DNA of 63,405 bases, counting the filler. It is 9 parts of 9 records of this genome, joined end to end, with 100 filler letters (N's around TTAATTAATTAA, not from the genome) between each part and the next. Parts side by side here need not be neighbours in the genome. Positions count along the whole stretch, not along the records: positions 7,433 to 17,223 come from SRR31147125_12555; 8 more parts are not named here. One strand, given 5' to 3'. The position numbers were made by a program, and so were the translations under genes. The notes under the pieces were generated by a model. The model did no database searches, had not been told where the DNA came from, and worked only from the letters and a program-made list of their open reading frames with translations. Positions 1 through 63,405 of the stretch are shown here, piece by piece. How positions within the stretch are numbered: the first letter of the stretch is position 1; every line of letters begins with the position of its first letter.

Positions 1-2
1 TG

Positions 3-66
3 TCCGGCAGCTGCCGGATTCAGCATCTCTGTCATTCCGAACCCGGCTGCTGCACGATAGGAATCT
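3..66. repeat. REP-like palindromic element
   Basis: Perfect palindrome TCCGGCAGCTGCCGGA at 3-18, then GTCATTCCGA...GGAATCT, a REP-like arrangement common in Bacteroidota intergenic DNA. Confidence 0.45.
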
Positions 67-218
67 GTTAAAATCATCAATCACGAATAAAGAGCCAGAA
101 TCAGGTAGACATTGCTGAAGAGGATATATAATGACATTCAATTTTTACAATATTGCCTGAATATTTTGACAGAAATATCCTACTTTTAAGCTTTTTGAAA
201 AATTGAACACAGGTTATT

Positions 219-752
219 ATGGAAGAACTAACAGTAGGAACGCGCGTTGAGCATCCGCGTTACGGAGAAGGTATTATTAGCAAAGACAATTTAACTGCCT
301 ATGAGATTTTTTTCGAACGAGGCGGAAAAATGGAAATTACCAAACGAAATACCGACCTTAAAGTTTTGGAATTAAACGAAGCCGGACCAAAATCGTCGCT
401 TTCGATTAAAGAAATGGAGAATGTTATTAATTACGTTTTAGATAAGCACGGAGCATTAACCGAAGTAATTCCGCTTGGCGAAAAATGGGAGGGTGGAACA
501 ATGAGTTTGCAACCGGCCAATCTCGAACTAAAACCAAAAGAAATTCCAGTAGAAACTTTTTTCCACAAAATTGTAATGTTGCGCGACCGCTTGCGTGTAC
601 TTGAACAAAACATTAACAGCAGTAAATCGCTCACCGACGAAGAAAAAGTGAACATTCAGCAATATATAACGAGAGCTTATGGTTCGCTTACTACATTCAA
701 TGTTTTGTTTGCAGAAAAAGAACACTTCTTTGTAGGAGCAAAATCGAAATAA
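219..752 (+). CDS. Conserved hypothetical protein (N-terminal SH3/Tudor-like GxRVxHPxYGxG motif, C-terminal helical region)
   Basis: 177-aa ORF; VGTRVEHPRYGEG resembles the UvrD/PcrA C-terminal Tudor-like motif. Confidence 0.7.
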   Translation: MEELTVGTRVEHPRYGEGIISKDNLTAYEIFFERGGKMEITKRNTDLKVLELNEAGPKSSLSIKEMENVINYVLDKHGALTEVIPLGEKWEGGTMSLQPANLELKPKEIPVETFFHKIVMLRDRLRVLEQNINSSKSLTDEEKVNIQQYITRAYGSLTTFNVLFAEKEHFFVGAKSK

Positions 753-800
753 ATAAACAAGGCAGGAATTATGAAATCTTGTAAATGCGGATCCGTCTAA

Positions 801-898
801 CCTTCCGGCGGCTGCCGGGGAGGAACAGGCTGGGTAGAAGATTGATAATTCATCTTATATTCCCGCTCAAAGTCACCCTTTGGGGGATTTAGGGGGTC
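801..898. repeat. Two intergenic REP-like hairpins
   Basis: CCTTCCGGCGGCTGCCGGGGAGG (801-823) shares its core with 3-18; GTCACCCTTTGGGGGATTTAGGGGGTC (872-898) is a G/C-run REP-like motif. Confidence 0.45.
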
Positions 899-940
899 AT
901 GAAAATTATATTATTTCTGCCTTCCTTAAAATAGAAACAA

Positions 941-1842
941 ATGAAAACTCTAAACCTGCTAATTGCATTTTTTATGTTTGCAACTACTCTTGTAGCACAA
1001 GACAAAGTTTTAAAAGTTTGGCCAAACGGGGCTCCAAACGATAATGGCATGACCGAACCCGAAGAGAAATACGACGGTGTGCGTGTGCGAAATGTTTCGG
1101 AAGCCGAAATGTATGTGTATTTACCCGAAAAGGAAAAAATACCGGCGCGGCTGTGGTAATTTGTCCCGGTGGAGGTTATGCAATTGAAGCAATGGACCAC
1201 GAAGGTTACGACATTGCTGAATTTTTAAAAGAAAAAGGTGTTGCCGGAATTGTTCTGAAATACCGCTTGCCGTACGGTCACCACGAAGTGCCTTCGAGCG
1301 ATGCGCGACGTGCCATAAGAACGGTTCGCCAAAATGCAAAAGAGTGGGGAATTGATCCTGCCAAAATTGGAATTGCCGGTTCTTCTGCCGGTGGTCATTT
1401 GGCATCAACTGCCGGAACTGTTTTCGATATGGGAAACAAAGAAAGCACCGACCCAATTGAACAACAAAGTTGCCGCCCCGATTTTATGTTGCTGCTTTAC
1501 CCGGTTATTTCGTTCGACGAAGATTTCGGTCACATGGGAACGCGTGATAATCTTTTGGGAAAAACTCACGACAAAAACTTAATTCACAAATATTCGAACG
1601 AATTAAATGTGACTGCAGAAACGCCTCCAACGTTTTTTGTGTTGGCCGACGACGACAAGGCTGTTCCTCCAAGAAATTCCATAGAGTTTTATTTGCAAAT
1701 GAAAAAATATGGTATTCCTGCCGAAATGCACATTTTTCAGAAAGGTGCACACGGATTTGGAATGCATAAAAAAGGTTTACCATCGGATAATTGGCCCGAA
1801 ATGTTTTTCACTTGGTTAAAAGCCGTTGAAATAGTAAAATAA
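941..1842 (+). CDS. Secreted alpha/beta hydrolase (BD-FAE/acetyl-esterase-like), split by a 1-bp frameshift
   Basis: Signal peptide in 941-1159; ICPGGGY, GSSAGGHL nucleophile elbow, DDKAVP and HGFG in 1153-1842; adding one A to the A6 run at 1134-1139 gives EKEKNTGAAVVICPGGG (about 300 aa). Confidence 0.85.
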
Positions 1843-2382
1843 ATGCAAAAAAAAACGCATCCGCTAAACGTCCTGAAATACTGTCCTAAATGTGGCTCGG
1901 ATGAATTTAATCCATCAGGCGATCGTTCGCTAAAATGTAAAGACTGTGGTTTTCATATGTTCTTTAATTCATCGGCTGCTGTTGCTGCTTTGGTTACTAA
2001 CGACGAAAGAAAACTGATGTTGGTAACTCGTGGTGTGGAACCCAATTACGGAAAACTGGATTTGCCGGGAGGTTTTATCGACCCCATGGAAACAGCAGAA
2101 AATGCCGTATCGCGCGAATTGTATGAAGAGTTAGGGCTGAAAGTGGAAACTATGGAATACCTTGGTTCTGCTCCAAACGAATATATTTTCTCTGAGTTTT
2201 CGGTGTTTACGCTCGACATGGCTTTTAAAATTACCGCCCAATCGCTGGAAAATTTAAAACCGATGGATGACATTTTGGAATATCGTTTTTACTCGGAAGA
2301 AGAATTGGTTTACGACGATATTCCGGCACCATCAATTAAACAATTTGTAAAAGATTATTTTAATGCAAACAGAAATTCATAA
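1843..2382 (+). CDS. NUDIX hydrolase with N-terminal zinc ribbon
   Basis: CPKCG...CKDCG ribbon plus Nudix box GGFIDPMETAENAVSRELYEELGL. Confidence 0.9.
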   Translation: MQKKTHPLNVLKYCPKCGSDEFNPSGDRSLKCKDCGFHMFFNSSAAVAALVTNDERKLMLVTRGVEPNYGKLDLPGGFIDPMETAENAVSRELYEELGLKVETMEYLGSAPNEYIFSEFSVFTLDMAFKITAQSLENLKPMDDILEYRFYSEEELVYDDIPAPSIKQFVKDYFNANRNS

Positions 2383-4144
2383 GCGTCTTCAGGCTCTCCG
2401 CGCCGAGATGCAAAAACTAAATATCGATGCCTGGTACATTTCGGGTACCGACCCACACTCCAGCGAATATTTGCCCGAGCGCTGGCAAACCAGAAAGTTT
2501 ATTTCGGGTTTTACCGGTTCCTATGGTATGGTTGTGATTACCCAAAACGAAGCCAAGCTGTGGACCGATTCTCGCTATTTTTTACAGGCTGCCGATCAAC
2601 TGGAAGGAACCGGAATTGAAATGATGAAACTTCGTGTTCCCAATGCAATTTCTCCGGAAGTATGGATTACAGAAAAACTGTCGGCAGGAAGTTGTGTAGG
2701 TTTAGATGCACAAACCGTTTCAATTTCCGCTTTCAGAAAATTTAAAAATACTCTGGAAGAAAATGGTGTTGAACTGGTGGAAACGCCTGATTTATTCAAT
2801 ATAATCTGGAGCGAGCGCCCGGGTATTTCAAAGGCCACGGCTTTTGAGTTGGGAGTAGAATATGCCGGTGTTTCGCGAAAAGAAAAACAGCAGCAGATTG
2901 CCGACGAGTTGAAAAATAAAGGAGCCGACTATCATGTAATTACAATGTTGGATGAACTGGCGTGGACGTATAATTTGCGTGGGTCGGATATTAGTTACAA
3001 TCCGGTATTTACCGGTTTTGCGTTTGTTGGAGAAACTGAAAGCCTTCTTTTTGTTGATGAGCAAAAATTGAAAAAGGAAGTTAGAACATGCCTTGAACAG
3101 GATGGAGTAGAGATAAAACCTTACACCGATTTTTACGATTTCCTTTCAATGATAAGCGAGAAACGTATTTTTATTGACACTGCTACTGCCAATTATTCGG
3201 TATTTAGCGCTTTGACAGAAGAAAATGAGATTGTTGAAGGAACCTCGGTTGTATCGTTGCTAAAAGCCAAAAAGAATGACGTGGAACTGGAAGGATTCAG
3301 AAATGCCATGAAAAAAGATGGTGTTGCATTGGTTGAATTTTACCATTGGCTGAAGAATACTGTTGGCTACGAAAATGTTACCGAGTATGAAATTGGAGTG
3401 AAACTGAAAGAATTTCGTGCCAAACAAGACGGTTTTAAAGAAGAAAGTTTTCCGCCAATTGTTGGGTATAAAGAGCACGGTGCCATTGTGCATTTAAGTG
3501 TTGATGCAGATAATGCTTTGCAGGTTGAAGCTGAAGGAATGTTGCTTTTCGATTCGGGTGGGCAGTATTTCGATGGAACAACCGATATTACAAGAACTGT
3601 TGCTTTGGGTGAAGTTACCGCACAAGCAAAAACAGATTTTACTCTGGCACTAAAAGGAGTAATTGCATTGTCGTGCGCTAAATTTCCGTACGGAACAAAA
3701 GGTTGCCACCTTGATATTTTAGCACGCCAGCCACTTTGGAACAGTGGTTTGAATTACGGTCATGGAACCGGTCACGGTGTTGGGCATTTTTTGAATGTGC
3801 ACGAGGGCCCAATGTCAATTAGACAGGAGTATAATGAAAATATGATTGAGCCCGGCCATGTTTTGTCGAACGAACCAGCATTTTACCGTGAAGGACAATA
3901 CGGAATTCGTACCGAGAATATGATGGTTTGTATTGAAAAGGAAATAACGGAATTTGGCCGTTTCCTTGGTTTCGAAACATTAACCTTGTGTCCAATCGAT
4001 ACGACTTTGATTGATAAATCGTTATTAAGTCAGGATGAATTATCCTGGATTAATGAATATCATAAGAAGGTAAATGAACGGTTAAAGCCGCTGTTAGATA
4101 AGGATTTACGTGATTTTTTAGACGAGTTAACAGCAACAATTTAA
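2363..4144 (+). CDS. Xaa-Pro aminopeptidase (aminopeptidase P, M24B)
   Basis: DPHSSEY, LWTDSRY, DSGGQYFDGTTDITRT, HGTGHGVG, HEGP, SNEP and GIRTEN motifs. Confidence 0.95.
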   Translation: MQTEIHKRLQALRAEMQKLNIDAWYISGTDPHSSEYLPERWQTRKFISGFTGSYGMVVITQNEAKLWTDSRYFLQAADQLEGTGIEMMKLRVPNAISPEVWITEKLSAGSCVGLDAQTVSISAFRKFKNTLEENGVELVETPDLFNIIWSERPGISKATAFELGVEYAGVSRKEKQQQIADELKNKGADYHVITMLDELAWTYNLRGSDISYNPVFTGFAFVGETESLLFVDEQKLKKEVRTCLEQDGVEIKPYTDFYDFLSMISEKRIFIDTATANYSVFSALTEENEIVEGTSVVSLLKAKKNDVELEGFRNAMKKDGVALVEFYHWLKNTVGYENVTEYEIGVKLKEFRAKQDGFKEESFPPIVGYKEHGAIVHLSVDADNALQVEAEGMLLFDSGGQYFDGTTDITRTVALGEVTAQAKTDFTLALKGVIALSCAKFPYGTKGCHLDILARQPLWNSGLNYGHGTGHGVGHFLNVHEGPMSIRQEYNENMIEPGHVLSNEPAFYREGQYGIRTENMMVCIEKEITEFGRFLGFETLTLCPIDTTLIDKSLLSQDELSWINEYHKKVNERLKPLLDKDLRDFLDELTATI

Positions 4145-5321
4145 CAACTTACCGGAAGAGTAAAACAGAATGTACTTCCTTCGTTCTGTTTACTTTTTAC
4201 GGATATTTCGCCTCCGTTTTTCTCTATAAATTCTTTACAAAGTAGAAGTCCTAAACCTGTGCCACTTTCTTGCGATGTGCCATAACGTTGTGCTCTGTTA
4301 TTTACAGCAAATAGTTCTGAAAGCGTTTCTTCGTCCATTCCAATACCATTATCAGTAACACAAAACTTACATTGTTTTTCTTGAAGCGTTGAAGTAATTA
4401 CAATTTCACCACCCGGATTTGTGAATTTTATGGCATTCGAAATTAGATTCCTGAAAACGGTTGAAATCATATTAATATCGCCATGACAGGTAATTCGTTT
4501 ATCAACTTCGTTTTTAATTGAAATTTCTTTGTTTTCGGCATGTTGCGTAAGCACTTCAAGGTTTTGTCCAATAACAAAAGCCGGAGTAAACTCAATGGCT
4601 TCAACTTTCAATTTTCCGGTTTGCGAGCGGGTCCATTCCAATAAATTCTGTAAAAGGGTAAATGTACTTTTCGATGAGGTGTGAATATCGTTTACATACA
4701 GTAATTTTTCATCGTCTTCCATTTCTTCCCAATTATCAATCATAACTTCCGATAAGCCAAGAAGTGCATTAAACGGGCTTTTTAAATCGTGGGCAATAAT
4801 CGAAAAGAATTTATCTTTGGTAGCATTGGCAATGCGAAGTTTTTCTGTTCTGTCTAACACTTGTTCTTCCAGTGAAGCATTCAAGGCCATTAGTTTTTCG
4901 TTTTGCTTTCGTATCTTTTTTCTTGCAAAAAACTTTTAATGGCTTCTTTTACAGTAAGAACCAGATCCTCTTTATCCCATGGTTTGGCAATGTAACGATA
5001 CAACTTTGCATAATTAATGGCATTGGTAATACCTTCGATACTTGCCTGGCCGGTAAGTAATATTTTTAAAGACCCGGGCGATAATTCGTGAATTTTCTTT
5101 AACAATTCGTCGCCTTTAATACCCGGCATTATGTAGTCCGAAATTATAACAGGAACCTGTTGCCCTTCTTCCAACAACTCGTTAAAAAATTCCAGTGCAT
5201 CTTCTCCGCTATCAGATGTTTCTATGTTAAATTCATCTCCAAAACTGGAATTGAGTTGTTCCTGCAGCGCTTCCAGAATGATCTCTTCGTCATCAACACA
5301 AAGTATGGTTTGTTTTATCAT
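4141..5321 (-). CDS. Hybrid receiver + histidine kinase, split by a 1-bp frameshift
   Basis: REC domain (CVDDE, SDYIMPG, KPW) in 4890-5321; HisKA/HATPase (AHDLKSP, NLISNAIKF, DNGIG, GTGLGL) in 4141-4890; one extra base in the T6 run at 4916-4921 gives QEKKIRKQNEKLMALNASLE (about 393 aa). Confidence 0.85.
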
Positions 5322-5334
5322 TTCTTAATCGGTT

Positions 5335-5730
5335 TCATTTTTGTGATAATCCGCTTCGTATCACATTCTCTAATTCGGTTGCCGACCATGGTTTGCTTAT
5401 ATAAGCATGCAGGCCAGCGTTGTTAAATGCATTGTTAATGGCGGTTTCATCAGCTTGTCCAGTCAACATAACTTTGACAATATTAGGAAATTTTTTGTGA
5501 ACATCTATTAAAAATTCATCTCCTTTCATACCGGGCATTAACCAATCTGAAACAATGACCAAAACTTCAATATCTTCTTCTGCAAGTTCTTCAATAACTT
5601 CGAGTCCCTCTGCTGCATTTTCAGCCGATTCGTAGAGATATTCATTCCCAAAAATATTCTTGATCTGTTCTCCCAAACTTTCAAGAATAATATTTTCATC
5701 ATCGACACAAACAATTGCTTTTTTGTTCAT
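5335..5730 (-). CDS. Single-domain response regulator
   Basis: CVDDE, SDWLMPG, MLTG and KPW receiver motifs; no output domain. Confidence 0.92.
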   Translation of the reverse strand: MNKKAIVCVDDENIILESLGEQIKNIFGNEYLYESAENAAEGLEVIEELAEEDIEVLVIVSDWLMPGMKGDEFLIDVHKKFPNIVKVMLTGQADETAINNAFNNAGLHAYISKPWSATELENVIRSGLSQK

Positions 5731-5735
5731 ATTAA

Positions 5736-7166
5736 TTAATTTACCGGTAATGTAACTGTAAATGTTGTTCCCAGGCCAACTTTGCTTTCCAGAGTGAGTT
5801 TTGCACCGTGTTTTTTTATAATTTTTGCAACTAAGTCTAATCCAATTCCTGTTCCTTCTCCTGCTCTTTTGGTTGTAAAAAATGGTTCAAAAATTTTCTG
5901 TTTGTTTTCTTCTGAAATTCCGCATCCGGTGTCGGAAATAGCAACTTTAACTTTATCTCCTGCATTTTTTATTGAAATAGTTATAGTTCCAACATTATCC
6001 ATGGCATGAATAGAATTTGATATCAGGTTGGTCCAAACCTGAACCAGCTCATCCGGATAACAACTAACCATTGGTACGTCATCAAATTCGGTAACAACTT
6101 CAATGCCCTGCTTTAAATGGTTATGATGGAGCGTTAGAACTGTTTCTATATTCTCCACGAGGTTCGCTTTTTCTTTTTCTCCTCCCTGATCTTTATGAAT
6201 AAAACGTTTTAAAGCAAATACTACTTTCGATGCTTTTTCAACAGCCATTTTTATATTGTCTGAATTTTTGCGAACCGAATAAATGTCTTTAACCGATTTC
6301 AATATAAATTCAGGATTGTCTACTTTTAATAAAGGGAGCAGATCGGCAACTTCGTTATATAAGTTTAAATAGATAATAAGTTCTGTAATTGCCAGGGGAT
6401 CTTGAAATCCTGCCTCTTCAACTTTTTGCCTGATTGCTCGTTTTTGTTGCCGTTTTTCTTTCGATGATAGAGGAAGAGCTTTACGATCAATCAGATTAAG
6501 AATGCGTAAAAATACGGTGAGCTCTTTTTTCGACAATTTGGTAAGTAAGCTGTAAAGGTTTTGTAACGATGAATCGAGCGAAGCAGAAATATTTTCAACA
6601 GAAGCATTTATCGCTCCAATTGGCGTATTTATTTCGTGCGCAATACCGGCAACCAGATGTCCCAGTGCTCCCATTTTTTCCGACTGTACAAGTTGTGATT
6701 GTGTTTGTTTCAGATTCGAAATATTTTCTTCCAAATCTTCTTTTTGCTTCTGTAGTTCCTTATTTTGTTTCGTTATTATTTTTTCCTGCTGTTTCCGTTC
6801 AGTAATATCGTGTGCAACTCCGTCAACCGAATCCAGCTTCCCTTTTTCGTCATACAAAGGCGATTCGGTAATTTCAATAACTTTTATTTTTCCGTCTTTG
6901 GTGTAAAGTTCGAGTTCGAAGGTTTTTTGTTTGTGACCCGATGCACTTTTCTGCAGAGTTTCAATGGTTTTTTTATTCTTTTTGCTGTCGGTCATGTGTT
7001 TTACAATACCTTCAAAAGCTTCTTCTACAGTGTATCCCAACACCGTTTCAACCGATGGGCTAATATATAAATACTCGCCAGCCAGATTATGAGAATAAAA
7101 AAAGTACTCATTTCCAACGCTTTCAATCAGCTTTTTATATTTTTTTCCGTCTTCCATATCAGGCAA
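5736..7166 (-). CDS. Cytoplasmic PAS-domain sensor histidine kinase (NtrB-like)
   Basis: PAS/PAC (YISPSVETVLGY, HDITERK), AHEINTP H-box, N/G1/F/G2 boxes; the start may be the ATG at 7157. Confidence 0.92.
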   Translation of the reverse strand: MPDMEDGKKYKKLIESVGNEYFFYSHNLAGEYLYISPSVETVLGYTVEEAFEGIVKHMTDSKKNKKTIETLQKSASGHKQKTFELELYTKDGKIKVIEITESPLYDEKGKLDSVDGVAHDITERKQQEKIITKQNKELQKQKEDLEENISNLKQTQSQLVQSEKMGALGHLVAGIAHEINTPIGAINASVENISASLDSSLQNLYSLLTKLSKKELTVFLRILNLIDRKALPLSSKEKRQQKRAIRQKVEEAGFQDPLAITELIIYLNLYNEVADLLPLLKVDNPEFILKSVKDIYSVRKNSDNIKMAVEKASKVVFALKRFIHKDQGGEKEKANLVENIETVLTLHHNHLKQGIEVVTEFDDVPMVSCYPDELVQVWTNLISNSIHAMDNVGTITISIKNAGDKVKVAISDTGCGISEENKQKIFEPFFTTKRAGEGTGIGLDLVAKIIKKHGAKLTLESKVGLGTTFTVTLPVN

Positions 7167-7332
7167 TTAAAAATTAAAGGAGTTTGAAAATCTTCACTTT
7201 ATGTAAAAGTATAAATAAAACCAATTCTATTCTGACTGGTTTAACAATATTTACAGAGATAACAGGAAAAAAGCAATAAGGTTGGCAGCCTTTTATTTTT
7301 TACGAGAAGGAATAAAAAGTAAACCCATATTT

Positions 7333-7432
7333 NNNNNNNNNNNNNNNNNNNNNNNNNNNNNNNNNNNNNNNNNNNNTTAATTAATTAANNNNNNNNNNNN
7401 NNNNNNNNNNNNNNNNNNNNNNNNNNNNNNNN
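7333..7432. other. Artificial contig spacer
   Basis: 44 N + TTAATTAATTAA (stops in all six frames) + 44 N. Confidence 0.98.
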
Positions 7433-7443
7433 GGGGTATTTAA

Positions 7444-8058
7444 TCAATCGAGAATTACATCGAGCCCTGCAAGTAAAGAAACGGCCTCTGGAAGGGAAAA
7501 TCTAGTCTTTTTTATAAGGTTATTATTAGGGTCAATTGAGTAATTAGTTGCCAGTCGAAAATCAGATTGCGTTAAATTAGTTTTTAGAAACCGGCTACTT
7601 GTAAAATCCGTAGCGTTAAAGTTTCCGCTTGCCAAATTAGCTTCACCAAAATCTACATCCCTCGCAATGCATTCGACCATTATCATTTTTGTAAGGTTTA
7701 GCCCAAAAAAAGAGGATAAGTTTATCAAACAAGAGTAAAAGTTAACACTCAGGGGTGTTGCCGCCTCCGTCCAATTAACACCAACCAACTTACTATCCTT
7801 AAAGTTTACATCAATAAACGAACAATATTGAGGCTTAACCAGGCTAAGATCACATTTTGTGAACTCACAATCTTCGAATCGACATTTTTGGAATATCGAT
7901 CCGCTAAATTTACAATTTACAAATTTACAATTATAAAATTCAAGGTTTTTAAAATCTCCGTCTTTTGACTCTTTTTGTTCAAACGTTTGCCCTTCATGGG
8001 TCTTCTCAAACCCAGCCCACCGACTGTTCTCCTGTGAAAACAATGGAAGCTCTTCCAT
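7444..8058 (-). CDS. Pentapeptide repeat protein (MfpA/Qnr-like fold)
   Basis: Repeated [CA]xFxx/xDLxx pentapeptides; C-terminal YSIDPNNNLIKKTRFS motif. Confidence 0.88.
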   Translation of the reverse strand: MEELPLFSQENSRWAGFEKTHEGQTFEQKESKDGDFKNLEFYNCKFVNCKFSGSIFQKCRFEDCEFTKCDLSLVKPQYCSFIDVNFKDSKLVGVNWTEAATPLSVNFYSCLINLSSFFGLNLTKMIMVECIARDVDFGEANLASGNFNATDFTSSRFLKTNLTQSDFRLATNYSIDPNNNLIKKTRFSLPEAVSLLAGLDVILD

Positions 8059-8135
8059 ATCAAAACCTCATGAATAATACGTGCTAGAATTCCAACCCCG
8101 ACTGCGGCCAGACAGAACAAAAGTCTCTCATTTTT

Positions 8136-8693
8136 CTATTCTCGCCAATGTTCTGGTTGATTAAGCACCTCGGAACACTGGATTTTTCCTGTTACTCTTC
8201 CTATAACCCCATTACTTAACTCTTGCACCATCCAAGCACCCGCATGTTCCTCTGGAATGGGATATGGGGCTTCGTAACCAAGTGCCCCTGCCGGGATAAA
8301 GCCAGAGCGTGGATAATAATCCGGATGTCCGAGAACAAAGACTAACTCAACACCTGCTTTTTTTAATTGACTCAATCCCTCTTTGATAAGTTGGCCACCA
8401 ACACCCTTACTTTGAACATCCGGCAGAACTGCGAGAGGTGCAAGTATTTGGGCAGATACTGACTCAGAAGATTCTGTTACTGTCACCTTCGTATAAAGTA
8501 TATGACCAATAATCTTGTTATCTTCAACTGCTACAAGCGATAGTATTGGGATTGCTGTTTCATCATTCATCAATCCCTGTACAAGTTCCGCAATTTCAGG
8601 TCCTTTTTTTTCGCCAAAGGCCTTTATATGAACATTGCTTATTTCTGTTTTGTCCGATTCTGTTGATTTTCTAATTTCCACAATAATCTCCAT
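8136..8693 (-). CDS. GNAT N-acetyltransferase (YhbS-like)
   Basis: LAPLAVLPDVQSKGVGGQLI and VFVLGHPDYYPRSGF. Confidence 0.92.
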   Translation of the reverse strand: MEIIVEIRKSTESDKTEISNVHIKAFGEKKGPEIAELVQGLMNDETAIPILSLVAVEDNKIIGHILYTKVTVTESSESVSAQILAPLAVLPDVQSKGVGGQLIKEGLSQLKKAGVELVFVLGHPDYYPRSGFIPAGALGYEAPYPIPEEHAGAWMVQELSNGVIGRVTGKIQCSEVLNQPEHWRE

Positions 8694-8744
8694 TTTGTGC
8701 TGAAAAAAATTTGCCCAGCAAAAATTTTCATAAATTAATACGGG

Positions 8745-8841
8745 CTAGGAGTCTGTCGGACATAGGGGATCGTAACGAGAAAAGTGGAAACTGAGGCGGT
8801 GTTTTCACAATGGATTCATTCTAAGTCAGACAGGCTTCTAG
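8745..8841. mobile_element. 97-bp MITE with CTAG at both ends
   Basis: Left end CTAGGAGTCTGTCGGACATAG matches the reverse complement of the right end (CTAGAAGCCTGTCTGACTTAG) at 17/21 positions; no transposase ORF. Confidence 0.7.
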
Positions 8842-9653
8842 GTTTATAGTTCTCCCGCAACCGCGTCTCAACGAACCCGAACTTCCGTATATTCTTGTAT
8901 GAATGTTGCGGGTCCCCGCCAACAGCCTCGCCCGTTTCCGTAAAGATATGCGTACAACGAAGCTCTCTGGCTTTAGATATTCGTGCGGCAATAATCGCCG
9001 CCTGACTCCCCTTGCGGCGAAACTCCGGGCTGGTAGCCCCCCAATCTATCCAGGCCTTGTCCCCCACCACAAATAATGCTCCGGCTCCCGCAGGAATGTC
9101 GCCCTCATAACTGACAAACAAGTACCAGCGCGGGTCATCGGCAAGCCCGGCCAACAAAGGTATTGCAGCATCTGTCAGATCAAAGGCGTTGCAGACAATC
9201 CTGCCAAAATCTTCCGCTTTATCAGGGCAGATTTCTTCGATTCTTAAATTCGTGGATACCTCAATTGGCGGTGCCGCATCACGATGAAAGTTCATCCAGC
9301 CGCGAGCCTTTCTCAAGCCCGGCGTCCGATAATCGTTGGGGCCATTCATTGGGCATATCGTTCAAGTAAAGATGCAAGAAAAAGCTGCTGACACCTAATT
9401 TCTGATAAGCATCCACAACTTTTTTTATGGATCCCAACTCCATCGGCGCACCCGAACCGAGTCCCAGCACCCTGTTTAACAGAATACTTGTGTCATTTTC
9501 AGCAGCAATTACAACGGCGTCGGCAATTTCTAACAGATGCAACCCGAGACTCTTCCTTGTTTCCTCAGGACAGTTAGCATGCAGGCTGATTAATGCCTCA
9601 CGCTCTATCTCATCTGAAACACGCTCTATTTCCAACATTTCTGTTTCACTCAC
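8816..9653 (-). CDS. GNAT-family acetyltransferase, split by a 1-bp frameshift near 9309
   Basis: ATSPEFRRKGSQ acetyl-CoA motif and SYKNIRKFGF; removing one base at about 9307-9311 joins SDAGLEK to ARGWMNF (about 278 aa). Confidence 0.8.
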
Positions 9654-9915
9654 CTTTCACGCTGAAACAAGAATATAAATCTGGTGCCTTTTCCGCACAT
9701 ATCCACAAAATTATCCAGTTTGAAGTAGTCAGTCTTGAAGTTGATGTCCACCTTTCCCATGGTTTTGGCAAACAGCTCATCCCGAGCCTCTTTACTTGCG
9801 GTATTGCTCTGCCTGTTCGCGGTTACCCTGACCTCCATTCCATTTTTTCCACCATTAGCCTGGTTACACCCATAAGTACCAGTTCGCTCAGGGCTCCTCG
9901 TTGTTCCTTTGCCAT
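9650..9915 (-). CDS. Small hypothetical protein, probably frameshifted
   Basis: ATG at 9915 reads MAKEQRGALSELVLMGVTRLMVEK; one extra base in the T6 run at 9843-9848 continues into NGMEVRVTANRQ...FLFQRER (about 88 aa); its stop overlaps the next start (GTGA). Confidence 0.5.
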
Positions 9916-9933
9916 GTTTGCTTGCCAAATCCT

Positions 9934-10623
9934 TTAAGCCGATTCCTCACTCTTCTCACTCGGCCGGTACCGCTCAATAACCTTTTTGAATTTTTCCAGA
10001 TCACCCTCCGCACCGGAGAACATAGCTGTAAAATCGTCATTCCCAAAATATGCCGCTCGTTGCTGAGTTGTAATCTTTGATTTTTTACATTGCACCCAGA
10101 TTGAAGCCCATGCCTGAAAAATACAGAGAGCAACCAGTATCCAAAAGGAGTTCTCCGGCGCTAAAGCCTGGCTCGAAGTCCCGATATGCTCGCGAAGAAT
10201 CGTCACAAAAATCGTTATGCCCAGGAAACAGGCCATCGGAATTGTGTAATAGTAGGTCATCCACCGCGACATCCCCTTGCCTTCTGCCGAACACATCATC
10301 ATGGTTCTAATTGGCGGCATTTGAGGGTTGTCATGTTCCCACTTCAGACCCACCAGGAATACCGAGTTCAACAATCGCTGATAAACCAGCTGATCATTAA
10401 TCCATAACAGCAAAAGACCGATGGTGGCCATTAAACTCACGAGTCCAACCAGAACCGCACTTGGAACCAACCAAGTTGAATCTTCGCTGATTTTTATCAG
10501 AACCGCGATGGCCGCGAAAGCCGCAAGAATCCAAGTCGAAGCCCGGTTGCGGATTCCAGCCTGGATCGTGTTGAAGTGACGCTCCGACTCAACAAATTTC
10601 CAATATTCCTCTTTTGAATCCAT
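9934..10623 (-). CDS. Hypothetical membrane protein (about 4 TM segments)
   Basis: 229-aa ORF with four hydrophobic stretches; GGAG SD upstream. Confidence 0.75.
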   Translation of the reverse strand: MDSKEEYWKFVESERHFNTIQAGIRNRASTWILAAFAAIAVLIKISEDSTWLVPSAVLVGLVSLMATIGLLLLWINDQLVYQRLLNSVFLVGLKWEHDNPQMPPIRTMMMCSAEGKGMSRWMTYYYTIPMACFLGITIFVTILREHIGTSSQALAPENSFWILVALCIFQAWASIWVQCKKSKITTQQRAAYFGNDDFTAMFSGAEGDLEKFKKVIERYRPSEKSEESA

Positions 10624-10715
10624 GGTCTAAATCTCCATTCGGGAAATTCTGTTGAAAGTATTAAAGAGCTCTTTACCTTCGATCACAAGAATGGGCATGT
10701 TTGCCATTTACCTCA

Positions 10716-11843
10716 TCACCAACTCTCTTTTTTCGGCTGGAGAGGAATCAGCTCATATTCACGACTCCCAAGTCCTATCTTTTCAGCATGCTCCAGAGTG
10801 ATATTTCCATCGATAAGCGGATGCACCCCCCTGAATTTATCGCCACCCGGTTCATGCCCTTTCTTTAAAGCGGTTCCCGGCAGACCCTGGGCCTGGTTGA
10901 CCAGATCGAGGCAAGCCTGGTCGACGGCCACCGGGTCGGTTGAGGCGAGGATGCCGATATCCGGAACGATCGGGGCGTCGGAATGGCCGTAGCAATCGCA
11001 GTCCGGTGAAACCTGCATGACAAAATTGACGTGCAACGATTTTTCCTTTTTACCTTCCAGCGCTCCGACAGCATACTCGGCCATTTTTTTCATGACCATC
11101 GGCGCACTCTGGTTCCACTGAATCTGGATCGCCCTCTCAGGACAGGCCGTAATGCAGCGACTGCAACCGACGCACTTCTCGTCAATAATCCGGGCCTTAC
11201 CCTCGGCAAACTCGATGGCGTCATGAGCGCAGGCTTTCAGGCAAGCCCCACAACCGGTGCAGAGTTCCACCGCAACCTTCGGCGCAACGCTGGAGTGCTG
11301 CTCCATTTTCCCTTCCCGGCTGCAGCAGCCCATGCCGAGGTTCTTTACCGCGCCACCAAAGCCGGTGAGTTCATGGCCCTTGAAGTGGGAAACGATCACC
11401 ATGGCATCCGCCTCCAGGATTTCCAGTCCGATATCGACGGTTTTAAGAATTTCCCCGTTGACTTCGACCCGCCTGGCGGAATGCCCGCGCAATCCGTCGC
11501 ACATGACCAGGGGAGCGCCGACCACGGCATAAGCCAGGCCGTTTTCAATACCGCACCTCAAAGCCGAGACGGCTTCTTTCCGTTCGCCGGGGTAGAGCGT
11601 GGACGAATCGGTGACAAAGGGCCTCGCATCCAGTTCCTTGAGGCGCTCGACAACGCTGCGAAGGAACGTCGGCCGCACAAAAGCGTGCCCCCCTTTTTCA
11701 CCGAAGTGCGTTTTAACTGCGACCAAATCCCCTTGGAGGATAATATCCGCCAATCCCGCGTCGTTCAGAAGCCTGACCAGTTTAGTGTGTAGATTTTCAT
11801 TGTGTCCTGAACGCATGTCGGAAAAATAAACCTTTGAAGACAT
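10716..11843 (-). CDS. DUF362-domain protein with a 2x[4Fe-4S] ferredoxin insert
   Basis: VAVKTHFGE, SHFKGH, GGAVKNLGMG, CTGCGAC...C, CVGCSRC...CP, CDC and DPVAVDQA. Confidence 0.92.
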   Translation of the reverse strand: MSSKVYFSDMRSGHNENLHTKLVRLLNDAGLADIILQGDLVAVKTHFGEKGGHAFVRPTFLRSVVERLKELDARPFVTDSSTLYPGERKEAVSALRCGIENGLAYAVVGAPLVMCDGLRGHSARRVEVNGEILKTVDIGLEILEADAMVIVSHFKGHELTGFGGAVKNLGMGCCSREGKMEQHSSVAPKVAVELCTGCGACLKACAHDAIEFAEGKARIIDEKCVGCSRCITACPERAIQIQWNQSAPMVMKKMAEYAVGALEGKKEKSLHVNFVMQVSPDCDCYGHSDAPIVPDIGILASTDPVAVDQACLDLVNQAQGLPGTALKKGHEPGGDKFRGVHPLIDGNITLEHAEKIGLGSREYELIPLQPKKESW

Positions 11844-12037
11844 CTTTTTCTCCTCTCTTTTTCAAATAACTCTACAACAAAGCGCCGGAAAATAATGGCC
11901 CGAAAACTTTAAAATCTCCGGCGCCTGTCAAATTTTGCCACTCTGTTTAAGTTTATTAATGTTTTTATGCCGACACATGGGAATTTCAGTGAAAGATGAT
12001 ATCATAAAGAATATGTTTTTTGAAAAGGAGGGATAAA

Positions 12038-13078
12038 TTGGATCAGAAACAGCGATTTCAACTTCTGCAGAGAGCCCGCCTGAAAAGCATCCTGAAAAAA
12101 AGCACCATTTTTCTAATTGTCGGTGTTCTCCTTTATTATGGTATCGCACTGGTTTACGCCACCAAAACCATTTACAAAGTCCGCTTCAATTACGCCGTAG
12201 TCCTGGAGGACCTCGCCGGCAAACGACGGGTCGTGGACGATGTCGGCTGGCATATCCGACCTCCTTTCTTTTCACGCCTCGAACTGGAAGTTCCGCTGAT
12301 GAACCAGGAGCTTTATCTCGGCGGCGACCCCCAGGAGCAGAGGATCATTTCCAGGGGAAATGTCGCTCTTTGGGCCAGCGCCATGCTGACCTACCGCATC
12401 ACCAACCTGAAAAGATGGGGCATTGAAAACCGTGACCCCAAACAATTGTTCCAGAATGATTTCGACGGCATGGTCAAGGACGTGATGCAGGGAAAATCGA
12501 TCAATGAACTGATTTCCCAGCGCCAGGCCCTCAAGGAAGAGATCTACCAGATTCTCAAAAAAGACCCCATCAATGTCGGCGGACCGACCATGGAAGATAA
12601 ATACGGTGTCGAGATCATTTCGTTTGTTCTGCGCAATACCCGCTTCGGCGATAAACTAGCCGAGGCAAGTGAGGAAAAGAAGCGCCGCGAAATGATTGCC
12701 GAAGCTGAGAACTACGCGGCTGATCAGGAGGCCAGCAGGATCCGCAAACTGTATGCGGCTTATCGTGATTCCATCCGCGATTTCAGAAACGCTCTGGGCT
12801 TTAATCAACAGAATGATCAAGTCCTCCTCGATTTTTTGAATCAGCAGAAGTGGGCAACCGCTTACGAAAAAAACCAGCACGGGCAGAACACCTTTGTCCT
12901 GAACAATACCGCGGGAAGTCCTCCCATCGTTCTTCCCGCGCCAACTGCTTCGACTGGGATCGAACCGCCTGAGTCAGGAAACAATGGAGCCACTGGAAAC
13001 CAGGTCGTACCGGGTCCAACCCTGACGGAAGCCCTGAAAAAATATCCCTGGACCCAACAGCAAAACGCAAACAAGTAA
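12038..13078 (+). CDS. SPFH/band-7 (HflK/HflC-like) membrane protein
   Basis: AAGGAGG SD before TTG at 12038; single N-terminal TM; GWHIRPPF, YRI, INELISQR and YGVEIISFVL match SPFH; C-terminal coiled coil and Pro-rich tail. Confidence 0.8.
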   Translation: MDQKQRFQLLQRARLKSILKKSTIFLIVGVLLYYGIALVYATKTIYKVRFNYAVVLEDLAGKRRVVDDVGWHIRPPFFSRLELEVPLMNQELYLGGDPQEQRIISRGNVALWASAMLTYRITNLKRWGIENRDPKQLFQNDFDGMVKDVMQGKSINELISQRQALKEEIYQILKKDPINVGGPTMEDKYGVEIISFVLRNTRFGDKLAEASEEKKRREMIAEAENYAADQEASRIRKLYAAYRDSIRDFRNALGFNQQNDQVLLDFLNQQKWATAYEKNQHGQNTFVLNNTAGSPPIVLPAPTASTGIEPPESGNNGATGNQVVPGPTLTEALKKYPWTQQQNANK

Positions 13079-13240
13079 TCGGACGAAAATAAGGAGTTGA
13101 CACCAGATTTCGGACCCGGCAAGGAAAATCAATCCGGTCCGTTAAACCTTATTCGAGTTTTTCCACAACCTGGTAGCGGGGACCCAGCCGGTTGCACTTC
13201 CGGCACCCTCGATAAATCGGAAAGGAGATTCAAGGATAAC

Positions 13241-16200
13241 ATGTCAACCGTGCGCAAAACCAAAACCCCCATCAACGTCCGGCTTTCCGAGAAACGTTTA
13301 CGTCAGATCCAGAATCTGGTTGAAAGCTGGAATTATGAAACCCGCAGTTTCGTTCTTCAGCGCCTGAGACAATACCATCCCAAGCCTTCTCTTTTCAGAT
13401 TCATCCGCATTCTCCTTCGCCGCATGCTCCAACCATCAGAACGCCGCTTCCATATGCTTCGCAATCCCGAATCTCTGAGCGACTGGCATCGGCGCATGGA
13501 GATTTCAGGCTCCCCCAGCGCTTCGGCGGCATGGAACAAAATATTGGAACGGGAGCTCGACCGCCACGACTACTACTATCTGACCTATCTTCTTGAACGG
13601 GAAACCGCCGATATTTACGTCCCCCAGTACCTACGGGACTTTTTTGAAAAAATCTATCATGCTCATGTCCTGAAAGAATACTCTGAGGACAGCTCCATTC
13701 CACGCTCGCTGGTTTTGATTATCGGATCTTCAGGCAGCGGGAAAAGCGCCACACTCACCCAGGCCTTGGAAGAAACCATTTTTTCCATGGAAGTGCGCCC
13801 CACCATCGATCTGAAAGCCAAAAAGGAAGAGGTTCTTAAGGAGCAACCAATCTGGAAAGGGCTGGAAGAGGTCGACCCGGAACTGGCAGCTGAAATTGAA
13901 AGACGCCGCAAGGTTGAACAGCTGAAATTTCTCTCGCGACTTCCGGTCATAAAATATTTGTACCGGCAGCGGGTGGCCCAGGCCCTCTCGTCACTGGAAG
14001 AAAAAGGGATTCTGGTCGATTATGCCCAGATCACACCCAACGACTTTCAGACCGCCTGGGCCGGCGAACCGGGCAACCGCCTGCGCAAAGCCATGGGTGA
14101 AGCGGATCAACCCTGCATTCGTCATCTCGAAGAAGCCCACTCGGCATTCGGCCGCCTTGATCAGACCAGTTCCGTCAAAAGTCAGCAGGCAACCCTGGTG
14201 GACACCGCCAATATCCTGCTCGATGAAATTTCCCAGGGCAAGCGGGATTGCCTTCTTATCGCCACAACGGACCAGCCTGAGCAGTTCGAGCCATCTATCT
14301 ACAGGCGTTTTGTGGAGCGTGGACAGATCATCGACATCAATGACCTCTGGCAGCACCCTGAAAACCTCAAGGAAGTGGTTCGTCTCGAGCTGCGCCGCAG
14401 CAACTTTTTCCTCGCCACTTCAGATGAAAAGGAGGAAATCAATCAGGAAGTCCTGCTCGATGAGACGATCGAAAAAGTTCTGCCGATCTTCCACGAGCGC
14501 ACCCTGCGGATGACCCCTGCTTACCTGCGCCGGCTTATCGGTTCGATTATCGCCCTGAAAAAAGATTTTCATCCCAGCTACCTGGATGATCAGTTCCTGG
14601 TCCGGGATGCCTTCAAGGCGGTTGCCAAAAACGTCTACGGCTCACTGTACAAAAAAGTCATCGGCCGCATGGAGCGCGATGTGCACTGGCAGGACTACAT
14701 CGGGTCCATCAAGGATGAGTTTTCAGAGATGGCCAACAATTCTCTTTTTTACAGCGTCCAGGATGAAAAGGGCGTTGTCCTCTCCGGCCCCCCGGTTCGG
14801 GAAAAACCTACATGGTAAAAGCCTGGCTGGGGGAAAACACCGAGGTCCAGGATATTCTGGTCTACATGAATGATCTGAGCGATCCCGCGAATCCCTATGA
14901 GGGATTGGTGGAAAACCTGGAGCGCGTATATGACATTGCCAAGATGATCTCACCCAGCCTGGTCTTTTTCGATGAAGGGGACGCCATTGCCCCGCGCCGT
15001 TCCCAACAGGGGGAACGCCCTATGATAAAGTGACCAACAAGTTTCTCTCCATCATCGACGGCGAAGCGCCTCTCCACCATGTGTTTACCGTTTTGACGAC
15101 CAACCGCCTAGACATCCTCGATCCGGCCTTGATCCGCTCCAAGCGACTGAAGGTGTTGAACGTCTCCGGTCAGATGCGGGAAGAGGATTCGGTAAGAATT
15201 CTGCGTAAAGAGATAAAGGATATTCCGCTTGAGGAAGGCCTTAATCATGAGGAAATGGTCCGCATCGCCCGCGGCCTGTGCGACACTCCGGCTGATTTTA
15301 CCGCTTACGCCGAAAAAGTCCGCAGCCTGCGGCAAACCGAAGTCGAGGTCCTGGGCCAGCTTGCCAAAGCCATTGCCGGTACTGAAGAGGAGCGCATGCG
15401 TTTTGTCCGCTTCAACCACAAGACCCTTCTCAGTCTGCTGGAAGGAGTCCCCCACCCTACAAACCTGATCGCAAAAGCGCGCCGCAGCGAAGAGGACATG
15501 CTGAAATGCCTGGATGAAGTCGCCAAGCAACTGCAGGAACTCAGTCAAAAGGGCGGCTATCCGGTCACTCGAAGACATCTGATTAACGCCAGACATCAAC
15601 TGGGTCGCAGTCCGACCCGAAAAGGCAAACAGCAGCTTGACCGCTTTCTCGAAACAGAGCTTTCGGTGGAACCTCAGGTCGGTTTTGTCGTCGGCGTCGG
15701 CGCCAATGATGCTTCCGGAGTTTTGCTCCCTATTGCTTCGTCCCTTGTCTACCGTGTTTTTTCGGAAAAAATTGTCGTCACGGGCGCGGTGTCGACGACA
15801 GCACCCGGCGCAGCTGAAATGGATATGGCCGTACAGATGACTCGCCAGAGCGCCCAGGAGGCACTGACCCTGACGGAAAATTACCTGCAGTCCCTCTGTC
15901 CCACACTGAACATCTCACGGATTCTGGGTGAATATCTTGAAGGCTACTCTCTGCACCACCAACTTCTCAGCGCTTCCTATACAGTCGGAGGGCCATCCGC
16001 CGGGTTTGCCCTGGCCATCAACACCCTTTCGGTGCTTCTAAATCTTCCGGTTCTAAACGACTTCGGCATCACCGGAGCGCCCTGGATCAAGGGCGCACAA
16101 AAAGATGAGGTCGGCGCTTCGGTCATCATAGGCGGTCATCGCCGCAAAACCGAAAAAGTGCTTCAATACCTCCCTCGCATGTATATGCCGACCCAGAATT

Positions 16201-16649
16201 ATGAGGATATGGAACCCGAAATTCTTAAAGCTTACCGGATCGAAGGCAAAGAGATTCGCGGCGTACGCAGTTTTTCAAACCTGGTTCAGGAAGTCTTCTT
16301 TTTCGGCGATGAACATTTTCAGCGTCTCGATAAATTTCTCAATGAAAGACTCGAATACGACCTCAAAGAGCACCCGGAAAACGGCGACAATCCGGAAGAA
16401 GCCCGGCTGGCCGATGAAGAGAGCAGGTTGCGGCGCGTTGCTGAGGAGGAAATCCGCCGCCGCATGATGATTATCAGCGACTATGTGACCGGAGACAATA
16501 AATCCAGGGACTATTCAAGCCTGGAAACAGCTTTCAGCAATTTGGCCAAAGGTGAAGCGAAATCCGGCATCCCATCCCGCAGAACTGACACCAGCTCGGA
16601 AAAAAGAACCCTAAAGAAAGAGTCTTTGCCGGCAAAAAATGTCCTTTAG
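13241..16649 (+). CDS. Tandem classical AAA ATPase fused to a Lon (S16) protease domain; two 1-bp frameshifts
   Basis: D1 GSSGSGKS / HLEEAH / IATTD..IYRRF; D2 GPPGSGKT (after +C at 14788-14793) / VFFDEGDAIAPRR / TTNRLDILDPALIR (after +G at 15009-15013); Lon domain GGPSAG, GITG, IGGHRRK; about 1136 aa reconstructed. Confidence 0.85.
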
Positions 16650-16739
16650 AGTAGTTGCGAAAACAGCTTCTATCCTTTAAACTGTAGTCATTTCATTTGC
16701 TTTTAAAAACAAACCGTCTTTAAATTGAGGGAGGCAAGA

Positions 16740-16898
16740 ATGGACAAATATCGTTGTGTCGTGTGTAATTATATTTATGATCCGGCCGAAGGTGATCCGG
16801 ATGCGGGCATTGCCCCTGGAACCGCTTTTGAAGATATTCCGGAAGATTGGGTTTGTCCTCTCTGCGGCGCGGATAAAAGCAATTTTGAAAAAGCCTGA
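16740..16898 (+). CDS. Rubredoxin (52 aa, missing from the ORF track)
   Basis: [59 protein letters not shown]. Confidence 0.97.
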
Positions 16899-16911
16899 TT
16901 GAGGTCAAATT

Positions 16912-17100
16912 ATGGACCGGCAACCCTTTGTGGATCAGGAAGCTTGTATAAGCTGTCATTTTTGTGTGGACACGGTTCCGGAAGTTTTTCGCATGAACGA
17001 AGACAATTCCGCGGAGGTTTATAATCCTTCCGGAGCTCCCAAAATAAAAATCATTGAAGCTATTGAGGGATGCCCGGTTTCGTGCATCCATTGGGATTAG
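16912..17100 (+). CDS. Single-cluster ferredoxin
   Basis: CISCHFC...CPVSCI; GAGG SD. Confidence 0.93.
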   Translation: MDRQPFVDQEACISCHFCVDTVPEVFRMNEDNSAEVYNPSGAPKIKIIEAIEGCPVSCIHWD

Positions 17101-17223
17101 TCCATTTACCCGGATTATTCATGAAAACTTTTACTGCAACCGTCAATTGCACACCATCTCAGACCGTGCTCACTCCTTGCTCTTCGACGTACAGAAAGTA
17201 CGCCTGCATCGCGCGTCACTGTG

Positions 17224-17323
17224 NNNNNNNNNNNNNNNNNNNNNNNNNNNNNNNNNNNNNNNNNNNNTTAATTAATTAANNNNNNNNNNNNNNNNNNNNN
17301 NNNNNNNNNNNNNNNNNNNNNNN
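17224..17323. other. Artificial contig spacer
   Basis: Same N/TTAATTAATTAA/N linker. Confidence 0.98.
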
Positions 17324-20300
17324 ATCATCAAACACAGTAGCAGCACTCGGGCGGCTGACGGACCTGTGCAAGTCCTGCAAACAATCCTCCCATCATTTTG
17401 TAGTCCATTCCCTCGGAACAATTGTAGACCTTGCAGGGTGTGAACACACACGTACCCACCCACACCACCCCTATGGAGGCGTACCACACACTGCCTCCCG
17501 AGTGCCTTAGCAAGATCCTTTACAGTTTCCGTTTTACCCGTTCCGGCAGGCCCAGCAGGGGATCCGCCCAAGTGAAGCCGCAACGCACTCGTCAGGGTAA
17601 GATCTGTACCATCAGAGTTAAGGTACAGTTGGAGTGGAACACGAAACGGGATACAGCATCGGTCTGTCAGAGGTGTCACCACAAGACGTGTTGTAGCTCC
17701 CAGATACTCATGCCCGTAGAGGAAGCGTGAATTTGTTTGCTGAACGATACAATCGTCTTCATCCATGTCCCAGTAGAACCTTGAATCCCACCACCCAAAG
17801 TCAGAGAAACCCAATCCCCTCTCTCCACCCTGTCTCCTTCCACACGGACCTTAGTTGTTGGAGCCACTGGAAGTCCGTTTCCGTCGATACCTTGCTTTTA
17901 ATCAAGTGATCAATGATATCACGGGCGTGTACATCAATAGTGATCAACGTCACCAGGGCACAACGTTGCAGACTCGTAATATCCTTGCGCACAAGAGACG
18001 CAAGACCATTGAGCTGTTCCACGCACTTCTCTTTCATCTCCCCCAGAGCGTCAAGCGGGTCATCGGCGCTCAGGCATTGCGTTACGTCGCGGCACCAGTA
18101 GATTTGTGAACCTGTAAGAACCACTTGTGCAGGATACTCGAGCACCCATTGTTCACGTTCGACCTTTTCATACCTGAGAAGGAACGCAAGGTTAAGGAAC
18201 CCGCTTGGGCGTGCGTGGCAAGGGGAACGGATACTCCATAACAGCCGTGCGCAGGATTTTTCGCAGGCTTTGCATCATGCTCTGTTCAACCGCTGCAAGC
18301 CATAACTCCACATTGCCCCTTGCCTTCAAATTCTTGCCCAGAGACACACGCTCGCCCTCCGCTGAAATCATTGCCAGGATATCCACGCTGCGAGGATCAT
18401 TTCCAAAGTCCAACGAGACGATATCTGTAGAAGGTTAAGCAGGACAACCCAACCCAGAGAGGACAATTGAAAGAGGGGATACTGTCAAAACATTTGCGCA
18501 GATGGGGCTGCACAGCTTGGGCATTCTTGCTCTGGGCTAGAATTTCCAACAACTCATCATTAGAAAGGAAGTAAAAACGTGGGAACTTGTTGCGCTTTGT
18601 CTCGAGGTAATCTTCAAGATTCTTCTGCACCTTATCCAGTTGTTCATTGTTCTTACGGAGCGCATCCAAGAGACCGGGAATCGTTCCTGCCTTCACAGCA
18701 TTCCGGATATCGCTTGTACGCTTCATGATCTCTGAAAGACAATCAGAGGAACACACACCAGAAATCCACACACCCTTCCATGACTTGTCCACCGCAAAGA
18801 ACAATTTCGCCTCCACGGGAAGCTGTCGTTGAATGTCGAGAGCGGTGAAGATGCTTTCCAAGTACAACCAATTCTTCTGACAGGTCATCAACTCTTCCAT
18901 GGTTCCAGAAAAGAGTGACAGGTTCTTTTCCCACTCCTCTACCGTCTGTGCGCGAAACCCAGTGTTAACTCATCATCTCTCTCCGTTTGAGAGAAGGCAA
19001 TACCTTACGAATTGGTTCCACGTAACGTGAAGCGGCAATGGTTGCCACAGTTACCTGGCTATCATCCAATAACGCCATGATATCTTCCGAGTTTGTCACG
19101 ATATAGCCGTCCTGTGAATCCTTGTGCGCCACGACATTGATCTCCGTCTGAGCCCAGGTGCGTGTCACCTTTCCGAACAACTCCTCCAAGGCAACCTCTT
19201 GGGAGGCCTCGTTGGCCACCATTCCGATACTGTCTCGAACTTGGTGCGGCAGATACATGTCAAAAAAAAAAGAAGAGGTCCTTGACCCACAGAACGTACA
19301 TGTGAGGAACTTGAGTCGAAACAGGTTTCCAACTGTGAAACCCTTGTCCCGGAAGACATCTTCACCCAGAACCACATTGAGCTTCTCCCAGTGACGCGCT
19401 TGTAGAGCAGGATTCCGTAGATCTGATAATACGGGAACCGCGTTCTGATAATCCATCCCATGAGAATGAGTGAGTCGGGCCGCACACAAACACGCACCTT
19501 GAAATCACTGATCAAGGCTCGAAGACGCGAGACAATGATATTGGGGGGCAGAGCTCGTTCAAGTGCAAGAACCTGCTTCAAGTAACTCTGGACACTTGTC
19601 TCCACGGCCCCCATGTCCACGGTCTGGAGGGGTGTCTCCTTCCATTGTGCAGTGATCTCTTCCCAATCGTTAAACGTAGTCCATAACTTGCTCTTGAGTG
19701 TCAAATCGGAGACCACTTCTTCAAGCTCCTCATATTTCGTGACAGGAACCCCCAAGATCTCCTGGTATTCGCCAAATTTGGCGGCATCGGCGGATAAACG
19801 GTCCACTTCGTTTTGGATTCCCTGAAGAAAGTCCAACACCTCACACAGTTGCGATTCACCCGAAAGGATCTGTTCAGAAGTAAAGGGGAGAAACGAAAGC
19901 GCTTCATCTATCGAATGGATACAATTGGATGTTGAATCTTCTGTTTGAGCTCGGCAATGGAAATGTTAAGCTTTCCAATGTTCGTTTCAAGTTGGGCCAC
20001 GAATTTTTGCGCGACTGTGAGAGATGTAAGGCACACACACAAACATGAAAAGGAAGAAGGTTCGATGGATACTCTCATCCTTGGCACCCTCGGAATAGTT
20101 CAAAGACGCTTTCAGTTGTGTCAATGTTGGGATAAGGCGTTGGAAGTCATGGTACTCGGACATCATCACCTTGATCTGGTGGAGAGTCAAAACCTCATGA
20201 ACAGGACGGGGCGACTCATACCTTATTCTCCTCCATGAGCTTATAGAAGTCTGTAACCATGCCAACCTTTTCCTCGAGATCAGGCAACTCTCCGGTCATA

Positions 20301-23061
20301 CGGTGGATTGTACTCAAAAAGTCAACAAAATCTTCCACCTGCACGGAAGATGTCAGAACACCACACCCCCGACCCCACACACAAACCGATGTCGGTGTGG
20401 CCGAGAGACTCTGAATGGCGACTTGGAGTTCCGAAAGAACAACTCCCGTCTTCTCTCGTGCGATAACAGGTAATAACTCTTGAATTTCCTTGAGACATCG
20501 TCGTGGTGAGGGTGTAATGAGTTCCTTGAATTTCTTGCTATCCACACGCAAGATTCCAATGTTCGTTGTGGTGGTGAGACTAATGAAGTCACATGAGTAA
20601 GAAGGGCACAGCGAAAGGGGAGGGGGGGGACGTACCCATCAAACTCCTCAACCTGACTCTTGTACTTCTTCATGTCCTTTCTGAAGTCATCGGCCAAGTA
20701 CCCACCATCTTTGAAGGCTTGAATGTCTTGGAAGGTGAGTAAAGGGTCAAAACTGAGAATACGACTACTACAGCGGATACTTGTGGATCGATTCTCCAAG
20801 TGCATCCCCAGGAAGGGCTCAAACCACTTGACATGCTCCAATGCGGCATTGAGAGCACTGTCAATGGCATCCAAGATCTCGCCCACGACGTCCTGATATT
20901 TGTCATCTTCCAGGATTATTACGCTCAGATCGTTTCCTCGGTTTGCCGTGAGTTCAACAATGTCGGCCGTGATGTGCCGGAAACCCTCCTGTAGGCAGCA
21001 GTTCATTCCTCCATTCGTGTACACACGCACACACACACACACATACGCCATCGCACCTCAACCAGAAGCTTGTCGACGGAGGATACCGCCTTCACAAAGT
21101 AGCAGATGATGGCCTTGATACGTCCCTGGAAATCGTCTCGAGACGGTTTGAACACGAACACATCGTCGTTCACCAGGAGCTCAATGACACAGAGCGGAGC
21201 ATTCGATGCCTCGTGTACACGTTTCTTCGGTGGTGCAGACTGCGACGACGCATCGACGCGCTCAGCCCCCGGAAGAGCTGTCTTTCCTCCACCGCGAAAG
21301 ACACGAAGGAGATCGTTAAGGGATTCCATGCACAGCAGTCGAAGTGCGTCCAGCATGACAAAGTCACAGAGTCGAATGTCTACAGGATCGCTTAGATTGT
21401 TTTCCACCCGCCACCTGCCACCCGCCACCCACAACACGTACAATTAACAAGTTTTCGGCACTCGAGACGTTTAGCAGCCATCTCCGTGTAGGATAGATCT
21501 TTTTGGGTCGAAGCCACTCCAAGAGGTTTCAGGCGCTCCGTGTTTCGAGAATGGAGGGTGGCAGAGATAGAAGATGCTCCTGTGCCGCCGGCATTCACCA
21601 TGGCAATGTATCGCTCGGCTTCCATTCCGGCACTGGCAAGGACGGCATCGCACGCTTCGTGGACGGTTGAACGAATCGCTTCCCAGAATTTCTGAAAGTG
21701 TGTGGCCACAACAGCTTTTTGGGCCCTCTGGAGTCCGAAGAACTCCTCAAGTGTAACTGTACGAATCGTCAAGGATTTGTGAGGGGATGGAGAACTCCCC
21801 CAAAGGAGGATGGATATGTCTGGTTCCTTGCCAGTTTGTAGAGTTGTAACGTACTAATCTCATAGCATCGATCGCGAATGGCAAGAAGCGACTTGCGAAG
21901 GGGTGTGCTGAGGATGAAGAGGTTGTCTTCGAGCACGATCTTGGCCGCGTCCATCTTGCTTTGCCGTACATTCTTCCTCCATACCGTATACGCCTTTTGA
22001 CAAAGTGTGTGTGTCCCCGTCAGTCAGTCCTTCCATGAAGGCACACCAGAACCGGAACAAGGTACCTTCCATATACGATATTTCTGAAACGTTCCGATTT
22101 GTAGTAGTCGATTGAACACAGAGTGTTCACGTTCCCATTGTTCGAGTGGTGTGAATTCTAATACGAAGGGTGTTTGAGAAACGTAGGTGCATGCATGATC
22201 ACACTTCCAACCTGCCAAATTGTTGACGAAATGGGTCACTCCTGCAAGACTTAGTGTGTAGTAGTCTGTCACATTGATCGCCGAATGGGGTACAACTTCC
22301 AGATTGTATGGGTTGAAGATCTCGGACTCAACCGGTTTCATGTACACGAACTCCCCTTCCTTGCCGCTCTCACGAGCTTGCCTGGATCGATCGTTAAGGA
22401 TTTTACCTCCCAGCCCCAGTTCATGCCATCGAACACCCCCAACAACCACATGGATACGGATGAACACAGAGGGATCGCGTGAGGCCTCCATCCCACCCGA
22501 CGTTCGGGTAAGAGAGGGAAGGTTGTTTCTTTTTCGCGGAGGCACACGAAGCAGATCCTCTTCGTGTGTGGAGGAGAGGGTTCGAGGGTCGGGTGGGGCT
22601 GGGGCAGGTTCCTGTGGCGACAATGGTTAAGGGGTTTCGCCTACAACACAGGACGGCGCCACAGGGAGAATTGCGGATACAAGGGGCGTCAAGTGATGTC
22701 CTTTGGGAAAGGGAACGCGGCCCTGTCCCGTCGAGTCGACGCAGGTTAGAGTGGGATGGGTCGTTCCGCGCCCAACCAAACCCATCCAACGCACCCGCAG
22801 GTCGGCGTCCCCAGTTTCACCTCCTCGCATACGCGCCGCTCTCGCTCCGCGTACGAGGAGGGCGGGTCCTGTGGGATGGGGCAGGTCGTAGAGGCGGGAG
22901 ACCGGTGCCGATGGCGAAGAGCCTTCACCGACATCGCCCGTTGTGTCGGTTGCCTCTGCATGACTGCCTCCCGGTGTGTTTGGTTTGTTGGCGTCTTCGA
23001 GGTCTCTGCCACCGTTGGTAGGGGAGGGACTTACGCGCCGACGGTCCTCCTTACGCTCCAT
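17324..23061 (-). CDS. Axonemal dynein heavy chain, DNAH6-like (multi-exon, truncated in AAA1 at the contig edge; 5' end approximate)
   Basis: Exons encode [86 protein letters not shown] and YNCSEG; GT-AG introns at 17430-17484, 17604-17654 and 17780-17849 restore the conserved frame. Confidence 0.93.
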
Positions 23062-23132
23062 GGTGTGTCAGCCACTCATGCAAGCAACACACCGCAGGGA
23101 GAGAGTTGTGCGAAGTCATCACCGCCACACAC

Positions 23133-23203
23133 CATCATTCATCATTCATCACATCATTCATCATCATCATCATTAGGATCATTAGGATCATTAGGATCGT
23201 CAT
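23133..23203. repeat. Low-complexity (CAT)n and (CATTAGGAT)3 repeat between divergent eukaryotic genes
   Basis: Directly visible tandem repeats. Confidence 0.75.
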
Positions 23204-23229
23204 TCCTTTCCTTTCTTCCCACTCCTCCG

Positions 23230-25955
23230 CTGATGCTGGGAACACCCATGTTGAGTCATGTAGAGGAGAAGAGAGCTCGTCGCAACGGAGGACGACGCTC
23301 GCCAGCTCGAAATAGTCGAGGAGGACCCCCCGACCTCCCCAGCTTAACGACTATGTAATTCAATCCGTGGAACCTGTCGTAGCACCCACACTGGTGTGCT
23401 CCTGATCCCTTCAGCCGAAGCGTGCATTGTCCCCGACTCATGCCGATTTCTACACAGCACAACCCCGAGGCCACCCCGCCCCATGTGCAAGAAGCCTTTC
23501 GTATCTTCAGTGGTGCACGGAAACGAGTGGTCCCAGAGAAGCCGCGGTTTCTTCCATGTGAGCCACAAACTCTCACCCCCAGAAGTTCGAAATGGACATC
23601 CCGAGCACTACTCGTGTGTGGAGCGGTGTGATTTCCCACCTGGTGTTGACAAACAAGTCGTTGTGCAGGCGATGGACCACCCAAACGAGAAGACGGAACA
23701 GACGCTGATAACGTTCGTGAGGAGCTTCTTGTCCACTCACATGCTCGTCTTCCAGGAGATGAGGTCTGAAACTGGCCTTCTCGGGGTGGGTCTCTCACTT
23801 CCCTCCTTTCAGGCACGCGTTTCTCTGTTTCGATGCTATGAACCGGAATTCGAATGGTTCAGTGCTGAATCGCACGTTTGTGAACGACGTCCACTTCCTG
23901 AACGCCTGGAAGATGGGTGCGTGTCGTGTTGTTTGTCCTCTCGTTGCTCACGAGATGCATAGGGCCGTGCGATTCACCGTGGAATGTCTTTCATTCGAAT
24001 TGGGCTTGCAAGATCTCGAGCCATTGTTTTGTTCTCTGGCGTTGTACGACCTTGCCACCCACGCAAAGGTGTCGGAGGATTTTCACGTTGACCTGAACAC
24101 CGAGCGTGCCCGGAGTGGATTCAACGTGGCTCTTCTGTTGGTTTGTCCTTGTCGTTGTCACCTTTTTCCCTTCTCTCAGTTCTGCGTAGGGTGGGATGGG
24201 AGAGGACTTGGGGCGCACAGCCCTCTTCTCTGTCTCGGATCATCCTCTCGATGACATCTTTCTCGTACTACACGTGGAAAAGATTCTCGGGACTACAGAT
24301 CCAAAGACCTATCTCTCCCCCTACAAACACCCCGAATCGGTGAGGGGAATGAGTATACTCGTGCTGTGTGACAGACTCATTGGAGATGGCTTGCATAGAA
24401 AACGGCATCGGATCGATCGAAGCTGCATGACAAGCTGTCCGAAAGCGCCGTACGTTTGGGTGAGTTCAGGCAAGCGTTCCTTTGGTCGGCCCTTCGACTC
24501 CTCGATAAGAATCGACAGTCCTTATTGGAGGGAGAGGTGAAGTTCTCGACCTTGAACCGCGTGAAGGAAAGTCTTTCCTTGTCGCGTCAAGTGGACCTCA
24601 TCCAAGAAAGTCTTGTGCGTGTACCTCTTTGTAGAGTTGATGATCCTGACGGGTGTCTCCGTGAAGGATCCGAAAAAGCATCCCAAGACAATCCCGGGAT
24701 GCTTCACGATTCGAATTACACATCTTACAGATTCCAAACTGCGACCATCAACCTTACTTGATGCCAGCATGCAGCGTCTTGTCGTCCCGCCCGATCAGTC
24801 CATGACTCACGACCCAGGAGTGCGTTTGTGGCGTGTCCTTTGAGCTTCGATCAGAGGATCACGCCCGGGTAGATGACACGCGAGGTAATGGAAACACCCG
24901 TACGAACACCCGTGCAGCCCGTCTTTGGTTATCGAAACATTATGTACCTCTATCCAGAGGGCGTAACGGGACTTGAGAAGTATCGCAACATATCGGTTAT
25001 GGTTGGGTTGCACGAAAGCGACGCGGAAATACGGCAGGGTCTTGAGGTGCGTATCGACGATGGCAGACTCGTGTGGGGTAATGGGGGAAATGGTCATCAG
25101 GCCATATTTCGCAAGACTCGTGGTCCCGACTTGTCCACTTCTGCATTCAGCCAGGTCACCTACCATCGACGTGATCCTGTTTTTGGAGACGAATTTAAGA
25201 TCTGGATCCCCGATTGTGCCTCGCAGAACCATCACTTCCTCTTCACGTTTTGGAATATTAGTTGTGCCAATCCCAAGAAGGCCGCCAAGGTGAGAGGTGG
25301 CGACGAGATCAGAGACGTTGAGAATTCATACATCACAAACACAGACAGCCATTGGGTACTCTGTCCTCCCGCTGTTTGAATCTCAAAACAGGTACGAAAA
25401 GAGGATCTTTCCCCGCAAGAGACAGTCTCATCGTCTTCTGTAGGCTTCTATCCGGTCCGTTTGTACTCCCCGTCTTTGTGAATCTTCCCAAGAATTATCG
25501 GTCATTCGTTAAGGTAGTGTGATATGCGCACGCACACCTGCTTCTGTTGACCCCCCCACCACCACCCTTTTTTCTTTCTTTCTTTTTCTTGATTAGCCAA
25601 ACGCGACCCATTCGGCACTTTTTCGGTTGAGTGTCGTGGTGGCATCTTCCGTATACCCGACGAATTTCTATCTGGCAAGCTTCTTCACGTTCTATCCCAC
25701 CACTGGCCATTTATCGGATGCTGCAATGATACGGGTATGATATGGCCTCCTTTGTGTGTTGTACACTTAGGAACTTGGTTGTACAGGGTATTGGAGACTT
25801 GTTACAGACAGACAGTATTGTTGCTGCTCCATTTCTCTATCATATTCTGAATCAACTCTTCCGATCTATTTGTGTGGGTTCAGAAACAGTTCGTATTGAA
25901 GCCCAGCGAGCCATGACAAGTGTCCTCTCAAGGTGTGTGTGTGTGTGTGTGTGTG
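23230..25955 (+). CDS. DOCK-family Rho GEF (DOCK6/7/8- or zizimin-like), multi-exon, 3' truncated; 5' end uncertain
   Basis: EPLFCSLALYD...KVSEDFHVDLN, DIFLVLHVEKIL, RLGEFRQAFLWSA, YRNIMYLYP, and C2/DHR-1 segment VTYHRRDPVFGDEFKI...HHFLFTFWNISC; well supported from about 23960. Confidence 0.85.
25933..25955. repeat. (GT)n microsatellite at the contig end
   Basis: Directly visible. Confidence 0.9.
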
Positions 25956-26055
25956 NNNNNNNNNNNNNNNNNNNNNNNNNNNNNNNNNNNNNNNNNNNNT
26001 TAATTAATTAANNNNNNNNNNNNNNNNNNNNNNNNNNNNNNNNNNNNNNNNNNNN
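25956..26055. other. Artificial contig spacer
   Basis: Same linker. Confidence 0.98.
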
Positions 26056-26996
26056 AAATTTAACATCCGAAATAAAATTAAGGCACTACTCACCCAAAAC
26101 ATTAAAGGCCTATACGGGGTGGGTTCGAAAGTTTCAAAACTTCACCAAAAGCAAAAAAACAACACAATTATCCGGTTCTGACGTCAAGGCCTTCTTGACT
26201 TTTCTGGCTGTTGAAAAGCAGGTGTCTGCTTCATCGCAGAATCAGGCCTTTAATGCTCTTTTTGTTCTTTTTCAGACATGTTCTGAAAAACGAATTCGGG
26301 GACTTGAAGGACATTCCAAGAGCAAAAAGAAAACCCTACATCCCGGTAGTCCTCTCCCGTGATGAGGTTGATGCGATTATTGAGGAACTTTTCTCCCCTT
26401 ATGATTTGATCGCCAAGCTTTTGTACGGTTGCGGACTTCGATTGTCTGAATGCATGAAGCTTCGCGTACAGAACTTCAACTTTGATAACAGCGTATTAAC
26501 TGTTCATGACGGGAAAGGCAAAAAAGACAGAACTGTTCCTCTGCCGGAAAAAATCATGGGAGATTTAAAAACCCAACTTGATTCTGTTATCTCACTTCAC
26601 CAAGAGGATATCGAAGCGGGATATGCAGGAACGTTTCTGTTTGATTCATTAGAGAAAAAATATAAAAATGCCGCAAAGGAGCTCGTCTGGCAATGGTTCT
26701 TTCCTGCAAAAATTTTATCTTTGGTTCCGGACAAAGGGGAATACCGACGTTATCATCTTCACGAAACTCACGTACAGAAAGTGATTAAACAGGCGGTCCA
26801 CAAGGCAAAAATCCCGAAGCGTGCGTCCCCCCATACCTTTCGACACAGTTTTGCCAGTCACTTGCTGCAAGCCAATTACGATATCCGAACCATCCAGGAA
26901 CTCTTGGGGCACAGCGATGTTAAAACAACCATGATTTACACCCACACAGTCCAAAGCCGAACTATCAAGCAAGCAAAAAGTCCTCTTGATTTTTGA
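26056..26996 (+). CDS. intI: Integron integrase (5' truncated by the contig edge; 1-bp frameshift at 26259-26263)
   Basis: Upstream frame reads IKLRHYSPKTLKAY..W...VSASSQNQAFNAL; downstream frame has YGCGLR, GKGKKDR, IntI patch (LEKKYKNAAKELVWQWFFPA...RRYHLHE), HTFRHSFASHLL, LGHSDVKTTMIYTH. Confidence 0.92.
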
Positions 26997-27005
26997 CCTG
27001 CCCGG

Positions 27006-27040
27006 AAAAAAAGGCCGACCCTTCCCAGGGCCGGCCTTTT
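27006..27040. terminator. Bidirectional intrinsic terminator between intI and thiC
   Basis: A-tract, GGCCGACCCT-loop-AGGGCCGGCC stem, T-tract. Confidence 0.75.
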
Positions 27041-27068
27041 CATATCAAATATCTGAAATCCTACCGAA

Positions 27069-28373
27069 TTACAGATGACTCCACTTACGCTTTTCGCGCT
27101 CATCCATGACCTTGTAGGCACAGTACTCGCCGCACATGGTGCAAGCGCCATGATCTTCATTCACGCCTGAGGAATCCCGCAGGCGGCGGGCTTTTTCGGG
27201 ATCGATAGCCATCTTGTACTGCCCTTCCCAATCGAGAGCCTTGCGATAACGGCTCATGGCGAGATCTTTCTCAATAGCACCGGGAACACCCTTGACAATG
27301 TCCGCCGCATGAGCGGCGACCCGGCTGGCCATGACACCTTCGTGCACATCTTCGACGCCAGGCAGGCAGAGGTGTTCAGTGGGGGTTACGTAGCAAAGGA
27401 AATCCGCGCCGGCAGCAGCGGCGATAGCTCCGCCGATGGCACAGGTGATATGATCATAGCCGGGTGCGATATCGGTCACCAGAGGGCCGAGGACATAAAA
27501 CGGCGCGCCATGACAGAGTCTCTTCTGGAGTTGGATATTAGCCTCGATCTGGTTCAGCGGCACATGGCCGGGGCCTTCGATCATAACCTGAATTCCGGCA
27601 TCCCAGGCACGCTGAGTCAACTCACCGAGAATGATCAGTTCATGGATCTGAGCCCGGTCCGTGGCATCGGCAATCGCGCCGGGACGGAAACCGTCCCCAA
27701 GGGACAGAGTCGCATCATAAGGGCGAACGATTTCGAGAAGACGATCATAAAATTCATAGAGCGGGTTTTCAGCGTCGTTGTGGGCCATCCAACCACAGGT
27801 GAAGGAACCGCCACGGGAAACCACTTCCATGATGCGCCCTTCACGGTCCATTCTTTCAACGGTTCCGCGGGTCACTCCGCAATGTACGGTGATGAAATCG
27901 ACCCCGTCATCCAGATGCTTGATAATGCCGTCGAAGATTTCATCCACGGTCATGTCGACAAGCGCCTTCTTCTTCTGGGTGACCGTATCCACTGCCGCCT
28001 GATACAGGGGAACAGTACCGATACAGGCATCGGTTTCGTTGATAATCGCCCGGCGAATCTCATCCACCGGTCCGCCAGTGGAAAGGTCCATGATGGCATC
28101 TGCGCCCGCCGCTACAGCAACCCGGGCCTTTTCCAGTTCCTTGTCGATACTGGTGTCGTCCTTACTGGTACCGATGTTGGCGTTGATTTTAGTACGCAGT
28201 CCCTTGCCCACGGCCAGAGGTTTCCCTCCGGTGTGCTTGACGTTATGACAAATGATCGCAGTCCCTTCGGCAATACGCTGACGTAAAATCTCGGGATCTA
28301 TGTTTTCTTCCGCCGCCGCCTGCTTCACCTCTTCGGTAATGGTTCCCTGGCGGGCTAATTCCAACTGGGTCAT
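27069..28373 (-). CDS. thiC: Phosphomethylpyrimidine synthase ThiC
   Basis: TKINANIGTS, DAIMDLSTGG, VSRGGS, LGDGFRPG, EGPGH, CYVTPTEHL, CTMCGEYC; ATG at 28373 with AAGGAG SD; thi context. Confidence 0.95.
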   Translation of the reverse strand: MTQLELARQGTITEEVKQAAAEENIDPEILRQRIAEGTAIICHNVKHTGGKPLAVGKGLRTKINANIGTSKDDTSIDKELEKARVAVAAGADAIMDLSTGGPVDEIRRAIINETDACIGTVPLYQAAVDTVTQKKKALVDMTVDEIFDGIIKHLDDGVDFITVHCGVTRGTVERMDREGRIMEVVSRGGSFTCGWMAHNDAENPLYEFYDRLLEIVRPYDATLSLGDGFRPGAIADATDRAQIHELIILGELTQRAWDAGIQVMIEGPGHVPLNQIEANIQLQKRLCHGAPFYVLGPLVTDIAPGYDHITCAIGGAIAAAAGADFLCYVTPTEHLCLPGVEDVHEGVMASRVAAHAADIVKGVPGAIEKDLAMSRYRKALDWEGQYKMAIDPEKARRLRDSSGVNEDHGACTMCGEYCAYKVMDEREKRKWSHL

Positions 28374-28458
28374 AAAACACTCCTTTTGTGTCTGCTGCAG
28401 GATCTTCGCACCTGCCTCTTTACGCAACAATCTGCTACGTTATATATCGGTCCGATTA

Positions 28459-28497
28459 AAAAAAGGCCCTGAAACGGAGATTCCATTTCAAGGCGCA
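28459..28497 (-). terminator. Intrinsic terminator-like hairpin between thiDE and thiC
   Basis: Minus strand GCCTTGAAATGGA-loop-TCCGTTTCAGGGC followed by T7. Confidence 0.65.
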
Positions 28498-28557
28498 CAA
28501 ACATTCCTTTTGATTTTCGATAGAAAACCAATTAGTATTGGCTGTACACACACCCAA

Positions 28558-28600
28558 TGCCGGGGTCCTGGTCTCCAGCCAGCCCCGGCGCCCTTTTTTC
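28558..28600 (+). terminator. Plus-strand (antisense) terminator-like hairpin
   Basis: GCCGGGG-CTGG..CCAG-CCCCGGC followed by T7. Confidence 0.55.
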
Positions 28601-28627
28601 TCTATGCTATTTTTCCTTTTTTGCCTG

Positions 28628-30049
28628 TCAAATCTCCATTTTTAATGCGTGAAAAGCGGCCCGGAAGTGATTGACGGGACCATGCCCCGAACCGAGACCG
28701 GGCGCATGCCGAATCGCTTCGGTGATATATATCTTGCTTTTCTCAACCGCCCGAACCAGAGGAAATCCCTGGGCAAGGAAGGTTGCGATAGCCGCTGAAT
28801 ATGTACACCCCGTCCCATGGGTATGGCGCGTATCAAAGCGTTTTTCCATAAAACGGTGGAGCTTCCCGTTGGCCAGTAGCAGATCAACCGAATCTCCTTC
28901 CAGATGCCCCCCTTTGATGAGAATGTTGCGGGGCCCCATGGAGTGAAGCTTAAAGGCGGCCTTTTCCATGTCCGCTTCGTTGCGGAGAGTCATCCCCGTC
29001 AGGACCTCGGCTTCAGGAAGGTTCGGCGTTATCAGATAAGCCAGAGGAAGAAGTTCATCACGCAGAGCGGAAACGGCGGCATCCTGAAGCAGCGAAGCGC
29101 CACCTTTTGCAATCATGACCGGATCGACCACCGCCGGCAGGTTATATTTCTGGATATTTTCGGCGACCAGGCGGATGATCTCGGGCGAGAAAAGCATGCC
29201 GACCTTCAATACGTCGGCACCGATGTCGGAAAGAACGGCCTCTATCTGATCCCGGATAAAATCAATGGGAGCCGGGTGAATGTTGTGCACCCCAAGTGTA
29301 TTCTGGGCGGTAAGGGCCGTAATCGCGCTCATCCCAAAGCTTCCCAGAAGAGTCGCGACCTTCAGATCGGCCTGAATTCCGGCACCGCCACCGGAATCGG
29401 AACCGGCAATGGTCAGGACCCTGCCACGCGGAAAAGGTGTCCGGCTGTTAAAAGTCAGAACAATTTCCCGGGCCGCCAGAGTCGGGTTGGGATCCTGCAT
29501 GACCGCTGAAACCACGGCCAGGACATCCGCTCCCGCCGCGAGGACCCGGGGGGCGTTTTCGCTGGTGATGCCGCCGATGGCGACAATGGGGATTTTTACA
29601 GCTTCGCGGATTTCAGCAAGCCCCTCTGGACCGATCACAACGGCGTCACTTTTCGTCCCGGTAGGGAACATGGCCCCAACGCCGACATAGTCAGCTCCAT
29701 CCTTTTCCGCCTTGACAGCGAGCTCAACGGTCCGCGCGGAAACCCCGATAATTTTTTCCGACCCCAACAGCCCTCGGGCTTCAACAAGCCCCATATCCTT
29801 CTGGCCGAGGTGAACACCATCGGCGTCGCAGGCTTGAGCGATTTCAGGGGAATCGTTGACGATAAAAAGAGCTCCGGCCTTGCGGCACAGGGCAGACAAA
29901 ACTTTGGCCTCGGCAATCCGTTCCTCCGCCGGCTTGGTCTTGTCACGGTATTGAACCATCCGCGCGCCACCATTCAGGGCAGCCTTGACTTTCGCCGTCA
30001 ACCCGCTGTCTGTGGATCCATCTGTAATGACATAGAGTCCTGCTATCAT
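28628..30049 (-). CDS. thiDE: Fused thiamine-phosphate synthase / HMP(-P) kinase (ThiE-ThiD)
   Basis: VQYRDK, FIVND, GVHLGQKD and VAIGGI, then LTIAGSDSGGGAGIQAD, TAQNT, DPVM and THGTGCT; likely ATG at 30049. Confidence 0.95.
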   Translation of the reverse strand: MIAGLYVITDGSTDSGLTAKVKAALNGGARMVQYRDKTKPAEERIAEAKVLSALCRKAGALFIVNDSPEIAQACDADGVHLGQKDMGLVEARGLLGSEKIIGVSARTVELAVKAEKDGADYVGVGAMFPTGTKSDAVVIGPEGLAEIREAVKIPIVAIGGITSENAPRVLAAGADVLAVVSAVMQDPNPTLAAREIVLTFNSRTPFPRGRVLTIAGSDSGGGAGIQADLKVATLLGSFGMSAITALTAQNTLGVHNIHPAPIDFIRDQIEAVLSDIGADVLKVGMLFSPEIIRLVAENIQKYNLPAVVDPVMIAKGGASLLQDAAVSALRDELLPLAYLITPNLPEAEVLTGMTLRNEADMEKAAFKLHSMGPRNILIKGGHLEGDSVDLLLANGKLHRFMEKRFDTRHTHGTGCTYSAAIATFLAQGFPLVRAVEKSKIYITEAIRHAPGLGSGHGPVNHFRAAFHALKMEI

Positions 30050-30068
30050 GATGAGTTTCCCCAATTCT

Positions 30069-30106
30069 AAAAATAAAAATGCCGTGAACCAATAGGTACA
30101 CGGCAT
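30069..30106 (-). terminator. Riboswitch expression-platform terminator
   Basis: ATGCCGTG...CACGGCAT followed by TTTTATTTTT, between the TPP aptamer and thiDE. Confidence 0.75.
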
Positions 30107-30127
30107 ACAATGATAGTTTCCTGATGC

Positions 30128-30224
30128 GCCGTTTCCCTACGCCGGTATTATCCGGATCAGGTTCCAAGGGTCGTCTGCTTCGGGCAGAACTCTCAGTGTC
30201 CCAGATAGACACTCCCCGCTCGGG
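30128..30224 (-). ncRNA. TPP riboswitch
   Basis: Minus strand GGGGAG...CTGAGA...GACCCTTGGAACCTGATCCGGATAATACCGGCGTAGGGAA matches the THI-box consensus, upstream of thiDE. Confidence 0.96.
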
Positions 30225-30394
30225 CTTTTAAGTTAAACTACAGGAGACAGCATTTTTTGTCAACAGGTTTCAATTGAGGCAAACTGTAAAACATTTAATT
30301 ATCTATGGCATTTTTTAGGATTTTATTAATAATAGACAATTATTATGGAAGGAAATTCCGTTAACCAATTCCCAAGTTTTTTCCAACCGGAAAG

Positions 30395-31534
30395 ATGGCA
30401 GCGTTTATGAATGCAACCCGACCGACCTATGCGGAAATCGACCTTGCGGCGTTCCACCATAATTTTAAACTGGCCAAAAAGACGGCAGGCGGCCAAAAGA
30501 AGGTTATGGCCGTGGTCAAGGCCGATGCCTACGGGCACGGCGCCGTACCTCTGGCCCTGGCCCTGGAGAAATTCGGAGCCGAGATACTCGCCGTAGCGAT
30601 GGCCGAGGAAGGCCATGAACTTCGCCAGGCCGGCGTCACCCTGCCCATCCTGTTATTCGGGGGGTTCTTTCCCGGCCAGGAAGAACCCATCATCCAACAA
30701 CAGTTGACCCCCATCCTTTTTGATCTTGATGCGGCCCAACGCCTTAATCGGGCGGCTCAAAAGGCAGGAAAACAACATCCCTTTCATCTCAAGGTTGACA
30801 CCGGGATGTCGCGGGTCGGCTTTTCGTTGCAGGACCTCGACGAGGTGTTAAACACTTTAAAGAAGTTCCCTTTTCTCCAAATGGAAGGCGTAATCTCCCA
30901 CATGGCCCGCGCCGACGAATTTGAAGAACCTTTCAACCGGGTTCAGATCGAACGTTTCGGTCAGGTCTGCCGCAAGGTTCGGGCCGCCGGATTTGAACCG
31001 CAGATGCGCCACATCAGCAACAGCGCCACCCTCTACGCATTGGATGTTCCGGAATGCAACCTGGTACGGCCCGGCATCACCCTGTACGGCTCCCAACCCT
31101 CGTCGCAATTCTACAAAAAACTCGACCTCAAGCCGGTCATGAGCCTGCGTACCCGTGTCGCTCAGGTCAAGCAGGTGCCGGCAGGGACGGGAGTCTCCTA
31201 CGGTCATGAGTTCGTAACTTCCAGGCCTTCCATTCTGGCAACCCTGCCGATCGGCTATGCCGACGGCCTCAACCGCCGCCTTTCCAACTGTGGCGAAGTC
31301 ATCATACACGGCCGCCGTGCCCTCATTGCCGGGGTCGTCTGTATGGACTGGACCATGATCGACGTCACGGACATTCCCGAAGTCCGTACAGGGGATACCG
31401 TCACCCTTATGGGCATCAGCGGAAACGACTGCATAAGCGCCGAAGAATGGGCGGCAAAGGTCGGCACGATTTCCTACGAAATCTTCTGCCAGATCAGCAA
31501 GCGGGTGCCGAGACAATATATAAACCAACCTTAA
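30395..31534 (+). CDS. alr: Alanine racemase
   Basis: AVVKADAYGHG PLP lysine, HLKVDTGMSR, RPGITLYG, VSYG, GYADG, VCMD, GTISYE. Confidence 0.97.
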   Translation: MAAFMNATRPTYAEIDLAAFHHNFKLAKKTAGGQKKVMAVVKADAYGHGAVPLALALEKFGAEILAVAMAEEGHELRQAGVTLPILLFGGFFPGQEEPIIQQQLTPILFDLDAAQRLNRAAQKAGKQHPFHLKVDTGMSRVGFSLQDLDEVLNTLKKFPFLQMEGVISHMARADEFEEPFNRVQIERFGQVCRKVRAAGFEPQMRHISNSATLYALDVPECNLVRPGITLYGSQPSSQFYKKLDLKPVMSLRTRVAQVKQVPAGTGVSYGHEFVTSRPSILATLPIGYADGLNRRLSNCGEVIIHGRRALIAGVVCMDWTMIDVTDIPEVRTGDTVTLMGISGNDCISAEEWAAKVGTISYEIFCQISKRVPRQYINQP

Positions 31535-31596
31535 AGGCTACTGGTTTTACTTCCCCTTGCACCGCAGCCGAAGCGGAAGGGACGTTTTGAGAAAAG

Positions 31597-31696
31597 NNNN
31601 NNNNNNNNNNNNNNNNNNNNNNNNNNNNNNNNNNNNNNNNTTAATTAATTAANNNNNNNNNNNNNNNNNNNNNNNNNNNNNNNNNNNNNNNNNNNN
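31597..31696. other. Artificial contig spacer
   Basis: Same linker. Confidence 0.98.
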
Positions 31697-31804
31697 GGGA
31701 ATGTTGCGAAAAAAAGACTCCGGCGCATAATATGCGTTGTCAAATTGAATACAAAAATGGCGGAGCATTTGCCCCGCCACTTCTACAACTATTTCCTCAA
31801 AAAA

Positions 31805-34158
31805 TTAATCTGCAATAAATTCACTCAGATCATCGTCATATGTCATGGTCCATTCTGGTTCACTAGGAGGGTTTGCTTCTAGCATTTCTCTCCACTTTTC
31901 ATCTGTAAGACGATCATTCATTGGGTGTTTAAATTCATAGTATGACATAACTGGACCAACCCCCATGAGAACACGACCATCTGGGACTTTGTATGCGACA
32001 ACGATTAACTTCACGTAACCAACGCCCTCTTCAAGGACCTGCTTCGTATTACCATCAGTATGAACATCGCCTATAATAGTTGTTTTTTTACTATCATCAT
32101 CAACTTCTGAAATAACACCATTAAGCTCCTTACCAAAATTCTTTATAAAATCGTAATCCTCTTGAGTCAGTTCTCTATTTTCCAATTCATTAATTGATAT
32201 ATCACGTAACTTTTCTAAAATATCAGAAAGACTATCCAATCTACCAATAGCCGAATCTGAAGTTTCAAAAGCTGAAAAGATAATAAGCCTCTCTTTATCA
32301 TATTGCTCATAGAAAGAAGTCTATTATAAAACTCTGGAACCGGTTCAACATAGCCAACAACTGGTTTTACGGGCGTAGCTGCGCCTCCACCACCAGGAGC
32401 AGCGGTAGTAGTAAATCCATAACTCTGTTTTGCATAGAGAATAGTGTCATGCCTTAGCTCTGCCCAGGATGCTAATGTTGTATTCATTGTCTTATCTAAC
32501 CAAGCAGACGTCTGCATAAAGGTTGGATAACCCGCAGAATAACTTTTCATAAATGATTTTAGAGCAAAAAGCCAAGACCAGTACAGATTTTGGTTCCACT
32601 CTTCATCCGTTAAAGAATCAAATTCGGTCTTTAGATCAGTAAAAACATCATCATATTTTTTATAAAGAGAATCATTTAATTTAAACAACCAGGACTGGGC
32701 ATTTCCCGAACCCAAAACAGCAAGAACATCGAGGCCTCTTGGGAAACCCCTTATTTCACCAGCCACTGTCTTTATGGTTGTAAAAGCCAACGCTGAACCC
32801 TCAAATACGTCTACATATGGATAAACTAAATTTGAGAACATGTATGAATCTGGAATAAACCTTTGTCCCATAAACCTAAAGCCCGCGCTACCTGACAAGC
32901 ATTCCTGGGCCTGTTCAACCGGGGTATCTTCTGTGATATCAATTGTACAGTTACCTGTTCCACCATTAATCTTAGGCTTAGGCATCGCTGCTAATCTTTT
33001 CAAAACCTTATCCAGCGATTTGACAGAAATACCTGTTGTTAGGAAATCCCCGCTGAAAATTGCATTAGAAACGTCCTTATATTGATTTGGTCCAAGATCA
33101 TCTGAAAAACCCACATAGAAAGCTGTGACTTCATAAATCTTTCTCCAAGCTTCAAACCACTCAGGATTATTTTCCATCAATTTTGTTATTATAAGAGCTG
33201 TCTTTGTCTGTAAGCGGGCTTCCTTTTCGGAAACAATACAAATATCACAACCTTTAAGAAGGAAAGTCATTCTTCCGAACCACATCAACGATCTGAAATA
33301 TTTCTCCAACTTTAAACTTCTTGTATAATGGCCTCTTGGCACATACTGAGAATAATCTTCTTCATATTTGAAAAGTGGTGACACAGAGAAACCTTGATGA
33401 GCATCCATCAAAGCTATCTCTTGAGAAACCTCAGCATCAACCATGCTTGGAACATCAAACTTATACTTATGTATATCATCGGAATTAGACTGAAACTTCT
33501 TACATTCATAGTCATATTGTTCACAAACGTCAGCTTCTTTAACAGTCATTATTTCTAGAGGAACAGAAAAATATGCTATAGCCATTTTGATAGCATCTTT
33601 CTCTCGAATATTAATTGCCGAATTATATTTTCCAACAAGATAATCAACCATACCCTTACTAATATCCCATATCATATCGTAAAATTTCTCTTCTTCTATA
33701 ATTCTAAGAGTCTCGTCAAACTGAATATGATAGAGATGCAATAGCGAATCTGCAGTAATAAAAACGGGGAGCTCTTTATCTTTGATTGTTTTGTATGGAT
33801 CGGTAATATCTTCTTCTTTTGGATTAAACGAGTTTTCCATAACCACGAATCCATTTTTCACAACCATTGTTGAAGCAGCATCACTTAAAGATAGTTTTGA
33901 GGTAAAATCTTGGTAATTTGCAATCTCCGTTGTTTTTATAGGAAGGTTATATTGCGGGACTTGAAGCTTCACATCCAGCCCATCAAGCTGGTACTTGCTA
34001 ACCATTTCTGATGTAGACATCGAAAGATCAATAGGTTGGGTCTTTAAAACACCTTCTTTTCCAATTGGAGGAGGATTGTCTTGAGTGCTTATTTTTGAAC
34101 CATCGCAAGCAGAAACCAGAAAAAGTGACATTAGAAAAAAGAGAAAATAGCGCTTCAT
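31805..34158 (-). CDS. DUF3160-family lipoprotein (1-bp frameshift at about 32267-32278)
   Basis: AGGAGG SD, MKRYFLFFLMSLFLVSAC lipobox; FITADSLLHLYH, DYSQYVPRGHYT, FRFMGQRFIPD, SWAELRHDTILYAKQ, GYVEP, GPVMSYYEF...RLTDEKW; about 784 aa reconstructed. Confidence 0.88.
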
Positions 34159-35139
34159 ACAACCTCCTGTAGACCTTGTTTTAGACTTAGTTAACCTAAC
34201 AACTGAAAGGGCAACCAAAGAAACAAGTAGAATAGACATAGCTATAATAGTTCTCCTGTTAGAGCTTACACTATTACTGAAGCTGCATCCAGTAGAATTA
34301 ATCCCAAAGCCTTCAGCAGCATCATCCTCATCCTCTATTTTTGTAAAACTATAGGTTGTGTTAACCTGATTGAAATCTATATAGAGTTCGAGCTCTTTGC
34401 TCTGGATATTTCCAAAACGATCTTCAAAAGAAAAAACAAACTTCTCAACACCAGAAACTTCACTAGCATTTATAGTTTTGTAGAATGAATTTCGACTCTT
34501 AACAGCCTCTTCATATTCATTCATAGTTTCAACAAAAACAATATCACTATCCTCTATAACACCATTAAAATGAACACTTACATGATAATGCTCAGGCAAA
34601 TATTTATCTATGAGATCTTCCTCTGAAAGCCAATTACTTCCAATTATATCTTCGACAATATAGTGCTGGGGACCACACGAAGCACCCAAAAACAACTCAA
34701 CCTCTTCATTCTCTGCAATCCAATCAATATCGACAGCCAATTCAACCTCCGAAATATCAGGAGGAGTTAAATCTGGGGAACTTCCAGTTGTGAAGCTACT
34801 AATACCTACAGTATCATAACCCTCATCCATTTGAATTACATATTGAGCATATGGCTTTAGATTACTACTAGAGACAAAATACAAAACATTATCATAGATA
34901 TTATCATTCGTTGGAATCAGCTTCTCTCCAATATCAGAAACGCCAGATTCCCTTAAATAAATTTTCACATCTTCAGACAACCACGAAATAATCTCTATTT
35001 TTGGATTTAAAACAACCTCTTCAGCACCATCTTGAGGCCAACTAATACCAGATGGAGCATAAGAACACGCATCTAGACTCTTTTGACTAAACATTAATCC
35101 ACACATCACGAGGGCGAGGACCCATAGGAACTTTTTCAT
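34155..35139 (-). CDS. Secreted Ig-like protein with a C-terminal GCS + TM + basic anchor (reads in frame into DUF3160 as sequenced)
   Basis: Signal peptide; WPQDGAEEV..NPKI...LKPYAQY...SFTTG Ig-like motif; TGCS followed by IIAMSILLVSLVALSVV and RLTKSK. Confidence 0.65.
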
Positions 35140-35159
35140 ACAGACTCCCTTCCAGCTGT

Positions 35160-35765
35160 CTATTCTACAAACTCCACTGTCGATAGAATTGATTCAGCTG
35201 CGGTTTCTCCTCCCCCTCCTAAAATTTCTACAACAACATGAAGTAACGTTGTCCCATCTAGAAAATAGTAATCCTTTCTGTCTCCCCCGCTCTCCCCAGA
35301 AACAGGGTTATCATAATAATAGCCTGACAAACTTTGATTCGAGTATGAATTGAATGTTATGCCTGGATAAGTTGATACAAGATAGCTAGCCAAACTAGTT
35401 GGCTCTGACTCTAAGAGAAATACAAAAAAGCTAAGATTCACAGCATCACTTGAAAGACTAACCTGCAACATCCCATCAGCAGTGAGCTCTAAATCTGAAA
35501 TTTCACTAAGTTCAAATTGAGATGTATACTCAAATGAAAAACTATAGACCTCATCTATATATATCGAGCCACCGCTTCCTGCATCTGATGTAGTCCCATC
35601 ATCGCCTGCTGTCGACCCCGTATCATCACCGGTTTGATCGGGCCCCTGCGTTATCGGCTGTGTTTCGTCTGGATTCCCGGCTTCGGTACCTATACCTGTG
35701 CACCCTACTGAAAGAATAGACAGAGCTATAAAAAGAATACCTACTATTCTTCTGAATTTTTCCAT
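35160..35765 (-). CDS. Hypothetical lipoprotein
   Basis: Lipobox SVGC, GTEAGNP motif, acidic G/T/D linker; start overlaps the TIGR02147 3' end. Confidence 0.8.
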   Translation of the reverse strand: MEKFRRIVGILFIALSILSVGCTGIGTEAGNPDETQPITQGPDQTGDDTGSTAGDDGTTSDAGSGGSIYIDEVYSFSFEYTSQFELSEISDLELTADGMLQVSLSSDAVNLSFFVFLLESEPTSLASYLVSTYPGITFNSYSNQSLSGYYYDNPVSGESGGDRKDYYFLDGTTLLHVVVEILGGGGETAAESILSTVEFVE

Positions 35766-36598
35766 GGGACCTCACTCAAATTAAAAAGTTGAAAATTAAA
35801 TTGATAAACTGAATCATACTCTTCCTGATCAGCTACAAATGCATACAAGTCTTTCCTAAACTCTTGGACTTTTTTCTTAACTTCTTCTAGTGTCTCTTTT
35901 GAAACAGGAATTGTTAATGACGAAATATCTCTATGTTCTGGCTTTGTTTCACTTATCGATTCGCTTGCCTTGCTCAACATCTCACGATGAAAATTTGAAA
36001 CAGCTAGAGATCTAACCTCTGGACCTGTGCTCACTGAAGAATCAACATGAGCCAGCCTTCCATCTTCATCTCTTTTCAGAAAATTTAGTTTAATAAGAAG
36101 CTTTATTGCTGAAGTTGCCTGTCTCGGTGTAATTTTTTTCTCTAGCTTGCTTGATATCCACTTTGAATCTTCAACAAAATCTGGCAAAGATACAAGCTCT
36201 CTTACAGCAACATAATACCATTTTGAGTAATACTTATATTGATACTTCTCAACACCCTTTAGATTGATATACTTTCTAGAACTCATCAATCTCTTGTAGT
36301 AGAAATTTTTTTCTTCATCTGTTTTTGCCTGATTCATATGAACTAGATTTTCAAAGAATTCTCGCTCACCCTTGTTTAACTTCAATCCCTTACAAAATTT
36401 CATTATTCCATTTTGACTCAGGCTTCGCTCACCATCCATTACCAATTTCAGATAATTTGGGGATTTAAAACCAGCCTGTTTTGCAAAATAACGAAAGGAG
36501 AAATGCCCTGTCGTCTCTTTAAGCTCATCGTAAAGATCTCTTAGAAACTTTCTATAATCCAGATATGTAAAAAGATTAGTATTCATTAATTTACCCAC
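35744..36598 (-). CDS. TIGR02147-family (HTH + DUF4423) putative regulator
   Basis: FTYLDYRKFL...FSFRYFAKQAGFKSPNYLKLVMDGERSLS, YYSKWYYVAVREL, FHREM, RDISSLT, VYQFNFQLF. Confidence 0.9.
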   Translation of the reverse strand: MGKLMNTNLFTYLDYRKFLRDLYDELKETTGHFSFRYFAKQAGFKSPNYLKLVMDGERSLSQNGIMKFCKGLKLNKGEREFFENLVHMNQAKTDEEKNFYYKRLMSSRKYINLKGVEKYQYKYYSKWYYVAVRELVSLPDFVEDSKWISSKLEKKITPRQATSAIKLLIKLNFLKRDEDGRLAHVDSSVSTGPEVRSLAVSNFHREMLSKASESISETKPEHRDISSLTIPVSKETLEEVKKKVQEFRKDLYAFVADQEEYDSVYQFNFQLFNLSEVPWKNSEE

Positions 36599-36876
36599 TT
36601 CATCCTCTATATCTTAATTATCGGTACTATTATACCATGAGTTGCTATAAATCTAGAGCTATTTGTACATTTGTGTATACATTAGTATACATCAAAAGAA
36701 TACATATGCACTCTTTGCGTGTGATATCAAAGACTTACTGAAATACTGTATATTTATTATACACAATACGTTAATTTCTTGTATACTTCTCACGCAAAAA
36801 AACAACATATTAAACCTCTTAAAACTAAAAGCTAATCCTTGACTATGAGTGATAAATTGATAGTTTGGCGACATTC

Positions 36877-37266
36877 ATGAAAACTTACGCCTTAAGACTC
36901 AAACCTGGAGACGATTTAGTAGACGAATTAAAGAAGTTCGTCTTTGAGAAAGATATTAAGGCTGGTTGTATTATCACTTGTGTTGGGAGTTTGGAGAGAA
37001 CCACCATCAGACTTCGCAACGAAGATCAAATTGAGAACATCGAAGAAACAACCGAAATACTTTCTCTAGTTGGAACACTCTCAAAAGATGGAGTTCATCT
37101 TCATATCAGCGTATCAGATCAAAATGGAATTGCAGTAGGTGGACACGCAAAAAAAGGGTGTATCATTTATACAACTGCTGAGATTATTGTTGGAGATTTA
37201 GACGACTGTAAATTTTCGAGAAAGATGGATAATGAGACAGGGTACAAAGAGTTAGTTGTTTCCTGA
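36877..37266 (+). CDS. PPC/DUF296-domain protein
   Basis: LRLKPGDDL, CVGSL, EILSLVGT, HLHISVSD, GGH, TTAEI. Confidence 0.92.
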   Translation: MKTYALRLKPGDDLVDELKKFVFEKDIKAGCIITCVGSLERTTIRLRNEDQIENIEETTEILSLVGTLSKDGVHLHISVSDQNGIAVGGHAKKGCIIYTTAEIIVGDLDDCKFSRKMDNETGYKELVVS

Positions 37267-37374
37267 TTATCTATTCCCGCCCACCACCCCTAGAATGTGC
37301 TTTTGGAATATCTTGGTACTCTAAGCCAAATAATCATGTGTTTTAAAAAGACACGGTTCGTTTTGGGACGGCCC

Positions 37375-37474
37375 NNNNNNNNNNNNNNNNNNNNNNNNNN
37401 NNNNNNNNNNNNNNNNNNTTAATTAATTAANNNNNNNNNNNNNNNNNNNNNNNNNNNNNNNNNNNNNNNNNNNN
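37375..37474. other. Artificial contig spacer
   Basis: Same linker. Confidence 0.98.
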
Positions 37475-40400
37475 GGGTGGAAGTTCCGTGGGACTTCGTT
37501 GATCAGCGTCTGCCGCAGACCATCAAAGTTCCGCTTCTTCTGTCGTCTCTTCGAAAAATAGCTCTCCGGCTTGTCCGGAGCCTCCAGGGCAATCTGCTGA
37601 ATTACCTTGATGTTAACGGCCTGAAGCGAGCTGCTCAGTGATTCACGCGCCTTCCGGTCCCAGCTATCACTGACGCTGACACGTTCCAGACGGGAAAGAA
37701 TCGTCATTACTCCGATCTGATCATCCACGAGAACCTTGATCCGCGCCAACTGTTCGAGGTTCTGGCCCGACTCCTCGACCATGCAGATCAGCGGCAAGAA
37801 ATCGACCAAACAATCGAGAACAGCATATTTGAAGGCCACATCCTTGCTCAGACCTTCTTCCTGGAGCTGTTCACTCCGATTCTTACAGCTGTTCCAGTCC
37901 GATTCAGGAAGCACGTTCGGCAGCATTGTTGCGTACTGATAGAGCTGTGTCCGTATTCTCTCCAGATCATCTTCGGTCGACGGGATCGCCATGTCATTGC
38001 TTAATGCATAGGTACAGAAGGTGCTGAGAATGTTCTCAAGCTTCATCAACAGCTGATACTGCCGTTCCGAGGACATTTTATTATCGAGCTCAAAGACCGA
38101 CTCACGCAGTTCTCGACCGCTTAGCAGGTTGTCAAAAATCATGTAAGCGTTGGCAACCTGAGGCTGTGTCTTGCCTGTAACCCGGCTGGTGGTCTGCAGG
38201 AAGGCGCTGCCGGCCTGATCGACCACACGGTTGGTCAACATTGTCGCGATAATTTCTTTGGCCAGCGGGTGCTTCGGCAGTGATTCAGGGAAGCGGTCGA
38301 TCACCTGCTGCGGGAAATAGTCGAACAGCAACTGATTCACGACCTTGTTGTCCGGTAGCTGTCCATCGAGCAAAGCGCTGAACAGGAACATCTTGCTGTA
38401 GGCCAGCAGGACAGCGAGCTCCGGCCGCAAGAGACTGTTTTCCGAGCGGCTGGTGACATCCTTGCGGCTGGGGAGGAACTCATCCCGACGGTCCAGCAAT
38501 CCGGAACGTCCGAGCCTGTCCATCAGATCCAGATGCGGTTCCACATCCTTGCGACAGCGGATCTGGTCAAGAGACAGCGACATGGTCTGGGTGTAGTTGT
38601 TCGCCAAAACATCGCGGCAGACAGTCTCCTCCATCTCTTCCAGCAGGTCGTAACCTTCTTCAAGAGAGCCAACGTGCCCTTCCTGGCGCAGCAGGCGCAG
38701 GAGAATCTTCAGATTGACCTCGTGGTCAGAGCTGTCAACACCAGCTGAGTTGTCGATCGCGTCCGTATTGATCAGGCCGCCGTGGTTGGCGTATTCGATG
38801 CGACCGAGCTGGGTCAGACCAAGGTTCCCACCTTCGCCGACAACACGAGCCCGCAGTTCTGTCGCATCGACGCGAACGGCATCGTTGGCGCGGTCGCCCG
38901 CATCTTCATTGGACTGGGTCGATGCTTTGACATAGGTCCCAATACCACCGTTCCAGAGGAGATCGACCTTCGCCTTGAGCAACAGCTTGATCAGACCGGG
39001 CACATCGATACGTCCCGGCCGCACACCTAGCCATTCTGCGACCTGTGGTGACAGTGGGATTTCCTTCAATTGACGAGAGAAGATGCCACCGCCTTCAGAG
39101 ATCAGGTCCTTGTTGTAGTCTTCCCAACTCGAACGAGGAAGCTTGAAGATCCGTTCCCGCTCAACGTAAGAGGATTCCGGGTCCGGATTCGGATCGAGGA
39201 AAATATGTCGGTGATCAAAGGCCGCCATCAGCTTGATCTGGCGCGACAACAGCATACCGTTACCGAAGACATCGCCGCTCATATCGCCGATTCCAACAAC
39301 CGCGAACGGCTTGCTCTGGATATCATGATCGAGCTCTCGGAACAATCTCTTGACACTTTCCCAGGCTCCACGGGCGGTGATACCAAGCTTCTTGTGGTCA
39401 TAACCGTGAGAGCCACCACTGGCAAAGGCATCCCCGAGCCAGAAGTCGTACGACTCACTGACACCGTTGGCCGTATCCGGCAGGTGGGCTGTCCCTTTAT
39501 CTGCGGCAACGACCAGGTACGGATCCTGATCGTCGTAGGCAATCACACCCTCCGGGCCAACGATATCATCCCCGACGCGATTGTCGGTCAGGTCCAGCAG
39601 ACCACGCATCAGCGTCTTGTAAGCACGCTTGACGATCTCGCCCATCTTCTCGCGATCCGGGTCAACATGTTTGGTGATGAAACCACCTTTGGAACCTTCC
39701 GGCACGATGACAGCATTCTTGGTCATCTGAGCCTTGACCAACCCCAGAACCTCCGTCCGGAAATCATCCGGGCGGTCTGACCAGCGAATACCACCACGAG
39801 CAACCTTGCCACCACGCAAGTGGAGACCTTCCATCCATGAAGAATGAACGTAAACCTCATAGAGCGGTCTTGGTGACGGCATGTCGATAACACCGAGGGA
39901 GCTGACCTTGATCGAGAAGAAGTAATCCTTGTCGTCGCAGCGCAGGAAGAAGTTGGTTCGGATCGTCGAATCGATCAGATTGAACAGTGTCCGCAGGATT
40001 TTATCCTCGTTCGGGTCACTGACATCTTCAAGGGCGCCAAGGAGCGCATGGCGAATAGGCGACAGAACGTCAAGTTCACGGACCATCGGATCGGCCCAGT
40101 CTGCGTACGGCTTGAAGCGCCCTTCGAAATAGCGGTAAAGCAGATGCGCAACTCTCGCGTTATTGCGCAGAGTGTCCGCGACACGCTTCTTGGAGAACGG
40201 ACTGCCGAGCTGGAAATAGTAATTCCGGTAGCCGCGGAAGACATCGATCTCCTTCCAGGAGAGGCCTGTCAGTGGCAGCAGCTGGTGCAAATAATCATTT
40301 TCGACATCGCCATTGCACAGAGCCAGCAATGTGTCCAAAAGCAGCGGCTTGATCTGCTTGATCGGCAGACTGTCAGGAGAATTGCTGCGAACTGCAAAAC

Positions 40401-42190
40401 TCTTGATATAAACACGCTGATCACCGACATCCAGATCGGAATCGACTTCATGCAGAACACACAGATCGAGGTTCTGCAGGAACGGCATCAGATCGTTCAG
40501 CACACTGCGCTTGAGGCTGTAATACTGCAACCTGAAGTAATTTTCCTCTTCATGAAACGGCCCCCAGAGATCAAAGGCATCATTCCCGTCCCGCAGCAGC
40601 TGTTCAATATTACGAACGTCACGGACGGCGAAGCGAGGATGGGTGCGAGCACGATAATCCTTATTGAAGGCCTTGCTGTAACGCTCCCAGGTCTCAAAAG
40701 AATCCTCGGCAAACTGTTTTTCGAGCAGCTCCCGGAACTTCAGCTTCCACGGCATAGCGATCCGCGTCAGCCCTTGTTCCAGCTGCATCAGATTCAGTTC
40801 CACTTCTTTGCGGTTGAGTTGCAGATTGACGTGCAGGCTGAGATAGTCGGAGGCCATGTGGATCAAACGTGATTCGACCGTTGATGCACGCAGGTAGCGC
40901 CGCAGGTAAGTTTCCATCCGCTCGATGTGCTCCGGCAGATAATACTCGTTCGGCATAATCAACAGCAGCGTGATTCCGGTTTCTGACGCACTCGGCGCGA
41001 CAACTACTTTAACCCCGGCCTGACGGTGCATCTGAGTAAAGGAGCGCAGCATCCTCTCAAGCTCATTGTCAGCCAGAAGGAACATCTCTATCTTCGGGAA
41101 GCTGTTCAGAACCTGAATGGTCTTACGATAATTGTGGCTGTCGTGAAGAATGTTCAACTTGGCTTGCGCTTTCTCGATTTTTGTCCGCAAAGCAGGAATC
41201 GAAAAGCTCGTCTCATCGATACTCTTCTGTGTGTAGAAGCCCCAGAAGCAGTGTTCACGATAGCGCCCGTCTGCCATCTCTTCACGCAGCCCCATATACG
41301 TCAACCGCTCAAAACGGTGGAGCGGGCAACGCAAGTCTGTTTTCTCAAGATCAACGTTTTTCCCGTGACCGAGCAGAGGAAACACCTTGTCGGGTGTAAG
41401 CGCAACAGATTCGGTGCTCTTGTAAAATGCCTTTGGATAGAAATCTGTCAAACCGAAGGATTGATCCGTCTCTTCCTCAAATTGGTTGACATCGCCCCCG
41501 GCGGGATAAACGTAGTGACGTGTGGCTACCGGGACAAAATTATCCTCCTGCAGCCACGCGTACAGATCGGCGTGCAGCTTCAATCCCTCAATTTGACCGA
41601 GCTGCTCAATCTGGCCCTTCATGGATTGACGATCTTCATAAATCTGGTTCGCTGAATTCAGAATGATCCTGACAGCGTCGGTCAACTCGCCGATCAGACG
41701 CGCCGGCAGCCGCTCTATCTCCATCCAGACAAAGGATTCACGCGGCAGGTCATCCTGTGCCACTTCCACCCTGGCCAGTTGCCCGTCGACTCTTTCCACA
41801 GAGAAAATCGGATGGCAGATCACCCGAAAGTGGAGTGATTTACGATGTAAAAATTCCTGCAAAGAAAAAAGATATGGTTTGCATCGGGGGAGTTGGTAAA
41901 AGGTAGTAGTGCCCTGCCTCAGATTGAGGCTGGATCGCGACCTTGACACGGTCCTTATTGTTCAACAGAAAGTTCCCGGCCTGTTGAAGGTTTTCAACCA
42001 GCTCCGTGAGACTTATCTGCGAGAGAAAATTGCCCGGAATCTCCTGACGAAGAATCTCAGCCAGAGACATCAAGACAGGAAGGTTGGCCTTCTGGCCTTG
42101 CCTGATCAATTCCTGCTCAATAGCTTTGCTTTGAAATAACTTCTCCTGCTCTTCGGTAGTACGACCTTTTCTTGCGATTGACACTTTCAT
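37475..42190 (-). CDS. gdhB: Large NAD-specific glutamate dehydrogenase (3' truncated; frameshift at about 41878-41900)
   Basis: HLRGGKVARGGIRWSDR, KNAVIVPEGSKGGF, YLVVAADKGTA, GYDHKKLGITARG, GDMSGDVFGNG, EGGNLG, NTDAIDNSAGV; N-terminal 116-aa ORF joins via homopolymer repairs (HYYLFTNSPDAKPYLFSLQEF). Confidence 0.93.
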
Positions 42191-42323
42191 ATTCGGCTCC
42201 CTTTCACAAGGCCAAAAGGTTTGCTAAAGGTCGGCCATAAACACCATTGTTCATGGTCTATTGGCGAATCATAGACCACGATTTTCGGGTTATCAAGCAA
42301 CATTTATAAATTTTTAATATTTT

Positions 42324-43106
42324 TTACAGAAAAGCGGATGTCAGGCGGGAAAAATCATCCAGAGATAAGGTCTCACCACGACGGGACGGGTCAATTCCGG
42401 CATCCGAAAGAGCCTTTTCAACCCGATCGGCAGCGAAACCTCCAGCCTTGAGACTGTTTCTCAATGTTTTGCGTCTCTGGGTAAAAGACGCCTTGACGAC
42501 CTTGCGAAACAGAGTTTCGTCAATGGGATCAACACGCGGTTGGTCGAGGGGAACAAATTCAAGAACAATCGAATCGACTTTTGGCGGTGGTTTAAACGCC
42601 CCCGGACGCACCAGGGTCACGGTTCGTACGTCGTACCAGAGCTGGCACAGGACCGAGAGAATACCGTAGTCTTTCCCCCCAGGCGGAGCAGCAAGGCGCT
42701 CCCCCACTTCACGCTGAAACATAAGAACCATCCTCTGAAACAGGTCACGATGATCCAGCATACGAAAAACAACCTGGGTCGAAATATTATACGGCAGGTT
42801 TGCAACGAGGGTGTAAGGTGGTTGAGTGAGCAACTCACGCCAGGGCAATTGAAGTACGTCACCGGCATGAATCGTCAATCGATCATCCATGCGCGCTTGC
42901 AACCGTTGGATCAGATCCCGGTCGATCTCCATGACAGCGACATGGCCTGCCCGCGGCAGCATGGCGTCCGTCAGGACACCGAGTCCCGGACCGATTTCAA
43001 CAACCCGAGACTGCTCATCAAGGCAGGCGGCTGTCACAATCCTGTCGATAATACTCTGATCATGCAAAAAGTGCTGACCGAAACGTTTTTTAGTTCTGTA
43101 TTCCAA
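42324..43106 (-). CDS. rsmA: 16S rRNA m6,2A dimethyltransferase
   Basis: KKRFGQHFL, EIGPGLG, EIDRDL, ANLPYNIS, F.PPPKVDS, QRRKTLRN. Confidence 0.97.
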   Translation of the reverse strand: MEYRTKKRFGQHFLHDQSIIDRIVTAACLDEQSRVVEIGPGLGVLTDAMLPRAGHVAVMEIDRDLIQRLQARMDDRLTIHAGDVLQLPWRELLTQPPYTLVANLPYNISTQVVFRMLDHRDLFQRMVLMFQREVGERLAAPPGGKDYGILSVLCQLWYDVRTVTLVRPGAFKPPPKVDSIVLEFVPLDQPRVDPIDETLFRKVVKASFTQRRKTLRNSLKAGGFAADRVEKALSDAGIDPSRRGETLSLDDFSRLTSAFL

Positions 43107-43109
43107 AAA

Positions 43110-43592
43110 TCAATCTTTCCAATCTGTTTTACGACGCGGCCAACGCGGTATCCGGGCCTGCCTCAGACTCGGGACAAAACGGACAGCCAGAGCGTAGCCG
43201 ATAAGTGCGACCGGAATTCCAAGGGCCAAGCTGCCGATCAGAAGCGGTCCCCCGACCTGCATACCGATGGACCAGTTGAGCTCAAAATCCAGGCCTCCAC
43301 GAGTCGGCTCCATGCCCAAGAACAGCCTCCCGACTTGATATTCCAACCCATAAATAAAGGGAGCCGTGACCGGATTCGTAATCCAGACGCCAACAAAGGT
43401 CGCAATCTTATTCTGGCGCAATAAAAAAGCGAAGAGCAGAGCCAACAGGATCTGAACGCCAAAAGTCGGAGTAAAACCGATAAACAGACCAAGGGCAACA
43501 CCGCGCCCGATCGCATCCGGGTCGGAACGGAGGCGTGCCAGACGGATAACATTTAGTTTAAATTGTCTGAAGAATCCCCAACGACGCCACAT
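43110..43592 (-). CDS. DUF2062 membrane protein
   Basis: RGVALGLFIGFTPTFGVQ and WITNPVTAPFIY. Confidence 0.9.
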   Translation of the reverse strand: MWRRWGFFRQFKLNVIRLARLRSDPDAIGRGVALGLFIGFTPTFGVQILLALLFAFLLRQNKIATFVGVWITNPVTAPFIYGLEYQVGRLFLGMEPTRGGLDFELNWSIGMQVGGPLLIGSLALGIPVALIGYALAVRFVPSLRQARIPRWPRRKTDWKD

Positions 43593-43630
43593 ACACCCGT
43601 TATCCGTAAGATGTTTATTCAGCCGGAAAA

Positions 43631-43730
43631 NNNNNNNNNNNNNNNNNNNNNNNNNNNNNNNNNNNNNNNNNNNNTTAATTAATTAANNNNNNNNNNNNNN
43701 NNNNNNNNNNNNNNNNNNNNNNNNNNNNNN
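43631..43730. other. Artificial contig spacer
   Basis: Same linker. Confidence 0.98.
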
Positions 43731-43847
43731 TGCGCTGGCAAACATGGAGGTTTATATGAAAATCTTAACCTTATCGGTCGCGGATTTTTATGTGTTCCTG
43801 TGGTAGACGGCCTACCATGGTTACTGTTAAGAAAAGGATTGTAGTAT

Positions 43848-44603
43848 ATGTTGCTCATTGAAGATTTGAAAGTGGAAGTCGGGGATCGAGAGATTCTTCA
43901 AAACGTGAATCTCCACGTTCCGCCGGGAGAGACCCATATCCTGTTTGGCCCGAACGGTTCGGGGAAAACATCACTGATGATGACCATCATGGGCTTCTCC
44001 GGCTATCGGGTGACCGGAGGTAAAATTACCTTTAAAGGAGAGGATGTAACCTATATGCCCATCCATGAGCGGGCTCGCCTGGGAATTGGTGTCCTGTTTC
44101 AGCGTCCACCGACAATCAATGGGCTCTCCACCCGTAGAATGGTGGAAATCTGCGCTGGAGAAAAAGTAGTGGATGTGGATGCACTCTCCAAAGATCTGAG
44201 ATTCGACGCCTTTATCGAAAGGGATGTGAATCACAACCTTTCCGGAGGTGAGATCAAACGGTCTGAGCTGTTGCAGCTGTCTGCCCAAAAGCCGGATTTG
44301 CTGTTGCTGGACGAGCCGGAATCCGGGGTGGATCTGGAGTCCATATCCTTGCTGGGAGAGAGTATCAACAAGCTGCTCAATCGCGGCATCAAAAGACCGT
44401 CTTCCTGTAAGAGCAAGATCTTGGAGCAGACACCCAAATCTGCGTTGGTGATTACCCACACCGGACATATCCTGGATTACATTACGGCGGATAGAGGGCA
44501 AGTATTGTATAAAGGGCAGCTGCGCTGTTCCAGAAATGCCAGGGAAATATTGAAGTGGATCAGGGAATACGGATATGAAGAGTGTGTCGGATGTACGGCG
44601 TAA
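43848..44603 (+). CDS. sufC: SufC-like Fe-S assembly ATPase (SmsC type)
   Basis: GPNGSGKT, LSGGEIKR, LLLDEPESGVD, ITH; C-terminal GYEECVGC. Confidence 0.9.
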   Translation: MLLIEDLKVEVGDREILQNVNLHVPPGETHILFGPNGSGKTSLMMTIMGFSGYRVTGGKITFKGEDVTYMPIHERARLGIGVLFQRPPTINGLSTRRMVEICAGEKVVDVDALSKDLRFDAFIERDVNHNLSGGEIKRSELLQLSAQKPDLLLLDEPESGVDLESISLLGESINKLLNRGIKRPSSCKSKILEQTPKSALVITHTGHILDYITADRGQVLYKGQLRCSRNAREILKWIREYGYEECVGCTA

Positions 44604-44623
44604 CGGATGGAGAGGGGACTGTT

Positions 44624-45841
44624 TTGGAGCGATTTGAAAACGAAATGATGGATTTGGAAACCGTCGGTGAAGATGAGAGCGCCGTCCACGGACATATTGA
44701 CCTTGCCGGTTACAATGATATGGCAGATACCCACGCATATGTGGAAACTCTGGGCGGTATCGATAAAAATGATGCCGAAGAATTTGCTAGAATCGGCCTT
44801 GAGACCGATGAAACGCTACGTGCCGGAACCTTTATTCAAAAAGACAACTCCATAGTTCACTGCAGTAAAAGCATGGACGGTGTGGAGATAAGCGGCATTG
44901 CAACGGCACTTGATCGGCATGATTGGCTGAAACCGTATGTGTGGCGACTTCTCTTCAAGGAAAAAGATGAAATTACGCGCGCCATGAATCAAATGCCGGA
45001 CCAAGGGTTTTTCATCGGCGTCGGTAAAGGGGTTAAAGCGGAAAAACCCCTTCAAACCTGTCTTCATATTGCCAAAGAGAAGTTCTCTCAGAAAGTGCAT
45101 AATATCATTGTGGCAGAAGAAGCGTCTGAACTGCACATCATTGCCGGTTGCTCCACTTCCGAGCATCTGAAATCCGGGCTTCATATCGGCGTTTCGGAAT
45201 TCTACGTCAAAAAAGGGGCGACCCTGAAATATACCATGATCCACGACTGGGGGGAGAATGTCTCCGTGCGTCCCAAAACCGCCGTTTATGTGGAAGAGGG
45301 CGGGGTGTTCATCTCCAACTATATTTCACTCAAACCGGTGGGTTCCATTGTCTCCAACCCCGTCACTTATCTTGAAAAAGATGCCACCGCACGAATGAAC
45401 AGCATACTGGTGGCTGGAGAGGGAACGTATATGGATATGGGGTCCGTGGTGGAGTTGAACGGCTCTGGTGCAAGGGCGGAGATCATCTCCAGAGCCATTG
45501 TATCCGGTGGAACCATTATCTCAAGAGGGCATCTCAAAGGGAAGGAACCGGGAGTAAAAGGGCATCTTGAGTGTAAAGGGTTGATTCTCAAAGACGGTTT
45601 GCTCCATGCCATTCCCGAGCTTTCCGGACATACCCCCGGTGTTGAGATGTCCCATGAGGCTGCCGTCGGCAAAATTGACAAAAGAGAGATCGAATACCTG
45701 ATGGCCAGAGGCGTGGATGAAGATGAAGCCATCTCGACGATCGTAAGGGGATTTTTGAATGTCGAGATCGAAGGACTTCCTGTCGATTTGTCCGAGAAAA
45801 TCGACCAAGCGGTAAAAGAGACTGAAAAAGATATGATGTAG
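44624..45841 (+). CDS. sufB: SufB/SufD-family scaffold (SmsB type)
   Basis: HNIIVAEE, GLHIGVSEFYVK, GHLECKGL, IPEL, SHEAAVGKI, YLMARG; start uncertain (44582-44646). Confidence 0.9.
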   Translation: MERFENEMMDLETVGEDESAVHGHIDLAGYNDMADTHAYVETLGGIDKNDAEEFARIGLETDETLRAGTFIQKDNSIVHCSKSMDGVEISGIATALDRHDWLKPYVWRLLFKEKDEITRAMNQMPDQGFFIGVGKGVKAEKPLQTCLHIAKEKFSQKVHNIIVAEEASELHIIAGCSTSEHLKSGLHIGVSEFYVKKGATLKYTMIHDWGENVSVRPKTAVYVEEGGVFISNYISLKPVGSIVSNPVTYLEKDATARMNSILVAGEGTYMDMGSVVELNGSGARAEIISRAIVSGGTIISRGHLKGKEPGVKGHLECKGLILKDGLLHAIPELSGHTPGVEMSHEAAVGKIDKREIEYLMARGVDEDEAISTIVRGFLNVEIEGLPVDLSEKIDQAVKETEKDMM

Positions 45842-45858
45842 TGGGTAAAGGGTGTGCC

Positions 45859-47169
45859 ATGAATTATTCTTCATGTGATATCTCATTCAGCAACAAGGCA
45901 AATCATTTTTCCTTTGAGTATCTTAAATGTATTCGGTATCTGCTGGATGTCAAAGACGAAGATCATTTGCTGACAAAGAAAGTCTACTCCAAGCTCATCA
46001 CCTCGTCCCATCTATTGGAAGACTTTCTGGATTTTCATGGCGCAAAAAACAACAGAGATTGGATTTTCTATAGAGAGTTGACCGCAGCCGTGCGTCACCT
46101 CTCCCTTGCAGGATATTCGCAAAAGCATATCTTCAATCGCATTGGGTTTTACGAGCTGGGGGAAAAGGATTTTTCCTTCTGTTTCGAGTCCAGGGATACA
46201 TTGATGATGATTCAGGGCTCGTTGCAGCTAGCCGCTCCCGTGATTCTGGAGGAAGCCATGCGTCTTGAAATCGAAGTACCGCCAGTGGGATACGATCGTG
46301 CGTTTTTCCCCGGTATCAGTACCAGTGAGCAGCTGGAACACAACATTGATGATTTTGAGAATCCGGATCAGCAACGTAACAATCTCACCACCATTGCCAG
46401 TGAATTTTTAGATCTGATCGAAGAGTTCGACCCCTTTTCTTTTTATCAACGCTATACCAGTGAAGAGATTCGAAAGATTGTTCCGGCAAAGATCAACGAG
46501 GTGGAGATTCGTCGATTCGAGATGCTGCTGCACAATCTTCAATCGACCTTTGATTCCTATGTCATTCATGGCGGATTCTTTCATGGAAATCGCAAACTCA
46601 AACAGCTTCGAAGTCACTTTTCAATTGTTTTCCATATTCTTCAAGTGATGGGACGACTGCTCCACTTTTATGAGCGTCATCTTTATGATGTGTCCTATAA
46701 AGACGTCTTCAAGAGCGTCAGCGAAGCCCTCACCTCTCTTATCGATCCCGATGTCCTTCTGGATCGATCCGTCAATTATTGCCTTTTTTATGCCTGGCAG
46801 TTTCTATCATCCGGAAAGCGGATTGCCTGTGAGATCTTAAACGAAAACATCGAGCGCTCTTCCATCACCGTCGGTATTCCCAAAGAGCGGGGATTTCACA
46901 GCAGGCCAAGCCTGCTGGTCGCCAAAATTGTGCAACACTATGGCGGAAAGGTGGAGATGGTGGTGGGCGAGAATCGATTTGATGCCTCGAGTGTCCTGGA
47001 TATGCAATGGGCCGGAGGGTTGATCAAAAAAGAGGACGTGGAAGAGGTCGTTTTTGAGGGGGACTCAAGAGCTTTGGGGGATTTGAAAGTGCTTGCAAGC
47101 GTCAACTATGCTGAAGATTCCATGGGGAAAGGCATTCCACTGCCCAAGGAGCTCTCTTACCTTCGATGA
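45859..47169 (+). CDS. Protein with a large unknown N-terminal domain and a C-terminal HPr phosphocarrier domain
   Basis: GFHSRPSLLVAKI (His15 motif) and FDASSVLDM (Ser46 motif) in the last about 110 aa. Confidence 0.85.
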   Translation: MNYSSCDISFSNKANHFSFEYLKCIRYLLDVKDEDHLLTKKVYSKLITSSHLLEDFLDFHGAKNNRDWIFYRELTAAVRHLSLAGYSQKHIFNRIGFYELGEKDFSFCFESRDTLMMIQGSLQLAAPVILEEAMRLEIEVPPVGYDRAFFPGISTSEQLEHNIDDFENPDQQRNNLTTIASEFLDLIEEFDPFSFYQRYTSEEIRKIVPAKINEVEIRRFEMLLHNLQSTFDSYVIHGGFFHGNRKLKQLRSHFSIVFHILQVMGRLLHFYERHLYDVSYKDVFKSVSEALTSLIDPDVLLDRSVNYCLFYAWQFLSSGKRIACEILNENIERSSITVGIPKERGFHSRPSLLVAKIVQHYGGKVEMVVGENRFDASSVLDMQWAGGLIKKEDVEEVVFEGDSRALGDLKVLASVNYAEDSMGKGIPLPKELSYLR

Positions 47170-47906
47170 TGTTATCTCCCCATATTCCTCCTGTTTATGC
47201 CGTGATTGTTGCCGGCGGTAAAGGCCTGCGCATGGCGTCAGACCAAAGAAAGCAGTACATGAACCTGGACGGGGTACCGGTAATGGTGCACACCATAAAG
47301 CCGTTTGTCTCTTTTAAAGGAATCGAAAAAGTGATTCTGGTTGTACCAGAGGATGACATCGATTTTTGCACCGGAGAAATCGTCCAAAAATATGGATTTG
47401 ATGGGCAGGTGAACATCGTAGCCGGAGGCAAAGAGCGTCAAAATTCCGTCATGAATGGCCTAAAAGCCGTCAAACAATATGTCACCGACAGAGCCATGGT
47501 CATGATCCATGATGCTGTTCGTCCTTTTGTGGATCACAATCTCTTTGAAAGGGTTCTTTGTGCGGCTGCCGGGCATGGCGCTGCCGTTCCTGCCGTTCCG
47601 GTGGTGGATACATTGAAAAAAGGAAATGGGAGCGGCTTTGTGTTGCAAACCGACGGCACGGTGGATCGTAGGGAACTCTACCATGTTCAAACGCCCCAGG
47701 CATTTGACCTGAGCCTTATCCTCAACGCACATACTCATGCACTTGAGAATGGCTTGACCGGAACCGATGACGCCTCATTGGTGGAGCTTCTTGGAGAAAG
47801 GGTCGCGATCGTGGACGGAGCAAAGCAAAATATCAAGCTCACCACAAAAGATGATCTGTTTTTTGCCGACTTTTTAGTGTCCATCGGATTCAGGGAAAAA
47901 CATTGA
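47166..47906 (+). CDS. ispD: 2-C-methyl-D-erythritol 4-phosphate cytidylyltransferase
   Basis: AGGKGLRM..KQY, GGKERQNSV, IHDAVRPF, VQTPQAF, TDDASL, NIKLTT. Confidence 0.96.
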   Translation: MMLSPHIPPVYAVIVAGGKGLRMASDQRKQYMNLDGVPVMVHTIKPFVSFKGIEKVILVVPEDDIDFCTGEIVQKYGFDGQVNIVAGGKERQNSVMNGLKAVKQYVTDRAMVMIHDAVRPFVDHNLFERVLCAAAGHGAAVPAVPVVDTLKKGNGSGFVLQTDGTVDRRELYHVQTPQAFDLSLILNAHTHALENGLTGTDDASLVELLGERVAIVDGAKQNIKLTTKDDLFFADFLVSIGFREKH

Positions 47907-48031
47907 CAGGATAAATAGCGTTACCCTATAGTATTAAAACATTTTTAACGATCACCTGCCATAAGAAAGCGTGAAAGCAATTGCACATTGCCCGCGAGTT
48001 CTTTCAAATTAACCACCTCAAGGAGATGACA

Positions 48032-48970
48032 ATGGCGGAAAAACCTACATTACGGATCGGTCATCTATCGATTACCGATCATCTGATTCTCGGTGTTACA
48101 GAGTTGAAGTTGAATAAAGGTGCGGAAACATTTGAACACTGCAGTCTTCAGACGGTTCAGAAGAACGGATGGAATGAGGTGGCAGATGCATTGACCGTCA
48201 AATCCCTTGATGGTGCCTTTATCTTGGCCCCGACGGCCATGGATTTGTATAAATCGGGTGTGGGCATCAAGCTGCTGCTTTTGACCCATAAAAACGGAAG
48301 TGTTCTTGTAAAAAACAAGCGGGCGAACATCGAAAAAATTGAAGATTTTGCCGGAAAAACCGTTTTGATTCCCTATCAGCTCTCCATTCATAATATGCTG
48401 TTTCACAAGCTGCTTTCAGAAAAGGGACTCAAACCCGGTAGAACCGTAGATCCCGATGTGGATGTGCCCCTTGAGGTGGTGGCACCGTTCCAGATGCCCG
48501 AAGCGCTTCAATTCGATGAAGAGGGCGAAATCGGCGGTTTCATTGTGGCTGAACCCTTCGGTTCCCAGGTGATTGCAAAGGGCATGGGAGAAGAGTTTTA
48601 TCTTTCCAAAGAGTTGTGGCCCAAACATCCGTGCTGTGTATTTGTTGCCAGAGATGAAATTATCGAAAAATATCCGGAAGCGATTCAGGAGTTGACTAAG
48701 AGTCTTGTAAAATCAGGAAAGGCCGTGGATGCTCAGCCTGATCCCGCATCGGTGATCGGTGCCAATTTTCTCTCCCAGGACGTGGAGGTGATTAAAAGGG
48801 TGTTGACGCAACCTGCCGATCGCATCACCACAAGTGAACTGCTCCCGGCATTGGATGATCTTGAACAGATTCAACAATATATGATGGATGAAATGAAGAT
48901 CATGACAAGCCTCATTGATCTTGAAAAATTTGTCGATACAACCTTTGCCGAAGCAGCCGGAGCGGTGTAG
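48032..48970 (+). CDS. NrtA/CmpA (NMT1-like) ligand-binding protein without a signal peptide
   Basis: LRIGHLSITDHL, LDGAFILAP, SIHNML, FIVAEPF, LWPKHPCC; AAGGAG SD. Confidence 0.85.
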   Translation: MAEKPTLRIGHLSITDHLILGVTELKLNKGAETFEHCSLQTVQKNGWNEVADALTVKSLDGAFILAPTAMDLYKSGVGIKLLLLTHKNGSVLVKNKRANIEKIEDFAGKTVLIPYQLSIHNMLFHKLLSEKGLKPGRTVDPDVDVPLEVVAPFQMPEALQFDEEGEIGGFIVAEPFGSQVIAKGMGEEFYLSKELWPKHPCCVFVARDEIIEKYPEAIQELTKSLVKSGKAVDAQPDPASVIGANFLSQDVEVIKRVLTQPADRITTSELLPALDDLEQIQQYMMDEMKIMTSLIDLEKFVDTTFAEAAGAV

Positions 48971-49134
48971 CTCTTCTTCGTAGTCGTACTTAGCAATCCG
49001 AGCCATACAACAAGGTACCGCATGCATTGAATTGTATGCGGTATATTTATTGCAGTCCCTCCGAAGTAGTGAATGAAAAGCCGGGAGCAGCGTGTCGGCT
49101 CAACCGGATTATCTTTCGGGCAATGGAGGGAGGT

Positions 49135-50358
49135 ATGGAATTAAATCATCTGCTGGAATTTCAATTCAACTATTCGGACAAGTTGCTGAATCGAGAGCGG
49201 GTGGAGGGCTCAAAATCCGCTATTGGATTTACTGATACACGCTCTAACGGTTATTTTGATAAAATTTTTAATGAAGCAACGGAGGCAAAGGCAACAACGC
49301 CGTCTGGATTCTCTGCCGGGTTAACTGCTTCAAAATTCTTAAATAAAGGCAAGGACACACTCTCTTTTATATCAGGTGAATCGTCAAGGCAAAGCACCCA
49401 CCCCATTACCCGTGAGGGGGCTTCAATAAAAAAGAGCGATGGGGGTGAGGTGCCCCTTGAAAGTGGAACCGGTAAGATTTTTCTTGGAACCATAACGGAA
49501 GAGATCCCAACGGTTTCAGAGCTGATTTATGCGTCTGATTATAAAAAAGAGTGTTGGAATATTCTCTCAAAAGATGTCAACGGCTCAAAGCCGTTCAAGC
49601 GGATTCAACCTGGAACGGATATTTATTTGGACAGCAAGACATCTGAAATCATATGGGGAGAAAAAGTATCATCGTCTTCAACCGGTTCTTTGACGACGAT
49701 TGCTATTGATGGGGAGACTGCAGGCAGTTCGGATGAGCGTTCCCATGAGAACTTGACAACACTTCCTCTAAACCATGCCGTCAGTAAATTCATTGGTCGG
49801 GGGTATGATCAGATGGATTGCTACGAGATGGTGGTGGAGGGGCTCAAAGACATCGGGGTCAGCTACCAGGGTAGCAATGGGCTTGGTAAATATCTGGTTG
49901 ACAAAGCTGTGGGAAGCGGACTGCCTTACAATCACTATCTCAATGGTGAAGGACTGGTCGAAGCCGCCGGTCAAAGTGTTTATCATAAACGGATTTATTC
50001 GGTAAACAATCCGAAAACCCAGGCCAAAGATGTGTTGGATGAGATGGCGCCTGTTCTCAAAGAGGGGCAGATTCTCTCTTTTTCAACCAGAAGCCGTGGC
50101 CATACCGGCGTGGTTTCAAAAAATAACGATATTTGGACATTTATCAACTCCGGGAATATGGATAACAGTGTTGCCGGAAAAAACGGCGCTAAGCAGGTGG
50201 GAGAAGAGATCCTGTCAAAAGAGCTGGAAAATTGGTTTCGGCTGGCCGGCAATCGCAAAGAGGGCCTTCAGATCACCCTTGGAAACATCGATATGACCAA
50301 GCTTGCCGCCTATCGAAACAAAACTGCAGTCGGCCAAGCCATTGCCATGTCGGGGTAA
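49135..50358 (+). CDS. Hypothetical protein with a LysM-like segment and a C-terminal NlpC/P60-like domain
   Basis: GGAGG SD; TVSELI...KRIQPGTDIYL; FIGRGYDQMDCYEMV...GQILSF...GHTGVV...FINS. Confidence 0.6.
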   Translation: MELNHLLEFQFNYSDKLLNRERVEGSKSAIGFTDTRSNGYFDKIFNEATEAKATTPSGFSAGLTASKFLNKGKDTLSFISGESSRQSTHPITREGASIKKSDGGEVPLESGTGKIFLGTITEEIPTVSELIYASDYKKECWNILSKDVNGSKPFKRIQPGTDIYLDSKTSEIIWGEKVSSSSTGSLTTIAIDGETAGSSDERSHENLTTLPLNHAVSKFIGRGYDQMDCYEMVVEGLKDIGVSYQGSNGLGKYLVDKAVGSGLPYNHYLNGEGLVEAAGQSVYHKRIYSVNNPKTQAKDVLDEMAPVLKEGQILSFSTRSRGHTGVVSKNNDIWTFINSGNMDNSVAGKNGAKQVGEEILSKELENWFRLAGNRKEGLQITLGNIDMTKLAAYRNKTAVGQAIAMSG

Positions 50359-50360
50359 CC

Positions 50361-51554
50361 ATTATCAACACCATTATCAATCGATATATCTTTAAGGAAC
50401 TTCTCTCTCCTTTTTGTACAAGTCTTACCTTTCTCACCTTTATTTTTCTGATGACCCGGATTCCCGACATCACCAATATGGTTGTCAATTATCATGCCGG
50501 GCTGTTGTCGGTTTTTCTCTTGATTTTATACTCGATGCCCCGATTCCTTGAGTTCACCATTCCCATGTCGGTCATGATAGCCGTGCTTCTCACCATCATG
50601 CGCATGGCCAACGATAATGAAGTGATCGCTTTGAAGGGGGCCGGGGTATCGCTTTACAGATTGGTTCCTCCAGTCCTTCTTTTTTCAATTATGGGAACCC
50701 TTCTGACGCTATGGGTCACTATCTGGGGCGTTCCCTGGGGAAAGTACGCATTTAGTACAAAAGGGGTGGCGCTGGCCAAAGCCACTATTCACGTGGCGCT
50801 GGAAGAGCGTCAATTCAACCATATCTTCGATGATGTGATGATCTATGTCACCTCGGTGGATGTGAAAACCTCCAAATTGTCGGATCTTCTGATCGAGGAC
50901 AGCCGTGATCCGCAAAGTGTCAACCTGACCGTTGCATCGGAGGGAATGCTGATCTCCAGTGACGACGGGGCATTTCACACCCTCCATTTGACCAATGGGA
51001 CCATCAACCAGGTCCATTTGGAAAAAGGGAGTGTCAATGCCATGACCTTTGACAGCTATGACATAAATTTTGACACCAAAAATCAGCGACTTGACGTCAG
51101 ACACCATCAAAAAGATCTGGATGAGATGGCACTGGATGAGTTGGTCGCCTTTATCCAAAAAGGGGAGGGAGATGAAAAGCTCCTCTCATCCGCTCAAATG
51201 GAGCTTCATGAAAAATTTTCCATTCCAATGGCTTGTCTGGCTTTGGGACTTCTTTCCATCCCCATTGGGGTTCATTCCGTTGCCTCTCGCCGCTCATCGG
51301 GATTCGGTATGGGAGTCACATTTTTTCTTTGCTACTATCTGCTCCTGGCTGCGGGATGGTCTGCCGGAGAAACCGGATTGTATCCACCCGTGATCGGCAT
51401 GTGGCTTCCGGATGTAGTGATGGGAGGGGCGGCGATTTATCTCATGGCACGGGTTGCTGCGGAAAAACCCATTGCATTCCCGCTGTTCAAATTGGCCGCT
51501 TTGGAAAAATTGAAATTTTGGGAAAAGAAAAAGCGGGCTCCAATATCAGAATGA
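50361..51554 (+). CDS. lptF: LPS export ABC permease LptF (start codon unclear)
   Basis: IINRYIFKELL, PMSVMIAVLL..RMANDNEVIALKGAGVS, ELHEKFSIP; immediately upstream of lptG. Confidence 0.9.
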   Translation: MINTIINRYIFKELLSPFCTSLTFLTFIFLMTRIPDITNMVVNYHAGLLSVFLLILYSMPRFLEFTIPMSVMIAVLLTIMRMANDNEVIALKGAGVSLYRLVPPVLLFSIMGTLLTLWVTIWGVPWGKYAFSTKGVALAKATIHVALEERQFNHIFDDVMIYVTSVDVKTSKLSDLLIEDSRDPQSVNLTVASEGMLISSDDGAFHTLHLTNGTINQVHLEKGSVNAMTFDSYDINFDTKNQRLDVRHHQKDLDEMALDELVAFIQKGEGDEKLLSSAQMELHEKFSIPMACLALGLLSIPIGVHSVASRRSSGFGMGVTFFLCYYLLLAAGWSAGETGLYPPVIGMWLPDVVMGGAAIYLMARVAAEKPIAFPLFKLAALEKLKFWEKKKRAPISE

Positions 51555-51639
51555 TCGGTCATTATTATCTGCAAATTACCTGGGGAACTTGGTCGTTTTC
51601 AACTGTTTCGAGGGCACTGGAGTCATTTAGGAGTGTTTC

Positions 51640-52602
51640 ATGTCGATTCTAGCACGATACTGGGTCAAGGAGTTTTTAAAATTCTTTTTGATCATTCAGA
51701 TTATAGTCATGGCCATCTTCATCTCGGTGGACTATCTGACCAATATGGATCGATTTATAAAATCGGGATTCTCCCTGATCAGTGCACTGGGATATGTACT
51801 GCTTAAAACCCCGTTTATGTTTGTTCAGCTGACACCGGCCGGCACGGTGTTGGCGGTCGTCACCGTATTCGGGGTGATGAACCGAAATAACGAGTTGGTG
51901 GCGGTTCGATCCGGTGGCATCAGTGTCTATTCTCTGGTCAAGCCGGCGATAGCTGTTGGAATTTTTCTGGCCGTGATGATGATGTTTCTCGGGGAAACCA
52001 TCGTTCCGTTGACCATGGCAAAAGCCAATGACATCAAATACGGGATCCTGAAAAAGACCCGAAATGTCTATGCAGCCAGGGAGAACATCTGGATAAAAGG
52101 AGAGGGGACGATTTATCATTTCAGATATTTCAATCCCAGGGACAATACCATATCCGGAGTGACGCTGACCTGGCTTGACAGTTCCTTTCGAGTGATAAAA
52201 CGTATGGATGCCCACACCGGTCGTTTTGAAAAGACGACCCAAAAGTGGACTCTGGAAAAGGTATTGGAACAGGATTTTCAAAAAGAGGGACAACTCCTCA
52301 GCGCACCAATGATCTCCCCTTGTGACAAAGTTGAAGTGGAACTCGAGTTTCACCCCACCGATTTAACCGGTGTGGTCAAAAAGTCCGATGAGATGAGTTT
52401 CACGGAGCTCGCTGCACGGATTCGAAAAGTGCAGCGTGAGGGATATGACGCCACCACCTATAAAGTGGATCTTTACGGCAAAACCGCCTTTCCATTCATC
52501 TGTCTGATCATGGCCATCATTGGGGCGGCTGCCGGAATGAAGCGGTTTGTGAAAGAGAACCTCTCTTTGGGGATTGCCGTTGGCATTGCGGCCTCTTTTT
52601 TT
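51640..52602 (+). CDS. lptG: LPS export ABC permease LptG (3' truncated)
   Basis: MSILARYW, MNRNNELVAVRSGGISVY, EMSFTEL, KTAFPFICL. Confidence 0.92.
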
Positions 52603-52702
52603 NNNNNNNNNNNNNNNNNNNNNNNNNNNNNNNNNNNNNNNNNNNNTTAATTAATTAANNNNNNNNNNNNNNNNNNNNNNNNNNNNNNNNNNNNNNNNNN
52701 NN
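52603..52702. other. Artificial contig spacer
   Basis: Same linker. Confidence 0.98.
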
Positions 52703-55156
52703 GACTTCCAAACGAAGCCCCGTGGTCAGGACTTCATCGAATGTAACGGAATTCCAGGTATCCTTCTGCGTTCCATAACTGCCATCGACACTCACAGGCG
52801 TCCAGAAATCTCCCTTCAAGTGAAAGAGCTTCCAGGATTGGGGGACACGGCACTGGCCCACTCCGGTATCATCGAACCAGTAAACTGACGCAGCGGAAAC
52901 CTTTCTGGCTTCATCGAAATTATATTGAACCCATTCTTTGCTGCCGCGACGGTCCCACCAGGTATATCGCGGAATCGAGTGGTCACCGGAAGAGGACGGC
53001 AGCACCTCGTCACACAATGCAGATACGTCATCAAATGCATTCTGGTGTGAAGCATTTGCCGGATAGAGCGTCTTGCGAGGTGCTTTTGCCGGCTTCCAGT
53101 CCGTCGCCTGCGGGTCGTCACCAATCGTCGGAAACGCCGAGATTCGCAATTTAGCGGCTCCCATCGGAACCAGCGTAACAGTTTCGGTCGGCTCATCAGA
53201 ACGAACCGGGCTATCCTGAAGAATGGCACACAAGCCGTGCTCATCCAGTGTCCAGTTGGGAATCTTTTTGGCTTTGGTCTTGATTTCCAGCGGCACCGTC
53301 TCCTGGGTAAAGGGGAAGTTGTTTTCGGGCCATTTCTTCTTAACCAGCGTAAACGACTTCAAGACATTTTCTTCATTCAGAACCAAGCCGTAATTCCATG
53401 CCGAGTCAGGATGTATTTCATACGACGGCCAACGGTCCGTGTCGACACCGTCCTGCCACTTTGAATCCCAAATCGCGGTTTTTATGCTGTCGAGCTTGAC
53501 ATATCGTTCATCAATCTTTAGCGAAAACGTCAACGGACCATAATCGACACTCACACTGTTATGATTCTTTTCCCACGTCCTGAGACTCATTTCCATGGGC
53601 AGTTCCAGCGTTACCTGATCGCCGTTTTTCCATGTCCGTTCGATGCGAATATAGCTGGACGGCTTTGCCTTGACTTTCAACCGCTTGCCGTTGACTTTCA
53701 CAGTAGGACTATCGCACCATTTCGGTACGCGCAGATAGAGCGGAAACTTTACCTTCTTTGAGGTTGACAGTTCCAAACGCACCTGCTCTTCAAATGGATA
53801 ATTCGTTTCTTCGGTAATGGTCACCTCGGTTCCGTTGCCCACTTTAACGACAACCTCGCTGGCGGCGTACATCGCGGCACAGACACCATTGTCCGGCGTC
53901 GCCCACCAAAGTGATTTGCTGTAATACGGCCAGCCGTGAGAATGGTTGTGCTGGCAACAGCGGGAGCTGAACGGATTCATCATTAAAAAAGGCCCGCCGT
54001 TGTCAATGCCGGGACGGTGATTTTTCTGGTCACTGAGGACCATATTGGGGCCGGTCAGATATCGCAGCGATTTGAAATCCGCCATGACGGCGGCGGGGTA
54101 ACTGTTAAAGGCAATTTCTTCACAATGATCGGCCCAAAACGGATCTCCCGAAATACGCATCAGCAACTCGTCCGACAGCATCTGTTCGACTAGACCACAG
54201 GTTTCCACACACTGGCGCGGATCATCATAGCCAACACGGCAATTTTCGTCGCCACCAAACATCCCGCCGGGAACCTGACCGAATCGTTTGCGGATTTCGA
54301 AGAAATTCTTATAAGCAAATTCCAAATCTTTCGGATCGTGACTTTGCAGGTAATACGTCGCCGGTTCGCCGAACGCCTGGGCAACATTGACATTGTGCCA
54401 GTTCGGCAGATCATTTTCTTTTCGCCAATCGGCTGTATTGCGATCCATCTTCGTGGCCAGGTCCAGCAGCCATTTGTCGCCGGTGCGATTGTAGAGCCAG
54501 TAAATACTATAGATATTATCACCGCCGCGCATCCGCTGCCAGTAGTCCGTCAGCATCGCTTCATCGGGAACCGACAGTTGATACTTGAAATAATTCGTCA
54601 TCAAGTCGAGTACGCGATCATCGCCAGAATATTCGTAATAGGACTGCAAACAAAAGAGCATAATCATGTTGGCCCAGTAGTCGCGGCTCCCGTCTTCGAA
54701 ACGGTGGTCCGGCCCAAAATCGCCGTCAGCCCGCTGGCTGTTGAGCGTGCCTTCAATCCAGATTTTCGTTTCGCGAATCATATCCGGATCCTCGAGAATA
54801 TATCCCATATCGCCGTACCCTTTCAGCCAGTACGGCAGCTCTTCCCACCCCCATTCGCCTTTGCCGTCTTTGCTGAGCCAGGCATTATCCTCTTTTTGAA
54901 GCCAGGCACTGATTTCGCCAAGATGGCCGGTCAGTCCGTCGCGTTGGCGATGCAGATATTCCAGCAGCCACCCCTTTGGCTTAATCGAACCGACGGGCAA
55001 TTCAATAAACTGACTGGGCATCAGCGGCTCGCGGTTAGTGATATAGTAGTCATTTGTTTCAGAGGTGTCCGGTCGATCCACGACGGTTACGGAATCTTTT
55101 GCATAAAGAGAACAGACCATCAACAACACGAATACAATAAGCAGCCTTGACTTCAT
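52703..55156 (-). CDS. GH127/GH146-like beta-L-arabinofuranosidase with a C-terminal discoidin/CBM-like domain (3' truncated)
   Basis: Signal peptide; GSIKPKGWL, WEELPYW, HNVN, ETC, CEEIAFN, CCQHN, ETNYPF, LRVPKW, LVPMGA. Confidence 0.88.
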
Positions 55157-55177
55157 AACAATTTCCTCTTTTTAATG

Positions 55178-55216
55178 AATGCCCCCTCTTCATCCCTGAA
55201 GCGGGGGCGTTTATTT
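55178..55216. terminator. Intergenic GC-rich hairpin
   Basis: GCCCCC-TTCA..TGAA-GGGGGC between GH2 and GH127. Confidence 0.5.
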
Positions 55217-55242
55217 TCACAAATGACTGTACTACCTTGCGG

Positions 55243-57477
55243 CTATTGCTGCTGGATCAACTCCACCAAACCGGCATCAATGAACTGGCCACCTTCAGTT
55301 TGACGGCAGTGAATCGCAATTGTATTAGTACCGGCCTTCAGTAACTTAGCGGCATCCGACGGCAGAGGTACAAAGGTATAGCTTCCGACATAGCCTGAGA
55401 GTTCTTTGACCAAGGTGCCATTCAGATAAATCTCGGCGTCTTCATCGTGGTGGATTATTAAGGCCAGGTCGCTGTCGGCAGAGACCTTGTCCAGATTGAA
55501 GGTGCGACGCAGCCAGATATCGGAGGTATTCCATTCGGTACCAATGACTGCCCCCGGAGTGCCGGACGTTCCAAAGCCCCCCAGTGCCGTTTTCCAGTCG
55601 GCGTCATTGAATGAAGCCTGATGCCAACCTGAAGCCGGAGCCTGCGTTGTATAACGCCATTCTTTCTTGAATTCCCGGCTTGTTTCGGCCAGTGTCTTAA
55701 TTGTTGGCGGGTCCAAATAAAGTTTCCGGGCCGCTTCAGCGCTTCGCTCTAAATCCAACTTTACAACCTTACGGTCATAGGTCAATAATCCGTTGACTTC
55801 GATTTCCACGTCCGATGTTTGTGTGTAAACAGCCGCAGCCAACCCCTTACCAATCAGAGGACGCATCGCGGTCATTAAGCTCACATACGCATCGGTCAGT
55901 TCGTCGGTGTTTTTATACGAAATGTACCCCCAGTTACGATCCGCCTGCCAGAGGTGGTCTTCCATCGGCAATCCGAGACCGCCAAACTCTCCTAAAACCA
56001 CAGCACGATTATCCTCGACGGGCCGCATGCCGGGGCCGGGATAATTGTGCATATCAGAAATATCTCCGCTGCCGCGATCATTCCAGCCGCTGGCTTCGTT
56101 AATCGGACGCGTCGGATCATAGGCCTGCATCCATTCGACGACCTCGACTGTATCATGCTGGCCCCAGCCTTCATTAAACGGAACCCACATTACAATACAG
56201 GGAAAGTTATGCAGTGTATCAACCATGGCTTTCAGCTCGGTCCGGAAGTTGGCTTTGCTTTTCTCATTGCGGCCGGTTTCGCCGGCAGGCATATCCTGCC
56301 AGACGAGCAGTCCCAGCTTATCACAGAGATAATACCAGCGGGCACATTCGTACTTGGCATGCTTGCGGGCCATGTTCATGCCGAACTTTTTGGTCATCAC
56401 AATATCGTATTCCATGGCTTCTTCGGTTGTCGGGGTCAACAGTCCATCCGGCCACCAGCCCTGATCCAGCGGACCATACTGGAAAACAACCTTGTTATTT
56501 AAAAACAGACGATTGATTCCTTCGGCATCCTTTTTCATCTCAATCTTACGCATCCCGAAGTAGCTGTCTACGCTGTCGGTCTTTTTCCAGCCATCCACCA
56601 GCGATACTTCAAGATCATAGAGGTTGGGAGTGTCCGGACTCCAGAGTTTAGCGTCTTTAATCTCCAACTCAATGACCTGTCCGGCCTTACCCTTGACGTC
56701 CGCAATCTTTTTGTTTCCGTCTTTAGCGGCAATCTTGACATCGCTTTCACCGGAAGCATTCACCGTTACCTGCACCACGCCGCGGTCAATATCGGGGATA
56801 ATCTTCAAAGACTGAATATACGTTGCCGGCACGGTTTCAAACCAGACCGTCTGCCAGATACCAGTGACAGCGGTATACATGATTCCGCCGGGCTTGAGTA
56901 CCTGTTTGCCTTTGGGCTGCCAGCCGGTATCCGTCGGATCCCAGACTTTCACGATCAGTTCGTTGTCGCCGTCTTTGAGGATACCACTGATATCGAAGTT
57001 GAACGGATCAAATCCGCCTGTGTGCATCCCCACCAGGCTGCCGTTGACCCAGACTGTTGACTGCCAGTCAACCGCACCGAAATGCAGCAACAGCTTCTCA
57101 CCTTTTTTGATCTTCGGAGCCTTAAATGTCGTGCGATACCACAAGCACTGTTCGGGCAGTACCTTTTTCATTACACCGCTTAATGCCGACTCAGCACAGA
57201 AAGGAACCAGAATTTCACCGTCCCATTGTGTCGGCCTAGCGATATCTTTACTGACAATCGCATAATCCCACAGACCATTCAGGTTTTCCCAATTGTCGCG
57301 AACCATTTGAGGTCGCGGGTACTCAGGCCAAACGTTGTCCGGTGTGACATCACTAGCCCACGGTGTCGTCAGGGGGCCTGTTTTCATCTGCCAATTATCC
57401 GCCCAAACCATACTCGATAAAACGATCATTAAAATTAACACGAGATTTTTCCGATTCACGTCCCTTATCCTTTCCAT
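55243..57477 (-). CDS. Secreted GH2 glycoside hydrolase
   Basis: PEYPRPQ, LNGLWDY, HFGAVDW, TGIWQTVW, GPLDQGWWPDG, WVPFNEGWGQ, GEFGG, YTQTSDVEIEVNG; start may be the GTG at about 57459. Confidence 0.92.
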   Translation of the reverse strand: MERIRDVNRKNLVLILMIVLSSMVWADNWQMKTGPLTTPWASDVTPDNVWPEYPRPQMVRDNWENLNGLWDYAIVSKDIARPTQWDGEILVPFCAESALSGVMKKVLPEQCLWYRTTFKAPKIKKGEKLLLHFGAVDWQSTVWVNGSLVGMHTGGFDPFNFDISGILKDGDNELIVKVWDPTDTGWQPKGKQVLKPGGIMYTAVTGIWQTVWFETVPATYIQSLKIIPDIDRGVVQVTVNASGESDVKIAAKDGNKKIADVKGKAGQVIELEIKDAKLWSPDTPNLYDLEVSLVDGWKKTDSVDSYFGMRKIEMKKDAEGINRLFLNNKVVFQYGPLDQGWWPDGLLTPTTEEAMEYDIVMTKKFGMNMARKHAKYECARWYYLCDKLGLLVWQDMPAGETGRNEKSKANFRTELKAMVDTLHNFPCIVMWVPFNEGWGQHDTVEVVEWMQAYDPTRPINEASGWNDRGSGDISDMHNYPGPGMRPVEDNRAVVLGEFGGLGLPMEDHLWQADRNWGYISYKNTDELTDAYVSLMTAMRPLIGKGLAAAVYTQTSDVEIEVNGLLTYDRKVVKLDLERSAEAARKLYLDPPTIKTLAETSREFKKEWRYTTQAPASGWHQASFNDADWKTALGGFGTSGTPGAVIGTEWNTSDIWLRRTFNLDKVSADSDLALIIHHDEDAEIYLNGTLVKELSGYVGSYTFVPLPSDAAKLLKAGTNTIAIHCRQTEGGQFIDAGLVELIQQQ

Positions 57478-57521
57478 TATAGACTTTCATATATTTCGTT
57501 TTTCAATGTCTTCTCTTAATC

Positions 57522-57771
57522 TCAATCCAACTGTGACAATCCCAGTCGCGGGTATCCAAAGACACACCAGTCTGAGTCCGTCGATCGCGACCCCGGAACA
57601 TCGGGATGGTCCGGATCACGGCCATCGGTGACAACCAGCGTCAAAAAACGATCCAACTGATTCAACGGAATATCGATCGTCCTGGCCTTGCCTTTTTCGG
57701 TGAAAGCAAAGCTGGAATATCGAACCTGGCCATCCACCAATACCCACACATCGGCATTGCCCTGACGCGGC
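57522..57771 (-). CDS. C-terminal fragment with an NPCBM-like domain (5' truncated)
   Basis: VWVLVDGQVRY...IDIPL...RFLTLVVTDG...DWCVFGYPRL. Confidence 0.65.
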
Positions 57772-57871
57772 NNNNNNNNNNNNNNNNNNNNNNNNNNNNN
57801 NNNNNNNNNNNNNNNTTAATTAATTAANNNNNNNNNNNNNNNNNNNNNNNNNNNNNNNNNNNNNNNNNNNN
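57772..57871. other. Artificial contig spacer
   Basis: Same linker. Confidence 0.98.
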
Positions 57872-57896
57872 GACAAATAAAGATTTCAAAAACATA

Positions 57897-57930
57897 AAAA
57901 GCCTGTAAGTCATTTGACTTACAGGCTTTT
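57897..57930. repeat. Perfect inverted repeat (terminator or island-junction hairpin)
   Basis: AAAAGCCTGTAAGTCA-TT-TGACTTACAGGCTTTT. Confidence 0.75.
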
Positions 57931-58153
57931 CTGTTTTTATCACATCAATTTAAATCAATAAATATCATAAATAATGTGAATTCGTTTTTATTTTACCTTT
58001 GATTGAGTTGGTGAGTAACTGGTTGAATGTCAGTTGTTAGTGGTGTTTGGTTTGGTGATAGACTATTCGAGTTTGACATCTTTTAAACTTAATTCTGTGT
58101 GTTACCAACTGAAACACATCAAAATGGATTAAATCGTTCTAAAATTATATGTT

Positions 58154-58339
58154 ATGAAAAAATCCCACACATTCGATATCCAATTTATCATTCGCGCTGG
58201 AAAAAGGGATAAAGGTAAAGGGATTATTTATGCACGTACTACAGTAGAAAGCAAGCGTACTGAAATATCCCTCAAAAAGACTATAACAATTGATGATTGG
58301 AATAAAATTCTTGGAATAGTTAAATTAAAAGTATTATAA
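58154..58339 (+). pseudogene. Truncated Bacteroidota tyrosine integrase (arm-binding domain only)
   Basis: TFDIQFIIR...IYARTTVESKRTEISLK..I..DDWN matches the CTnDOT-like Arm-DNA-binding N-terminus; stops after 61 aa with no catalytic domain. Confidence 0.75.
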
Positions 58340-58423
58340 AATAACTAAATGCAAATCCATATTCAATTTCTTTATTTATTAAAATATTGGAAAGTTGAGA
58401 CAATTTGATTTTGTTAATCATTT

Positions 58424-58461
58424 AATATATACGGTAACAAATTTAAGTTACCGTATATATT
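58424..58461 (-). terminator. Terminator-like hairpin after susD
   Basis: AATATATACGGTAAC-loop-GTTACCGTATATATT. Confidence 0.7.
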
Positions 58462-58471
58462 TGATTATAAA

Positions 58472-60094
58472 TTACCAATTAGAATTTTGAATAAGATTTT
58501 CATTAAGTAGAGTTTCTGTATATGGATATGGAAAGAGTTCATCTCTTCCAGTTTTAAATCCTGTAGAATTTTGTACAGATTCCTGAATAAAATCATAGAA
58601 ATCTGGGGAACCGTTTTCCAAATTCACTTCACCAACATATCCTGTGAAACTATAAGAGAATAATCCACGCTCGCTTAATTCAGTATCTGCATCTCCCCAA
58701 CGAATAAGATCAAGGAAACGATCGCCCTCAAAAGCAAGTTCTGCTCTTTTTTCATCTTTTACATCTTCAATAGTTAATACTGATAATTCATTAAGACCTG
58801 CACGTATACGTACTTTATTCAGAGCTGATAATCCATTTATTGCATTGGCTCCAGACAATACACATGCTTCAGCATAATTTAATAATACTTCTGCATATCT
58901 CATACCTGGCCAATTTGCAAATGAATAAATATCTGAATTGCCTGTGTGGTTAAAAGTTTCATCTTTATAGACATACATTTTTGAACGCATATAACCTTGG
59001 CAATCTGAAATAATTGGTGATTCATTCCAAAACATTCCTATGGCTTCTGTTCTATTCTCTGCATTTTCAAGTTCAATAAATTTATCGAGAATATCTTCAT
59101 AATCCCAGACTGTTCCCATATAACGAGCTTTCCCTTTCTCACCCCGGTTAACCATAAAATTGTAAAAATCGGATGTTAAAGTGGAAGCAAAACCGAATCC
59201 ACTACCACCTGTTCCTCCGGGCATATTACAGTTTTCAGAACGCCATCTTAAATATACGGTTCTTGCATCTGATTCAGACGTATAATTTGCAGCATTGTTG
59301 TCATTTATATTCCACTCCCACATATATTCTTTACAAAAATCTGCTTGAGGATGATAAAGCTCCGTGAAATCATCAATTAAATCATATAGATTTGAATTAA
59401 TAACAGTTTCAAATGAAGTTATAGCATTTGAGTAGTTTCCTGCCCACAATTGAGCTTTTCCGAGTAGAGCATATGCCGAATGACTAGATACACGACCCCC
59501 AATACTACTCTGACCTGAAAAATCAGATTTATTCGGAAGACGTAAAATTGCTTCCTGTAAACTTGTTTCAACATAATTCCACAACTGGGTTGTTTCTCCA
59601 TTTGGTGGGGTAAGTTCATTACTTGTGAGAATATGATCTATTAATGGAGGATTGCCCCAGCCTTGAATTAGATAGGTATTTGCCCATGCTCTCCAAAAAT
59701 ATGCTTCTCCTACTATCTGCTTTTTTGAATCAGAGTTTTCATCTACATTTTCAATAATCATATTACATAAATAATTTACTCTGTAGAAAAATGAGAAAAG
59801 ATCGTTTGCAGGATGATTAGAAGCGGATATACTTACGTTTGAATATGCTCCTCCTGTTTGTAGTAGATCGTTAGATAATGCACTCCACATTGTCATCCAT
59901 TCATAACTCGTATTTTCGAATACATATTTATAAATATATGCGATAAGTGCTTCTGCTTCTTCGTCAGATGCATTAGCATAGTATTCTTTTGTTTCTATTG
60001 CTCCTTGCTGGGTTATATCTAATAAATCCTGATTACAAGAATTTAGAAAAACCCCAGAAATCGAAATAATAATAATTAAAATATATTTTTTCAT
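58472..60094 (-). CDS. susD: RagB/SusD outer-membrane lipoprotein
   Basis: LNSC lipobox, GEAYFWRA, AYALLGKAQL, MRYAEVLLNYAEA, ELAFEGDRFLDLIRWG, QNSNW. Confidence 0.95.
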   Translation of the reverse strand: MKKYILIIIISISGVFLNSCNQDLLDITQQGAIETKEYYANASDEEAEALIAYIYKYVFENTSYEWMTMWSALSNDLLQTGGAYSNVSISASNHPANDLFSFFYRVNYLCNMIIENVDENSDSKKQIVGEAYFWRAWANTYLIQGWGNPPLIDHILTSNELTPPNGETTQLWNYVETSLQEAILRLPNKSDFSGQSSIGGRVSSHSAYALLGKAQLWAGNYSNAITSFETVINSNLYDLIDDFTELYHPQADFCKEYMWEWNINDNNAANYTSESDARTVYLRWRSENCNMPGGTGGSGFGFASTLTSDFYNFMVNRGEKGKARYMGTVWDYEDILDKFIELENAENRTEAIGMFWNESPIISDCQGYMRSKMYVYKDETFNHTGNSDIYSFANWPGMRYAEVLLNYAEACVLSGANAINGLSALNKVRIRAGLNELSVLTIEDVKDEKRAELAFEGDRFLDLIRWGDADTELSERGLFSYSFTGYVGEVNLENGSPDFYDFIQESVQNSTGFKTGRDELFPYPYTETLLNENLIQNSNW

Positions 60095-60116
60095 AATCTT
60101 TAATCTCTTTTTTTAT

Positions 60117-63100
60117 TTAGAACGATAAGTTGACACCAAAAACTATTTGTTTCATAGAGGGATAACTTACTTTATCAAGTCCTAGTGAACCTCCCCAAAA
60201 ACTTGCACCACCTGCATTTGACATTGATTCCGGATCATTGCCAGGATATGAAGTAAATGTGAAAAAGTTTTCTAATGAAATATATGTCCTTAATGAAGAT
60301 ATTTTAGCTCCAGGAGTTATTGATAAAGATGGGAAAGTGTATCCAAACTGAATCTGTTTTATCTTTAAATAAGATGCATCATGAACCCATAAATCAGACT
60401 GACTATACATTGCATCTGTTTGGTTTGCTTTTGGATATTTTGCGTTAGTGTTAGTATTTGTCCAACGGTCGGTATAAAGATACGCTGGGAGGTTAGCTAT
60501 TGGAAGGTCGGGTCTGTATACTGATAAAAACATTTCATTACCGTATACTCCCGATCCAAATAGTTTAAGGTCGAAGTTTTTATATTCGAAATTAAGTGTT
60601 AATCCAAATGTAAAGTCAGGTATACCAGATCCTACAAAGTCTTTCCCATCATCTGTACCCAGTTCCTCTGCTGTTTTATAAACAGGGAGTCCTGTGTTTT
60701 CATCAATATGATCTGTAATATATGTTCTGATATACCAAATTGGATATCCAGCTTCCATATATGTAACGGGCACATAAAAATTATATCCTCCAACCGTTCG
60801 ACCAGTTTCACCAAATGGGCTTTCAATTACTTCATTCTTTACTGTTGCCAGATTGGCATCAATACTATAATAGAAGTCTCCCTTTTTATCTCTCCACGAT
60901 AAGTCAAATTCAAATCCTGAGTTTACAATTTTTCCGCCATTAACAGTCTGAACCGTACATCCTGAAATATAGGGTGCATTGACTTCTGAAAGCATGTTGG
61001 TCGTTGTTTTATGATAATAATCAAAAATAAAGCTTAAACGATCATTTAAAAAACGTGAATCAAAACCAATATCAACTTGTTTAGACTCTTCCCAGGTCAG
61101 GCTTTTGTTTTCAAGCTGATCTGATGGATAAGCACCTGTAATTAAGCCAGATTCATTTGTCATAGAATAGTAATTTCCATTATCACCACCAATTGATAGT
61201 GTTGTACTATACGGATAATTATTTAAAGAACTAATATTTCCATTAATCCCCCATGATGCACGAACTTTAAGATTAGATAGTATCTCTGTATTTATATTTT
61301 CCATAAAAGACTCATTCATAACATTCCAAGCAGCAGATAATGAGGGAAAATACCCCCAACGATTATCTTTTGATAATTTTGATGTATCATAAGCATCTGC
61401 TCTAAATATTCCCTGAAGTGTAAATCTATTATCATATGTCCAACTTAATCGACTAAAATAAGAGATATTAGATTCTTCAGCTACATTTCCCTCCACCTCA
61501 TCATTAGCACTTGTTGATGAATAATTCAAATATCGATAGTTCTCATCTTCATTGGTTAACTTATCTGTAAATCCGTATTGATATTGTACATTATTACGGG
61601 CAAATTGCATACCTGCCATTACTGAAAAATCATTTTTTCCTACTGAAAATAAATAGCTGGCAAAATTTTCCCATTGAAAATAGAACCTTTGAAAAGTGGT
61701 GGCTTCGAAATTACCATTCTCTGAAACCTGATTAACATTCCAATAATATGGATGTTGATATTCAGTTGTGTAATCATTATTTATGCGGTATCCTAACCTT
61801 GAAGTTACGGTAAGATCTTTTATTGGAGTTAAATCGCCATAAATGGTACCGTTTATATTTGTCCTGCTTTTCTTGGTATCAAGATAATCAATCATTCCAA
61901 GAGGATTCCAAAGATTTGACTGCATAAGAGATGAAGCACCATATATTTTACCATCTCTTCTGAAAACATTATATCCTGTTGCTTCTGCATTTGTTAGGTA
62001 ACCTGGTGCATCGCTATCGTTTTCATAAACAATTGGAACCGATGGATCGTAATAGTAAGCTCCACCAATAACACTCCCAGTTCCTGTAAAGTTATTCTCT
62101 GAAACACTAGATGTTTTTCCTCTTTCAATAGAGTTGGTAGTTCCAATAGTTAACCAAGGTTTAAATTTATATCGTGCATTTACCTGAGCTGTAATTCTTT
62201 CATTTTTATCTTTATCTCCTACAACTATACCATTGTTATCAAGATAACTAAGTGAAACATACATTGAGCCCTGCTCATTACTTCCTTGAATTCCTAGTGT
62301 ATGAAGTTGCATATGTCCTTTGTCAAATATAACATCTTGCCAATCAGTATATGCGGTGCCAAATGAGCTTTGATCTGCTCGTCCGGATTCCATCCAATAT
62401 TCTTTAAACTGTGTCGCATTCATCATATTCATTTGGTTTGAAGCTGATGAAGTTATATACTGCATATTATAGAATATTTCAGAATTTCTTTTATTACCTG
62501 CACCAGACTTAGTTGTAATAAGTACAACTCCATTACCAGCTTCAGCACCATAAATAGCTGCAGATGCGGCATCTTTTAGTACCTCTATGGATTCAATACT
62601 TTCCGAACTAAGATAATTTATACTGGATACTTTTAATCCATCAACAATGTAAAGCGGATCGGAAGTACTTATGTTCGAATATCCTCTTACACGGAAAGTT
62701 GTTTCTGCATTTGGAGCTCCTGATGTGGCTAATACCTGCACTCCCGCAACTTTACCTTGCATGGCGTGTCCAACATCTTCAGCAGATCTGTTCGCAATTT
62801 CATCAGATTGAACAGATGCTATGGCACCAGTTACATTACTTTTTTCTGGACACCATAACCAACAGCAACAACTTCTTCCAAGCCAATGGTAGCTTTTTCT
62901 AATGTTACATCAATTGTTGTTTTTGTTCCAACCGATATTTCCTGGCTTTTCATTCCTATAAAAGAAAAAACAAGTACTGCTTCTTCTGAAACATTGGATA
63001 AAGAATAATTTCCTTTAAAATCAGTTGTAATACCTTTAGTCGTGCCTTTAACAATTACAGTAACCCCTGGCAATGGATCCCCATTTGAGTCAGTAATTGT

Positions 63101-63274
63101 ACCAGAGATAATTATTTGTGGTTGTTGTATTTCCCGTTCAGTAGTATCAATATCAGCATAAACCTGTTTGTTAGTCATTGATAGACAAATGAACATAATA
63201 AAAACAGACAAAACAGTGGATAATCTGATTTTAGTTAATTTTGATTCCTTAAATAGACAAATTTCAGGAATCAT
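60117..63274 (-). CDS. susC: SusC/RagA TonB-dependent transporter (1-bp frameshift at 62840-62845)
   Basis: GDPLPGVTV.VKGT, EEVVAVGYG, QGKVAGV, PLYIVDG, SIEVLKDAASAAIYG...NGVVLITTK, C-terminal F; one added base gives VQKKSNVTGAI; true start may be the ATG at 63293. Confidence 0.93.
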
Positions 63275-63405
63275 TCGAAAGTGATTTTTTCATACTTTTG
63301 TTTTGGTTCTTAATTAAAATTAGTTCGAGTCATTTGTAAAATGACTTTGACTTTTAAGTTCAATTTTTGGAGGGGATGCGACATCATTCCCTTCAAATTT
63401 TTTTT

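Follow-up and report, generated by a model that had tools for sequence, protein, structure and literature searches.

ATP-dependent proteolysis in bacteria is usually the work of Clp, HslUV, Lon, FtsH or the proteasome. In two of the best-matching described systems, HflK/HflC-FtsH and prohibitin-m-AAA, membrane-anchored SPFH proteins are coupled, genetically or physically, to a hexameric classical-AAA protease with one AAA ring and an M41 zinc peptidase; both raise the question of how SPFH assemblies control proteases. The stomatin/QmcA-NfeD systems (PH1511-PH1510; QmcA-YbbJ) are two-gene SPFH operons, in which the archaeal partner is a serine protease. Two further families are relevant here: Cdc48/VAT/p97, with two tandem classical AAA modules, and the S16 peptidases of MEROPS (LonA, LonB, LonC, LonBA), with a C-terminal Lon peptidase domain and a Ser-Lys dyad.

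Within the window (the whole stretch of DNA analysed, 63,405 nucleotides with filler), a gene for a single-TM SPFH protein is followed after 162 nt, on the same strand, by a gene for a double-AAA/Lon protease lacking a TM segment, exactly the arrangement that the original prediction had described. Like HflK/C-FtsH and prohibitin-m-AAA, the locus joins an SPFH protein to a classical-AAA protease that is probably hexameric, and the SPFH protein has the same predicted N-in orientation as HflK/C. The protease, however, has no TM or periplasmic domain, presumably forms two AAA rings rather than one, and carries a Lon Ser-Lys peptidase in place of the M41 zinc peptidase. Whereas HflK/C is a heteromeric pair of paralogues, one SPFH gene stands beside the protease here, and this protein scored 17.2 bits against the HflK equivalog TIGR01933 (cut-off 159.4). 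The two-gene layout is shared with the stomatin/QmcA-NfeD operons, but the partner is neither NfeD nor membrane-embedded and is predicted to be ATP-dependent; a conserved NfeD-like gene is lacking from the neighbourhood, the AAA-Lon gene being the sole conserved neighbour of the SPFH gene. The original prediction knew of no Lon-type partner of an SPFH protein, and our literature search likewise found no description of an SPFH-Lon pairing. The locus is a genuine and unexceptional representative of a protease system not yet described.

Results

The SPFH gene

The first gene has the following features.

12027 to 12031, + strand: GGAGG ribosome-binding site, 6 nt ahead of the SPFH TTG start (sequence reading)
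12038 to 13078, + strand: SPFH/Band-7 gene, 346 codons (Pfam Band_7 at 2.3e-19, AF2 model with pLDDT 79, Foldseek)
12038 to 12103, + strand: basic N-tail, 22 residues with 7 Lys/Arg (homologue comparison)
12104 to 12160, + strand: single transmembrane helix (hydropathy; continuous helix in AF2)
12188 to 12733, + strand: Band_7/SPFH domain; a long coiled-coil helix and short strands follow towards the C-terminus (Pfam residues 57-238 of a 352-aa ORF; AF2 secondary structure)

The TTG start codon at 12038 is the codon at which the homologues begin as well. Membership of the SPFH/Band 7 family is indicated by the Pfam score (PF01145, 70.5 bits against a cut-off of 23.6), and an AF2 helix at residues 211-259 completes the order of N-terminal anchor, SPFH domain and coiled coil found in the cage-forming members; the C-terminal region past the coiled coil is strongly conserved. 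The tie to solved cages comes from fold comparison only: the family profile retrieved nothing from the PDB at E up to 0.01, and Foldseek aligned the model, at E 1e-11 to 1e-12, with complete protomers from the cages of HflK/C, stomatin, prohibitin and QmcA, the QmcA structure 8z5g being among the matches. A side observation concerns the relative G001, which has two adjacent Band_7 genes elsewhere in its genome.

Hydropathy gave a single hydrophobic segment, no more, in 116 of 118 homologues, and one arginine of the N-tail is invariant across 73 sequences. The N-tail contains more Lys and Arg than the 15 residues after the TM helix in 117 of the 118, with 7 against 3-4 in the protein described here. 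Because of this imbalance, and judged by charge counts only, the SPFH dome is somewhat more likely to be periplasmic (N-in/C-out), as in HflK/C, than cytoplasmic. With such a topology, the dome could not surround a soluble, ATP-driven protease, which would have only the 22-residue basic N-tail within its reach.

The protease gene

The second gene and the spacer ahead of it read as follows.

13079 to 13240, + strand: spacer, 162 nt, with a purine-rich ribosome-binding stretch (GGAAAGGAG ... AAGGA) ahead of the protease ATG
13241 to 16649, + strand: AAA-AAA-Lon protease gene, 1136 codons (three frames in the window; intact form of 1137 aa in the relative P0001)
13241 to 13690, + strand: family-specific N-domain, mostly helical, about 150 aa (AF2 model; outside any Pfam family; many nearly invariant columns)
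13709 to 14662, + strand: AAA module D1; about 80 aa are inserted between Walker A and Walker B (Pfam, PDB profile, alignment)
13724 to 13747, + strand: D1 Walker A (K169 invariant in 66/66)
14054 to 14068, + strand: D1 pore loop AWAGE (aromatic pore residue in 61/66)
14123 to 14140, + strand: D1 Walker B HLEEAH (E299 invariant in 66/66)
14705 to 15335, + strand: AAA module D2 (Pfam, PDB profile, alignment; the first frameshift splits Walker A)
14965 to 14982, + strand: D2 Walker B FFDEGD (sequence reading)
15669 to 16295, + strand: Lon (S16) peptidase domain (Pfam Lon_C; PDB phmmer matches to Lon P domains)
15987 to 16004, + strand: catalytic Ser in GGPSAG (invariant in 66/66)
16131 to 16148, + strand: catalytic Lys in GGHRRK (invariant in 66/66)
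16296 to 16649, + strand: C-terminal helices that contain an invariant Glu and Arg; the tail behind them is disordered (alignment, AF2 model)

The order is thus a helical N-domain, two classical AAA modules (PF00004) and a Lon Ser-Lys domain. Both AAA modules find VAT/Cdc48/p97 as their best PDB matches in sequence and in fold (E 6e-54 over two stretches by PDB profile, E 4e-20 by Foldseek), and by these comparisons the motor resembles Cdc48/VAT/p97 and not LonA, LonB or LonC, which have a single Lon-type AAA+ module instead of two classical ones. The resemblance does not extend to the whole protein: the N-domain is helical and peculiar to the family, with no CDC48_N in Pfam, the D1 insertion sets it apart, and the peptidase is fused at the C-terminus, whereas Cdc48 and VAT pass their substrates to a separate 20S proteasome. 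Its score against the Cdc48 family model TIGR01243 was 34.3 bits (cut-off 802.65). Every NCBIfam Lon model also fell far below its cut-off, with 30 for TIGR00763 (608), 25.6 for TIGR00764 (517) and 23.8 for TIGR02903 (679). The Lon domain itself was found by Pfam Lon_C (23.9 bits against a cut-off of 21.1) and by phmmer in the PDB, with 8dvh at 1.9e-5 and also 3k1j and 1z0b.

All 66 sequences keep the Walker A Lys, the Walker B Glu and both members of the Lon Ser-Lys dyad. At the D2 pore loop, an aromatic residue is absent from 59 of the 66; Leu occupies the position in 48, and Tyr is found here. A Pro precedes the catalytic Ser, as in LonA according to PMC9569914, which also gives 42 residues between Ser and Lys in canonical Lons; in P0001, Ser921 and Lys971 are 50 apart with 49 residues between them. 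With a distance of 50 where known Lons have 43, the active site may be arranged differently. Hydropathy gave no TM segment in the protease, its only hydrophobic windows lying in the Lon core; those near residues 815 and 922 were rejected as TM helices, being a strand of the Lon core and the helix that follows the catalytic Ser.

Frame breaks in the window record

As it stands in the window, the protease gene is split into three ORFs (13097-14818, 14812-15033 and 15030-16649). The original prediction attributed this to two indels, and we located these as 1-nt deletions in a C-run and a G-run, with a missing codon besides.

13706 to 13707, + strand: missing codon (one-residue gap against P0001; CGC inserted behind 13706 in the X1 contig)
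14788 to 14793, + strand: C-run with the first 1-nt deletion, inside GPPGSGKT (C inserted behind 14787 in the X1 and X3 contigs)
15009 to 15013, + strand: G-run with the second 1-nt deletion (G inserted behind 15008 in the X1 contig)

A Logan contig of sequencing run X1 spans this entire region and carries the same DNA with all three gaps filled (C, G and CGC) and 0 other differences, and a contig of run X3, which belongs to a different study, likewise fills the first. Because of these contigs, the breaks most likely belong to the window sequence and not to the organism, the record being one in which homopolymer deletions break real genes. Comparison with the nearest relative, L001, shows purifying selection (dN/dS 0.079 over 1121 codons). 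The expectation that automatic annotation would miss the gene because of the split applies to this window only, where the split is most likely an assembly error; the protease is intact in the relatives, where it is annotated 'AAA family ATPase'. Separately, a GNAT gene suspected of carrying a third frameshift has no homologue in the relative G001.

Pairing and distribution

Eighty genome loci were compared, covering Desulfobacterota-like bacteria; two have less than 25 nt upstream and are hence uninformative, and all of the other 78 carry an SPFH gene directly upstream on the same strand, as the original prediction would have it. The same layout recurred in 3/3 full-length metagenome loci, all of the main clade, the metagenome scan otherwise giving 30 partial or generic AAA matches. 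Both genes, adjacent, occur in the same 10 of 401 sampled genomes of the phylum and neither occurs in the other 391; together with the strict pairing, this supports the proposed functional link between the SPFH protein and the protease. Within the order, 50 of 201 genomes have the protease gene, nearly always as one open frame. Judged by sequence, the pair makes up a unit of two genes in sediment bacteria, intact and strictly conserved.

In 73 of the 78 loci the two genes overlap or abut (projected gap of at most 7 nt). Only in this clade, as an alignment with L001 and L007 shows, has the spacer grown wider, to 148-330 nt. No terminator-like site was found in the 162-nt spacer, and an Rfam search of the contig, spacer included, returned no match. 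The spacer contains a TTGACA hexamer and, given its width, the protease gene in this clade may have its own promoter. A look for RNA sequencing runs that contain the locus gave none.

Among the compared loci no third neighbour is conserved beside the pair. No fusion of the SPFH protein with the protease was scored among 4886 longer candidates, which is weak evidence; fusions hinted at by very negative gaps were rejected as stop-search artefacts. Distant homologue clades (P0243-P0250) share 33-38% identity with P0001, one of them named as a Woesearchaeota MAG. Two copies (L075 and L078) occur in one MAG, and cultured carriers include Malonomonas rubra DSM 5091, Geothermobacter hydrogeniphilus and Desulfuromonas sp. 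DDH964. Next to the pair at this locus lie redox genes of a housekeeping kind (a DUF362 Fe-S protein, rubredoxin and ferredoxin), and the contig showed no mobile-element genes.

Discussion

We propose that an SPFH scaffold and a soluble AAA-AAA-Lon protease together form a system functionally analogous to HflK/C-FtsH and prohibitin-m-AAA, assembled from other parts, an analogy that we consider reasonably probable. The proposal starts from what can be seen directly, namely the gene order, the strict co-occurrence, the conserved catalytic and ATPase residues, the purifying selection and the folds; from there we infer hexamer formation, binding to the SPFH protein and membrane substrates. The single-pass SPFH protein would probably assemble, like other SPFH proteins, into a large ring or dome at the inner membrane, and the soluble protease would probably be a three-tier hexamer, with a D1 ring that bears the aromatic pore loops, a second ring formed by D2 and a chamber with the Lon Ser-Lys sites, while the family-specific N-domain might serve as the docking or recognition module. 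The two proteins would then cooperate at the cytoplasmic face of the membrane in the ATP-dependent extraction and degradation of membrane-associated proteins, with the SPFH assembly as an obligatory scaffold or regulator of the protease. A more specific and quite tentative version would be a loosely ERAD-like dislocation and degradation machine, in which the periplasmic dome marks a patch of membrane, a ring of basic N-tails signals the state of that patch to the cytoplasmic three-tier Cdc48-Lon hexamer, and membrane proteins are pulled out of it and degraded, both steps by a single polypeptide.

It is also conceivable, though we hold it to be rather unlikely, that the SPFH protein is not a scaffold at all and is instead the client, a Cdc48-like/Lon enzyme gripping its N-tail to extract and degrade protomers and thereby controlling the assembly and disassembly of the microdomain. 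Cdc48-type unfoldases are generally known to dismantle oligomeric assemblies, the N-tail with its invariant Arg is the one segment of the SPFH protein predicted to face the compartment that contains ATP, and strict 1:1 pairing, in which no further gene takes part, would suit an enzyme and its single client equally well. However, a dedicated protease of 1137 aa for one structural protein would be costly, and the known SPFH partners (FtsH, m-AAA, NfeD) have other substrates.

The original prediction spoke of an SPFH cage, and taken literally this would mean that a dome facing the cytoplasm, in the N-out orientation of QmcA or flotillin, surrounds the soluble protease hexamer or gives it a docking place and so confines proteolysis at the membrane. 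The SPFH model fits protomers of QmcA and stomatin no worse than those of HflK/C, and the conserved region past the coiled coil might offer a docking surface. Yet the N-tail, with its 7 Lys/Arg and its excess of charge over the post-TM flank in all homologues but one, would cross the membrane unfavourably, and, at about 770 kDa in three tiers, six subunits of 1137 aa would be large for the interior of known SPFH cages. Literal caging is unlikely, since the dome is predicted to be periplasmic and only the basic N-tail to lie on the side of the protease.

The patchy spread, the variable neighbourhoods and the MAG with two copies might suggest a suicide module that responds to stress or phage, with membrane damage sensed by the SPFH protein and the protease as effector; we regard this as very improbable, considering that no PADLOC family matched at E below 0.004 (weak generic P-loop matches fell at E 0.004-0.0075), that the neighbours are housekeeping redox genes and that mobile-element genes were not seen on the contig. 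That the protease is a true pseudogene decaying after two frameshifts, as two 1-nt deletions and three ORFs in the window sequence could be read, is scarcely credible given the contigs of two separate studies, the position of both deletions in homopolymer runs and the dN/dS of 0.0 and 0.09 downstream of the shifts.

Returning to the scaffold-and-protease analogy, the existence of cultured carriers makes the system testable. A Cdc48-type double motor fused to a Lon peptidase and inherited only with an SPFH protein would, if active, be a new build on the list of bacterial ATP-dependent proteases. Should the ERAD-like version prove true, it would represent a sixth bacterial architecture of this kind, and its protease would be the first partner of an SPFH protein not embedded in the membrane. 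With one SPFH gene and a soluble partner, the pair would offer a second, simpler system for the control of proteases by SPFH assemblies.

Results

The window joins nine contigs by N44-TTAATTAATTAA-N44 spacers (7333-7432, 17224-17323 and six further places), and because their G+C content ranges from 33% to 55%, no feature should be read across the joins. The features considered here are:

12038-13078 (+): SPFH gene, with a TTG start at 12038, six bases 3' of GGAGG
13241-16649 (+): AAA-AAA-Lon protease gene, with an ATG start at 13241 common to all full-length relatives
within 10716-11843 (-): DUF362 Fe-S protein gene, flanking the pair
within 16725-17100 (+): rubredoxin and small 4Fe-4S ferredoxin, flanking the pair
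17324-19839 (-): dynein heavy-chain fragments (PF12774, 3.7e-24; PF08393, 2.5e-52 and 3.8e-9)
37475-41949 (-): large NAD-glutamate dehydrogenase running into a contig edge, on a different contig from the pair (Bac_GDH_CD, 1e-229)

The SPFH-protease pair sits on contig 7433-17223, which is bacterial; positions 9693-17106 share 91% DNA identity with L001, the corresponding locus of the nearest relative, a Desulfuromonadales MAG. The contig at 17324-25955 is eukaryotic DNA, and the record therefore mixes organisms. Its dynein pieces lie in separate short ORFs, as would be expected of an intron-containing gene.

The SPFH gene was predicted to carry a single TM segment, and this holds: the protein matches Band_7 (Pfam, 2.3e-19) and has one hydrophobic helix (12104-12160). 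Its AF2 model (pLDDT 79) runs from this anchor helix through the SPFH domain and a 50-residue helix to short terminal strands, and Foldseek matches it to HflK/C, stomatin, prohibitin, QmcA, erlin and flotillin protomers over 230-300 columns (E 1e-12 to 1e-9). The nearest relative has four further Band_7 genes, including one adjacent pair at another place, so the protease-paired SPFH protein is an extra paralogue, not the HflK/C of the cell.

We likewise recovered, 162 nt downstream, the expected second gene with two AAA modules and a Lon domain; no TM segment was found in its product, whose hydrophobic windows are confined to the Lon core. The three ORFs into which the original prediction saw it split are present in the window but are an artefact. 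They align end to end with the intact relative P0001 (1137 aa) at 96, 95 and 92% identity, with one codon missing behind 13706. Compared with L001, one base is missing from the C-run at 14788-14793, within the Walker A motif of the second AAA module (D2), and one from the G-run at 15009-15013. A Logan contig of sequencing run X1 spans 12038-16649 with no substitutions and inserts CGC, C and G at exactly these three places, filling both single-base indels and the codon gap. X1 may be the source sample, in which case its contig assembles the same DNA anew and is not an independent copy. The missing C is also present in a contig of X3, a run of another study. The three pieces have dN/dS values against L001 of 0.062, 0.0 and 0.093 (0.079 over 1121 codons), and the gene, found in 50 of 201 sampled genomes of the nearest relative's order, is a single open frame in nearly all. 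From these comparisons we regard the breaks as assembly errors. On the same contig, two (-) ORFs, 9279-9653 and 8816-9349, the second with a GNAT domain, are in different frames and share 71 nt, which may reflect another single-base assembly error; no homologue of them was found in the genome of the nearest relative.

Pfam assigns the protease two PF00004 AAA modules and Lon_C. A 66-member family profile searched against the PDB matched both modules to VAT, Cdc48 and p97 (E 6e-54 and below), and the best folds for the AF2 model (pLDDT 81) were Cdc48, p97, Rix7 and NVL; the Lon part alone matched the solved Lon peptidase domains 8dvh (1.9e-5), 3k1j, 1z0b and 1xhk. None of the NCBIfam models (lon, LonB, spore Lon, CDC48, FtsH) came anywhere near its cut-off. 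In all 66 aligned sequences, which take in distant members at 33-38% identity, both modules have an invariant Walker A Lys and Walker B Glu, and the GGPSAG Ser and the GG-x3-K Lys are likewise invariant. At the pore-loop position, the first module (D1) has an aromatic residue in 61 of 66 sequences and D2 has Leu in 48 of 66. Between the catalytic Ser and Lys lie 49 residues, in contrast to the 42 of known Lon subfamilies in the excerpted account of PMC9569914. The AF2 model further shows a helical domain at residues 1-150, without a Pfam family, and a ~80-residue insertion between the Walker motifs of D1. Archaeal ESM Atlas clusters of ~910 aa (Thermoproteota, Bathyarchaeota) combining AAA, AAA_5 and Lon_C (feature score 0.95) may be a shorter related build.

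A one-genome-per-species scan returned 341 stretches encoding a protease relative, of which the best 80 (51-100% identity; labelled Desulfuromonadales, Desulfobacterales and Deferrisomatales) were analysed. As anticipated, in 78 of these best 80 the gene immediately upstream, on the protease strand, encodes an SPFH homologue (48-92% identity to that of the window); the two others are cut off, with only 23 and 17 bases of upstream sequence. The same pair occurs in all three full-length metagenome loci. Across the phylum, the protease was found in 10 of 401 sampled genomes and the adjoining SPFH subfamily in the same 10, with neither gene in the other 391. Clustering of all flank ORFs found no third widely shared neighbour, the largest cluster outside the pair itself covering 18 loci. 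In one MAG record set, JBNKKC01, the pair was found at two loci (L075 and L078), reflecting either a bin with two copies or a mix of two strains.

The projected gap between the two genes is at most 7 nt in 73 of 78 loci, often with overlap, and a wide spacer is limited to the clade of the window (148 nt in the related locus L007, 330 nt in L001). A TTGACA hexamer lies in the part common to the clade, as does a conserved ribosome-binding stretch; the L001 spacer has about 165 extra bases (L001 6653-6836; L007 6852-7000; window 13079-13240). The rubredoxin, ferredoxin and DUF362 flanks are syntenic with L001 and not conserved beside the pair in other loci. The contig's final 120 bases (17105-17223) match several inverted places in L001 (10474-10753, 15322-15914) at 86-90% identity, which points to a short dispersed repeat 3' of the ferredoxin gene; such a repeat may explain why assembly of the contig stopped at this point.

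Discussion

The strict genomic pairing strongly supports a functional link between the SPFH protein and the protease, from which binding does not follow. In the scheme we consider probable, the protease would assemble as a three-tier hexamer, in which D1 and then D2 would thread substrates into the Lon chamber, with the SPFH assembly serving as its obligatory membrane partner.

How the partners might meet depends on topology. The SPFH N-tail of 22 residues contains 7 K/R, one Arg being invariant, and exceeds the 15 residues after the TM in K+R in 117 of 118 SPFH homologues; because of this richer N-tail we somewhat favour an N-in/C-out arrangement, which would place the dome in the periplasm, in the same orientation as HflK/C. 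With a periplasmic dome, a soluble ATP-dependent protease would meet only the SPFH tails, and on this predicted topology the caging of the protease by the SPFH assembly, as originally proposed by analogy with HflKC-FtsH, is doubtful. The flank after the TM is likewise basic, and an alternative is a cytoplasmic dome that docks the protease. Alternatively, the protease could be a machine dedicated to disassembly, with the SPFH protein as its client, or the pair could be a stress or defence module.

A full-text literature search found no published pairing of SPFH with a Lon-type protease and no Cdc48-like/Lon fusion, and no partner of this type is named in the available portion of a survey of SPFH proteins in prokaryotes (PMC2636767). 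In the accessible part of PMC11188069, SPFH is linked to Vps4 systems of Methanobacteriales, a system different from the pair described here. The Lon classification, as excerpted from PMC9569914, comprises LonA, LonB, LonC and LonBA only, and databases name the protease family 'AAA family ATPase' and similar. The SPFH/AAA-AAA-Lon pair belongs with the SPFH and AAA protease systems, as a new variant.

Follow-up and report, generated by a model that had tools for sequence, protein, structure and literature searches.

A conserved gene pair encoding an SPFH protein and a double-AAA protease with a Lon-type peptidase domain, a candidate membrane-associated quality-control machine

SPFH proteins are universal, and to our knowledge just two kinds of protease partner have been described for them, FtsH/m-AAA and NfeD/ClpP-like. 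In the HflK/HflC-FtsH and prohibitin-m-AAA systems, a membrane-anchored SPFH protein is tied to an ATP-dependent protease of the classical AAA clade. Passages of PMC12048511 describe the contacts between HflK and FtsH as periplasmic and as needing the periplasmic domain of the protease. In stomatin-NfeD operons (PH1511/PH1510, QmcA-YbbJ, FloA-NfeD), the SPFH gene and a gene for a serine-protease-related partner form a conserved two-gene operon. ER-associated degradation involving erlins includes a p97 step. The link of erlin1/2 to RNF170 and the IP3R, in which an SPFH complex acts in ER-associated degradation, is described in PMC9168715. The Lon enzymes (LonA, LonB, LonBA and LonC; MEROPS S16) carry ATPase and peptidase on one chain, and in extracts of PMC9569914, 42 residues are given between the catalytic Ser and Lys of LonA and LonB. 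A 2008 list of Lon_C architectures does not include a double-AAA-Lon arrangement in the portion of PMC2605481 consulted.

The locus described here lies in a window, the whole stretch of DNA analysed (63,405 nucleotides), that consists of nine contigs chained by N spacers; the contig of interest occupies positions 7433-17223. The original prediction placed an SPFH gene with a single hydrophobic span at 12038-13078 and a protease gene 162 nt behind it on the same strand. The gene is confirmed by the ORF listing, the Pfam Band_7 match and hydrophobicity, and the gap by the coordinates 13079-13240. The features of this part of the locus are:

11997..12005, + strand: promoter-like extended -10 element (TG-n-TATCAT) 5' of the SPFH gene, a candidate from a consensus match
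12025..12032, + strand: ribosome-binding site AAGGAGGG of the SPFH gene, from sequence
12038..13078, + strand: SPFH/Band 7 protein, 346 aa, with a single hydrophobic span, from ORF and Band_7
12053..12100, + strand: N-terminal tail RFQLLQRARLKSILKK of the SPFH protein, basic and conserved, predicted to lie in the cytoplasm
12101..12160, + strand: hydrophobic membrane span, ~20 aa, in which a Tyr-Gly at the centre is conserved
12188..12733, + strand: SPFH (Band_7) domain, the Pfam stretch 57-238 of a 352-aa ORF
12644..12910, + strand: long charged helix and conserved C-terminal QQKWATAYEKNQ..NTFVLNN segment of the SPFH protein
13079..13240, + strand: spacer between the SPFH and protease genes, 162 nt

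The SPFH ORF extends over 12020..13078 (+), and its likely start is the TTG at 12038, 5 nt past the ribosome-binding site, based on this spacing and on the agreement of orthologue N-termini. Orthologues carry AAGGAGG/GGAGGT words at about -12 of the SPFH start, and a word related to the -10 element, TGTTATA(AT), is found at median -38 in 13/52 orthologous upstream regions. The protein belongs to the SPFH/Band 7 superfamily (PF01145), its 70.5 bits (E 2.3e-19) exceeding the gathering cut-off of 23.6, as do the 69.2 bits of an orthologue; orthologues are 52-91% identical. Alignment of the orthologues reveals an invariant R12 and a nearly invariant L10 in the N-tail, invariant Y33 and Y40, and many invariant columns from 204 to 287. 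The segment at 12644..12910 resembles the elements from which SPFH cages build their wall and cap, a putative assignment. In the spacer at 13079..13240, no terminator-like site on the + strand and no Rfam match were found, and the z-score of RNA folding is +0.68.

The topology of the SPFH protein determines how the two products could meet. The span reaches a Kyte-Doolittle maximum of 2.15, and among 41 orthologues the 15 residues before it contain a mean of 5.0 K+R with D/E almost absent, compared with a mean of 3.6 K+R after it (N side above C side in 32/41). This basic tail points to an N-in orientation, which would place the SPFH domain in the periplasm, on the opposite side of the membrane from the protease; in its charge the tail resembles that of an HflK-like paralogue. 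Against a periplasmic domain stands its sequence, which is nearer to the cytoplasm-facing stomatin/QmcA type. A periplasmic SPFH domain would leave only ~20 cytoplasmic residues for contact with the protease.

The protease gene behind the spacer is broken in the deposited sequence. The + strand ORFs are 13097 (ATG at 13241)..14818, 14812..15033 and 15030..16649, so the predicted split into three ORFs is present in the deposit; it is not biological. The affected gene and runs are:

13241..16649, + strand: double-AAA/Lon protease gene, ~1136 aa, broken by three assembly indels in the deposited sequence
14788..14793, + strand: C6 run in the D2 Walker A, one C short in the deposited sequence, the first false frameshift
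15009..15013, + strand: G5 run, one G short in the deposited sequence, the second false frameshift

Both predicted frame-breaking indels are thereby located, and a further 3-nt gap lies near 13706-13714, as the deposit is short of 3 nt there and of 1 nt in each run relative to L001. An independent Logan contig from the likely source run (X1) covers 12038-16649 with 0 other letter differences and has +CGC, +C (behind 14787) and +G (behind 15008) exactly at the deposited gaps; a contig from a different sample (X3) also shows the +C behind 14787. Since the missing letters are present in X1, the reads contain an unbroken gene, and an assembly error accounts for the three-ORF split. One relative, 97% identical, shows a single intact ORF of 1137 aa, and relatives generally carry one unbroken protease ORF of about 1100-1140 aa. 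The two frameshifts of the deposit could otherwise be read as a decaying pseudogene whose pair no longer functions in this host; such decay is extremely unlikely, as both breaks fall in homopolymer runs, both are missing from X1 and one from X3, and the frames are open without stops in all 10 carriers of the phylum sample and in the full-length ones of the order sample.

The restored chain combines four parts, as listed below. The two AAA modules and the Lon Ser-Lys peptidase forecast for 13241-16649 are recovered by the Pfam AAA and Lon_C matches.

13241..13690, + strand: family-specific N-terminal domain, ~150 aa
13724..14311, + strand: first AAA module (D1), from PF00004 matches
13724-13747, + strand: D1 Walker A GSSGSGKS
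14051-14077, + strand: D1 pore loop TAWAGEPGN
14117-14140, + strand: D1 Walker B IRHLEEAH
14261-14281, + strand: D1 ATTDQPE
14297-14311, + strand: D1 IYRRF
14771..15149, + strand: core of the second AAA module (D2) with Walker A GPPGSGKT, aligned to VAT D2
14890-14904, + strand: D2 pore loop NPYEG
14959-14982, + strand: D2 Walker B LVFFDEGD
15090-15113, + strand: D2 sensor-1 VLTTNRLD
15132-15149, + strand: D2 Arg fingers IRSKRL
15669..16316, + strand: Lon (S16) peptidase domain, from Lon_C matches
15987-16004, + strand: Lon GGPSAG, Ser codon 15996-15998
16068-16082, + strand: Lon ITGAP
16125-16148, + strand: Lon IIGGHRRK, Lys codon 16146-16148
16317..16649, + strand: C-terminal helical tail with a conserved AExEIxxR motif (16440-16463)

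The N-terminal domain is conserved from bacterial to archaeal members. For this domain, Pfam gave no credible match in 10/10 members (all E >= 0.07, far below cut-offs) and the PDB none below E 0.7. In the intact ORF of the relative, Pfam detects two AAA stretches (E 5e-29). Across 24 sequences, the invariant residues include the Walker A lysines of both modules, G163, G168, K169, T172 and E299 of D1, G517-K523, E580, N623, R634 and R637 of D2, S921, T946 and K971 of the Lon domain, and E1070 and R1076 of the tail. An insertion of about 75 aa separates the Walker A from the pore loop in D1. The Lon_C match is marginal (23.9 bits, E 3.6e-5, with the cut-off at 21.1; 21.5 bits in the relative), and the Ser and Lys line up with the dyad of 1z0b, a LonB domain from A. 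fulgidus, and with LonBA domains; match and conserved dyad together assign the domain to the Lon family (S16). The predicted lack of a membrane segment holds by hydrophobicity in 10/10 family members examined; the most hydrophobic 19-mer lies in the Lon domain in all 10 and is the helix behind the catalytic Ser in 9. Public records label the protease only "AAA family ATPase".

The pairing of the two genes is dedicated and conserved. How often an SPFH gene lies directly upstream of protease homologues had been proposed as a check, and the answer is 52/52 loci on the same strand, consisting of 12/12 loci with upstream DNA and 40/40 further genomes of the order; all of these come from related genomes of one phylum and are hence not independent events. 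In three genomes (G464, G481 and G418), the adjacency is also seen by coordinates. The SPFH stop and the protease start are -95 to +50 nt apart in 11/12 loci, with overlapping frames in many, and 162-330 nt apart in the window's own lineage. Of 401 sampled genomes of the phylum, 10 have the SPFH gene and the identical 10 have the protease gene. Within the order sample, 48/201 genomes carry each gene, 47 of them common to both, and, save for one case at a contig end, all members found of this SPFH subfamily were accompanied by the protease. The protease is single-copy and present in 5/7 genomes of the taxonomic family, the two misses being assemblies of no more than 1.7 and 2.0 Mb. Distant members of the protease family are named as DPANN archaea. 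In 14/46 loci, confined to part of the clade, the next gene after the protease on the same strand encodes Hsp20, and the other flanks consist of housekeeping genes (54 flanking ORFs, 10 loci). No fusion of SPFH and protease was found, which is weak evidence.

Compared with the described systems, the pair resembles HflK/HflC-FtsH and prohibitin-m-AAA in tying a membrane-anchored SPFH protein to an ATP-dependent protease of the classical AAA clade, with membrane protein quality control as its likely role, and the SPFH protein shares the basic N-tail and single span of HflK. Unlike FtsH, the protease is soluble, has two AAA rings and carries a Lon Ser-Lys peptidase in place of an M41 zinc peptidase; the transmembrane and periplasmic parts of an HflKC-FtsH-type protease are absent, as 10/10 members contain no hydrophobic span. 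Unlike HflK/HflC, there is one SPFH gene and no K/C pair: TIGR01933 reaches 17.2 bits where its cut-off demands 159.4, and the family profile matches the HflK- and HflC-like paralogues of G001 only at E above 0.1. A genome that carries the SPFH-protease pair also has a separate HflK/C-like pair. Like the stomatin-NfeD systems, the locus is a conserved two-gene operon of an SPFH protein and a partner related to serine proteases, and by sequence its SPFH domain is closest to the stomatin/QmcA type. It differs in that the partner is ATP-dependent, neither NfeD nor ClpP-like, that the SPFH gene comes first and that the N-tail is strongly basic, whereas the QmcA-like paralogue has an uncharged N-terminus. 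The neighbour of the SPFH gene is always the AAA-Lon gene, and no NfeD family member occurs among the 54 flanking ORFs of 10 loci or the 10 ORFs of the window contig.

The protease itself shares with LonA, LonB, LonBA and LonC the Lon_C fold match, the invariant Ser-Lys dyad and the union of ATPase and peptidase on one chain. A Pro precedes the Ser as in A-type Lon centres, and GG-x3-K is shared with the LonB domain. Unlike Lon, it has two PF00004 modules nearest to VAT/p97 rather than a single Lon-type AAA+ module, and neither a Lon N-domain nor a membrane anchor. The dyad residues S921 and K971 are separated by 49 residues, not 42, and the scores for the lon and LonB equivalog models are far below their cut-offs (TIGR00763, 30 bits vs 608; TIGR02902, 34.3 vs 723; TIGR00764, 25.6 vs 517). 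Judged by its sequence, the protease fits no described Lon subfamily, and the combination lies outside the LonA/B/BA/C scheme. Its tandem classical D1-D2 arrangement, with Walker A and B motifs conserved in both modules, has VAT, p97 and Cdc48 as best PDB matches, in two stretches (E 7e-40), and is reminiscent of VAT/Cdc48/p97 with the 20S proteasome and of Cpa of actinobacteria, in which a tandem unfoldase feeds a self-compartmentalised peptidase. Here, in contrast to VAT/Cdc48/p97, the peptidase is fused and Lon-type and D1 carries the insertion; TIGR01243 (CDC48) reaches 34.3 bits against 802.65, and neither Pfam nor the PDB offers a credible relative of the N-domain. Erlin1/2 offers an analogy of layout only, as an SPFH ring on one membrane face selects membrane proteins for cytosolic degradation; unlike the prokaryotic pair, it is eukaryotic and ubiquitin-dependent, with separate unfoldase and proteasome. 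In agreement with the original prediction, no description of an SPFH-Lon pair was found in the literature searched.

On balance, the operon probably constitutes a membrane-associated protein quality-control machine composed of an SPFH scaffold and an AAA-Lon protease. The SPFH protein would presumably form the ring or dome usual for its superfamily and thereby mark a patch of membrane. The protease, soluble and ~1137 aa long, would be made mostly by translational coupling to the SPFH gene and would join its N-domain to a pair of classical AAA rings of the Cdc48/VAT type, followed by the Lon-type Ser-Lys peptidase and the helical tail. Its hexamer may be anchored to this patch, the simplest link being between the conserved basic SPFH N-tails and the protease N-domain. 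The D1 pore loop (W-A/Y-G-E) could then grip damaged or unassembled membrane proteins by the segments they expose to the cytoplasm, and ATP hydrolysis in D1 and D2 would extract and unfold the substrate and pass it into the Lon chamber. The machine would be a functional analogue of HflK/C-FtsH with a different, non-membrane protease. Oligomeric states, physical contact, the membrane face of the SPFH domain and the class of substrate are elements that we infer. Of the initial proposal that an SPFH cage recruits the protease, the dedicated pair with a Lon-type double-AAA protease stands, while the HflKC-FtsH mode of contact does not, as the protease has no periplasmic domain.

Other relations between the two products have been weighed. 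Strict pairing and coupling fit equally well if the SPFH protein is the target, with the enzyme gripping its basic N-tail or other end and extracting or degrading subunits to control the assembly or opening of the ring. The conserved N-tail is the sole SPFH segment surely exposed to the cytoplasm, and excerpts of PMC2636767 and PMC13086221 provide a precedent for a protease cleaving its own SPFH partner, in that the NfeD-type protease PH1510 trims its operon partner, the stomatin PH1511. A double-ring unfoldase of 1137 aa is, however, costly for trimming one partner, and the Hsp20 neighbour in 14/46 loci points to general protein damage, which makes this relation unlikely. It is less likely still that the two genes are simply transcribed together, with no physical or regulatory tie between their products, the protease being a general cytosolic quality-control enzyme and the SPFH gene merely sharing its promoter. 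The predicted N-in topology, which may place most of the SPFH protein in a different compartment from the protease, and the 162-330 nt that separate the pair in the lineage of the window would suit such independence. It is at odds with adjacency at all 52 loci despite variable flanks, with presence and absence that match exactly across 401 genomes, with the overlapping frames of many loci and with an SPFH subfamily that, one contig-end case aside, was not seen without the protease.

Some defence systems contain SPFH and Lon-like or AAA proteases, and the pair is patchy at the phylum level (10/401) with homologues in a second domain of life. It could be an anti-phage or conflict system, in which an SPFH membrane sensor is coupled to a protease effector that, upon infection, destroys proteins of the cell or phage. 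This is very unlikely, given that PADLOC yields only weak generic AAA matches (E >= 0.004) and PHROGs generic AAA matches only, that a search of 72,556 plasmid records with the N-terminal 525 aa gave no match at a threshold of E 1e-8, that family members occur in 0/17 viral-contig loci and that the flanks of 10 loci hold no integrase or defence genes. The single copy in 5/7 genomes of the taxonomic family is as expected for a vertically inherited housekeeping gene, and the recurrence of Hsp20 as neighbour also speaks against conflict.

The scaffold-protease reading can be carried further, at lower confidence. A periplasm-facing SPFH cage that corrals membrane or periplasm-exposed proteins and whose basic cytoplasmic N-tails dock the Cdc48-Lon hexamer below, so that the trapped proteins are extracted from the bilayer and degraded by one enzyme, would be a ubiquitin-free prokaryotic counterpart of erlin/ERAD-p97 and a third class of SPFH protease common to Desulfuromonadales and DPANN archaea; this extended version is speculative and rather doubtful. 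A periplasmic SPFH domain would pose the puzzle of how a soluble cytoplasmic protease is coupled to a scaffold across the membrane. The protease is notable alone, as a Cdc48-like double ring fused to a Lon peptidase. The two-gene system would offer a simple setting in which to study how the scaffold serves the protease, and a third pairing, with a Lon-type enzyme, would make the SPFH scaffold plus protease a general design that evolved repeatedly.

The SPFH gene and the protease gene behind it lie on the same strand, and the protease is spread over three ORFs, all of them downstream of the SPFH ORF.

Features of the SPFH-protease locus and its flanks (L-numbers denote related loci; L001 is that of a 97%-identical relative)
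9934-10623, minus strand: hydrophobic 229-aa protein, no Pfam family, faint PADLOC match to Hydrolase-TM (E 0.006), kept in L001 only
10716-11843, minus strand: protein of the DUF362 family containing a 4Fe-4S dicluster insert, oriented divergently to the SPFH gene; beside the pair in L001, L076, L077 and L078
12020..13078, plus strand: SPFH ORF
13097..14818, plus strand: protease ORF
14812..15033, plus strand: protease ORF
15030..16649, plus strand: protease ORF
16725-17100, plus strand: rubredoxin (E 1e-25) and single-cluster ferredoxin, 75 nt behind the protease; same order in L001 and L147-L149

The first ORF is assigned to SPFH/Band 7 (Pfam, E 2.3e-19) and its protein has one hydrophobic stretch. 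The likely start is TTG 12038, which is preceded by the ribosome-binding site AAGGAGGG and agrees with the N-termini of orthologues. The downstream ORFs match AAA and Lon_C in Pfam, the latter at E 3.6e-5 and 23.9 bits (cut-off 21.1). The spacer between the two genes measures 162 nt because the conserved N-terminus of the protease, MSTVRKTK, begins at ATG 13241. The spacer RNA showed no structure (fold z +0.68) and no Rfam match, and no terminator-like site was found between the genes. An extended -10-like word lies upstream of the SPFH gene and is seen in 13 of 52 orthologous regions; sigma-32 and sigma-54 patterns matched none of 53 upstream regions.

The division of the protease into three ORFs is an assembly error. 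A scan of genome contigs yielded one locus, L001, from a Desulfuromonadales MAG, in which a single intact ORF encodes a protease of 1137 aa. Relative to L001, the window lacks a single base in the C run at 14788-14793, which falls within the second Walker A, another in the G run at 15009-15013, and three more near 13706-13714. Contigs from four public sequencing runs were compared with the stretch. The contig from run X1 carries +CGC, +C and +G exactly at those sites and is otherwise identical over 12038-16649; as X1 may be the source of the DNA, it is an independent assembly but not independent of the sample. A short contig from run X3, of another sample and study, likewise has the +C. The protease gene is whole in nature, since X1 restores all three sites and X3 one of them, and the same two contigs led to rejection of a pseudogene reading. 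The expectation in the original prediction that automatic annotation would miss a protease split in three is true for the deposited record and for that record only. Elsewhere on the contig, two overlapping minus-strand ORFs at 8816-9653, one of 177 aa that contains a GNAT domain and one of 124 aa, may belong to a single gene interrupted by another indel; L001 is not syntenic there, and the assembly is the same error-prone one.

The intact orthologue contains two AAA stretches (Pfam, E 5e-29) and a Lon_C match at residues 809-993 that is marginal (21.5 bits against 21.1). In a search of solved structures, the ATPase part matched VAT, p97 and Cdc48 across the first and second AAA modules, D1 and D2 (E 7e-40), and the C-terminal part matched Lon peptidase domains, namely Bacillus subtilis LonBA (8dvh) and Archaeoglobus fulgidus LonB (1z0b), at E 1e-4 to 1e-3. 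The serine of GGPSAG and the lysine of IIGGHRRK align with the catalytic residues of those Lon domains. An alignment of 24 protease members, 33-81% identical, left the following residues invariant (numbering of the intact protein).

Invariant residues of the protease
D1: G163, G168, K169, T172, E299
D2: G517-K523, E580, N623, R634, R637
Lon domain: S921, T946, K971

The pore-loop word of D1 is classical, TAWAGE here and MWYGE in distant members, and an insertion of ∼75 aa lies behind the D1 Walker A, ahead of the pore loop; in D2, PYEG aligns with KWVG of VAT. The protease has every element that ATP-driven unfolding and proteolysis by a Ser-Lys dyad require. Its first 150 residues have no credible relative in Pfam or PDB profile searches; a ribbon-helix-helix at residues 8-45 was a visual impression, dropped when those searches gave nothing. 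An aromatic and basic amphipathic helix at about residues 48-66 is a candidate membrane contact and serves as a lead only. By hydrophobicity, no membrane span was found in any of 10 protease members; the most hydrophobic 19-mer falls in the Lon domain in all 10, and is the helix behind the catalytic serine in nine. The gene-level description in the original prediction therefore stands: a single-span SPFH gene and, 162 bp on, a protease of two AAA modules and a Lon Ser-Lys domain with no obvious transmembrane segment.

The protease fits none of the described Lon subfamilies. The NCBIfam models for lon, LonB, CDC48 and FtsH all scored far under their cut-offs. Compared with the Lon subfamilies in the excerpted account of PMC9569914, it likewise has a proline before the serine, as in the A-type, but 49 rather than 42 residues separate serine and lysine, and two classical AAA modules stand in place of one Lon-type module. 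The excerpt of a 2008 list of Lon_C architectures contains no AAA-AAA-Lon_C entry (PMC2605481), and a survey of prokaryotic SPFH operons, in the portion drawn on here, names NfeD and FtsH as the sole partners linked to SPFH subfamilies (PMC2636767). In the full-text literature outside subscription journals, neither an SPFH-Lon pair nor the AAA-AAA-Lon architecture was found to be described; within the same bounds, the claim that no Lon-type partner of an SPFH protein had been described holds. The pair may be regarded as a variation on the known combination of an SPFH protein with an AAA protease, one in which the architecture of the protease is new.

The two genes are closely associated. All 12 loci with upstream DNA (L001, L006, L007 and L076-L084; L008, a fragment without such DNA, was excluded) have an SPFH gene as the immediate same-strand neighbor upstream of the protease, and so do all of 40 additional genomes from the order. 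Adjacency scored over homologues in this way, as the original prediction had proposed, gives the opposite of proteases mostly lacking an SPFH neighbor. The 48 order genomes with the protease consist of these 40, five already among the 12 loci, and three with fragmented matches (G464, G481 and G583). By coordinates, the SPFH gene abuts the protease gene in G464 and G481; G583 contributes no more than a protease fragment, where a contig begins. Both genes were present in 47 genomes of the order sample, and G418 holds the SPFH gene and the first 24 protease codons at a contig end. Across the phylum sample, an SPFH orthologue (E ≤1e-20) occurs in exactly the same 10 of 401 genomes as the protease. 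In 11 of the 12 loci, the protease start falls within -95 to +50 nt of the SPFH stop, a spacing that suggests translational coupling; long spacers occur only in L001 (+330) and the window (+162). The L001 host holds four other SPFH genes, an HflK/C-like pair among them, so the SPFH gene of the pair is an extra, dedicated paralogue. A Rosetta-stone search found no SPFH fusions above 606 aa, which is weak evidence. The genomic case for a dedicated functional pair is strong, though drawn from related genomes within a single phylum. At L079:10824-12778, an HflK/HflC-like Band_7 gene pair lies divergently next to the SPFH-protease pair.

At phylum level, the protease is patchily distributed. A HMMER pass with the N-terminal 525 aa over 1.84 billion representatives returned 92 proteins at E ≤0.001, eight of which match end to end (1068-1138 aa), the remainder being mostly fragments. 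Relatives number 662 at 90% clustering, bear, where they are named at all, names such as "AAA family ATPase", "SpoVK/Ycf46/Vps4" and "transitional endoplasmic reticulum ATPase", and come from organisms including Desulfuromonas, Geoalkalibacter, Geothermobacter, Malonomonas and Geopsychrobacter. Of 60 loci from a metagenome scan, three are family members and the remaining 57 match the D2 AAA part only. The gene is present in 10 of 401 sampled phylum genomes, 48 of 201 order genomes and five of seven family genomes, where the two misses are the smallest assemblies, and is single-copy wherever present. Searches of plasmids gave no match, those of viral contigs and PHROGs gave generic matches only (AAA in the former, with no family member), and PADLOC gave no credible match for the pair.

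The protease family crosses domains, with members in bacteria and archaea; MBR9683063.1 and MCG2719043.1 are among the archaeal ones. Candidatus Woesearchaeota and Nanoarchaeota are named for two distant representatives, and full-length relatives with DPANN names are among proteins P0006, P0016 and P0227, in both cases at 33-38% identity. In a quick, unrooted tree with long branches, the 16 rows from bacteria group as a single clade, and the archaeal rows that bear names fall among unnamed distant ones; owing to the nature of the tree, it gives no direction of transfer. The ESM Atlas offers, as a lead only, three bacterial and two archaeal clusters of ∼910-920 aa with AAA and Lon_C, the archaeal ones (rows 4-5, ∼910 aa) being Thermoproteota and Bathyarchaeota; querying the Atlas with the SPFH protein brought up no lead in archaea.

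The flanks vary among loci and carry housekeeping genes, including those for a DUF362 Fe-S protein, ResB, peptidase M24 and MscS. Among 46 loci with downstream DNA, 14 carry an Hsp20 small heat-shock gene directly behind the protease in the same orientation, comprising 11 of 35 short stretches (seven under 1 kb; the 11 are among L147-L181) and three of 11 larger loci (L076:5230-5670, L077:5605-6060 and L078:1197-1727). Hsp20 may be a third operon member in one sub-clade; in the lineage of the window, rubredoxin and ferredoxin take its place.

The window, 63,405 bases long, is no single piece of genome; the SPFH-protease locus sits in one of its nine stretches, 7433-17223. The stretches range in GC from 0.30 to 0.58 and have gene content from unrelated organisms, so that the whole looks like a mixed bin or metagenome chain. 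The spacers, each N44, 12 bases and N44, occupy 7333-7432, 17224-17323, 25956-26055, 31597-31696, 37375-37474, 43631-43730, 52603-52702 and 57772-57871.

Other contents of the window
17324-21051, minus strand: short ORFs matching dynein heavy chain (AAA_6 E 4e-24, DHC_N2 E 4e-9), apparently exons of a eukaryotic gene that adjoins the bacterial contig
26211-26996, plus strand: phage-type integrase
37475-41949, minus strand: large NAD-glutamate dehydrogenase, cut off by the end of its contig
58472-62762, minus strand: SusD/TonB-receptor pair, typical of Bacteroidota

The side of the membrane on which the SPFH domain lies decides how literally the idea of a cage may be taken. The domain is probably periplasmic, judging by the charges around its span. 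The 15 residues before the span average 5.0 K+R and those after it 3.6, with the N-terminal side higher in 32 of 41 orthologues (12 of 53 were left out because the anchor motif was absent). The 20-residue tail, with its 5-7 positive charges, should stay cytoplasmic; a single span of 20 residues would then put the SPFH domain in the periplasm, as in HflK/C. Among paralogues in the same genome, seven K/R precede the span of the HflK-like protein, a feature shared with the SPFH protein of the pair; the HflC-like paralogue carries MKK, its far flank being acidic, and the N-terminus of the QmcA/stomatin-like one is uncharged. Against this placement, the flank behind the span is also basic and without acidic residues. 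A stomatin-like, monotopic SPFH domain facing the cytoplasm is a possible but less probable arrangement: the domain is nearer the stomatin/QmcA type (E 6e-8 versus >0.1 for the HflK/C-like paralogues), and QmcA, whose cage protrudes into the cytoplasm according to the excerpted PMC13086221, is the only PDB match of the SPFH protein. Were the domain periplasmic, the conserved basic N-tail would be the only possible direct contact, because the HflK-FtsH contacts are periplasmic (PMC12048511, in the part drawn on) and the protease has no such part.

Physical binding of the two proteins, caging and the substrates of the pair are matters that we infer. The putative role of the pair is membrane-associated protein quality control, as suggested by its Hsp20 neighbor, its housekeeping surroundings and its analogy to HflK/C-FtsH.

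Follow-up and report, generated by a model that had tools for sequence, protein, structure and literature searches.

SPFH scaffolds occur in all domains of life, and to our knowledge their sole well-understood role is to control FtsH and m-AAA proteases or to pair with NfeD proteases. In the HflK/HflC-FtsH system of bacteria and the prohibitin-m-AAA system of mitochondria, as in the pair described here, there is a genetic link between a ring-forming SPFH scaffold in the membrane and an ATP-dependent AAA+ protease. The SPFH domain of HflK/C faces the periplasm. Stomatin-NfeD (STOPP) operons, which include QmcA-YbbJ, likewise consist of an SPFH gene and one partner, in the archaeal form a Ser-Lys protease, and archaeal stomatin is cleaved by this operon partner (STOPP/NfeD, PH1510/PH1511). 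A stomatin-specific membrane-bound protease has been described (PMC3795559), and VAT and Cdc48 are described as feeding a separate protease, the 20S proteasome (PMC6017811).

A preliminary description of a 63,405-nucleotide stretch of DNA (nine parts joined end to end with filler; hereafter the window) had proposed a further arrangement: a gene for a single-TM SPFH protein followed after 162 bp, on the same strand, by a gene encoding two AAA modules and a Lon-type protease domain with no obvious transmembrane segment. ORF calling, Pfam and hydropathy bear this layout out. The authors of that description knew of no described SPFH partner of the Lon type; the SPFH plus AAA-AAA-Lon pair has no description in the curated families, defence models and literature searched. 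The SPFH-protease theme is itself known, and the constant company of the two genes suggests a membrane-linked machine for protein degradation that has so far gone undescribed.

The locus departs from each described system in several respects. FtsH has a classical-clade AAA domain like the second AAA module (D2) here, and FtsH models match D2 at E 1e-17 to 1e-18, but FtsH carries an M41 peptidase and N-terminal membrane helices, whereas the protease here has neither (no Peptidase_M41 match); in their place it combines a pair of AAA rings with a Ser-Lys peptidase of the Lon type. HflK and HflC are two SPFH genes where this module has one, and the SPFH protein scores just 17.3 bits against the HflK equivalog TIGR01933 (cut-off 159.4), with a true HflK encoded elsewhere in most carriers. 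In stomatin-NfeD operons the partner has NfeD; Pfam finds no NfeD here, either in the protease or in the neighboring genes of the window. The protease also differs from an NfeD-type partner in lacking a ClpP-like fold and in being predicted to be ATP-dependent, soluble and about 1137 aa long, and the SPFH gene comes first, unlike the order in stomatin-NfeD operons.

Gene layout and integrity of the protease gene

The features of the locus, all on the + strand, are as follows.

12027..12032, +: Shine-Dalgarno-like GGAGGG, 6 nt 5' of the TTG start (12038) of the SPFH gene, from reading the sequence
12038..13078, +: SPFH/Band_7 gene, 346 aa, ORF called as 12020/12038-13078 (ORF calling, Pfam PF01145)
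12104..12160, +: sole membrane-spanning segment in the SPFH protein, residues 23-41 (best 19-residue Kyte-Doolittle window, 2.23)
13079..13240, +: spacer of 162 nt between the SPFH gene and the protease gene, atypical in that the genes overlap in most relatives
13241..16649, +: AAA-AAA-Lon gene, about 1137 aa on read-through, first ORF called from 13097/13241 (ORFs, Pfam, homologues)
13724..13747, +: Walker A motif of the first AAA module, D1 (GSSGSGKS), with G, G, K and T/S invariant in the alignment
14057..14074, +: W-A/Y-G motif of D1 (aromatic, hydrophobic, Gly; alignment), resembling the pore loop of AAA+ proteins
14788..14793, +: C6 run in the D2 Walker A motif (GPPGSGKT), site of frameshift 1, 1 nt short in the window
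14965..14982, +: D2 Walker B motif (FFDEGD), Glu invariant in the alignment
15009..15013, +: G5 run, site of frameshift 2, 1 nt short in the window
15996..15998, +: predicted catalytic Ser codon, motif GGPSAG, invariant in 30/30 sequences and aligned with GPSAG of a solved Lon protease domain
16146..16148, +: predicted catalytic Lys codon, motif IIGGxxxK, invariant in 30/30 and aligned with the corresponding Lys in the protease domain of an archaeal LonB

In the window the protease gene is broken into three ORFs, the frame shifting from each to the next (13097/13241-14818, 14812-15033 and 15030-16649), to which Pfam assigns, in order, AAA, AAA, and AAA plus Lon_C. The preliminary description had attributed this split to two indels, correctly: comparison with an intact relative, 92% identical (P0001, locus L001), identifies both as 1-nt deletions. 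A Logan contig of run X1, likely the source sample, spans this entire region and matches the window there except for three insertions, CGC after 13706, C after 14787 and G after 15008, and the extra C after 14787 is found also in a contig (X3) from a different study. The split is thus genuine in the window sequence and yet an assembly artefact; the protease gene is intact, because the X1 reassembly and the 92%-identical relative both have the missing bases. The X1 contig, which restores both frames, speaks against the window copy being a decaying pseudogene. It had also been supposed that automatic annotation would miss the protease. This holds for the window but not elsewhere, as intact homologues are annotated, if merely as "AAA family ATPase".

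A terminator-like site was sought on the + strand of the spacer (13079..13240) and none was found; a scan for promoters and terminators gave counts not above those in shuffled sequence.

Architecture of the two proteins

As judged from its sequence, the protease is a novel architecture that joins a Cdc48/VAT-type tandem AAA+ unfoldase and a LonB-type Ser-Lys peptidase in one chain of about 125 kDa. In the numbering of P0001, a novel N-domain (1-148) is followed by D1 (~150-475), D2 (~480-800), the Lon-like peptidase (~810-1020) and C-terminal helices (1025-1085), and Pfam on the intact protein finds AAA twice plus Lon_C. The Walker A motifs and the Walker B Glu are invariant in 30/30 sequences, as are the sensor residues, the Arg fingers and the catalytic Ser and Lys. 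The position of the D2 pore loop is non-canonical, reading P-[IVY]-[DE]-G rather than aromatic-hydrophobic-Gly. No 19-residue window qualifies as a membrane helix in any of 30 family members; the most hydrophobic such window is the buried helix following the catalytic Ser. An AF2 model (pLDDT 80.5) places a helical insert of about 65 residues in D1.

Cdc48, p97 and VAT are the best solved relatives of the tandem D1-D2, both by sequence (E 1e-52 to 1e-54) and by fold (E 4e-20), but the D1 insert sets the protease apart from them, and the CDC48 model TIGR01243, although it aligns over residues 265-739, gives 106 bits against a cut-off of 802.65. The double-psi-barrel N-domain of these proteins (CDC48_N) has no match in P0001, P0123, P0127 or P0284, and where Cdc48 and VAT work with a separate protease, the peptidase here is fused in cis. 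The C-terminal domain, for its part, resembles the Lon proteases (MEROPS S16: LonA, LonB, LonC), matching Lon_C and LonB structures with the Ser-Lys dyad conserved; phmmer relates it to a solved Lon protease domain at E 5.7e-5, and its Ser and Lys stand in register with those of solved LonB-type domains. Lon_C (cut-off 21.1 bits) is passed narrowly, at 23.9 by the window ORF, 21.5 by P0001 and 25.4-31.7 by P0123 and P0284, and Pfam gives no Lon_C match in P0127. LonA and LonB proper have a single Lon-type AAA+ module, whereas two Cdc48-like rings are found here, with neither the LON N-domain nor the LonB membrane insert; the Lon equivalogs score 32 against 608 bits (TIGR00763) and 37.9 against 516.6 (TIGR00764). 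None of 14 long proteins examined from a representative search shares the full architecture, 13 being generic Cdc48/FtsH-type proteins and one a caspase-domain protein (P0183). A PDB sequence search with the N-domain gave no match; a beta-alpha-alpha element within it (residues 10-44) was considered as a possible ribbon-helix-helix DNA-binding motif, from the order of its secondary structure alone.

The SPFH protein matches PF01145 at 70.5 bits (cut-off 23.6, E 2.3e-19). A basic N-tail of about 21-22 residues leads into the membrane helix (23-41), the SPFH domain, helices 205-253 and 257-280, and a Pro-rich tail. In the alignment of homologues the N-tail is conserved, with L10, R12 and R14 invariant, the Pro-rich C-tail is variable, and the membrane segment lies at the same place in 14/14 sequences. 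The AF2 model (pLDDT 65) shows the same two long helices, and in Foldseek HflK/C, prohibitin, stomatin and QmcA align with it across 257-306 columns at E 6e-13 to 1e-9 (a QmcA chain ranks 14 among the matches). The SPFH protein has the full build of ring- or cage-forming scaffolds: anchor, SPFH domain and long helices. Charge counts leave its orientation ambiguous, K/R numbering 5-7 ahead of the membrane helix and 2-4 over the 15 residues that follow. Were the SPFH domain periplasmic, the protease would be excluded from the cage interior, contact would be limited to the short basic N-tail, and literal "caging" would therefore be wrong.

Pairing of the two genes across genomes

An SPFH homologue lies directly upstream of the protease gene, on the same strand, in 55/57 genome loci, the opposite of what was named in advance as speaking against the pairing, that protease homologues would mostly lack an adjacent SPFH gene. 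Both exceptions are fragments: L050, and L057, which starts inside the gene and is the other half of the gene at L042. In 46 of the 55 loci the end of the SPFH ORF runs over the protease start codon. Among 201 genomes sampled from the order, 50 encode the protease, 48 the SPFH subfamily and 47 both; the three protease-only cases begin at contig base 1 or 2, and in the single SPFH-only case the contig stops 65 nt past the gene. A phylum sample of 401 genomes has 10 carriers, with the arrangement present in 10/10. It recurs at metagenome loci L058 and L059; that scan was dominated by the Walker A pattern, and of its 44 loci three (L058-L060) belong to the family. Every context examined is from a single bacterial class or from clades with about 50% identity to it or more, and the closest 120 SPFH homologues listed are all from the same clade.

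The pair occurs as one copy per genome, and its flanks vary, with DUF362 upstream in 23/57 loci, rubredoxin or ferredoxin downstream in 4/57, and no third family recurrent in more than 13/48. Housekeeping genes make up most of the neighbors (PFK, polyphosphate kinase, UvrD, HSP20, response regulators), and a SIR2-domain gene adjoins some loci. The two genes are found together and side by side almost without exception, which is strong support for a functional SPFH-protease pair. Good support for a single functional module likewise comes from these genomic patterns, which identify the pair as a probable conserved two-gene operon of the Desulfuromonadales/Geobacterales, sediment bacteria.

A distribution complementary to that of HflK was considered and rejected, HflK being equally common with and without the module (39/50 carriers vs 124/151 non-carriers); the module is therefore no substitute for HflKC-FtsH. 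Identity to P0001 declines as the records' taxon labels become more distant, a pattern suggestive of vertical descent. Distant protease relatives, at 36-39% identity, are labelled Woesearchaeota and Nanoarchaeota (DPANN; P0123 and P0284), further homologues outside Desulfuromonadia fall in clusters P0124-P0130, and Bathyarchaeota have clusters that resemble each of the two proteins. There are also hints of AAA+AAA_5+Lon_C clusters of roughly 910 aa in Bathyarchaeota and Thermoproteota. The pair may thus extend to archaea.

A search for fused SPFH-protease proteins found none at E <= 1e-5 among lengths of 617-2000 aa, a search that constitutes weak evidence. The module was sought and not found on viral contigs (four weak AAA matches) and on plasmids (one generic CDC48 match). 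In PADLOC-DB 2.0 the protease finds generic AAA matches only (its D2 module to IetA and TRIP13, E 1e-7 to 3e-10) and no system-specific model, and the SPFH protein has no match.

Possible relations between the SPFH protein and the protease

The reading we prefer, with a probability of roughly 0.55, is that the SPFH protein and the AAA-AAA-Lon protease work together, the SPFH protein giving membrane attachment and gating, as an analogue of HflK/C-FtsH and prohibitin-m-AAA. The protease, presumably hexameric, would unfold substrates and thread them into its own peptidase chamber; the SPFH assembly would supply the membrane attachment and substrate gating that the anchorless protease lacks, and degradation would fall on proteins within or next to the membrane patch that this assembly delimits. 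That the protease forms hexamers and touches the SPFH protein, which way regulation runs and what is degraded are inferences, as is any tethering or gating of the protease by an SPFH ring at the membrane. A binding prediction for residues 1-150 of the protease (the N-domain) with the full-length SPFH protein, run without alignments and without controls, returned a score of 0.00 that bears on binding in neither direction. Of the original proposal, an SPFH cage recruiting a soluble AAA-Lon machine in the manner of HflKC-FtsH, the functional pairing stands on adjacency and co-occurrence; the cage mechanism is a hypothesis, no fused form having been found and the orientation being ambiguous.

More tentatively, at a little under even odds, the pair may be a third, independently evolved partnership between SPFH rings and AAA+ proteases, in which the scaffold docks an anchorless Cdc48-Lon chimera and selects membrane proteins for extraction and destruction. 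Docking would use the clustered basic N-tails and helices, or a cytoplasmic cage, of a dedicated SPFH scaffold.

The relation could also run in reverse, though this seems rather unlikely: the SPFH protein would be a substrate of the protease, or be matured or turned over by it, with the AAA rings dismantling SPFH rings and the Lon domain cutting. Strict pairing and gene overlap fit such a relation equally well, the Ser-Lys dyad chemistry is shared with the archaeal stomatin protease, a stomatin-specific membrane-bound protease is the subject of PMC3795559, and the invariant N-tail residues and the variable C-tail could be degrons. However, the NfeD domain and the membrane anchor are both missing from the protease, and a double-ring unfoldase of 1137 aa is heavy equipment for a single substrate.

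We think it improbable that the pair serves in conflict or stress, for example in anti-phage abortive infection, with the SPFH protein as sensor or effector and the ATP-driven protease destroying host or invader proteins. Its patchy spread (50 of the 201 genomes of the order, 10 of the 401 of the phylum), the weak D2 matches to the defence ATPases IetA and TRIP13 and the occasional SIR2-domain neighbor would suit a module of this kind, but the PADLOC matches are to generic AAA (E 1e-7 to 1e-10) with none for the SPFH protein, plasmids and viral contigs likewise gave generic AAA matches only, the pair is present as a single copy among mostly housekeeping neighbors, and the agreement of identity with taxon labels resembles vertical descent. 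Mere inherited gene order with no joint function, or decay of the window copy, is very improbable and already largely refuted: all contexts do come from related bacteria and the window copy does carry two frameshifts, but the flanks change while the pair stays, neither gene occurs alone in the 201 genomes except in the four contig-end cases, the reading frames overlap in most loci, and the X1 contig restores both frames.

If the SPFH protein does serve the protease as scaffold and gate, SPFH rings would act as gatekeepers of general use, serving AAA+ proteases that are unrelated to one another. Strict co-inheritance of an SPFH gene with so different a protease would show the SPFH-protease logic to be modular and to have arisen more than once. 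The protease itself combines in one chain a Lon-type chamber and a kind of unfoldase whose usual partner is a separate proteasome. Cultured carriers exist (Malonomonas rubra DSM 5091, Geothermobacter hydrogeniphilus, Desulfuromonas versatilis and Desulfuromonas sp. DDH964), so that biochemistry, cryo-EM and genetics are within reach.

The gene pair and its frame breaks

The piece of interest (7433-17223) has 81-92% DNA identity to L001, a contig of a Desulfuromonadales MAG. ORF calls and Pfam matches bear out the preliminary description of an SPFH gene with a protease gene 162 nt 3' on the same strand.

10716-11843, minus: DUF362 Fe-S protein, divergent, upstream of the pair
12020-13078, plus: SPFH/Band_7 ORF (Pfam, 70.5 bits)
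13241, plus: ATG start of the protease gene
To 14818, plus: first protease frame, AAA (ORF and Pfam)
14788-14793, plus: first break, one base absent from a C run, inside the second Walker A motif
14812-15033, plus: second protease frame, AAA (ORF and Pfam)
15009-15013, plus: second break, one base absent from a G run (comparison with P0001)
15030-16649, plus: third protease frame, AAA plus Lon_C (ORF and Pfam)
16725-17100, plus: rubredoxin and small 4Fe-4S ferredoxin, beginning 75 nt after the protease gene

The split of the protease into three ORFs by two indels, reported previously, is seen in the window, and two kinds of evidence place it in the assembly. The reading frame of P0001, the homologue encoded on L001 (1137 aa, 92% identical), is unbroken across both sites. 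The Logan contig of sequencing run X1, probably the source sample of the window, spans the whole stretch with zero substitutions and restores a C after 14787 and a G after 15008; X3, a contig from a different study, likewise has the extra C. In the organism, then, the gene is unbroken, and alignment traces the three-ORF split to homopolymer errors in the assembly as deposited.

The X1 contig also carries an in-frame CGC codon after 13706 that is absent from the window; the DNA alignment to L001 has a 3-nt gap there. Two overlapping ORFs in different frames at 8816-9653 (minus strand), of which the C-terminal has a GNAT domain, may be a single acetyltransferase gene broken near 9305-9315 by what would be this contig's third homopolymer error. 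A few relatives (loci L047, 5053-6633, and L022, 3321-6041; genomes G414 and G483) show an SPFH ORF overrunning far into the protease, or a split or truncated protease match, and these are probably more assembly errors. The 63-kb window itself consists of contigs chained with N spacers, its GC content ranging from 33% to 55%. Fragments of dynein heavy chain (Pfam AAA_6 and DHC_N2) are encoded on the next piece, 17324-25955, so eukaryotic DNA stands beside a Desulfuromonadales-like contig and the record is of mixed origin.

Architecture of the two proteins

A TTG at 12038, preceded by GGAGGG, is the likely start of the SPFH gene, giving a protein of 346 aa laid out as follows.

First 22 residues: basic N-tail
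Residues 23-41: single hydrophobic helix
After the hydrophobic helix: SPFH domain
After the SPFH domain: two long helices (structure model)
C-terminus: variable Pro-rich tail (alignment)

Residues L10, R12 and R14 of the N-tail are invariant in the alignment.

Desulfuromonadales and Geobacterales commonly carry intact homologues of the protease (1050-1140 aa), for which source annotations give merely "AAA family ATPase" or the like. In the Pfam scan there are two AAA modules (D1 and D2) and a Lon_C domain barely above the cut-off; the NCBIfam CDC48 model spans residues 265-739, and none of the curated NCBIfam families scores up to its cut-off. The best solved relatives of a 30-member profile are VAT, p97 and Cdc48 (E down to 3e-54), and Cdc48/p97 chains are also the top fold matches of the AF2 model (pLDDT 80.5). 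The C-terminal 230 residues align with LonB-type protease domains, the serine of GPSAG and a downstream lysine in register. A sequence search of the PDB finds no relative of the N-domain (residues 1-148).

Across 30 aligned sequences (identity as low as 33%), the invariant residues include the Walker A lysines of D1 and D2, the glutamate at the Walker B position of D1 and that of the D2 Walker B, the D2 sensor asparagine, two D2 arginines, and the peptidase serine and lysine. D1 has W-[AY]-G at the site of AAA+ pore loops and the equivalent D2 position is non-canonical; both are putative pore loops. The two AAA modules and Ser-Lys domain first proposed are thus upheld by Pfam, the aligned dyad and the invariant motifs, as is the lack of a transmembrane segment, since no family member checked has a membrane-like one. 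By these domain and motif results, the protease is a chimera of a Cdc48/VAT-like double ring and a Lon-type Ser-Lys peptidase, and falls outside the Lon and Cdc48 families described to date.

A separate oddity is P0183 (595 aa), which fuses two peptidase folds, an N-terminal caspase-like Peptidase_C14 and a C-terminal Lon-like stretch of ~300 residues with 31% identity to P0001 residues 802-1105.

Full-text searches of the literature outside subscription journals found no published account of SPFH paired with Lon or of Cdc48 fused to Lon, and both the architecture and the pairing appear to be undescribed so far. The passages searched in a 2009 study of SPFH evolution in prokaryotes (Hinderhofer et al.) mention neither Lon as protease nor an AAA ATPase partner (PMC2636767), and those of a 2008 serine-protease survey list Lon architectures without the double-AAA form (PMC2605481). 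An ESCRT preprint, in the passages searched, describes SPFH genes adjoining Vps4-type ATPases in some archaea, not an SPFH-Lon system (PMC11188069). The theme of SPFH with protease is itself already known, and the pair is a variation on it. Cultured carriers exist, which makes the pair directly testable.

Conservation and range of the pair

Taking one genome per species yields 57 protease loci, and in 55 of them an SPFH homologue, 59-92% identical to that of the window, directly precedes the protease gene on the same strand; protease homologues mostly without such a neighbour, the outcome named beforehand as damaging, are not what is found. The contig of one exception (L057) starts inside the protease gene, as the second half of the gene at L042; the other (L050) holds only protease residues 385-816, lacks the gene's first third together with the SPFH gene, and is a fragment or chimeric contig. 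In 46 of these 55 loci the protease start codon falls within the SPFH frame, with a typical overlap of 17, 23 or 71 nt; the 162-nt gap of the window is unusual among them.

In an order sample of 201 genomes the protease occurs in 50, this SPFH subfamily in 48 and both in 47, always adjacent when on one contig. The three protease-only matches start at contig base 1 or 2, and the sole SPFH-only contig stops 65 nt past the SPFH gene. In a phylum sample (401 genomes) all 10 protease carriers have the gene adjoining an SPFH gene, and in L058, a metagenome locus from a separate 50%-identity clade, 20 nt separate the two genes of the pair. The pairing, real and conserved, is as expected of a two-gene functional unit, and adjacency by chance is all but excluded.

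The flanks are not conserved. Upstream, the DUF362 gene is found again in 23 of the 57 loci, and downstream the rubredoxin and ferredoxin in 4, all retained in close relatives only; the remaining neighbours recur nowhere or solely in L001. Clustering of flanking ORFs from 48 loci gives no third family beyond 13 loci, and the recurrent neighbours are ordinary genes.

A search against 1.84 billion representatives finds ~10 clusters at 50% identity with the full architecture, the weaker matches all being generic AAA. Among the full-length relatives furthest away (36-39% identity) are proteins that carry the labels Woesearchaeota and Nanoarchaeota. ESM Atlas has high-scoring clusters that resemble each of the two proteins in Bathyarchaeota and Thermoproteota, those of the protease being AAA+AAA_5+Lon_C of ~910 aa. 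These clusters hint at a possible related pair in archaea, as a lead only.

Possible arrangement at the membrane

The anatomy of the pair, its intact motifs and its genetic coupling are observed, and a plausible mechanism is the following. The protease would unfold and degrade proteins as a hexamer. The SPFH protein would build a ring on the membrane, because its model matches full-length subunits of HflK/C, prohibitin, stomatin and QmcA in structure comparison, and this ring would position the anchorless protease there and control its substrate access. Lys/Arg counts (5-7 in the N-tail, 2-4 in the 15 residues following the helix) lean towards an N-in, SPFH-out topology, which is that of HflK/C. 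The protease would then lie beneath the ring, on its cytoplasmic face, gripped by the conserved basic tails and not enclosed, placed like the catalytic part of FtsH. (Were the SPFH domain cytoplasmic, the protease could be enclosed by, or docked on, the cage.)

The main rival reverses the relation, making SPFH the substrate of the protease, as in stomatin-STOPP, and accounts for the genomic data just as well. Less probable is a role in defence; the module has no match among PADLOC systems and was not found in searches of plasmids and viral contigs.

As to the known system, true HflK scores above cut-off in 163 of the 201 genomes, at similar frequency in protease carriers (39/50) and non-carriers (124/151), so the pair adds to HflKC-FtsH and is no substitute for it. 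The genome of the closest relative (G001) has many Lon paralogues besides the protease studied, with ~10 Lon_C matches, including 4 or 5 full LonA-type genes.

Follow-up and report, generated by a model that had tools for sequence, protein, structure and literature searches.

In archaea, the 20S proteasome that Cdc48 serves is a complex of its own. To our knowledge, every well-studied double ring of the Cdc48 type passes its substrates, if to any peptidase, to a separate one, and a single HCLR-type motor drives every well-studied Lon protease. LonA, LonB and LonC carry a single HCLR-clade AAA+ module with a pre-sensor-1 beta-hairpin, and Clp combines a D2 of the HCLR clade with a peptidase that is a separate ClpP tetradecamer (PMC7973254). 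In LonA and LonB, the catalytic Ser is separated from the catalytic Lys by 42 residues (PMC9569914). SPFH proteins regulate the FtsH and m-AAA proteases, and their rings enclose and restrain FtsH (PMC9020784).

We analyzed a stretch of DNA of 63,405 nucleotides, filler included (the window), in which the original prediction had recognized a Cdc48-like pair of AAA modules fused to a Lon protease domain. The gene encodes a real, previously undescribed build of AAA+ protease, and we infer its biochemistry and its link to a neighboring SPFH membrane protein. Consistent with the original view of a build distinct from LonA/B/C, a full-text literature search found no description of it; supplementary architecture lists (for example PMC2605481 Additional file 1), which lie outside such a search, could include the architecture uncommented. 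The features of the locus are as follows.

12020-13078, + strand: SPFH/Band-7 membrane protein of 352 aa (Pfam Band_7, E 2.3e-19), the conserved upstream partner.
13241-16649, + strand: AAA-AAA-Lon gene, one base short in the window at each of two homopolymer runs; true product about 1136 aa.
13241-13690, + strand: N-terminal domain of about 150 aa, a beta-hairpin and then about eight helices (DSSP of the model), fitting no known family.
13691-14437, + strand: D1, a divergent classical AAA module (Pfam AAA), with Walker A at 13724-13747.
14753-15605, + strand: D2, a classical AAA module that includes the lid and a helical linker; Walker A across the C-run, Walker B VFFDEGD at 14962-14982, sensor-1 Asn and R-x-x-R.
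14788-14793, + strand: six-C run in the codons for G-P-P-G of the D2 Walker A, with one C lacking in the window.
15009-15013, + strand: five-G run, one G short in the window.
15648-16301, + strand: Lon-type (S16) peptidase domain, with the Ser codon 15996-15998 in G-G-P-S-A-G and the Lys codon 16146-16148 in I-G-G-x-x-x-K.
16302-16649, + strand: C-terminal extension, two long helices with a conserved A-E-x-E-I-x-x-R, then a disordered tail and the stop codon (DSSP, pLDDT).

Gene integrity and domain architecture

Translation of the window gives an ORF in each of three frames (13097/13241-14818, 14812-15033, and 15030-16649), with the frame switching at the C-run and at the G-run. The two apparent frameshifts are assembly errors and not features of the gene. 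Inserting one base per run yields a frame of 3411 nt, encoding 1136 aa and a stop; this is the repair that the original prediction had proposed, and both a homologous protein (P0001) and an independent assembly agree with it. P0001 is 1137 aa long and 92-97% identical to the window pieces when compared piece by piece. Across the two junctions it reads ...GPPGSGKTYMVKAW... and ...QQGGTPYDKVTNKFL..., with GPPGSGKT at the C-run site and QQGGTPYDK at the G-run site, and matches the repaired frame exactly. The independent assembly is a Logan contig from run X1, the likely source run, which carries an additional C behind 14787 and an additional G behind 15008. A contig from run X3 also has the additional C behind 14787, and one from run X4, a relative at about 95%, has the additional C behind 14787 and an additional base behind 15011. 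The dN/dS values of the three gene pieces against L001 were 0.06, 0.00, and 0.09, which indicates purifying selection. Given the bases present in the X1 contig, the reading of P0001, and this constraint, we conclude that the gene is intact. A true pseudogene in the source organism, with function retained in relatives only, would fit the three frames of the window as given but is scarcely credible: the X1 contig differs from the window in 0 other letters and has both missing bases at a depth of 14.6, X3 and X4 agree on the extra base at the C-run, both breaks fall within homopolymer runs, and the DNA 3' of each break is equally constrained (0.00 and 0.09). Homologues are single, uninterrupted genes at the junctions. 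All of the 120 matches listed are 1005-1146 aa, and the frame is open for >1100 aa without a stop in 10/10 positive genomes, among them the complete genomes of Desulfuromonas sp. DDH964 and D. versatilis.

The protein consists, in order, of an N-domain, two classical-clade AAA modules (D1 and D2), a Lon Ser-Lys peptidase domain, and a helical tail. We found that the motifs quoted in the original prediction (VFFDEGDAIAPRR, TTNRLDILDPALIR, GGPSAG, ITG, and IGGHRRK) are present in the translations. The same prediction had expected two AAA domains and Lon_C on the repaired protein, and Pfam returned 2 x PF00004 and Lon_C on P0001, with D2 matching at E 5e-29 and Lon_C barely above its gathering score (21.5 against 21.1 bits). 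The NCBIfam CDC48 model TIGR01243 was collinear with the protein (residues 265-739 on model positions 243-711) at 106.1 bits, against a cut-off of 802.65. We used a full-length predicted model (mean pLDDT 81.6), with secondary structure assigned by DSSP. The best Foldseek matches of D1-D2 were Cdc48/p97/Rix7/NVL over about 700 columns, and VIA-align gave NVL a Z of 20.9 over residues 1-824. A Foldseek search against viral structures gave generic AAA and giant-virus Lon matches alone. For the N-domain, Pfam gave no match at E<=0.01 and, up to E 10, one weak HicB_lk match (E 0.094); an Atlas search gave no usable match.

The best sequence matches of D1 and D2 were VAT/p97/Cdc48, PAN, and FtsH (in the PDB, Cdc48 D1 at E 1.2e-6 for D1 and VAT/p97 D2 for D2). 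Conservation was counted by column over 63 members, which are not independent: 48 share 60% identity or more with the first. In D1, an approximately 85-residue helical insert follows the Walker A helix (DSSP of the model). The module has a W-[A/Y]-G-E pore loop, an h-h-h-h-E-E Walker B, and an SRH-like stretch ending in Y-R-R-F. Its Walker A Lys and Walker B Glu are conserved in 63/63, the R-R pair in 61/63 at each position, and the aromatic pore-loop residue in 55/63. The sensor-1 position is mostly Asp, and some members have a degenerate D1, with E-E as the acidic pair of Walker B, or L/V-E in 3/63. D2 keeps its Lys, Glu, Asn, and both Arg in 63/63, including T-T-N and R-x-x-R, and its Walker B Asp in 59/63. 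The D2 pore-loop position is aromatic in only 7/63 and has lost this character in the other 56. The canonical aromatic pore loop is found in D1 and not in D2.

The original prediction had held that the AAA modules differ from the Lon motor, which agrees with the sequence matches above and with the predicted model. In the model, no pre-sensor-1 beta-hairpin was found in D1 or D2. The connection from helix alpha3 to strand beta4 is only 5-7 residues long and contains no strand in either module (333-337 in D1, 609-615 in D2). The short helix that marks the classical clade ahead of pore loop 1 is present at 267-270 in D1 and at 544-547, after strand beta2, in D2. In a tree of AAA modules built with a quick method, D1 (support 100) and D2 (support 98) each formed a clade, apart from LonA, which fell in two long branches. 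The proposed separation of D2 from LonA was thus recovered; the deep order is an open polytomy. The tree alone does not assign D1 or D2 to the classical clade.

Lon peptidase domain and C-terminal tail

The peptidase Ser, the Lys, and the Pro preceding the Ser are each found in 63/63 members. The Ser and Lys align with the catalytic residues of A. fulgidus LonB (AfLonB), and we take them as a conserved catalytic dyad with predicted activity. The spacing of 50 between Ser and Lys was correctly reported in the original prediction, as was a 7-residue insert after TG. This spacing holds in 63/63 members, and all 11 members of an alignment of diverse sequences have 49 residues between the two. Alignment with the AfLonB P domain places the 7 additional residues between TG and GG, which explains a spacing of 50 rather than 43. 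In the C-terminal extension, the Glu and Arg of A-E-x-E-I-x-x-R are invariant in the family alignments.

The P domain matched Lon P domains only in PDB sequence searches (best E 1.1e-4). Modeled alone from an 11-row alignment, it gave a mean pLDDT of only 60.6, with the top 12 matches all Lon domains (Z 8.5-6.4), so we relied on the full-length model, in which the P domain has a pLDDT of mostly 85-94. VIA-align of this model gave Lon P domains at Z 18.4-18.8 and rmsd 2.4-3.1 over 179-192 residues: MjLonB (Z 18.8, rmsd 3.0, 183 aligned), MtaLonA (18.8, 2.4, 183), E. coli Lon (18.6, 2.7, 179), BsLonBA (18.5), and AfLonB (18.4). Whole Lon proteases aligned over D2 and P together (TonLonB Z 19.1, MtaLonA Z 18.9). 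Judged by its conserved residues and predicted model, the protein is very likely an active ATP-dependent protease.

SPFH partner, distribution, and proposed function

The SPFH gene was found directly upstream of the protease gene, on the same strand, in 13/13 loci having upstream DNA, all of them bacterial. The pairing persists down to 47% protease identity. The gap between the two genes ranges from a 4-nt overlap to about 330 nt, and five loci have start/stop overlaps or 1-nt gaps. In the window the spacer is 162 nt; its own clade has spacers of 148-330 nt and no overlap. No terminator-like site was found on the + strand of this spacer, and a scan for promoters and terminators gave counts at chance level, with none within the spacer. 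A contig search of genomes returned 3 close loci, and a metagenome search, dominated by the Walker A pattern, contained 3 true members in 44 loci; all were bacterial. The neighboring genes are ordinary metabolic ones (a DUF362 Fe-S protein, rubredoxin, and ferredoxin), and no integrase, transposase, or tRNA was seen at the locus.

The SPFH protein has a basic N-tail, one hydrophobic helix, the SPFH domain, a coiled-coil segment, and a tail rich in Pro. Its conservation is high, and one Arg of the short basic N-tail is invariant. On inspection of its sequence, the protease has no visible transmembrane segment, and its D1 insert (about 183-258), judged by sequence and DSSP, consists of charged helices and lacks a hydrophobic stretch. 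A complex prediction with protease residues 1-400 and the whole SPFH protein scored 0.00 with the alignments unused, and has no bearing either way. The original prediction had described a self-contained Cdc48-type unfoldase-protease distinct from LonA/B/C. The Cdc48 type and the distinctness hold, and "self-contained" is probably overstated because the gene for an SPFH membrane protein always precedes the protease gene. The assembly-error frameshifts, the upstream SPFH gene, the pore loop in D1, and the divergence and insert of D1 were absent from that earlier description.

Members were found in Desulfuromonadales and in Woesearchaeota/Nanoarchaeota. The spread is patchy, with 10/401 sampled genomes of one phylum positive. 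Named cultured carriers are Desulfuromonas versatilis, Desulfuromonas sp. DDH964, Malonomonas rubra, and Geothermobacter species, which makes the idea directly testable. Annotation pipelines label the homologues merely "AAA family ATPase" and miss the protease. All of the about ten proteins of 900-1200 aa examined for a shorter AAA-Lon form lacked Lon_C. LonA (2-6 matches above cut-off) and FtsH were also present in 5/5 host genomes, suggesting that the cassette would have an accessory role, acting in addition to them.

Taken together, the locus is probably a two-gene cassette of a single-pass SPFH/Band-7 membrane protein and a soluble protease of about 1136 aa and of new build. In the mechanism that we propose, the protease would form a hexamer with the D1 and D2 rings stacked as in Cdc48/NVL. 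D1 would grip substrates with its aromatic W-[A/Y]-G pore loop. D2, in which the residues for hydrolysis are complete (Walker A Lys, Walker B Asp-Glu, sensor-1 Asn, and two Arg) and the pore loop is aliphatic, would pull them through to a chamber formed by six Lon peptidase domains, for cleavage by the Ser-Lys dyad; the arrangement of D2 to P would resemble that of Lon itself. For the SPFH protein the proposal is weaker: by analogy with HflK/C-FtsH and prohibitin-m-AAA, it may form a ring or cage in the membrane that either recruits the protease or holds it in check. On such a reading, the function would be membrane-associated protein quality control or regulated turnover.

Whether the protease physically works with the SPFH protein is an even call. 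The basic N-tail suggests an N-in topology, which would place the SPFH domain on the other side of the membrane from the protease, outside the cytoplasm, and would leave only about 20 cytoplasmic residues for docking. The protease might then be a free cytosolic enzyme, with the SPFH protein as its substrate or its regulator's target, or with the pairing reflecting co-regulation only. The missing transmembrane segment and the 162-nt spacer are in keeping with such an arrangement, and there is precedent: in archaea a stomatin is cleaved by the protease of its own operon, and SPFH-NfeD operons exist. We nevertheless regard a free enzyme as unlikely, since adjacency in 13/13 loci, down to 47% identity and with five overlaps or 1-nt gaps, is typical of the subunits of one machine, and the SPFH N-tail is conserved.

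More radical departures from a two-gene protease machine change either the activity or the purpose. Lon-like domains without protease activity exist, for example in RadA/Sms and ComM, and the domain could likewise be a structural or oligomerization module in a protein that is only an unfoldase or segregase. RadA and ComM are among the fold matches (Z 15-16), and the Lon_C match is merely at threshold; yet these two align at 10-16% identity and score below the Lon peptidase domains, which align at 20-28%, and the G-G-P-S-A-G motif and the I-G-G-x-x-x-K Lys are retained in 63/63 members from bacteria and archaea, down to 33% identity. Loss of peptidase function is therefore most improbable. Also very unlikely is a conflict or defense system on mobile DNA, which would account for the patchy spread over bacteria and DPANN archaea. 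The Lon-like BrxL and the AAA protein IetA are defense proteins, and PADLOC gave weak IetA/TRIP13 matches to D2 (E 3e-10), but these matches are generic to AAA, the SPFH protein has none, and the surroundings of ordinary metabolic genes carry no visible mark of mobility.

An active protease paired with an SPFH protein could, in its boldest form, add one more class to the energy-dependent proteases Lon, FtsH, Clp, HslUV, and the proteasome. The Cdc48-like double ring, fused to a Lon peptidase, would dock on a membrane SPFH ring through its N-domain, D1 insert, or C-terminal helices, as an independently evolved counterpart of FtsH-HflK/C, and the two-gene unit would have been exchanged between sediment Desulfuromonadales and DPANN archaea. 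We put this forward tentatively, as a possibility that we lean somewhat against. As a natural fusion, the protein suggests that a Lon peptidase chamber can be powered by another class of motor, and it provides, on a single chain, a model of how a classical AAA unfoldase with two rings feeds a protease. Through its strict pairing with an SPFH protein, the family would widen the partnership between SPFH proteins and AAA proteases past FtsH-type enzymes and could clarify the role of SPFH cages.

Comparison with described proteases

Like Lon (MEROPS S16: LonA, LonB, LonC, and LonBA), the family combines an ATPase and a C-terminal Ser-Lys peptidase of the Lon fold on one chain. A Pro precedes the catalytic Ser as in LonA, and the D2-to-P arrangement superposes on whole Lon. 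The family differs from Lon in having two AAA modules, both of the classical clade and lacking the pre-sensor-1 hairpin, where Lon has one HCLR module, and in its Ser-Lys spacing of 50 versus 43 in LonA and LonB. The substrate-binding LON N-domain of LonA is absent (PF02190 gave no match on P0001 or P0012 at E<=0.01), and inspection of sequence and model showed no membrane anchor in the AAA module, unlike LonB. The P domain is succeeded by about 110 residues of helical tail, and there is an SPFH partner gene. Every NCBIfam Lon model scores well under its cut-off.

The type II classical AAA unfoldases Cdc48/p97/VAT and NVL/Rix7 share with the family the tandem classical D1-D2, the D2 SRH with two arginines, and the best sequence and fold matches. 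However, the double-psi-barrel N-domain of Cdc48/p97/VAT is missing (CDC48_N and CDC48_2 gave no match), D1 carries a large insert and has E-E in its Walker B, and the aromatic pore loop lies in D1 and not in D2. The peptidase is fused, whereas that of Cdc48 is recruited.

FtsH-HflK/HflC and the m-AAA-prohibitin systems resemble the family as classical-clade AAA proteases genetically paired with SPFH membrane proteins. In contrast to FtsH and m-AAA, the peptidase is a Lon Ser-Lys domain and not an M41 zinc domain, two AAA rings are present instead of one, and no transmembrane helices were seen. There is a single SPFH gene and no HflK/HflC pair, and the hosts keep a normal FtsH too. Finally, the family is like ClpAP and ClpCP in that a double-ring AAA+ unfoldase would feed a serine peptidase chamber, but both of its rings are classical and its peptidase is part of the same chain.

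Integrity of the protease gene

In the window, the protease gene was found to be split into three ORFs, each in a frame of its own (13241-14818, 14812-15033 and 15030-16649). Window translation placed both frame switches in the homopolymer runs that the original prediction had named, and all of the motifs it quoted were found in the translations. With one base added to each run, the gene becomes 3411 nt, encoding 1136 aa plus a stop.

Table. Frame switches in the protease gene (window translation).
14788-14793, + strand, run of six C, first frame switch
15009-15013, + strand, run of five G, second frame switch

We compared window positions 14500-15300 with independent Logan contigs from four public sequencing runs. 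The contig from run X1 (10,979 nt, depth 14.6) matches the window with 0 other letters beyond two insertions, one C behind 14787 and one G behind 15008. The inserted C is also present in the contig from run X3. In the contig from run X4, from a relative (~95%), it recurs together with one additional base behind 15011. Run X1 may be the window's own sample, in which case its contig re-assembles those reads and does not represent an independent organism; such a re-assembly is suited to testing for consensus error. Against the 92%-identical orthologue in locus L001, dN/dS was 0.06, 0.00 and 0.09 for the three pieces, in order, so that the pieces behind each break are constrained as much as the piece before. 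The homologue P0001 (1137 aa) runs continuously across the two junctions (GPPGSGKTYMVKAW and QQGGTPYDKVTNKFL). Real frame breaks were rejected on the strength of the two bases recovered in X1, the low dN/dS and the continuity of P0001. The protease gene is intact.

The window itself was found to hold nine unrelated contigs separated by spacers of N44, 12 nt and N44 (7333-7432, 17224-17323, 25956-26055 and five more), which, with G+C from 0.33 to 0.53, look like DNA of different organisms. The protease contig (7433-17223) is 9.8 kb with 49% G+C. Beside other contigs carrying bacterial genes of different make-up, contig 17324-25955 is eukaryotic: short frames on its - strand match dynein heavy chain (DHC_N2, E 3.8e-9), one of them with a GPAGTGKT P-loop, and are interrupted as exons would be.

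Two AAA modules and a Lon-type peptidase domain

To describe the protein, we used an AlphaFold2 model (mean pLDDT 81.6) built from a 63-row alignment. Residues are numbered as in P0001, the window protein being one residue shorter past ~155. Column counts refer to these 63 rows, which are not independent (48 share 60% or more identity with the first sequence); in an 11-row alignment of diverse members, the same residues were invariant.

Table. Domains of the protease.
Residues 1-150, N-domain, beta-hairpin and about eight helices (model)
Residues 151-400, D1, the first AAA module (model and column counts)
Residues 397-503, D1 lid and linker, helices (model)
Residues 505-700, with lid and linker to ~800, D2, the second AAA module (model and column counts)
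Residues 805-1022, peptidase (P) domain, long beta-hairpin, Ser opening helix 920-935, Lys in helix 968-978 (model)
Residues 1025-1043 and 1053-1085, helices of the C-terminal tail, followed by a disordered tail (model)

The N-domain had no Pfam match at E<=0.01. Its first 45 residues (window 13241-13375) are modelled in strand-helix-helix order and weakly match the ribbon-helix-helix end of HicB-like antitoxins (E 0.094), a hint of an RHH-like start that serves as a lead only. In D1, the Walker A Lys is found in 63/63 rows, and the Walker A helix leads into a helical, charged insert (~183-258, pLDDT 51-76). After the insert come strand beta2, a short helix and the pore loop W-[A/Y]-G-E, the pore-loop position being aromatic in 55 of 63 rows (W49, Y3, F3, L8). 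The first acidic position of Walker B varies (E 58, D 2, L 2, V 1) and the second is Glu in 63/63; an SRH-like stretch closes with Y-R-R-F (61/63 for each Arg). D2 has the Walker A motif GPPGSGKT (Lys 63/63), Walker B Asp (59/63) and Glu (63/63), sensor-1 Asn (63/63) and both Arg of R-x-x-R (63/63), with only 7 of 63 rows aromatic at the pore-loop position (L43, I9, F4, V4, Y3). An invariant Glu and an invariant Arg lie on the two long C-terminal helices.

The motors resemble classical AAA proteins. The best 60 of 272 matches in a whole-protein PDB sequence search were all VAT, p97/Cdc48, NSF, NVL, AFG2/SPATA5 or Rix7, with no Lon among them, and the best solved relatives of D1 by sequence were Cdc48 D1 domains (E 1.2e-6). 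Foldseek returned at least 500 matches, the best being Cdc48/p97/Rix7/NVL across 600-750 columns. The NCBIfam CDC48 model scored 106 bits, collinear along residues 265-739, followed by PAN (77), FtsH (66) and lon (32 bits, mostly from the P domain). All these scores are far under the cut-offs, which places the protease outside every NCBIfam family. A beta-hairpin preceding sensor 1 defines the HCLR clade, which includes Lon's motor (PMC7973254); in the model, only 5-7 residues without a strand separate helix alpha3 from strand beta4 in both D1 and D2. In a quick maximum-likelihood tree of 54 AAA modules, D1 (100) and D2 (98) formed their own clades apart from LonA, with the backbone unresolved and LonA split into two long branches. 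This tree rules out a close tie to Lon and does not prove clade membership. Grouping of the AAA modules with canonical Lon was thus not seen in the tree or among the best PDB and Foldseek matches; of the original placement of D2, its separation from LonA stands and its membership of the classical clade is not proven by the tree.

The Lon_C domain expected on the repaired protein was detected on P0001 at threshold (21.5 bits vs 21.1); archaeal members scored higher, at 25.4 and 31.7 bits. A PDB sequence search with the P domain returned only Lon P domains, BsLonBA first (E 1.1e-4) and AfLonB next, once five rows at chance level (E 0.23-0.67) are set aside. The modelled layout of the Ser and Lys helices and the long beta-hairpin match the Lon P-domain description in PMC9569914. 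In a fold comparison independent of Foldseek (an all-against-representatives search), isolated Lon P domains aligned with the model along nearly their entire length. Whole Lon chains covered D2 and the P domain (TonLonB, Z 19.1, 411 aligned; MtaLonA, Z 18.9, 410 aligned), and the Lon-like domains of RadA, BrxL and ComM scored lower (Z 15-16, identity 10-16%).

Table. Isolated Lon P domains matched by fold.
MjLonB, Z 18.8, rmsd 3.0, 183/187 residues
MtaLonA, Z 18.8, rmsd 2.4
E. coli Lon, Z 18.6, rmsd 2.7, 179/182 residues
BsLonBA, Z 18.5
AfLonB, Z 18.4

Homologues and the SPFH neighbour

Using the last piece as query and longer proteins only, we found 657 proteins at E<=0.001 among 7999 candidates. 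Homologues proved to be single genes and not separate at the junctions, as all 120 listed of the 657 have 1005-1146 aa and 82-100% query coverage. Those listed include proteins of Desulfuromonas sp. DDH964 and D. versatilis, encoded on 3.9-Mb and 4.7-Mb contigs, and others named Geoalkalibacter, Geothermobacter, Malonomonas and Geopsychrobacter. The gene occurs in 10/401 sampled genomes of the phylum of G001, one of the closest host genomes, and in all ten it is an open frame of 1112-1196 aa without internal stops.

Among 1.84 billion cluster representatives, P0001 matched eight full-length proteins at 33-52% identity, plus fragments; some full-length representatives are named Candidatus Woesearchaeota and Nanoarchaeota. 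The archaeal P domain as query gave at least 15 more archaeal-type clusters (1068-1115 aa). Seven of the 120 matches listed in that search are shorter than 1000 aa, and four of these lie on contigs <6.2 kb and are truncated at the contig end. The other three, P0313 (656 aa, 252-kb contig), P0314 (691 aa, 686-kb contig) and P0305 (755 aa, 10.6-kb contig), each begin at an internal Met ahead of D2 and may be split by homopolymer errors, as in the window, or be real short forms. In the ESM Atlas, the family has three bacterial clusters (184, 93 and 61 members; AAA 100%, Lon_C 84-95%). Source annotations read 'AAA family ATPase', 'SpoVK/Ycf46/Vps4 family' or 'transitional endoplasmic reticulum ATPase'.

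Other fusions were also observed. P0183 (595 aa) looks like a caspase-Lon fusion: its N-terminal half is a caspase (Peptidase_C14, E 5.5e-18) and its C-terminal half is 31% identical to the Lon-like domain and tail of the AAA-AAA-Lon family (query 802-1105). P0168 (1184 aa), with three classical AAA modules followed by Peptidase_M41 (E 8e-48), is a multi-ring FtsH-like protease, in which additional AAA rings have likewise been joined to a peptidase. Two archaeal ESM Atlas clusters of ~910-919 aa (118 and 110 members; Thermoproteota, Bathyarchaeota; AAA 100%, Lon_C 97-98%, AAA_5 93%, feature score 0.95) may be a second, shorter AAA-Lon family.

Table. Genes around the protease gene in the window.
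10716-11843, - strand, DUF362 Fe-S protein, upstream
12020-13078, + strand, SPFH/Band-7 gene (Band-7 E 2.3e-19), upstream
16741-16898, rubredoxin-like ORF, downstream, C-x-x-C pairs, no Pfam match at E<=0.01
16912-17100, 4Fe-4S ferredoxin, downstream

An SPFH orthologue (56-92% identical) was found directly upstream on the same strand at 13/13 loci with upstream DNA, all bacterial (the window, 3 from the genome-contig scan, 7 from the phylum sample and 2 from the metagenome scan; L024, without upstream DNA, was excluded). By mechanical ORF calls, the two genes are separated by a 4-nt overlap or 1-nt gap at loci L003, L015, L016 and L020, and by 148-330 nt in the clade that includes the window. 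The 162-nt spacer of the window showed no terminator-like site on the + strand, in a scan at chance level overall. The other neighbours (DUF362, rubredoxin, ferredoxin) are common to close relatives only, DUF362 to 5/10 other loci examined. The SPFH protein consists of a basic N-tail (~25 residues, with an invariant Arg), one hydrophobic helix, the SPFH domain, a conserved coiled-coil and a Pro-rich tail.

Proposed action and comparison with known systems

All five host genomes searched encode canonical LonA (2-6 genes) and FtsH (one or more genes), above family cut-offs, so the AAA-AAA-Lon protease is an addition and no replacement. The closest host genomes also encode ordinary Cdc48-like tandem AAA proteins without a peptidase (743 and 729 aa; loci L078 on G001 contig 1 and L079 on contig 6 of a second host genome, G002).

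We infer the function of the protease and its partnership with the SPFH protein. Judging from its fold relatives, the protease would assemble into a hexamer that stacks D1 on D2, with six peptidase domains closing a Lon-like chamber below D2. The canonical gripping loop is in D1; the hydrolysis site of D2 is the more complete one, but its loop is aliphatic. In p97 the aromatic pore loop is in D2, so its placement here is reversed.

The SPFH partner suggests that the protease may act at the membrane. FtsH sits inside SPFH rings that restrain it, and m-AAA proteases are thought to be treated likewise by prohibitins (PMC9020784). No membrane segment is apparent in the protease. The strongly basic SPFH N-tail argues for a putative N-in topology with the SPFH domain outside, as in HflK/C, and contact with a protease lacking a membrane segment would then be through the conserved short N-tail with its invariant Arg. 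Alternatively, the topology may be reversed, as in QmcA.

The protease shares with LonA the Pro before the catalytic Ser, a LonA signature that is Asp in LonB and LonC (PMC9569914). Its Ser-Lys spacing of 50 departs from that of LonA and LonB, in which exactly 42 residues lie between the two (PMC9569914). The current classification, given in PMC9569914, describes LonA, LonB, LonC and LonBA, each with one ATPase domain. The table of Lon_C architectures in a 2008 survey (PMC2605481) contains Lon_C alone, LON-AAA-Lon_C, Sigma54-AAA-Lon_C, Sigma54-Lon_C, Mg_chelatase-Lon_C and PDZ-Lon_C, none with two AAA domains. Full-text searches of the literature on Lon, Cdc48, SPFH and related membrane proteins, and the LonA/LonB/LonC classification yielded no AAA-AAA-Lon protein or SPFH-paired Lon-type protease. 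In keeping with the unusual architecture originally predicted, no match to a characterised one was found in this literature, the survey table or the NCBIfam families. A Cdc48-type double motor predicted to drive a Lon peptidase, genetically linked to an SPFH protein, is a new variant among the AAA+ proteases.
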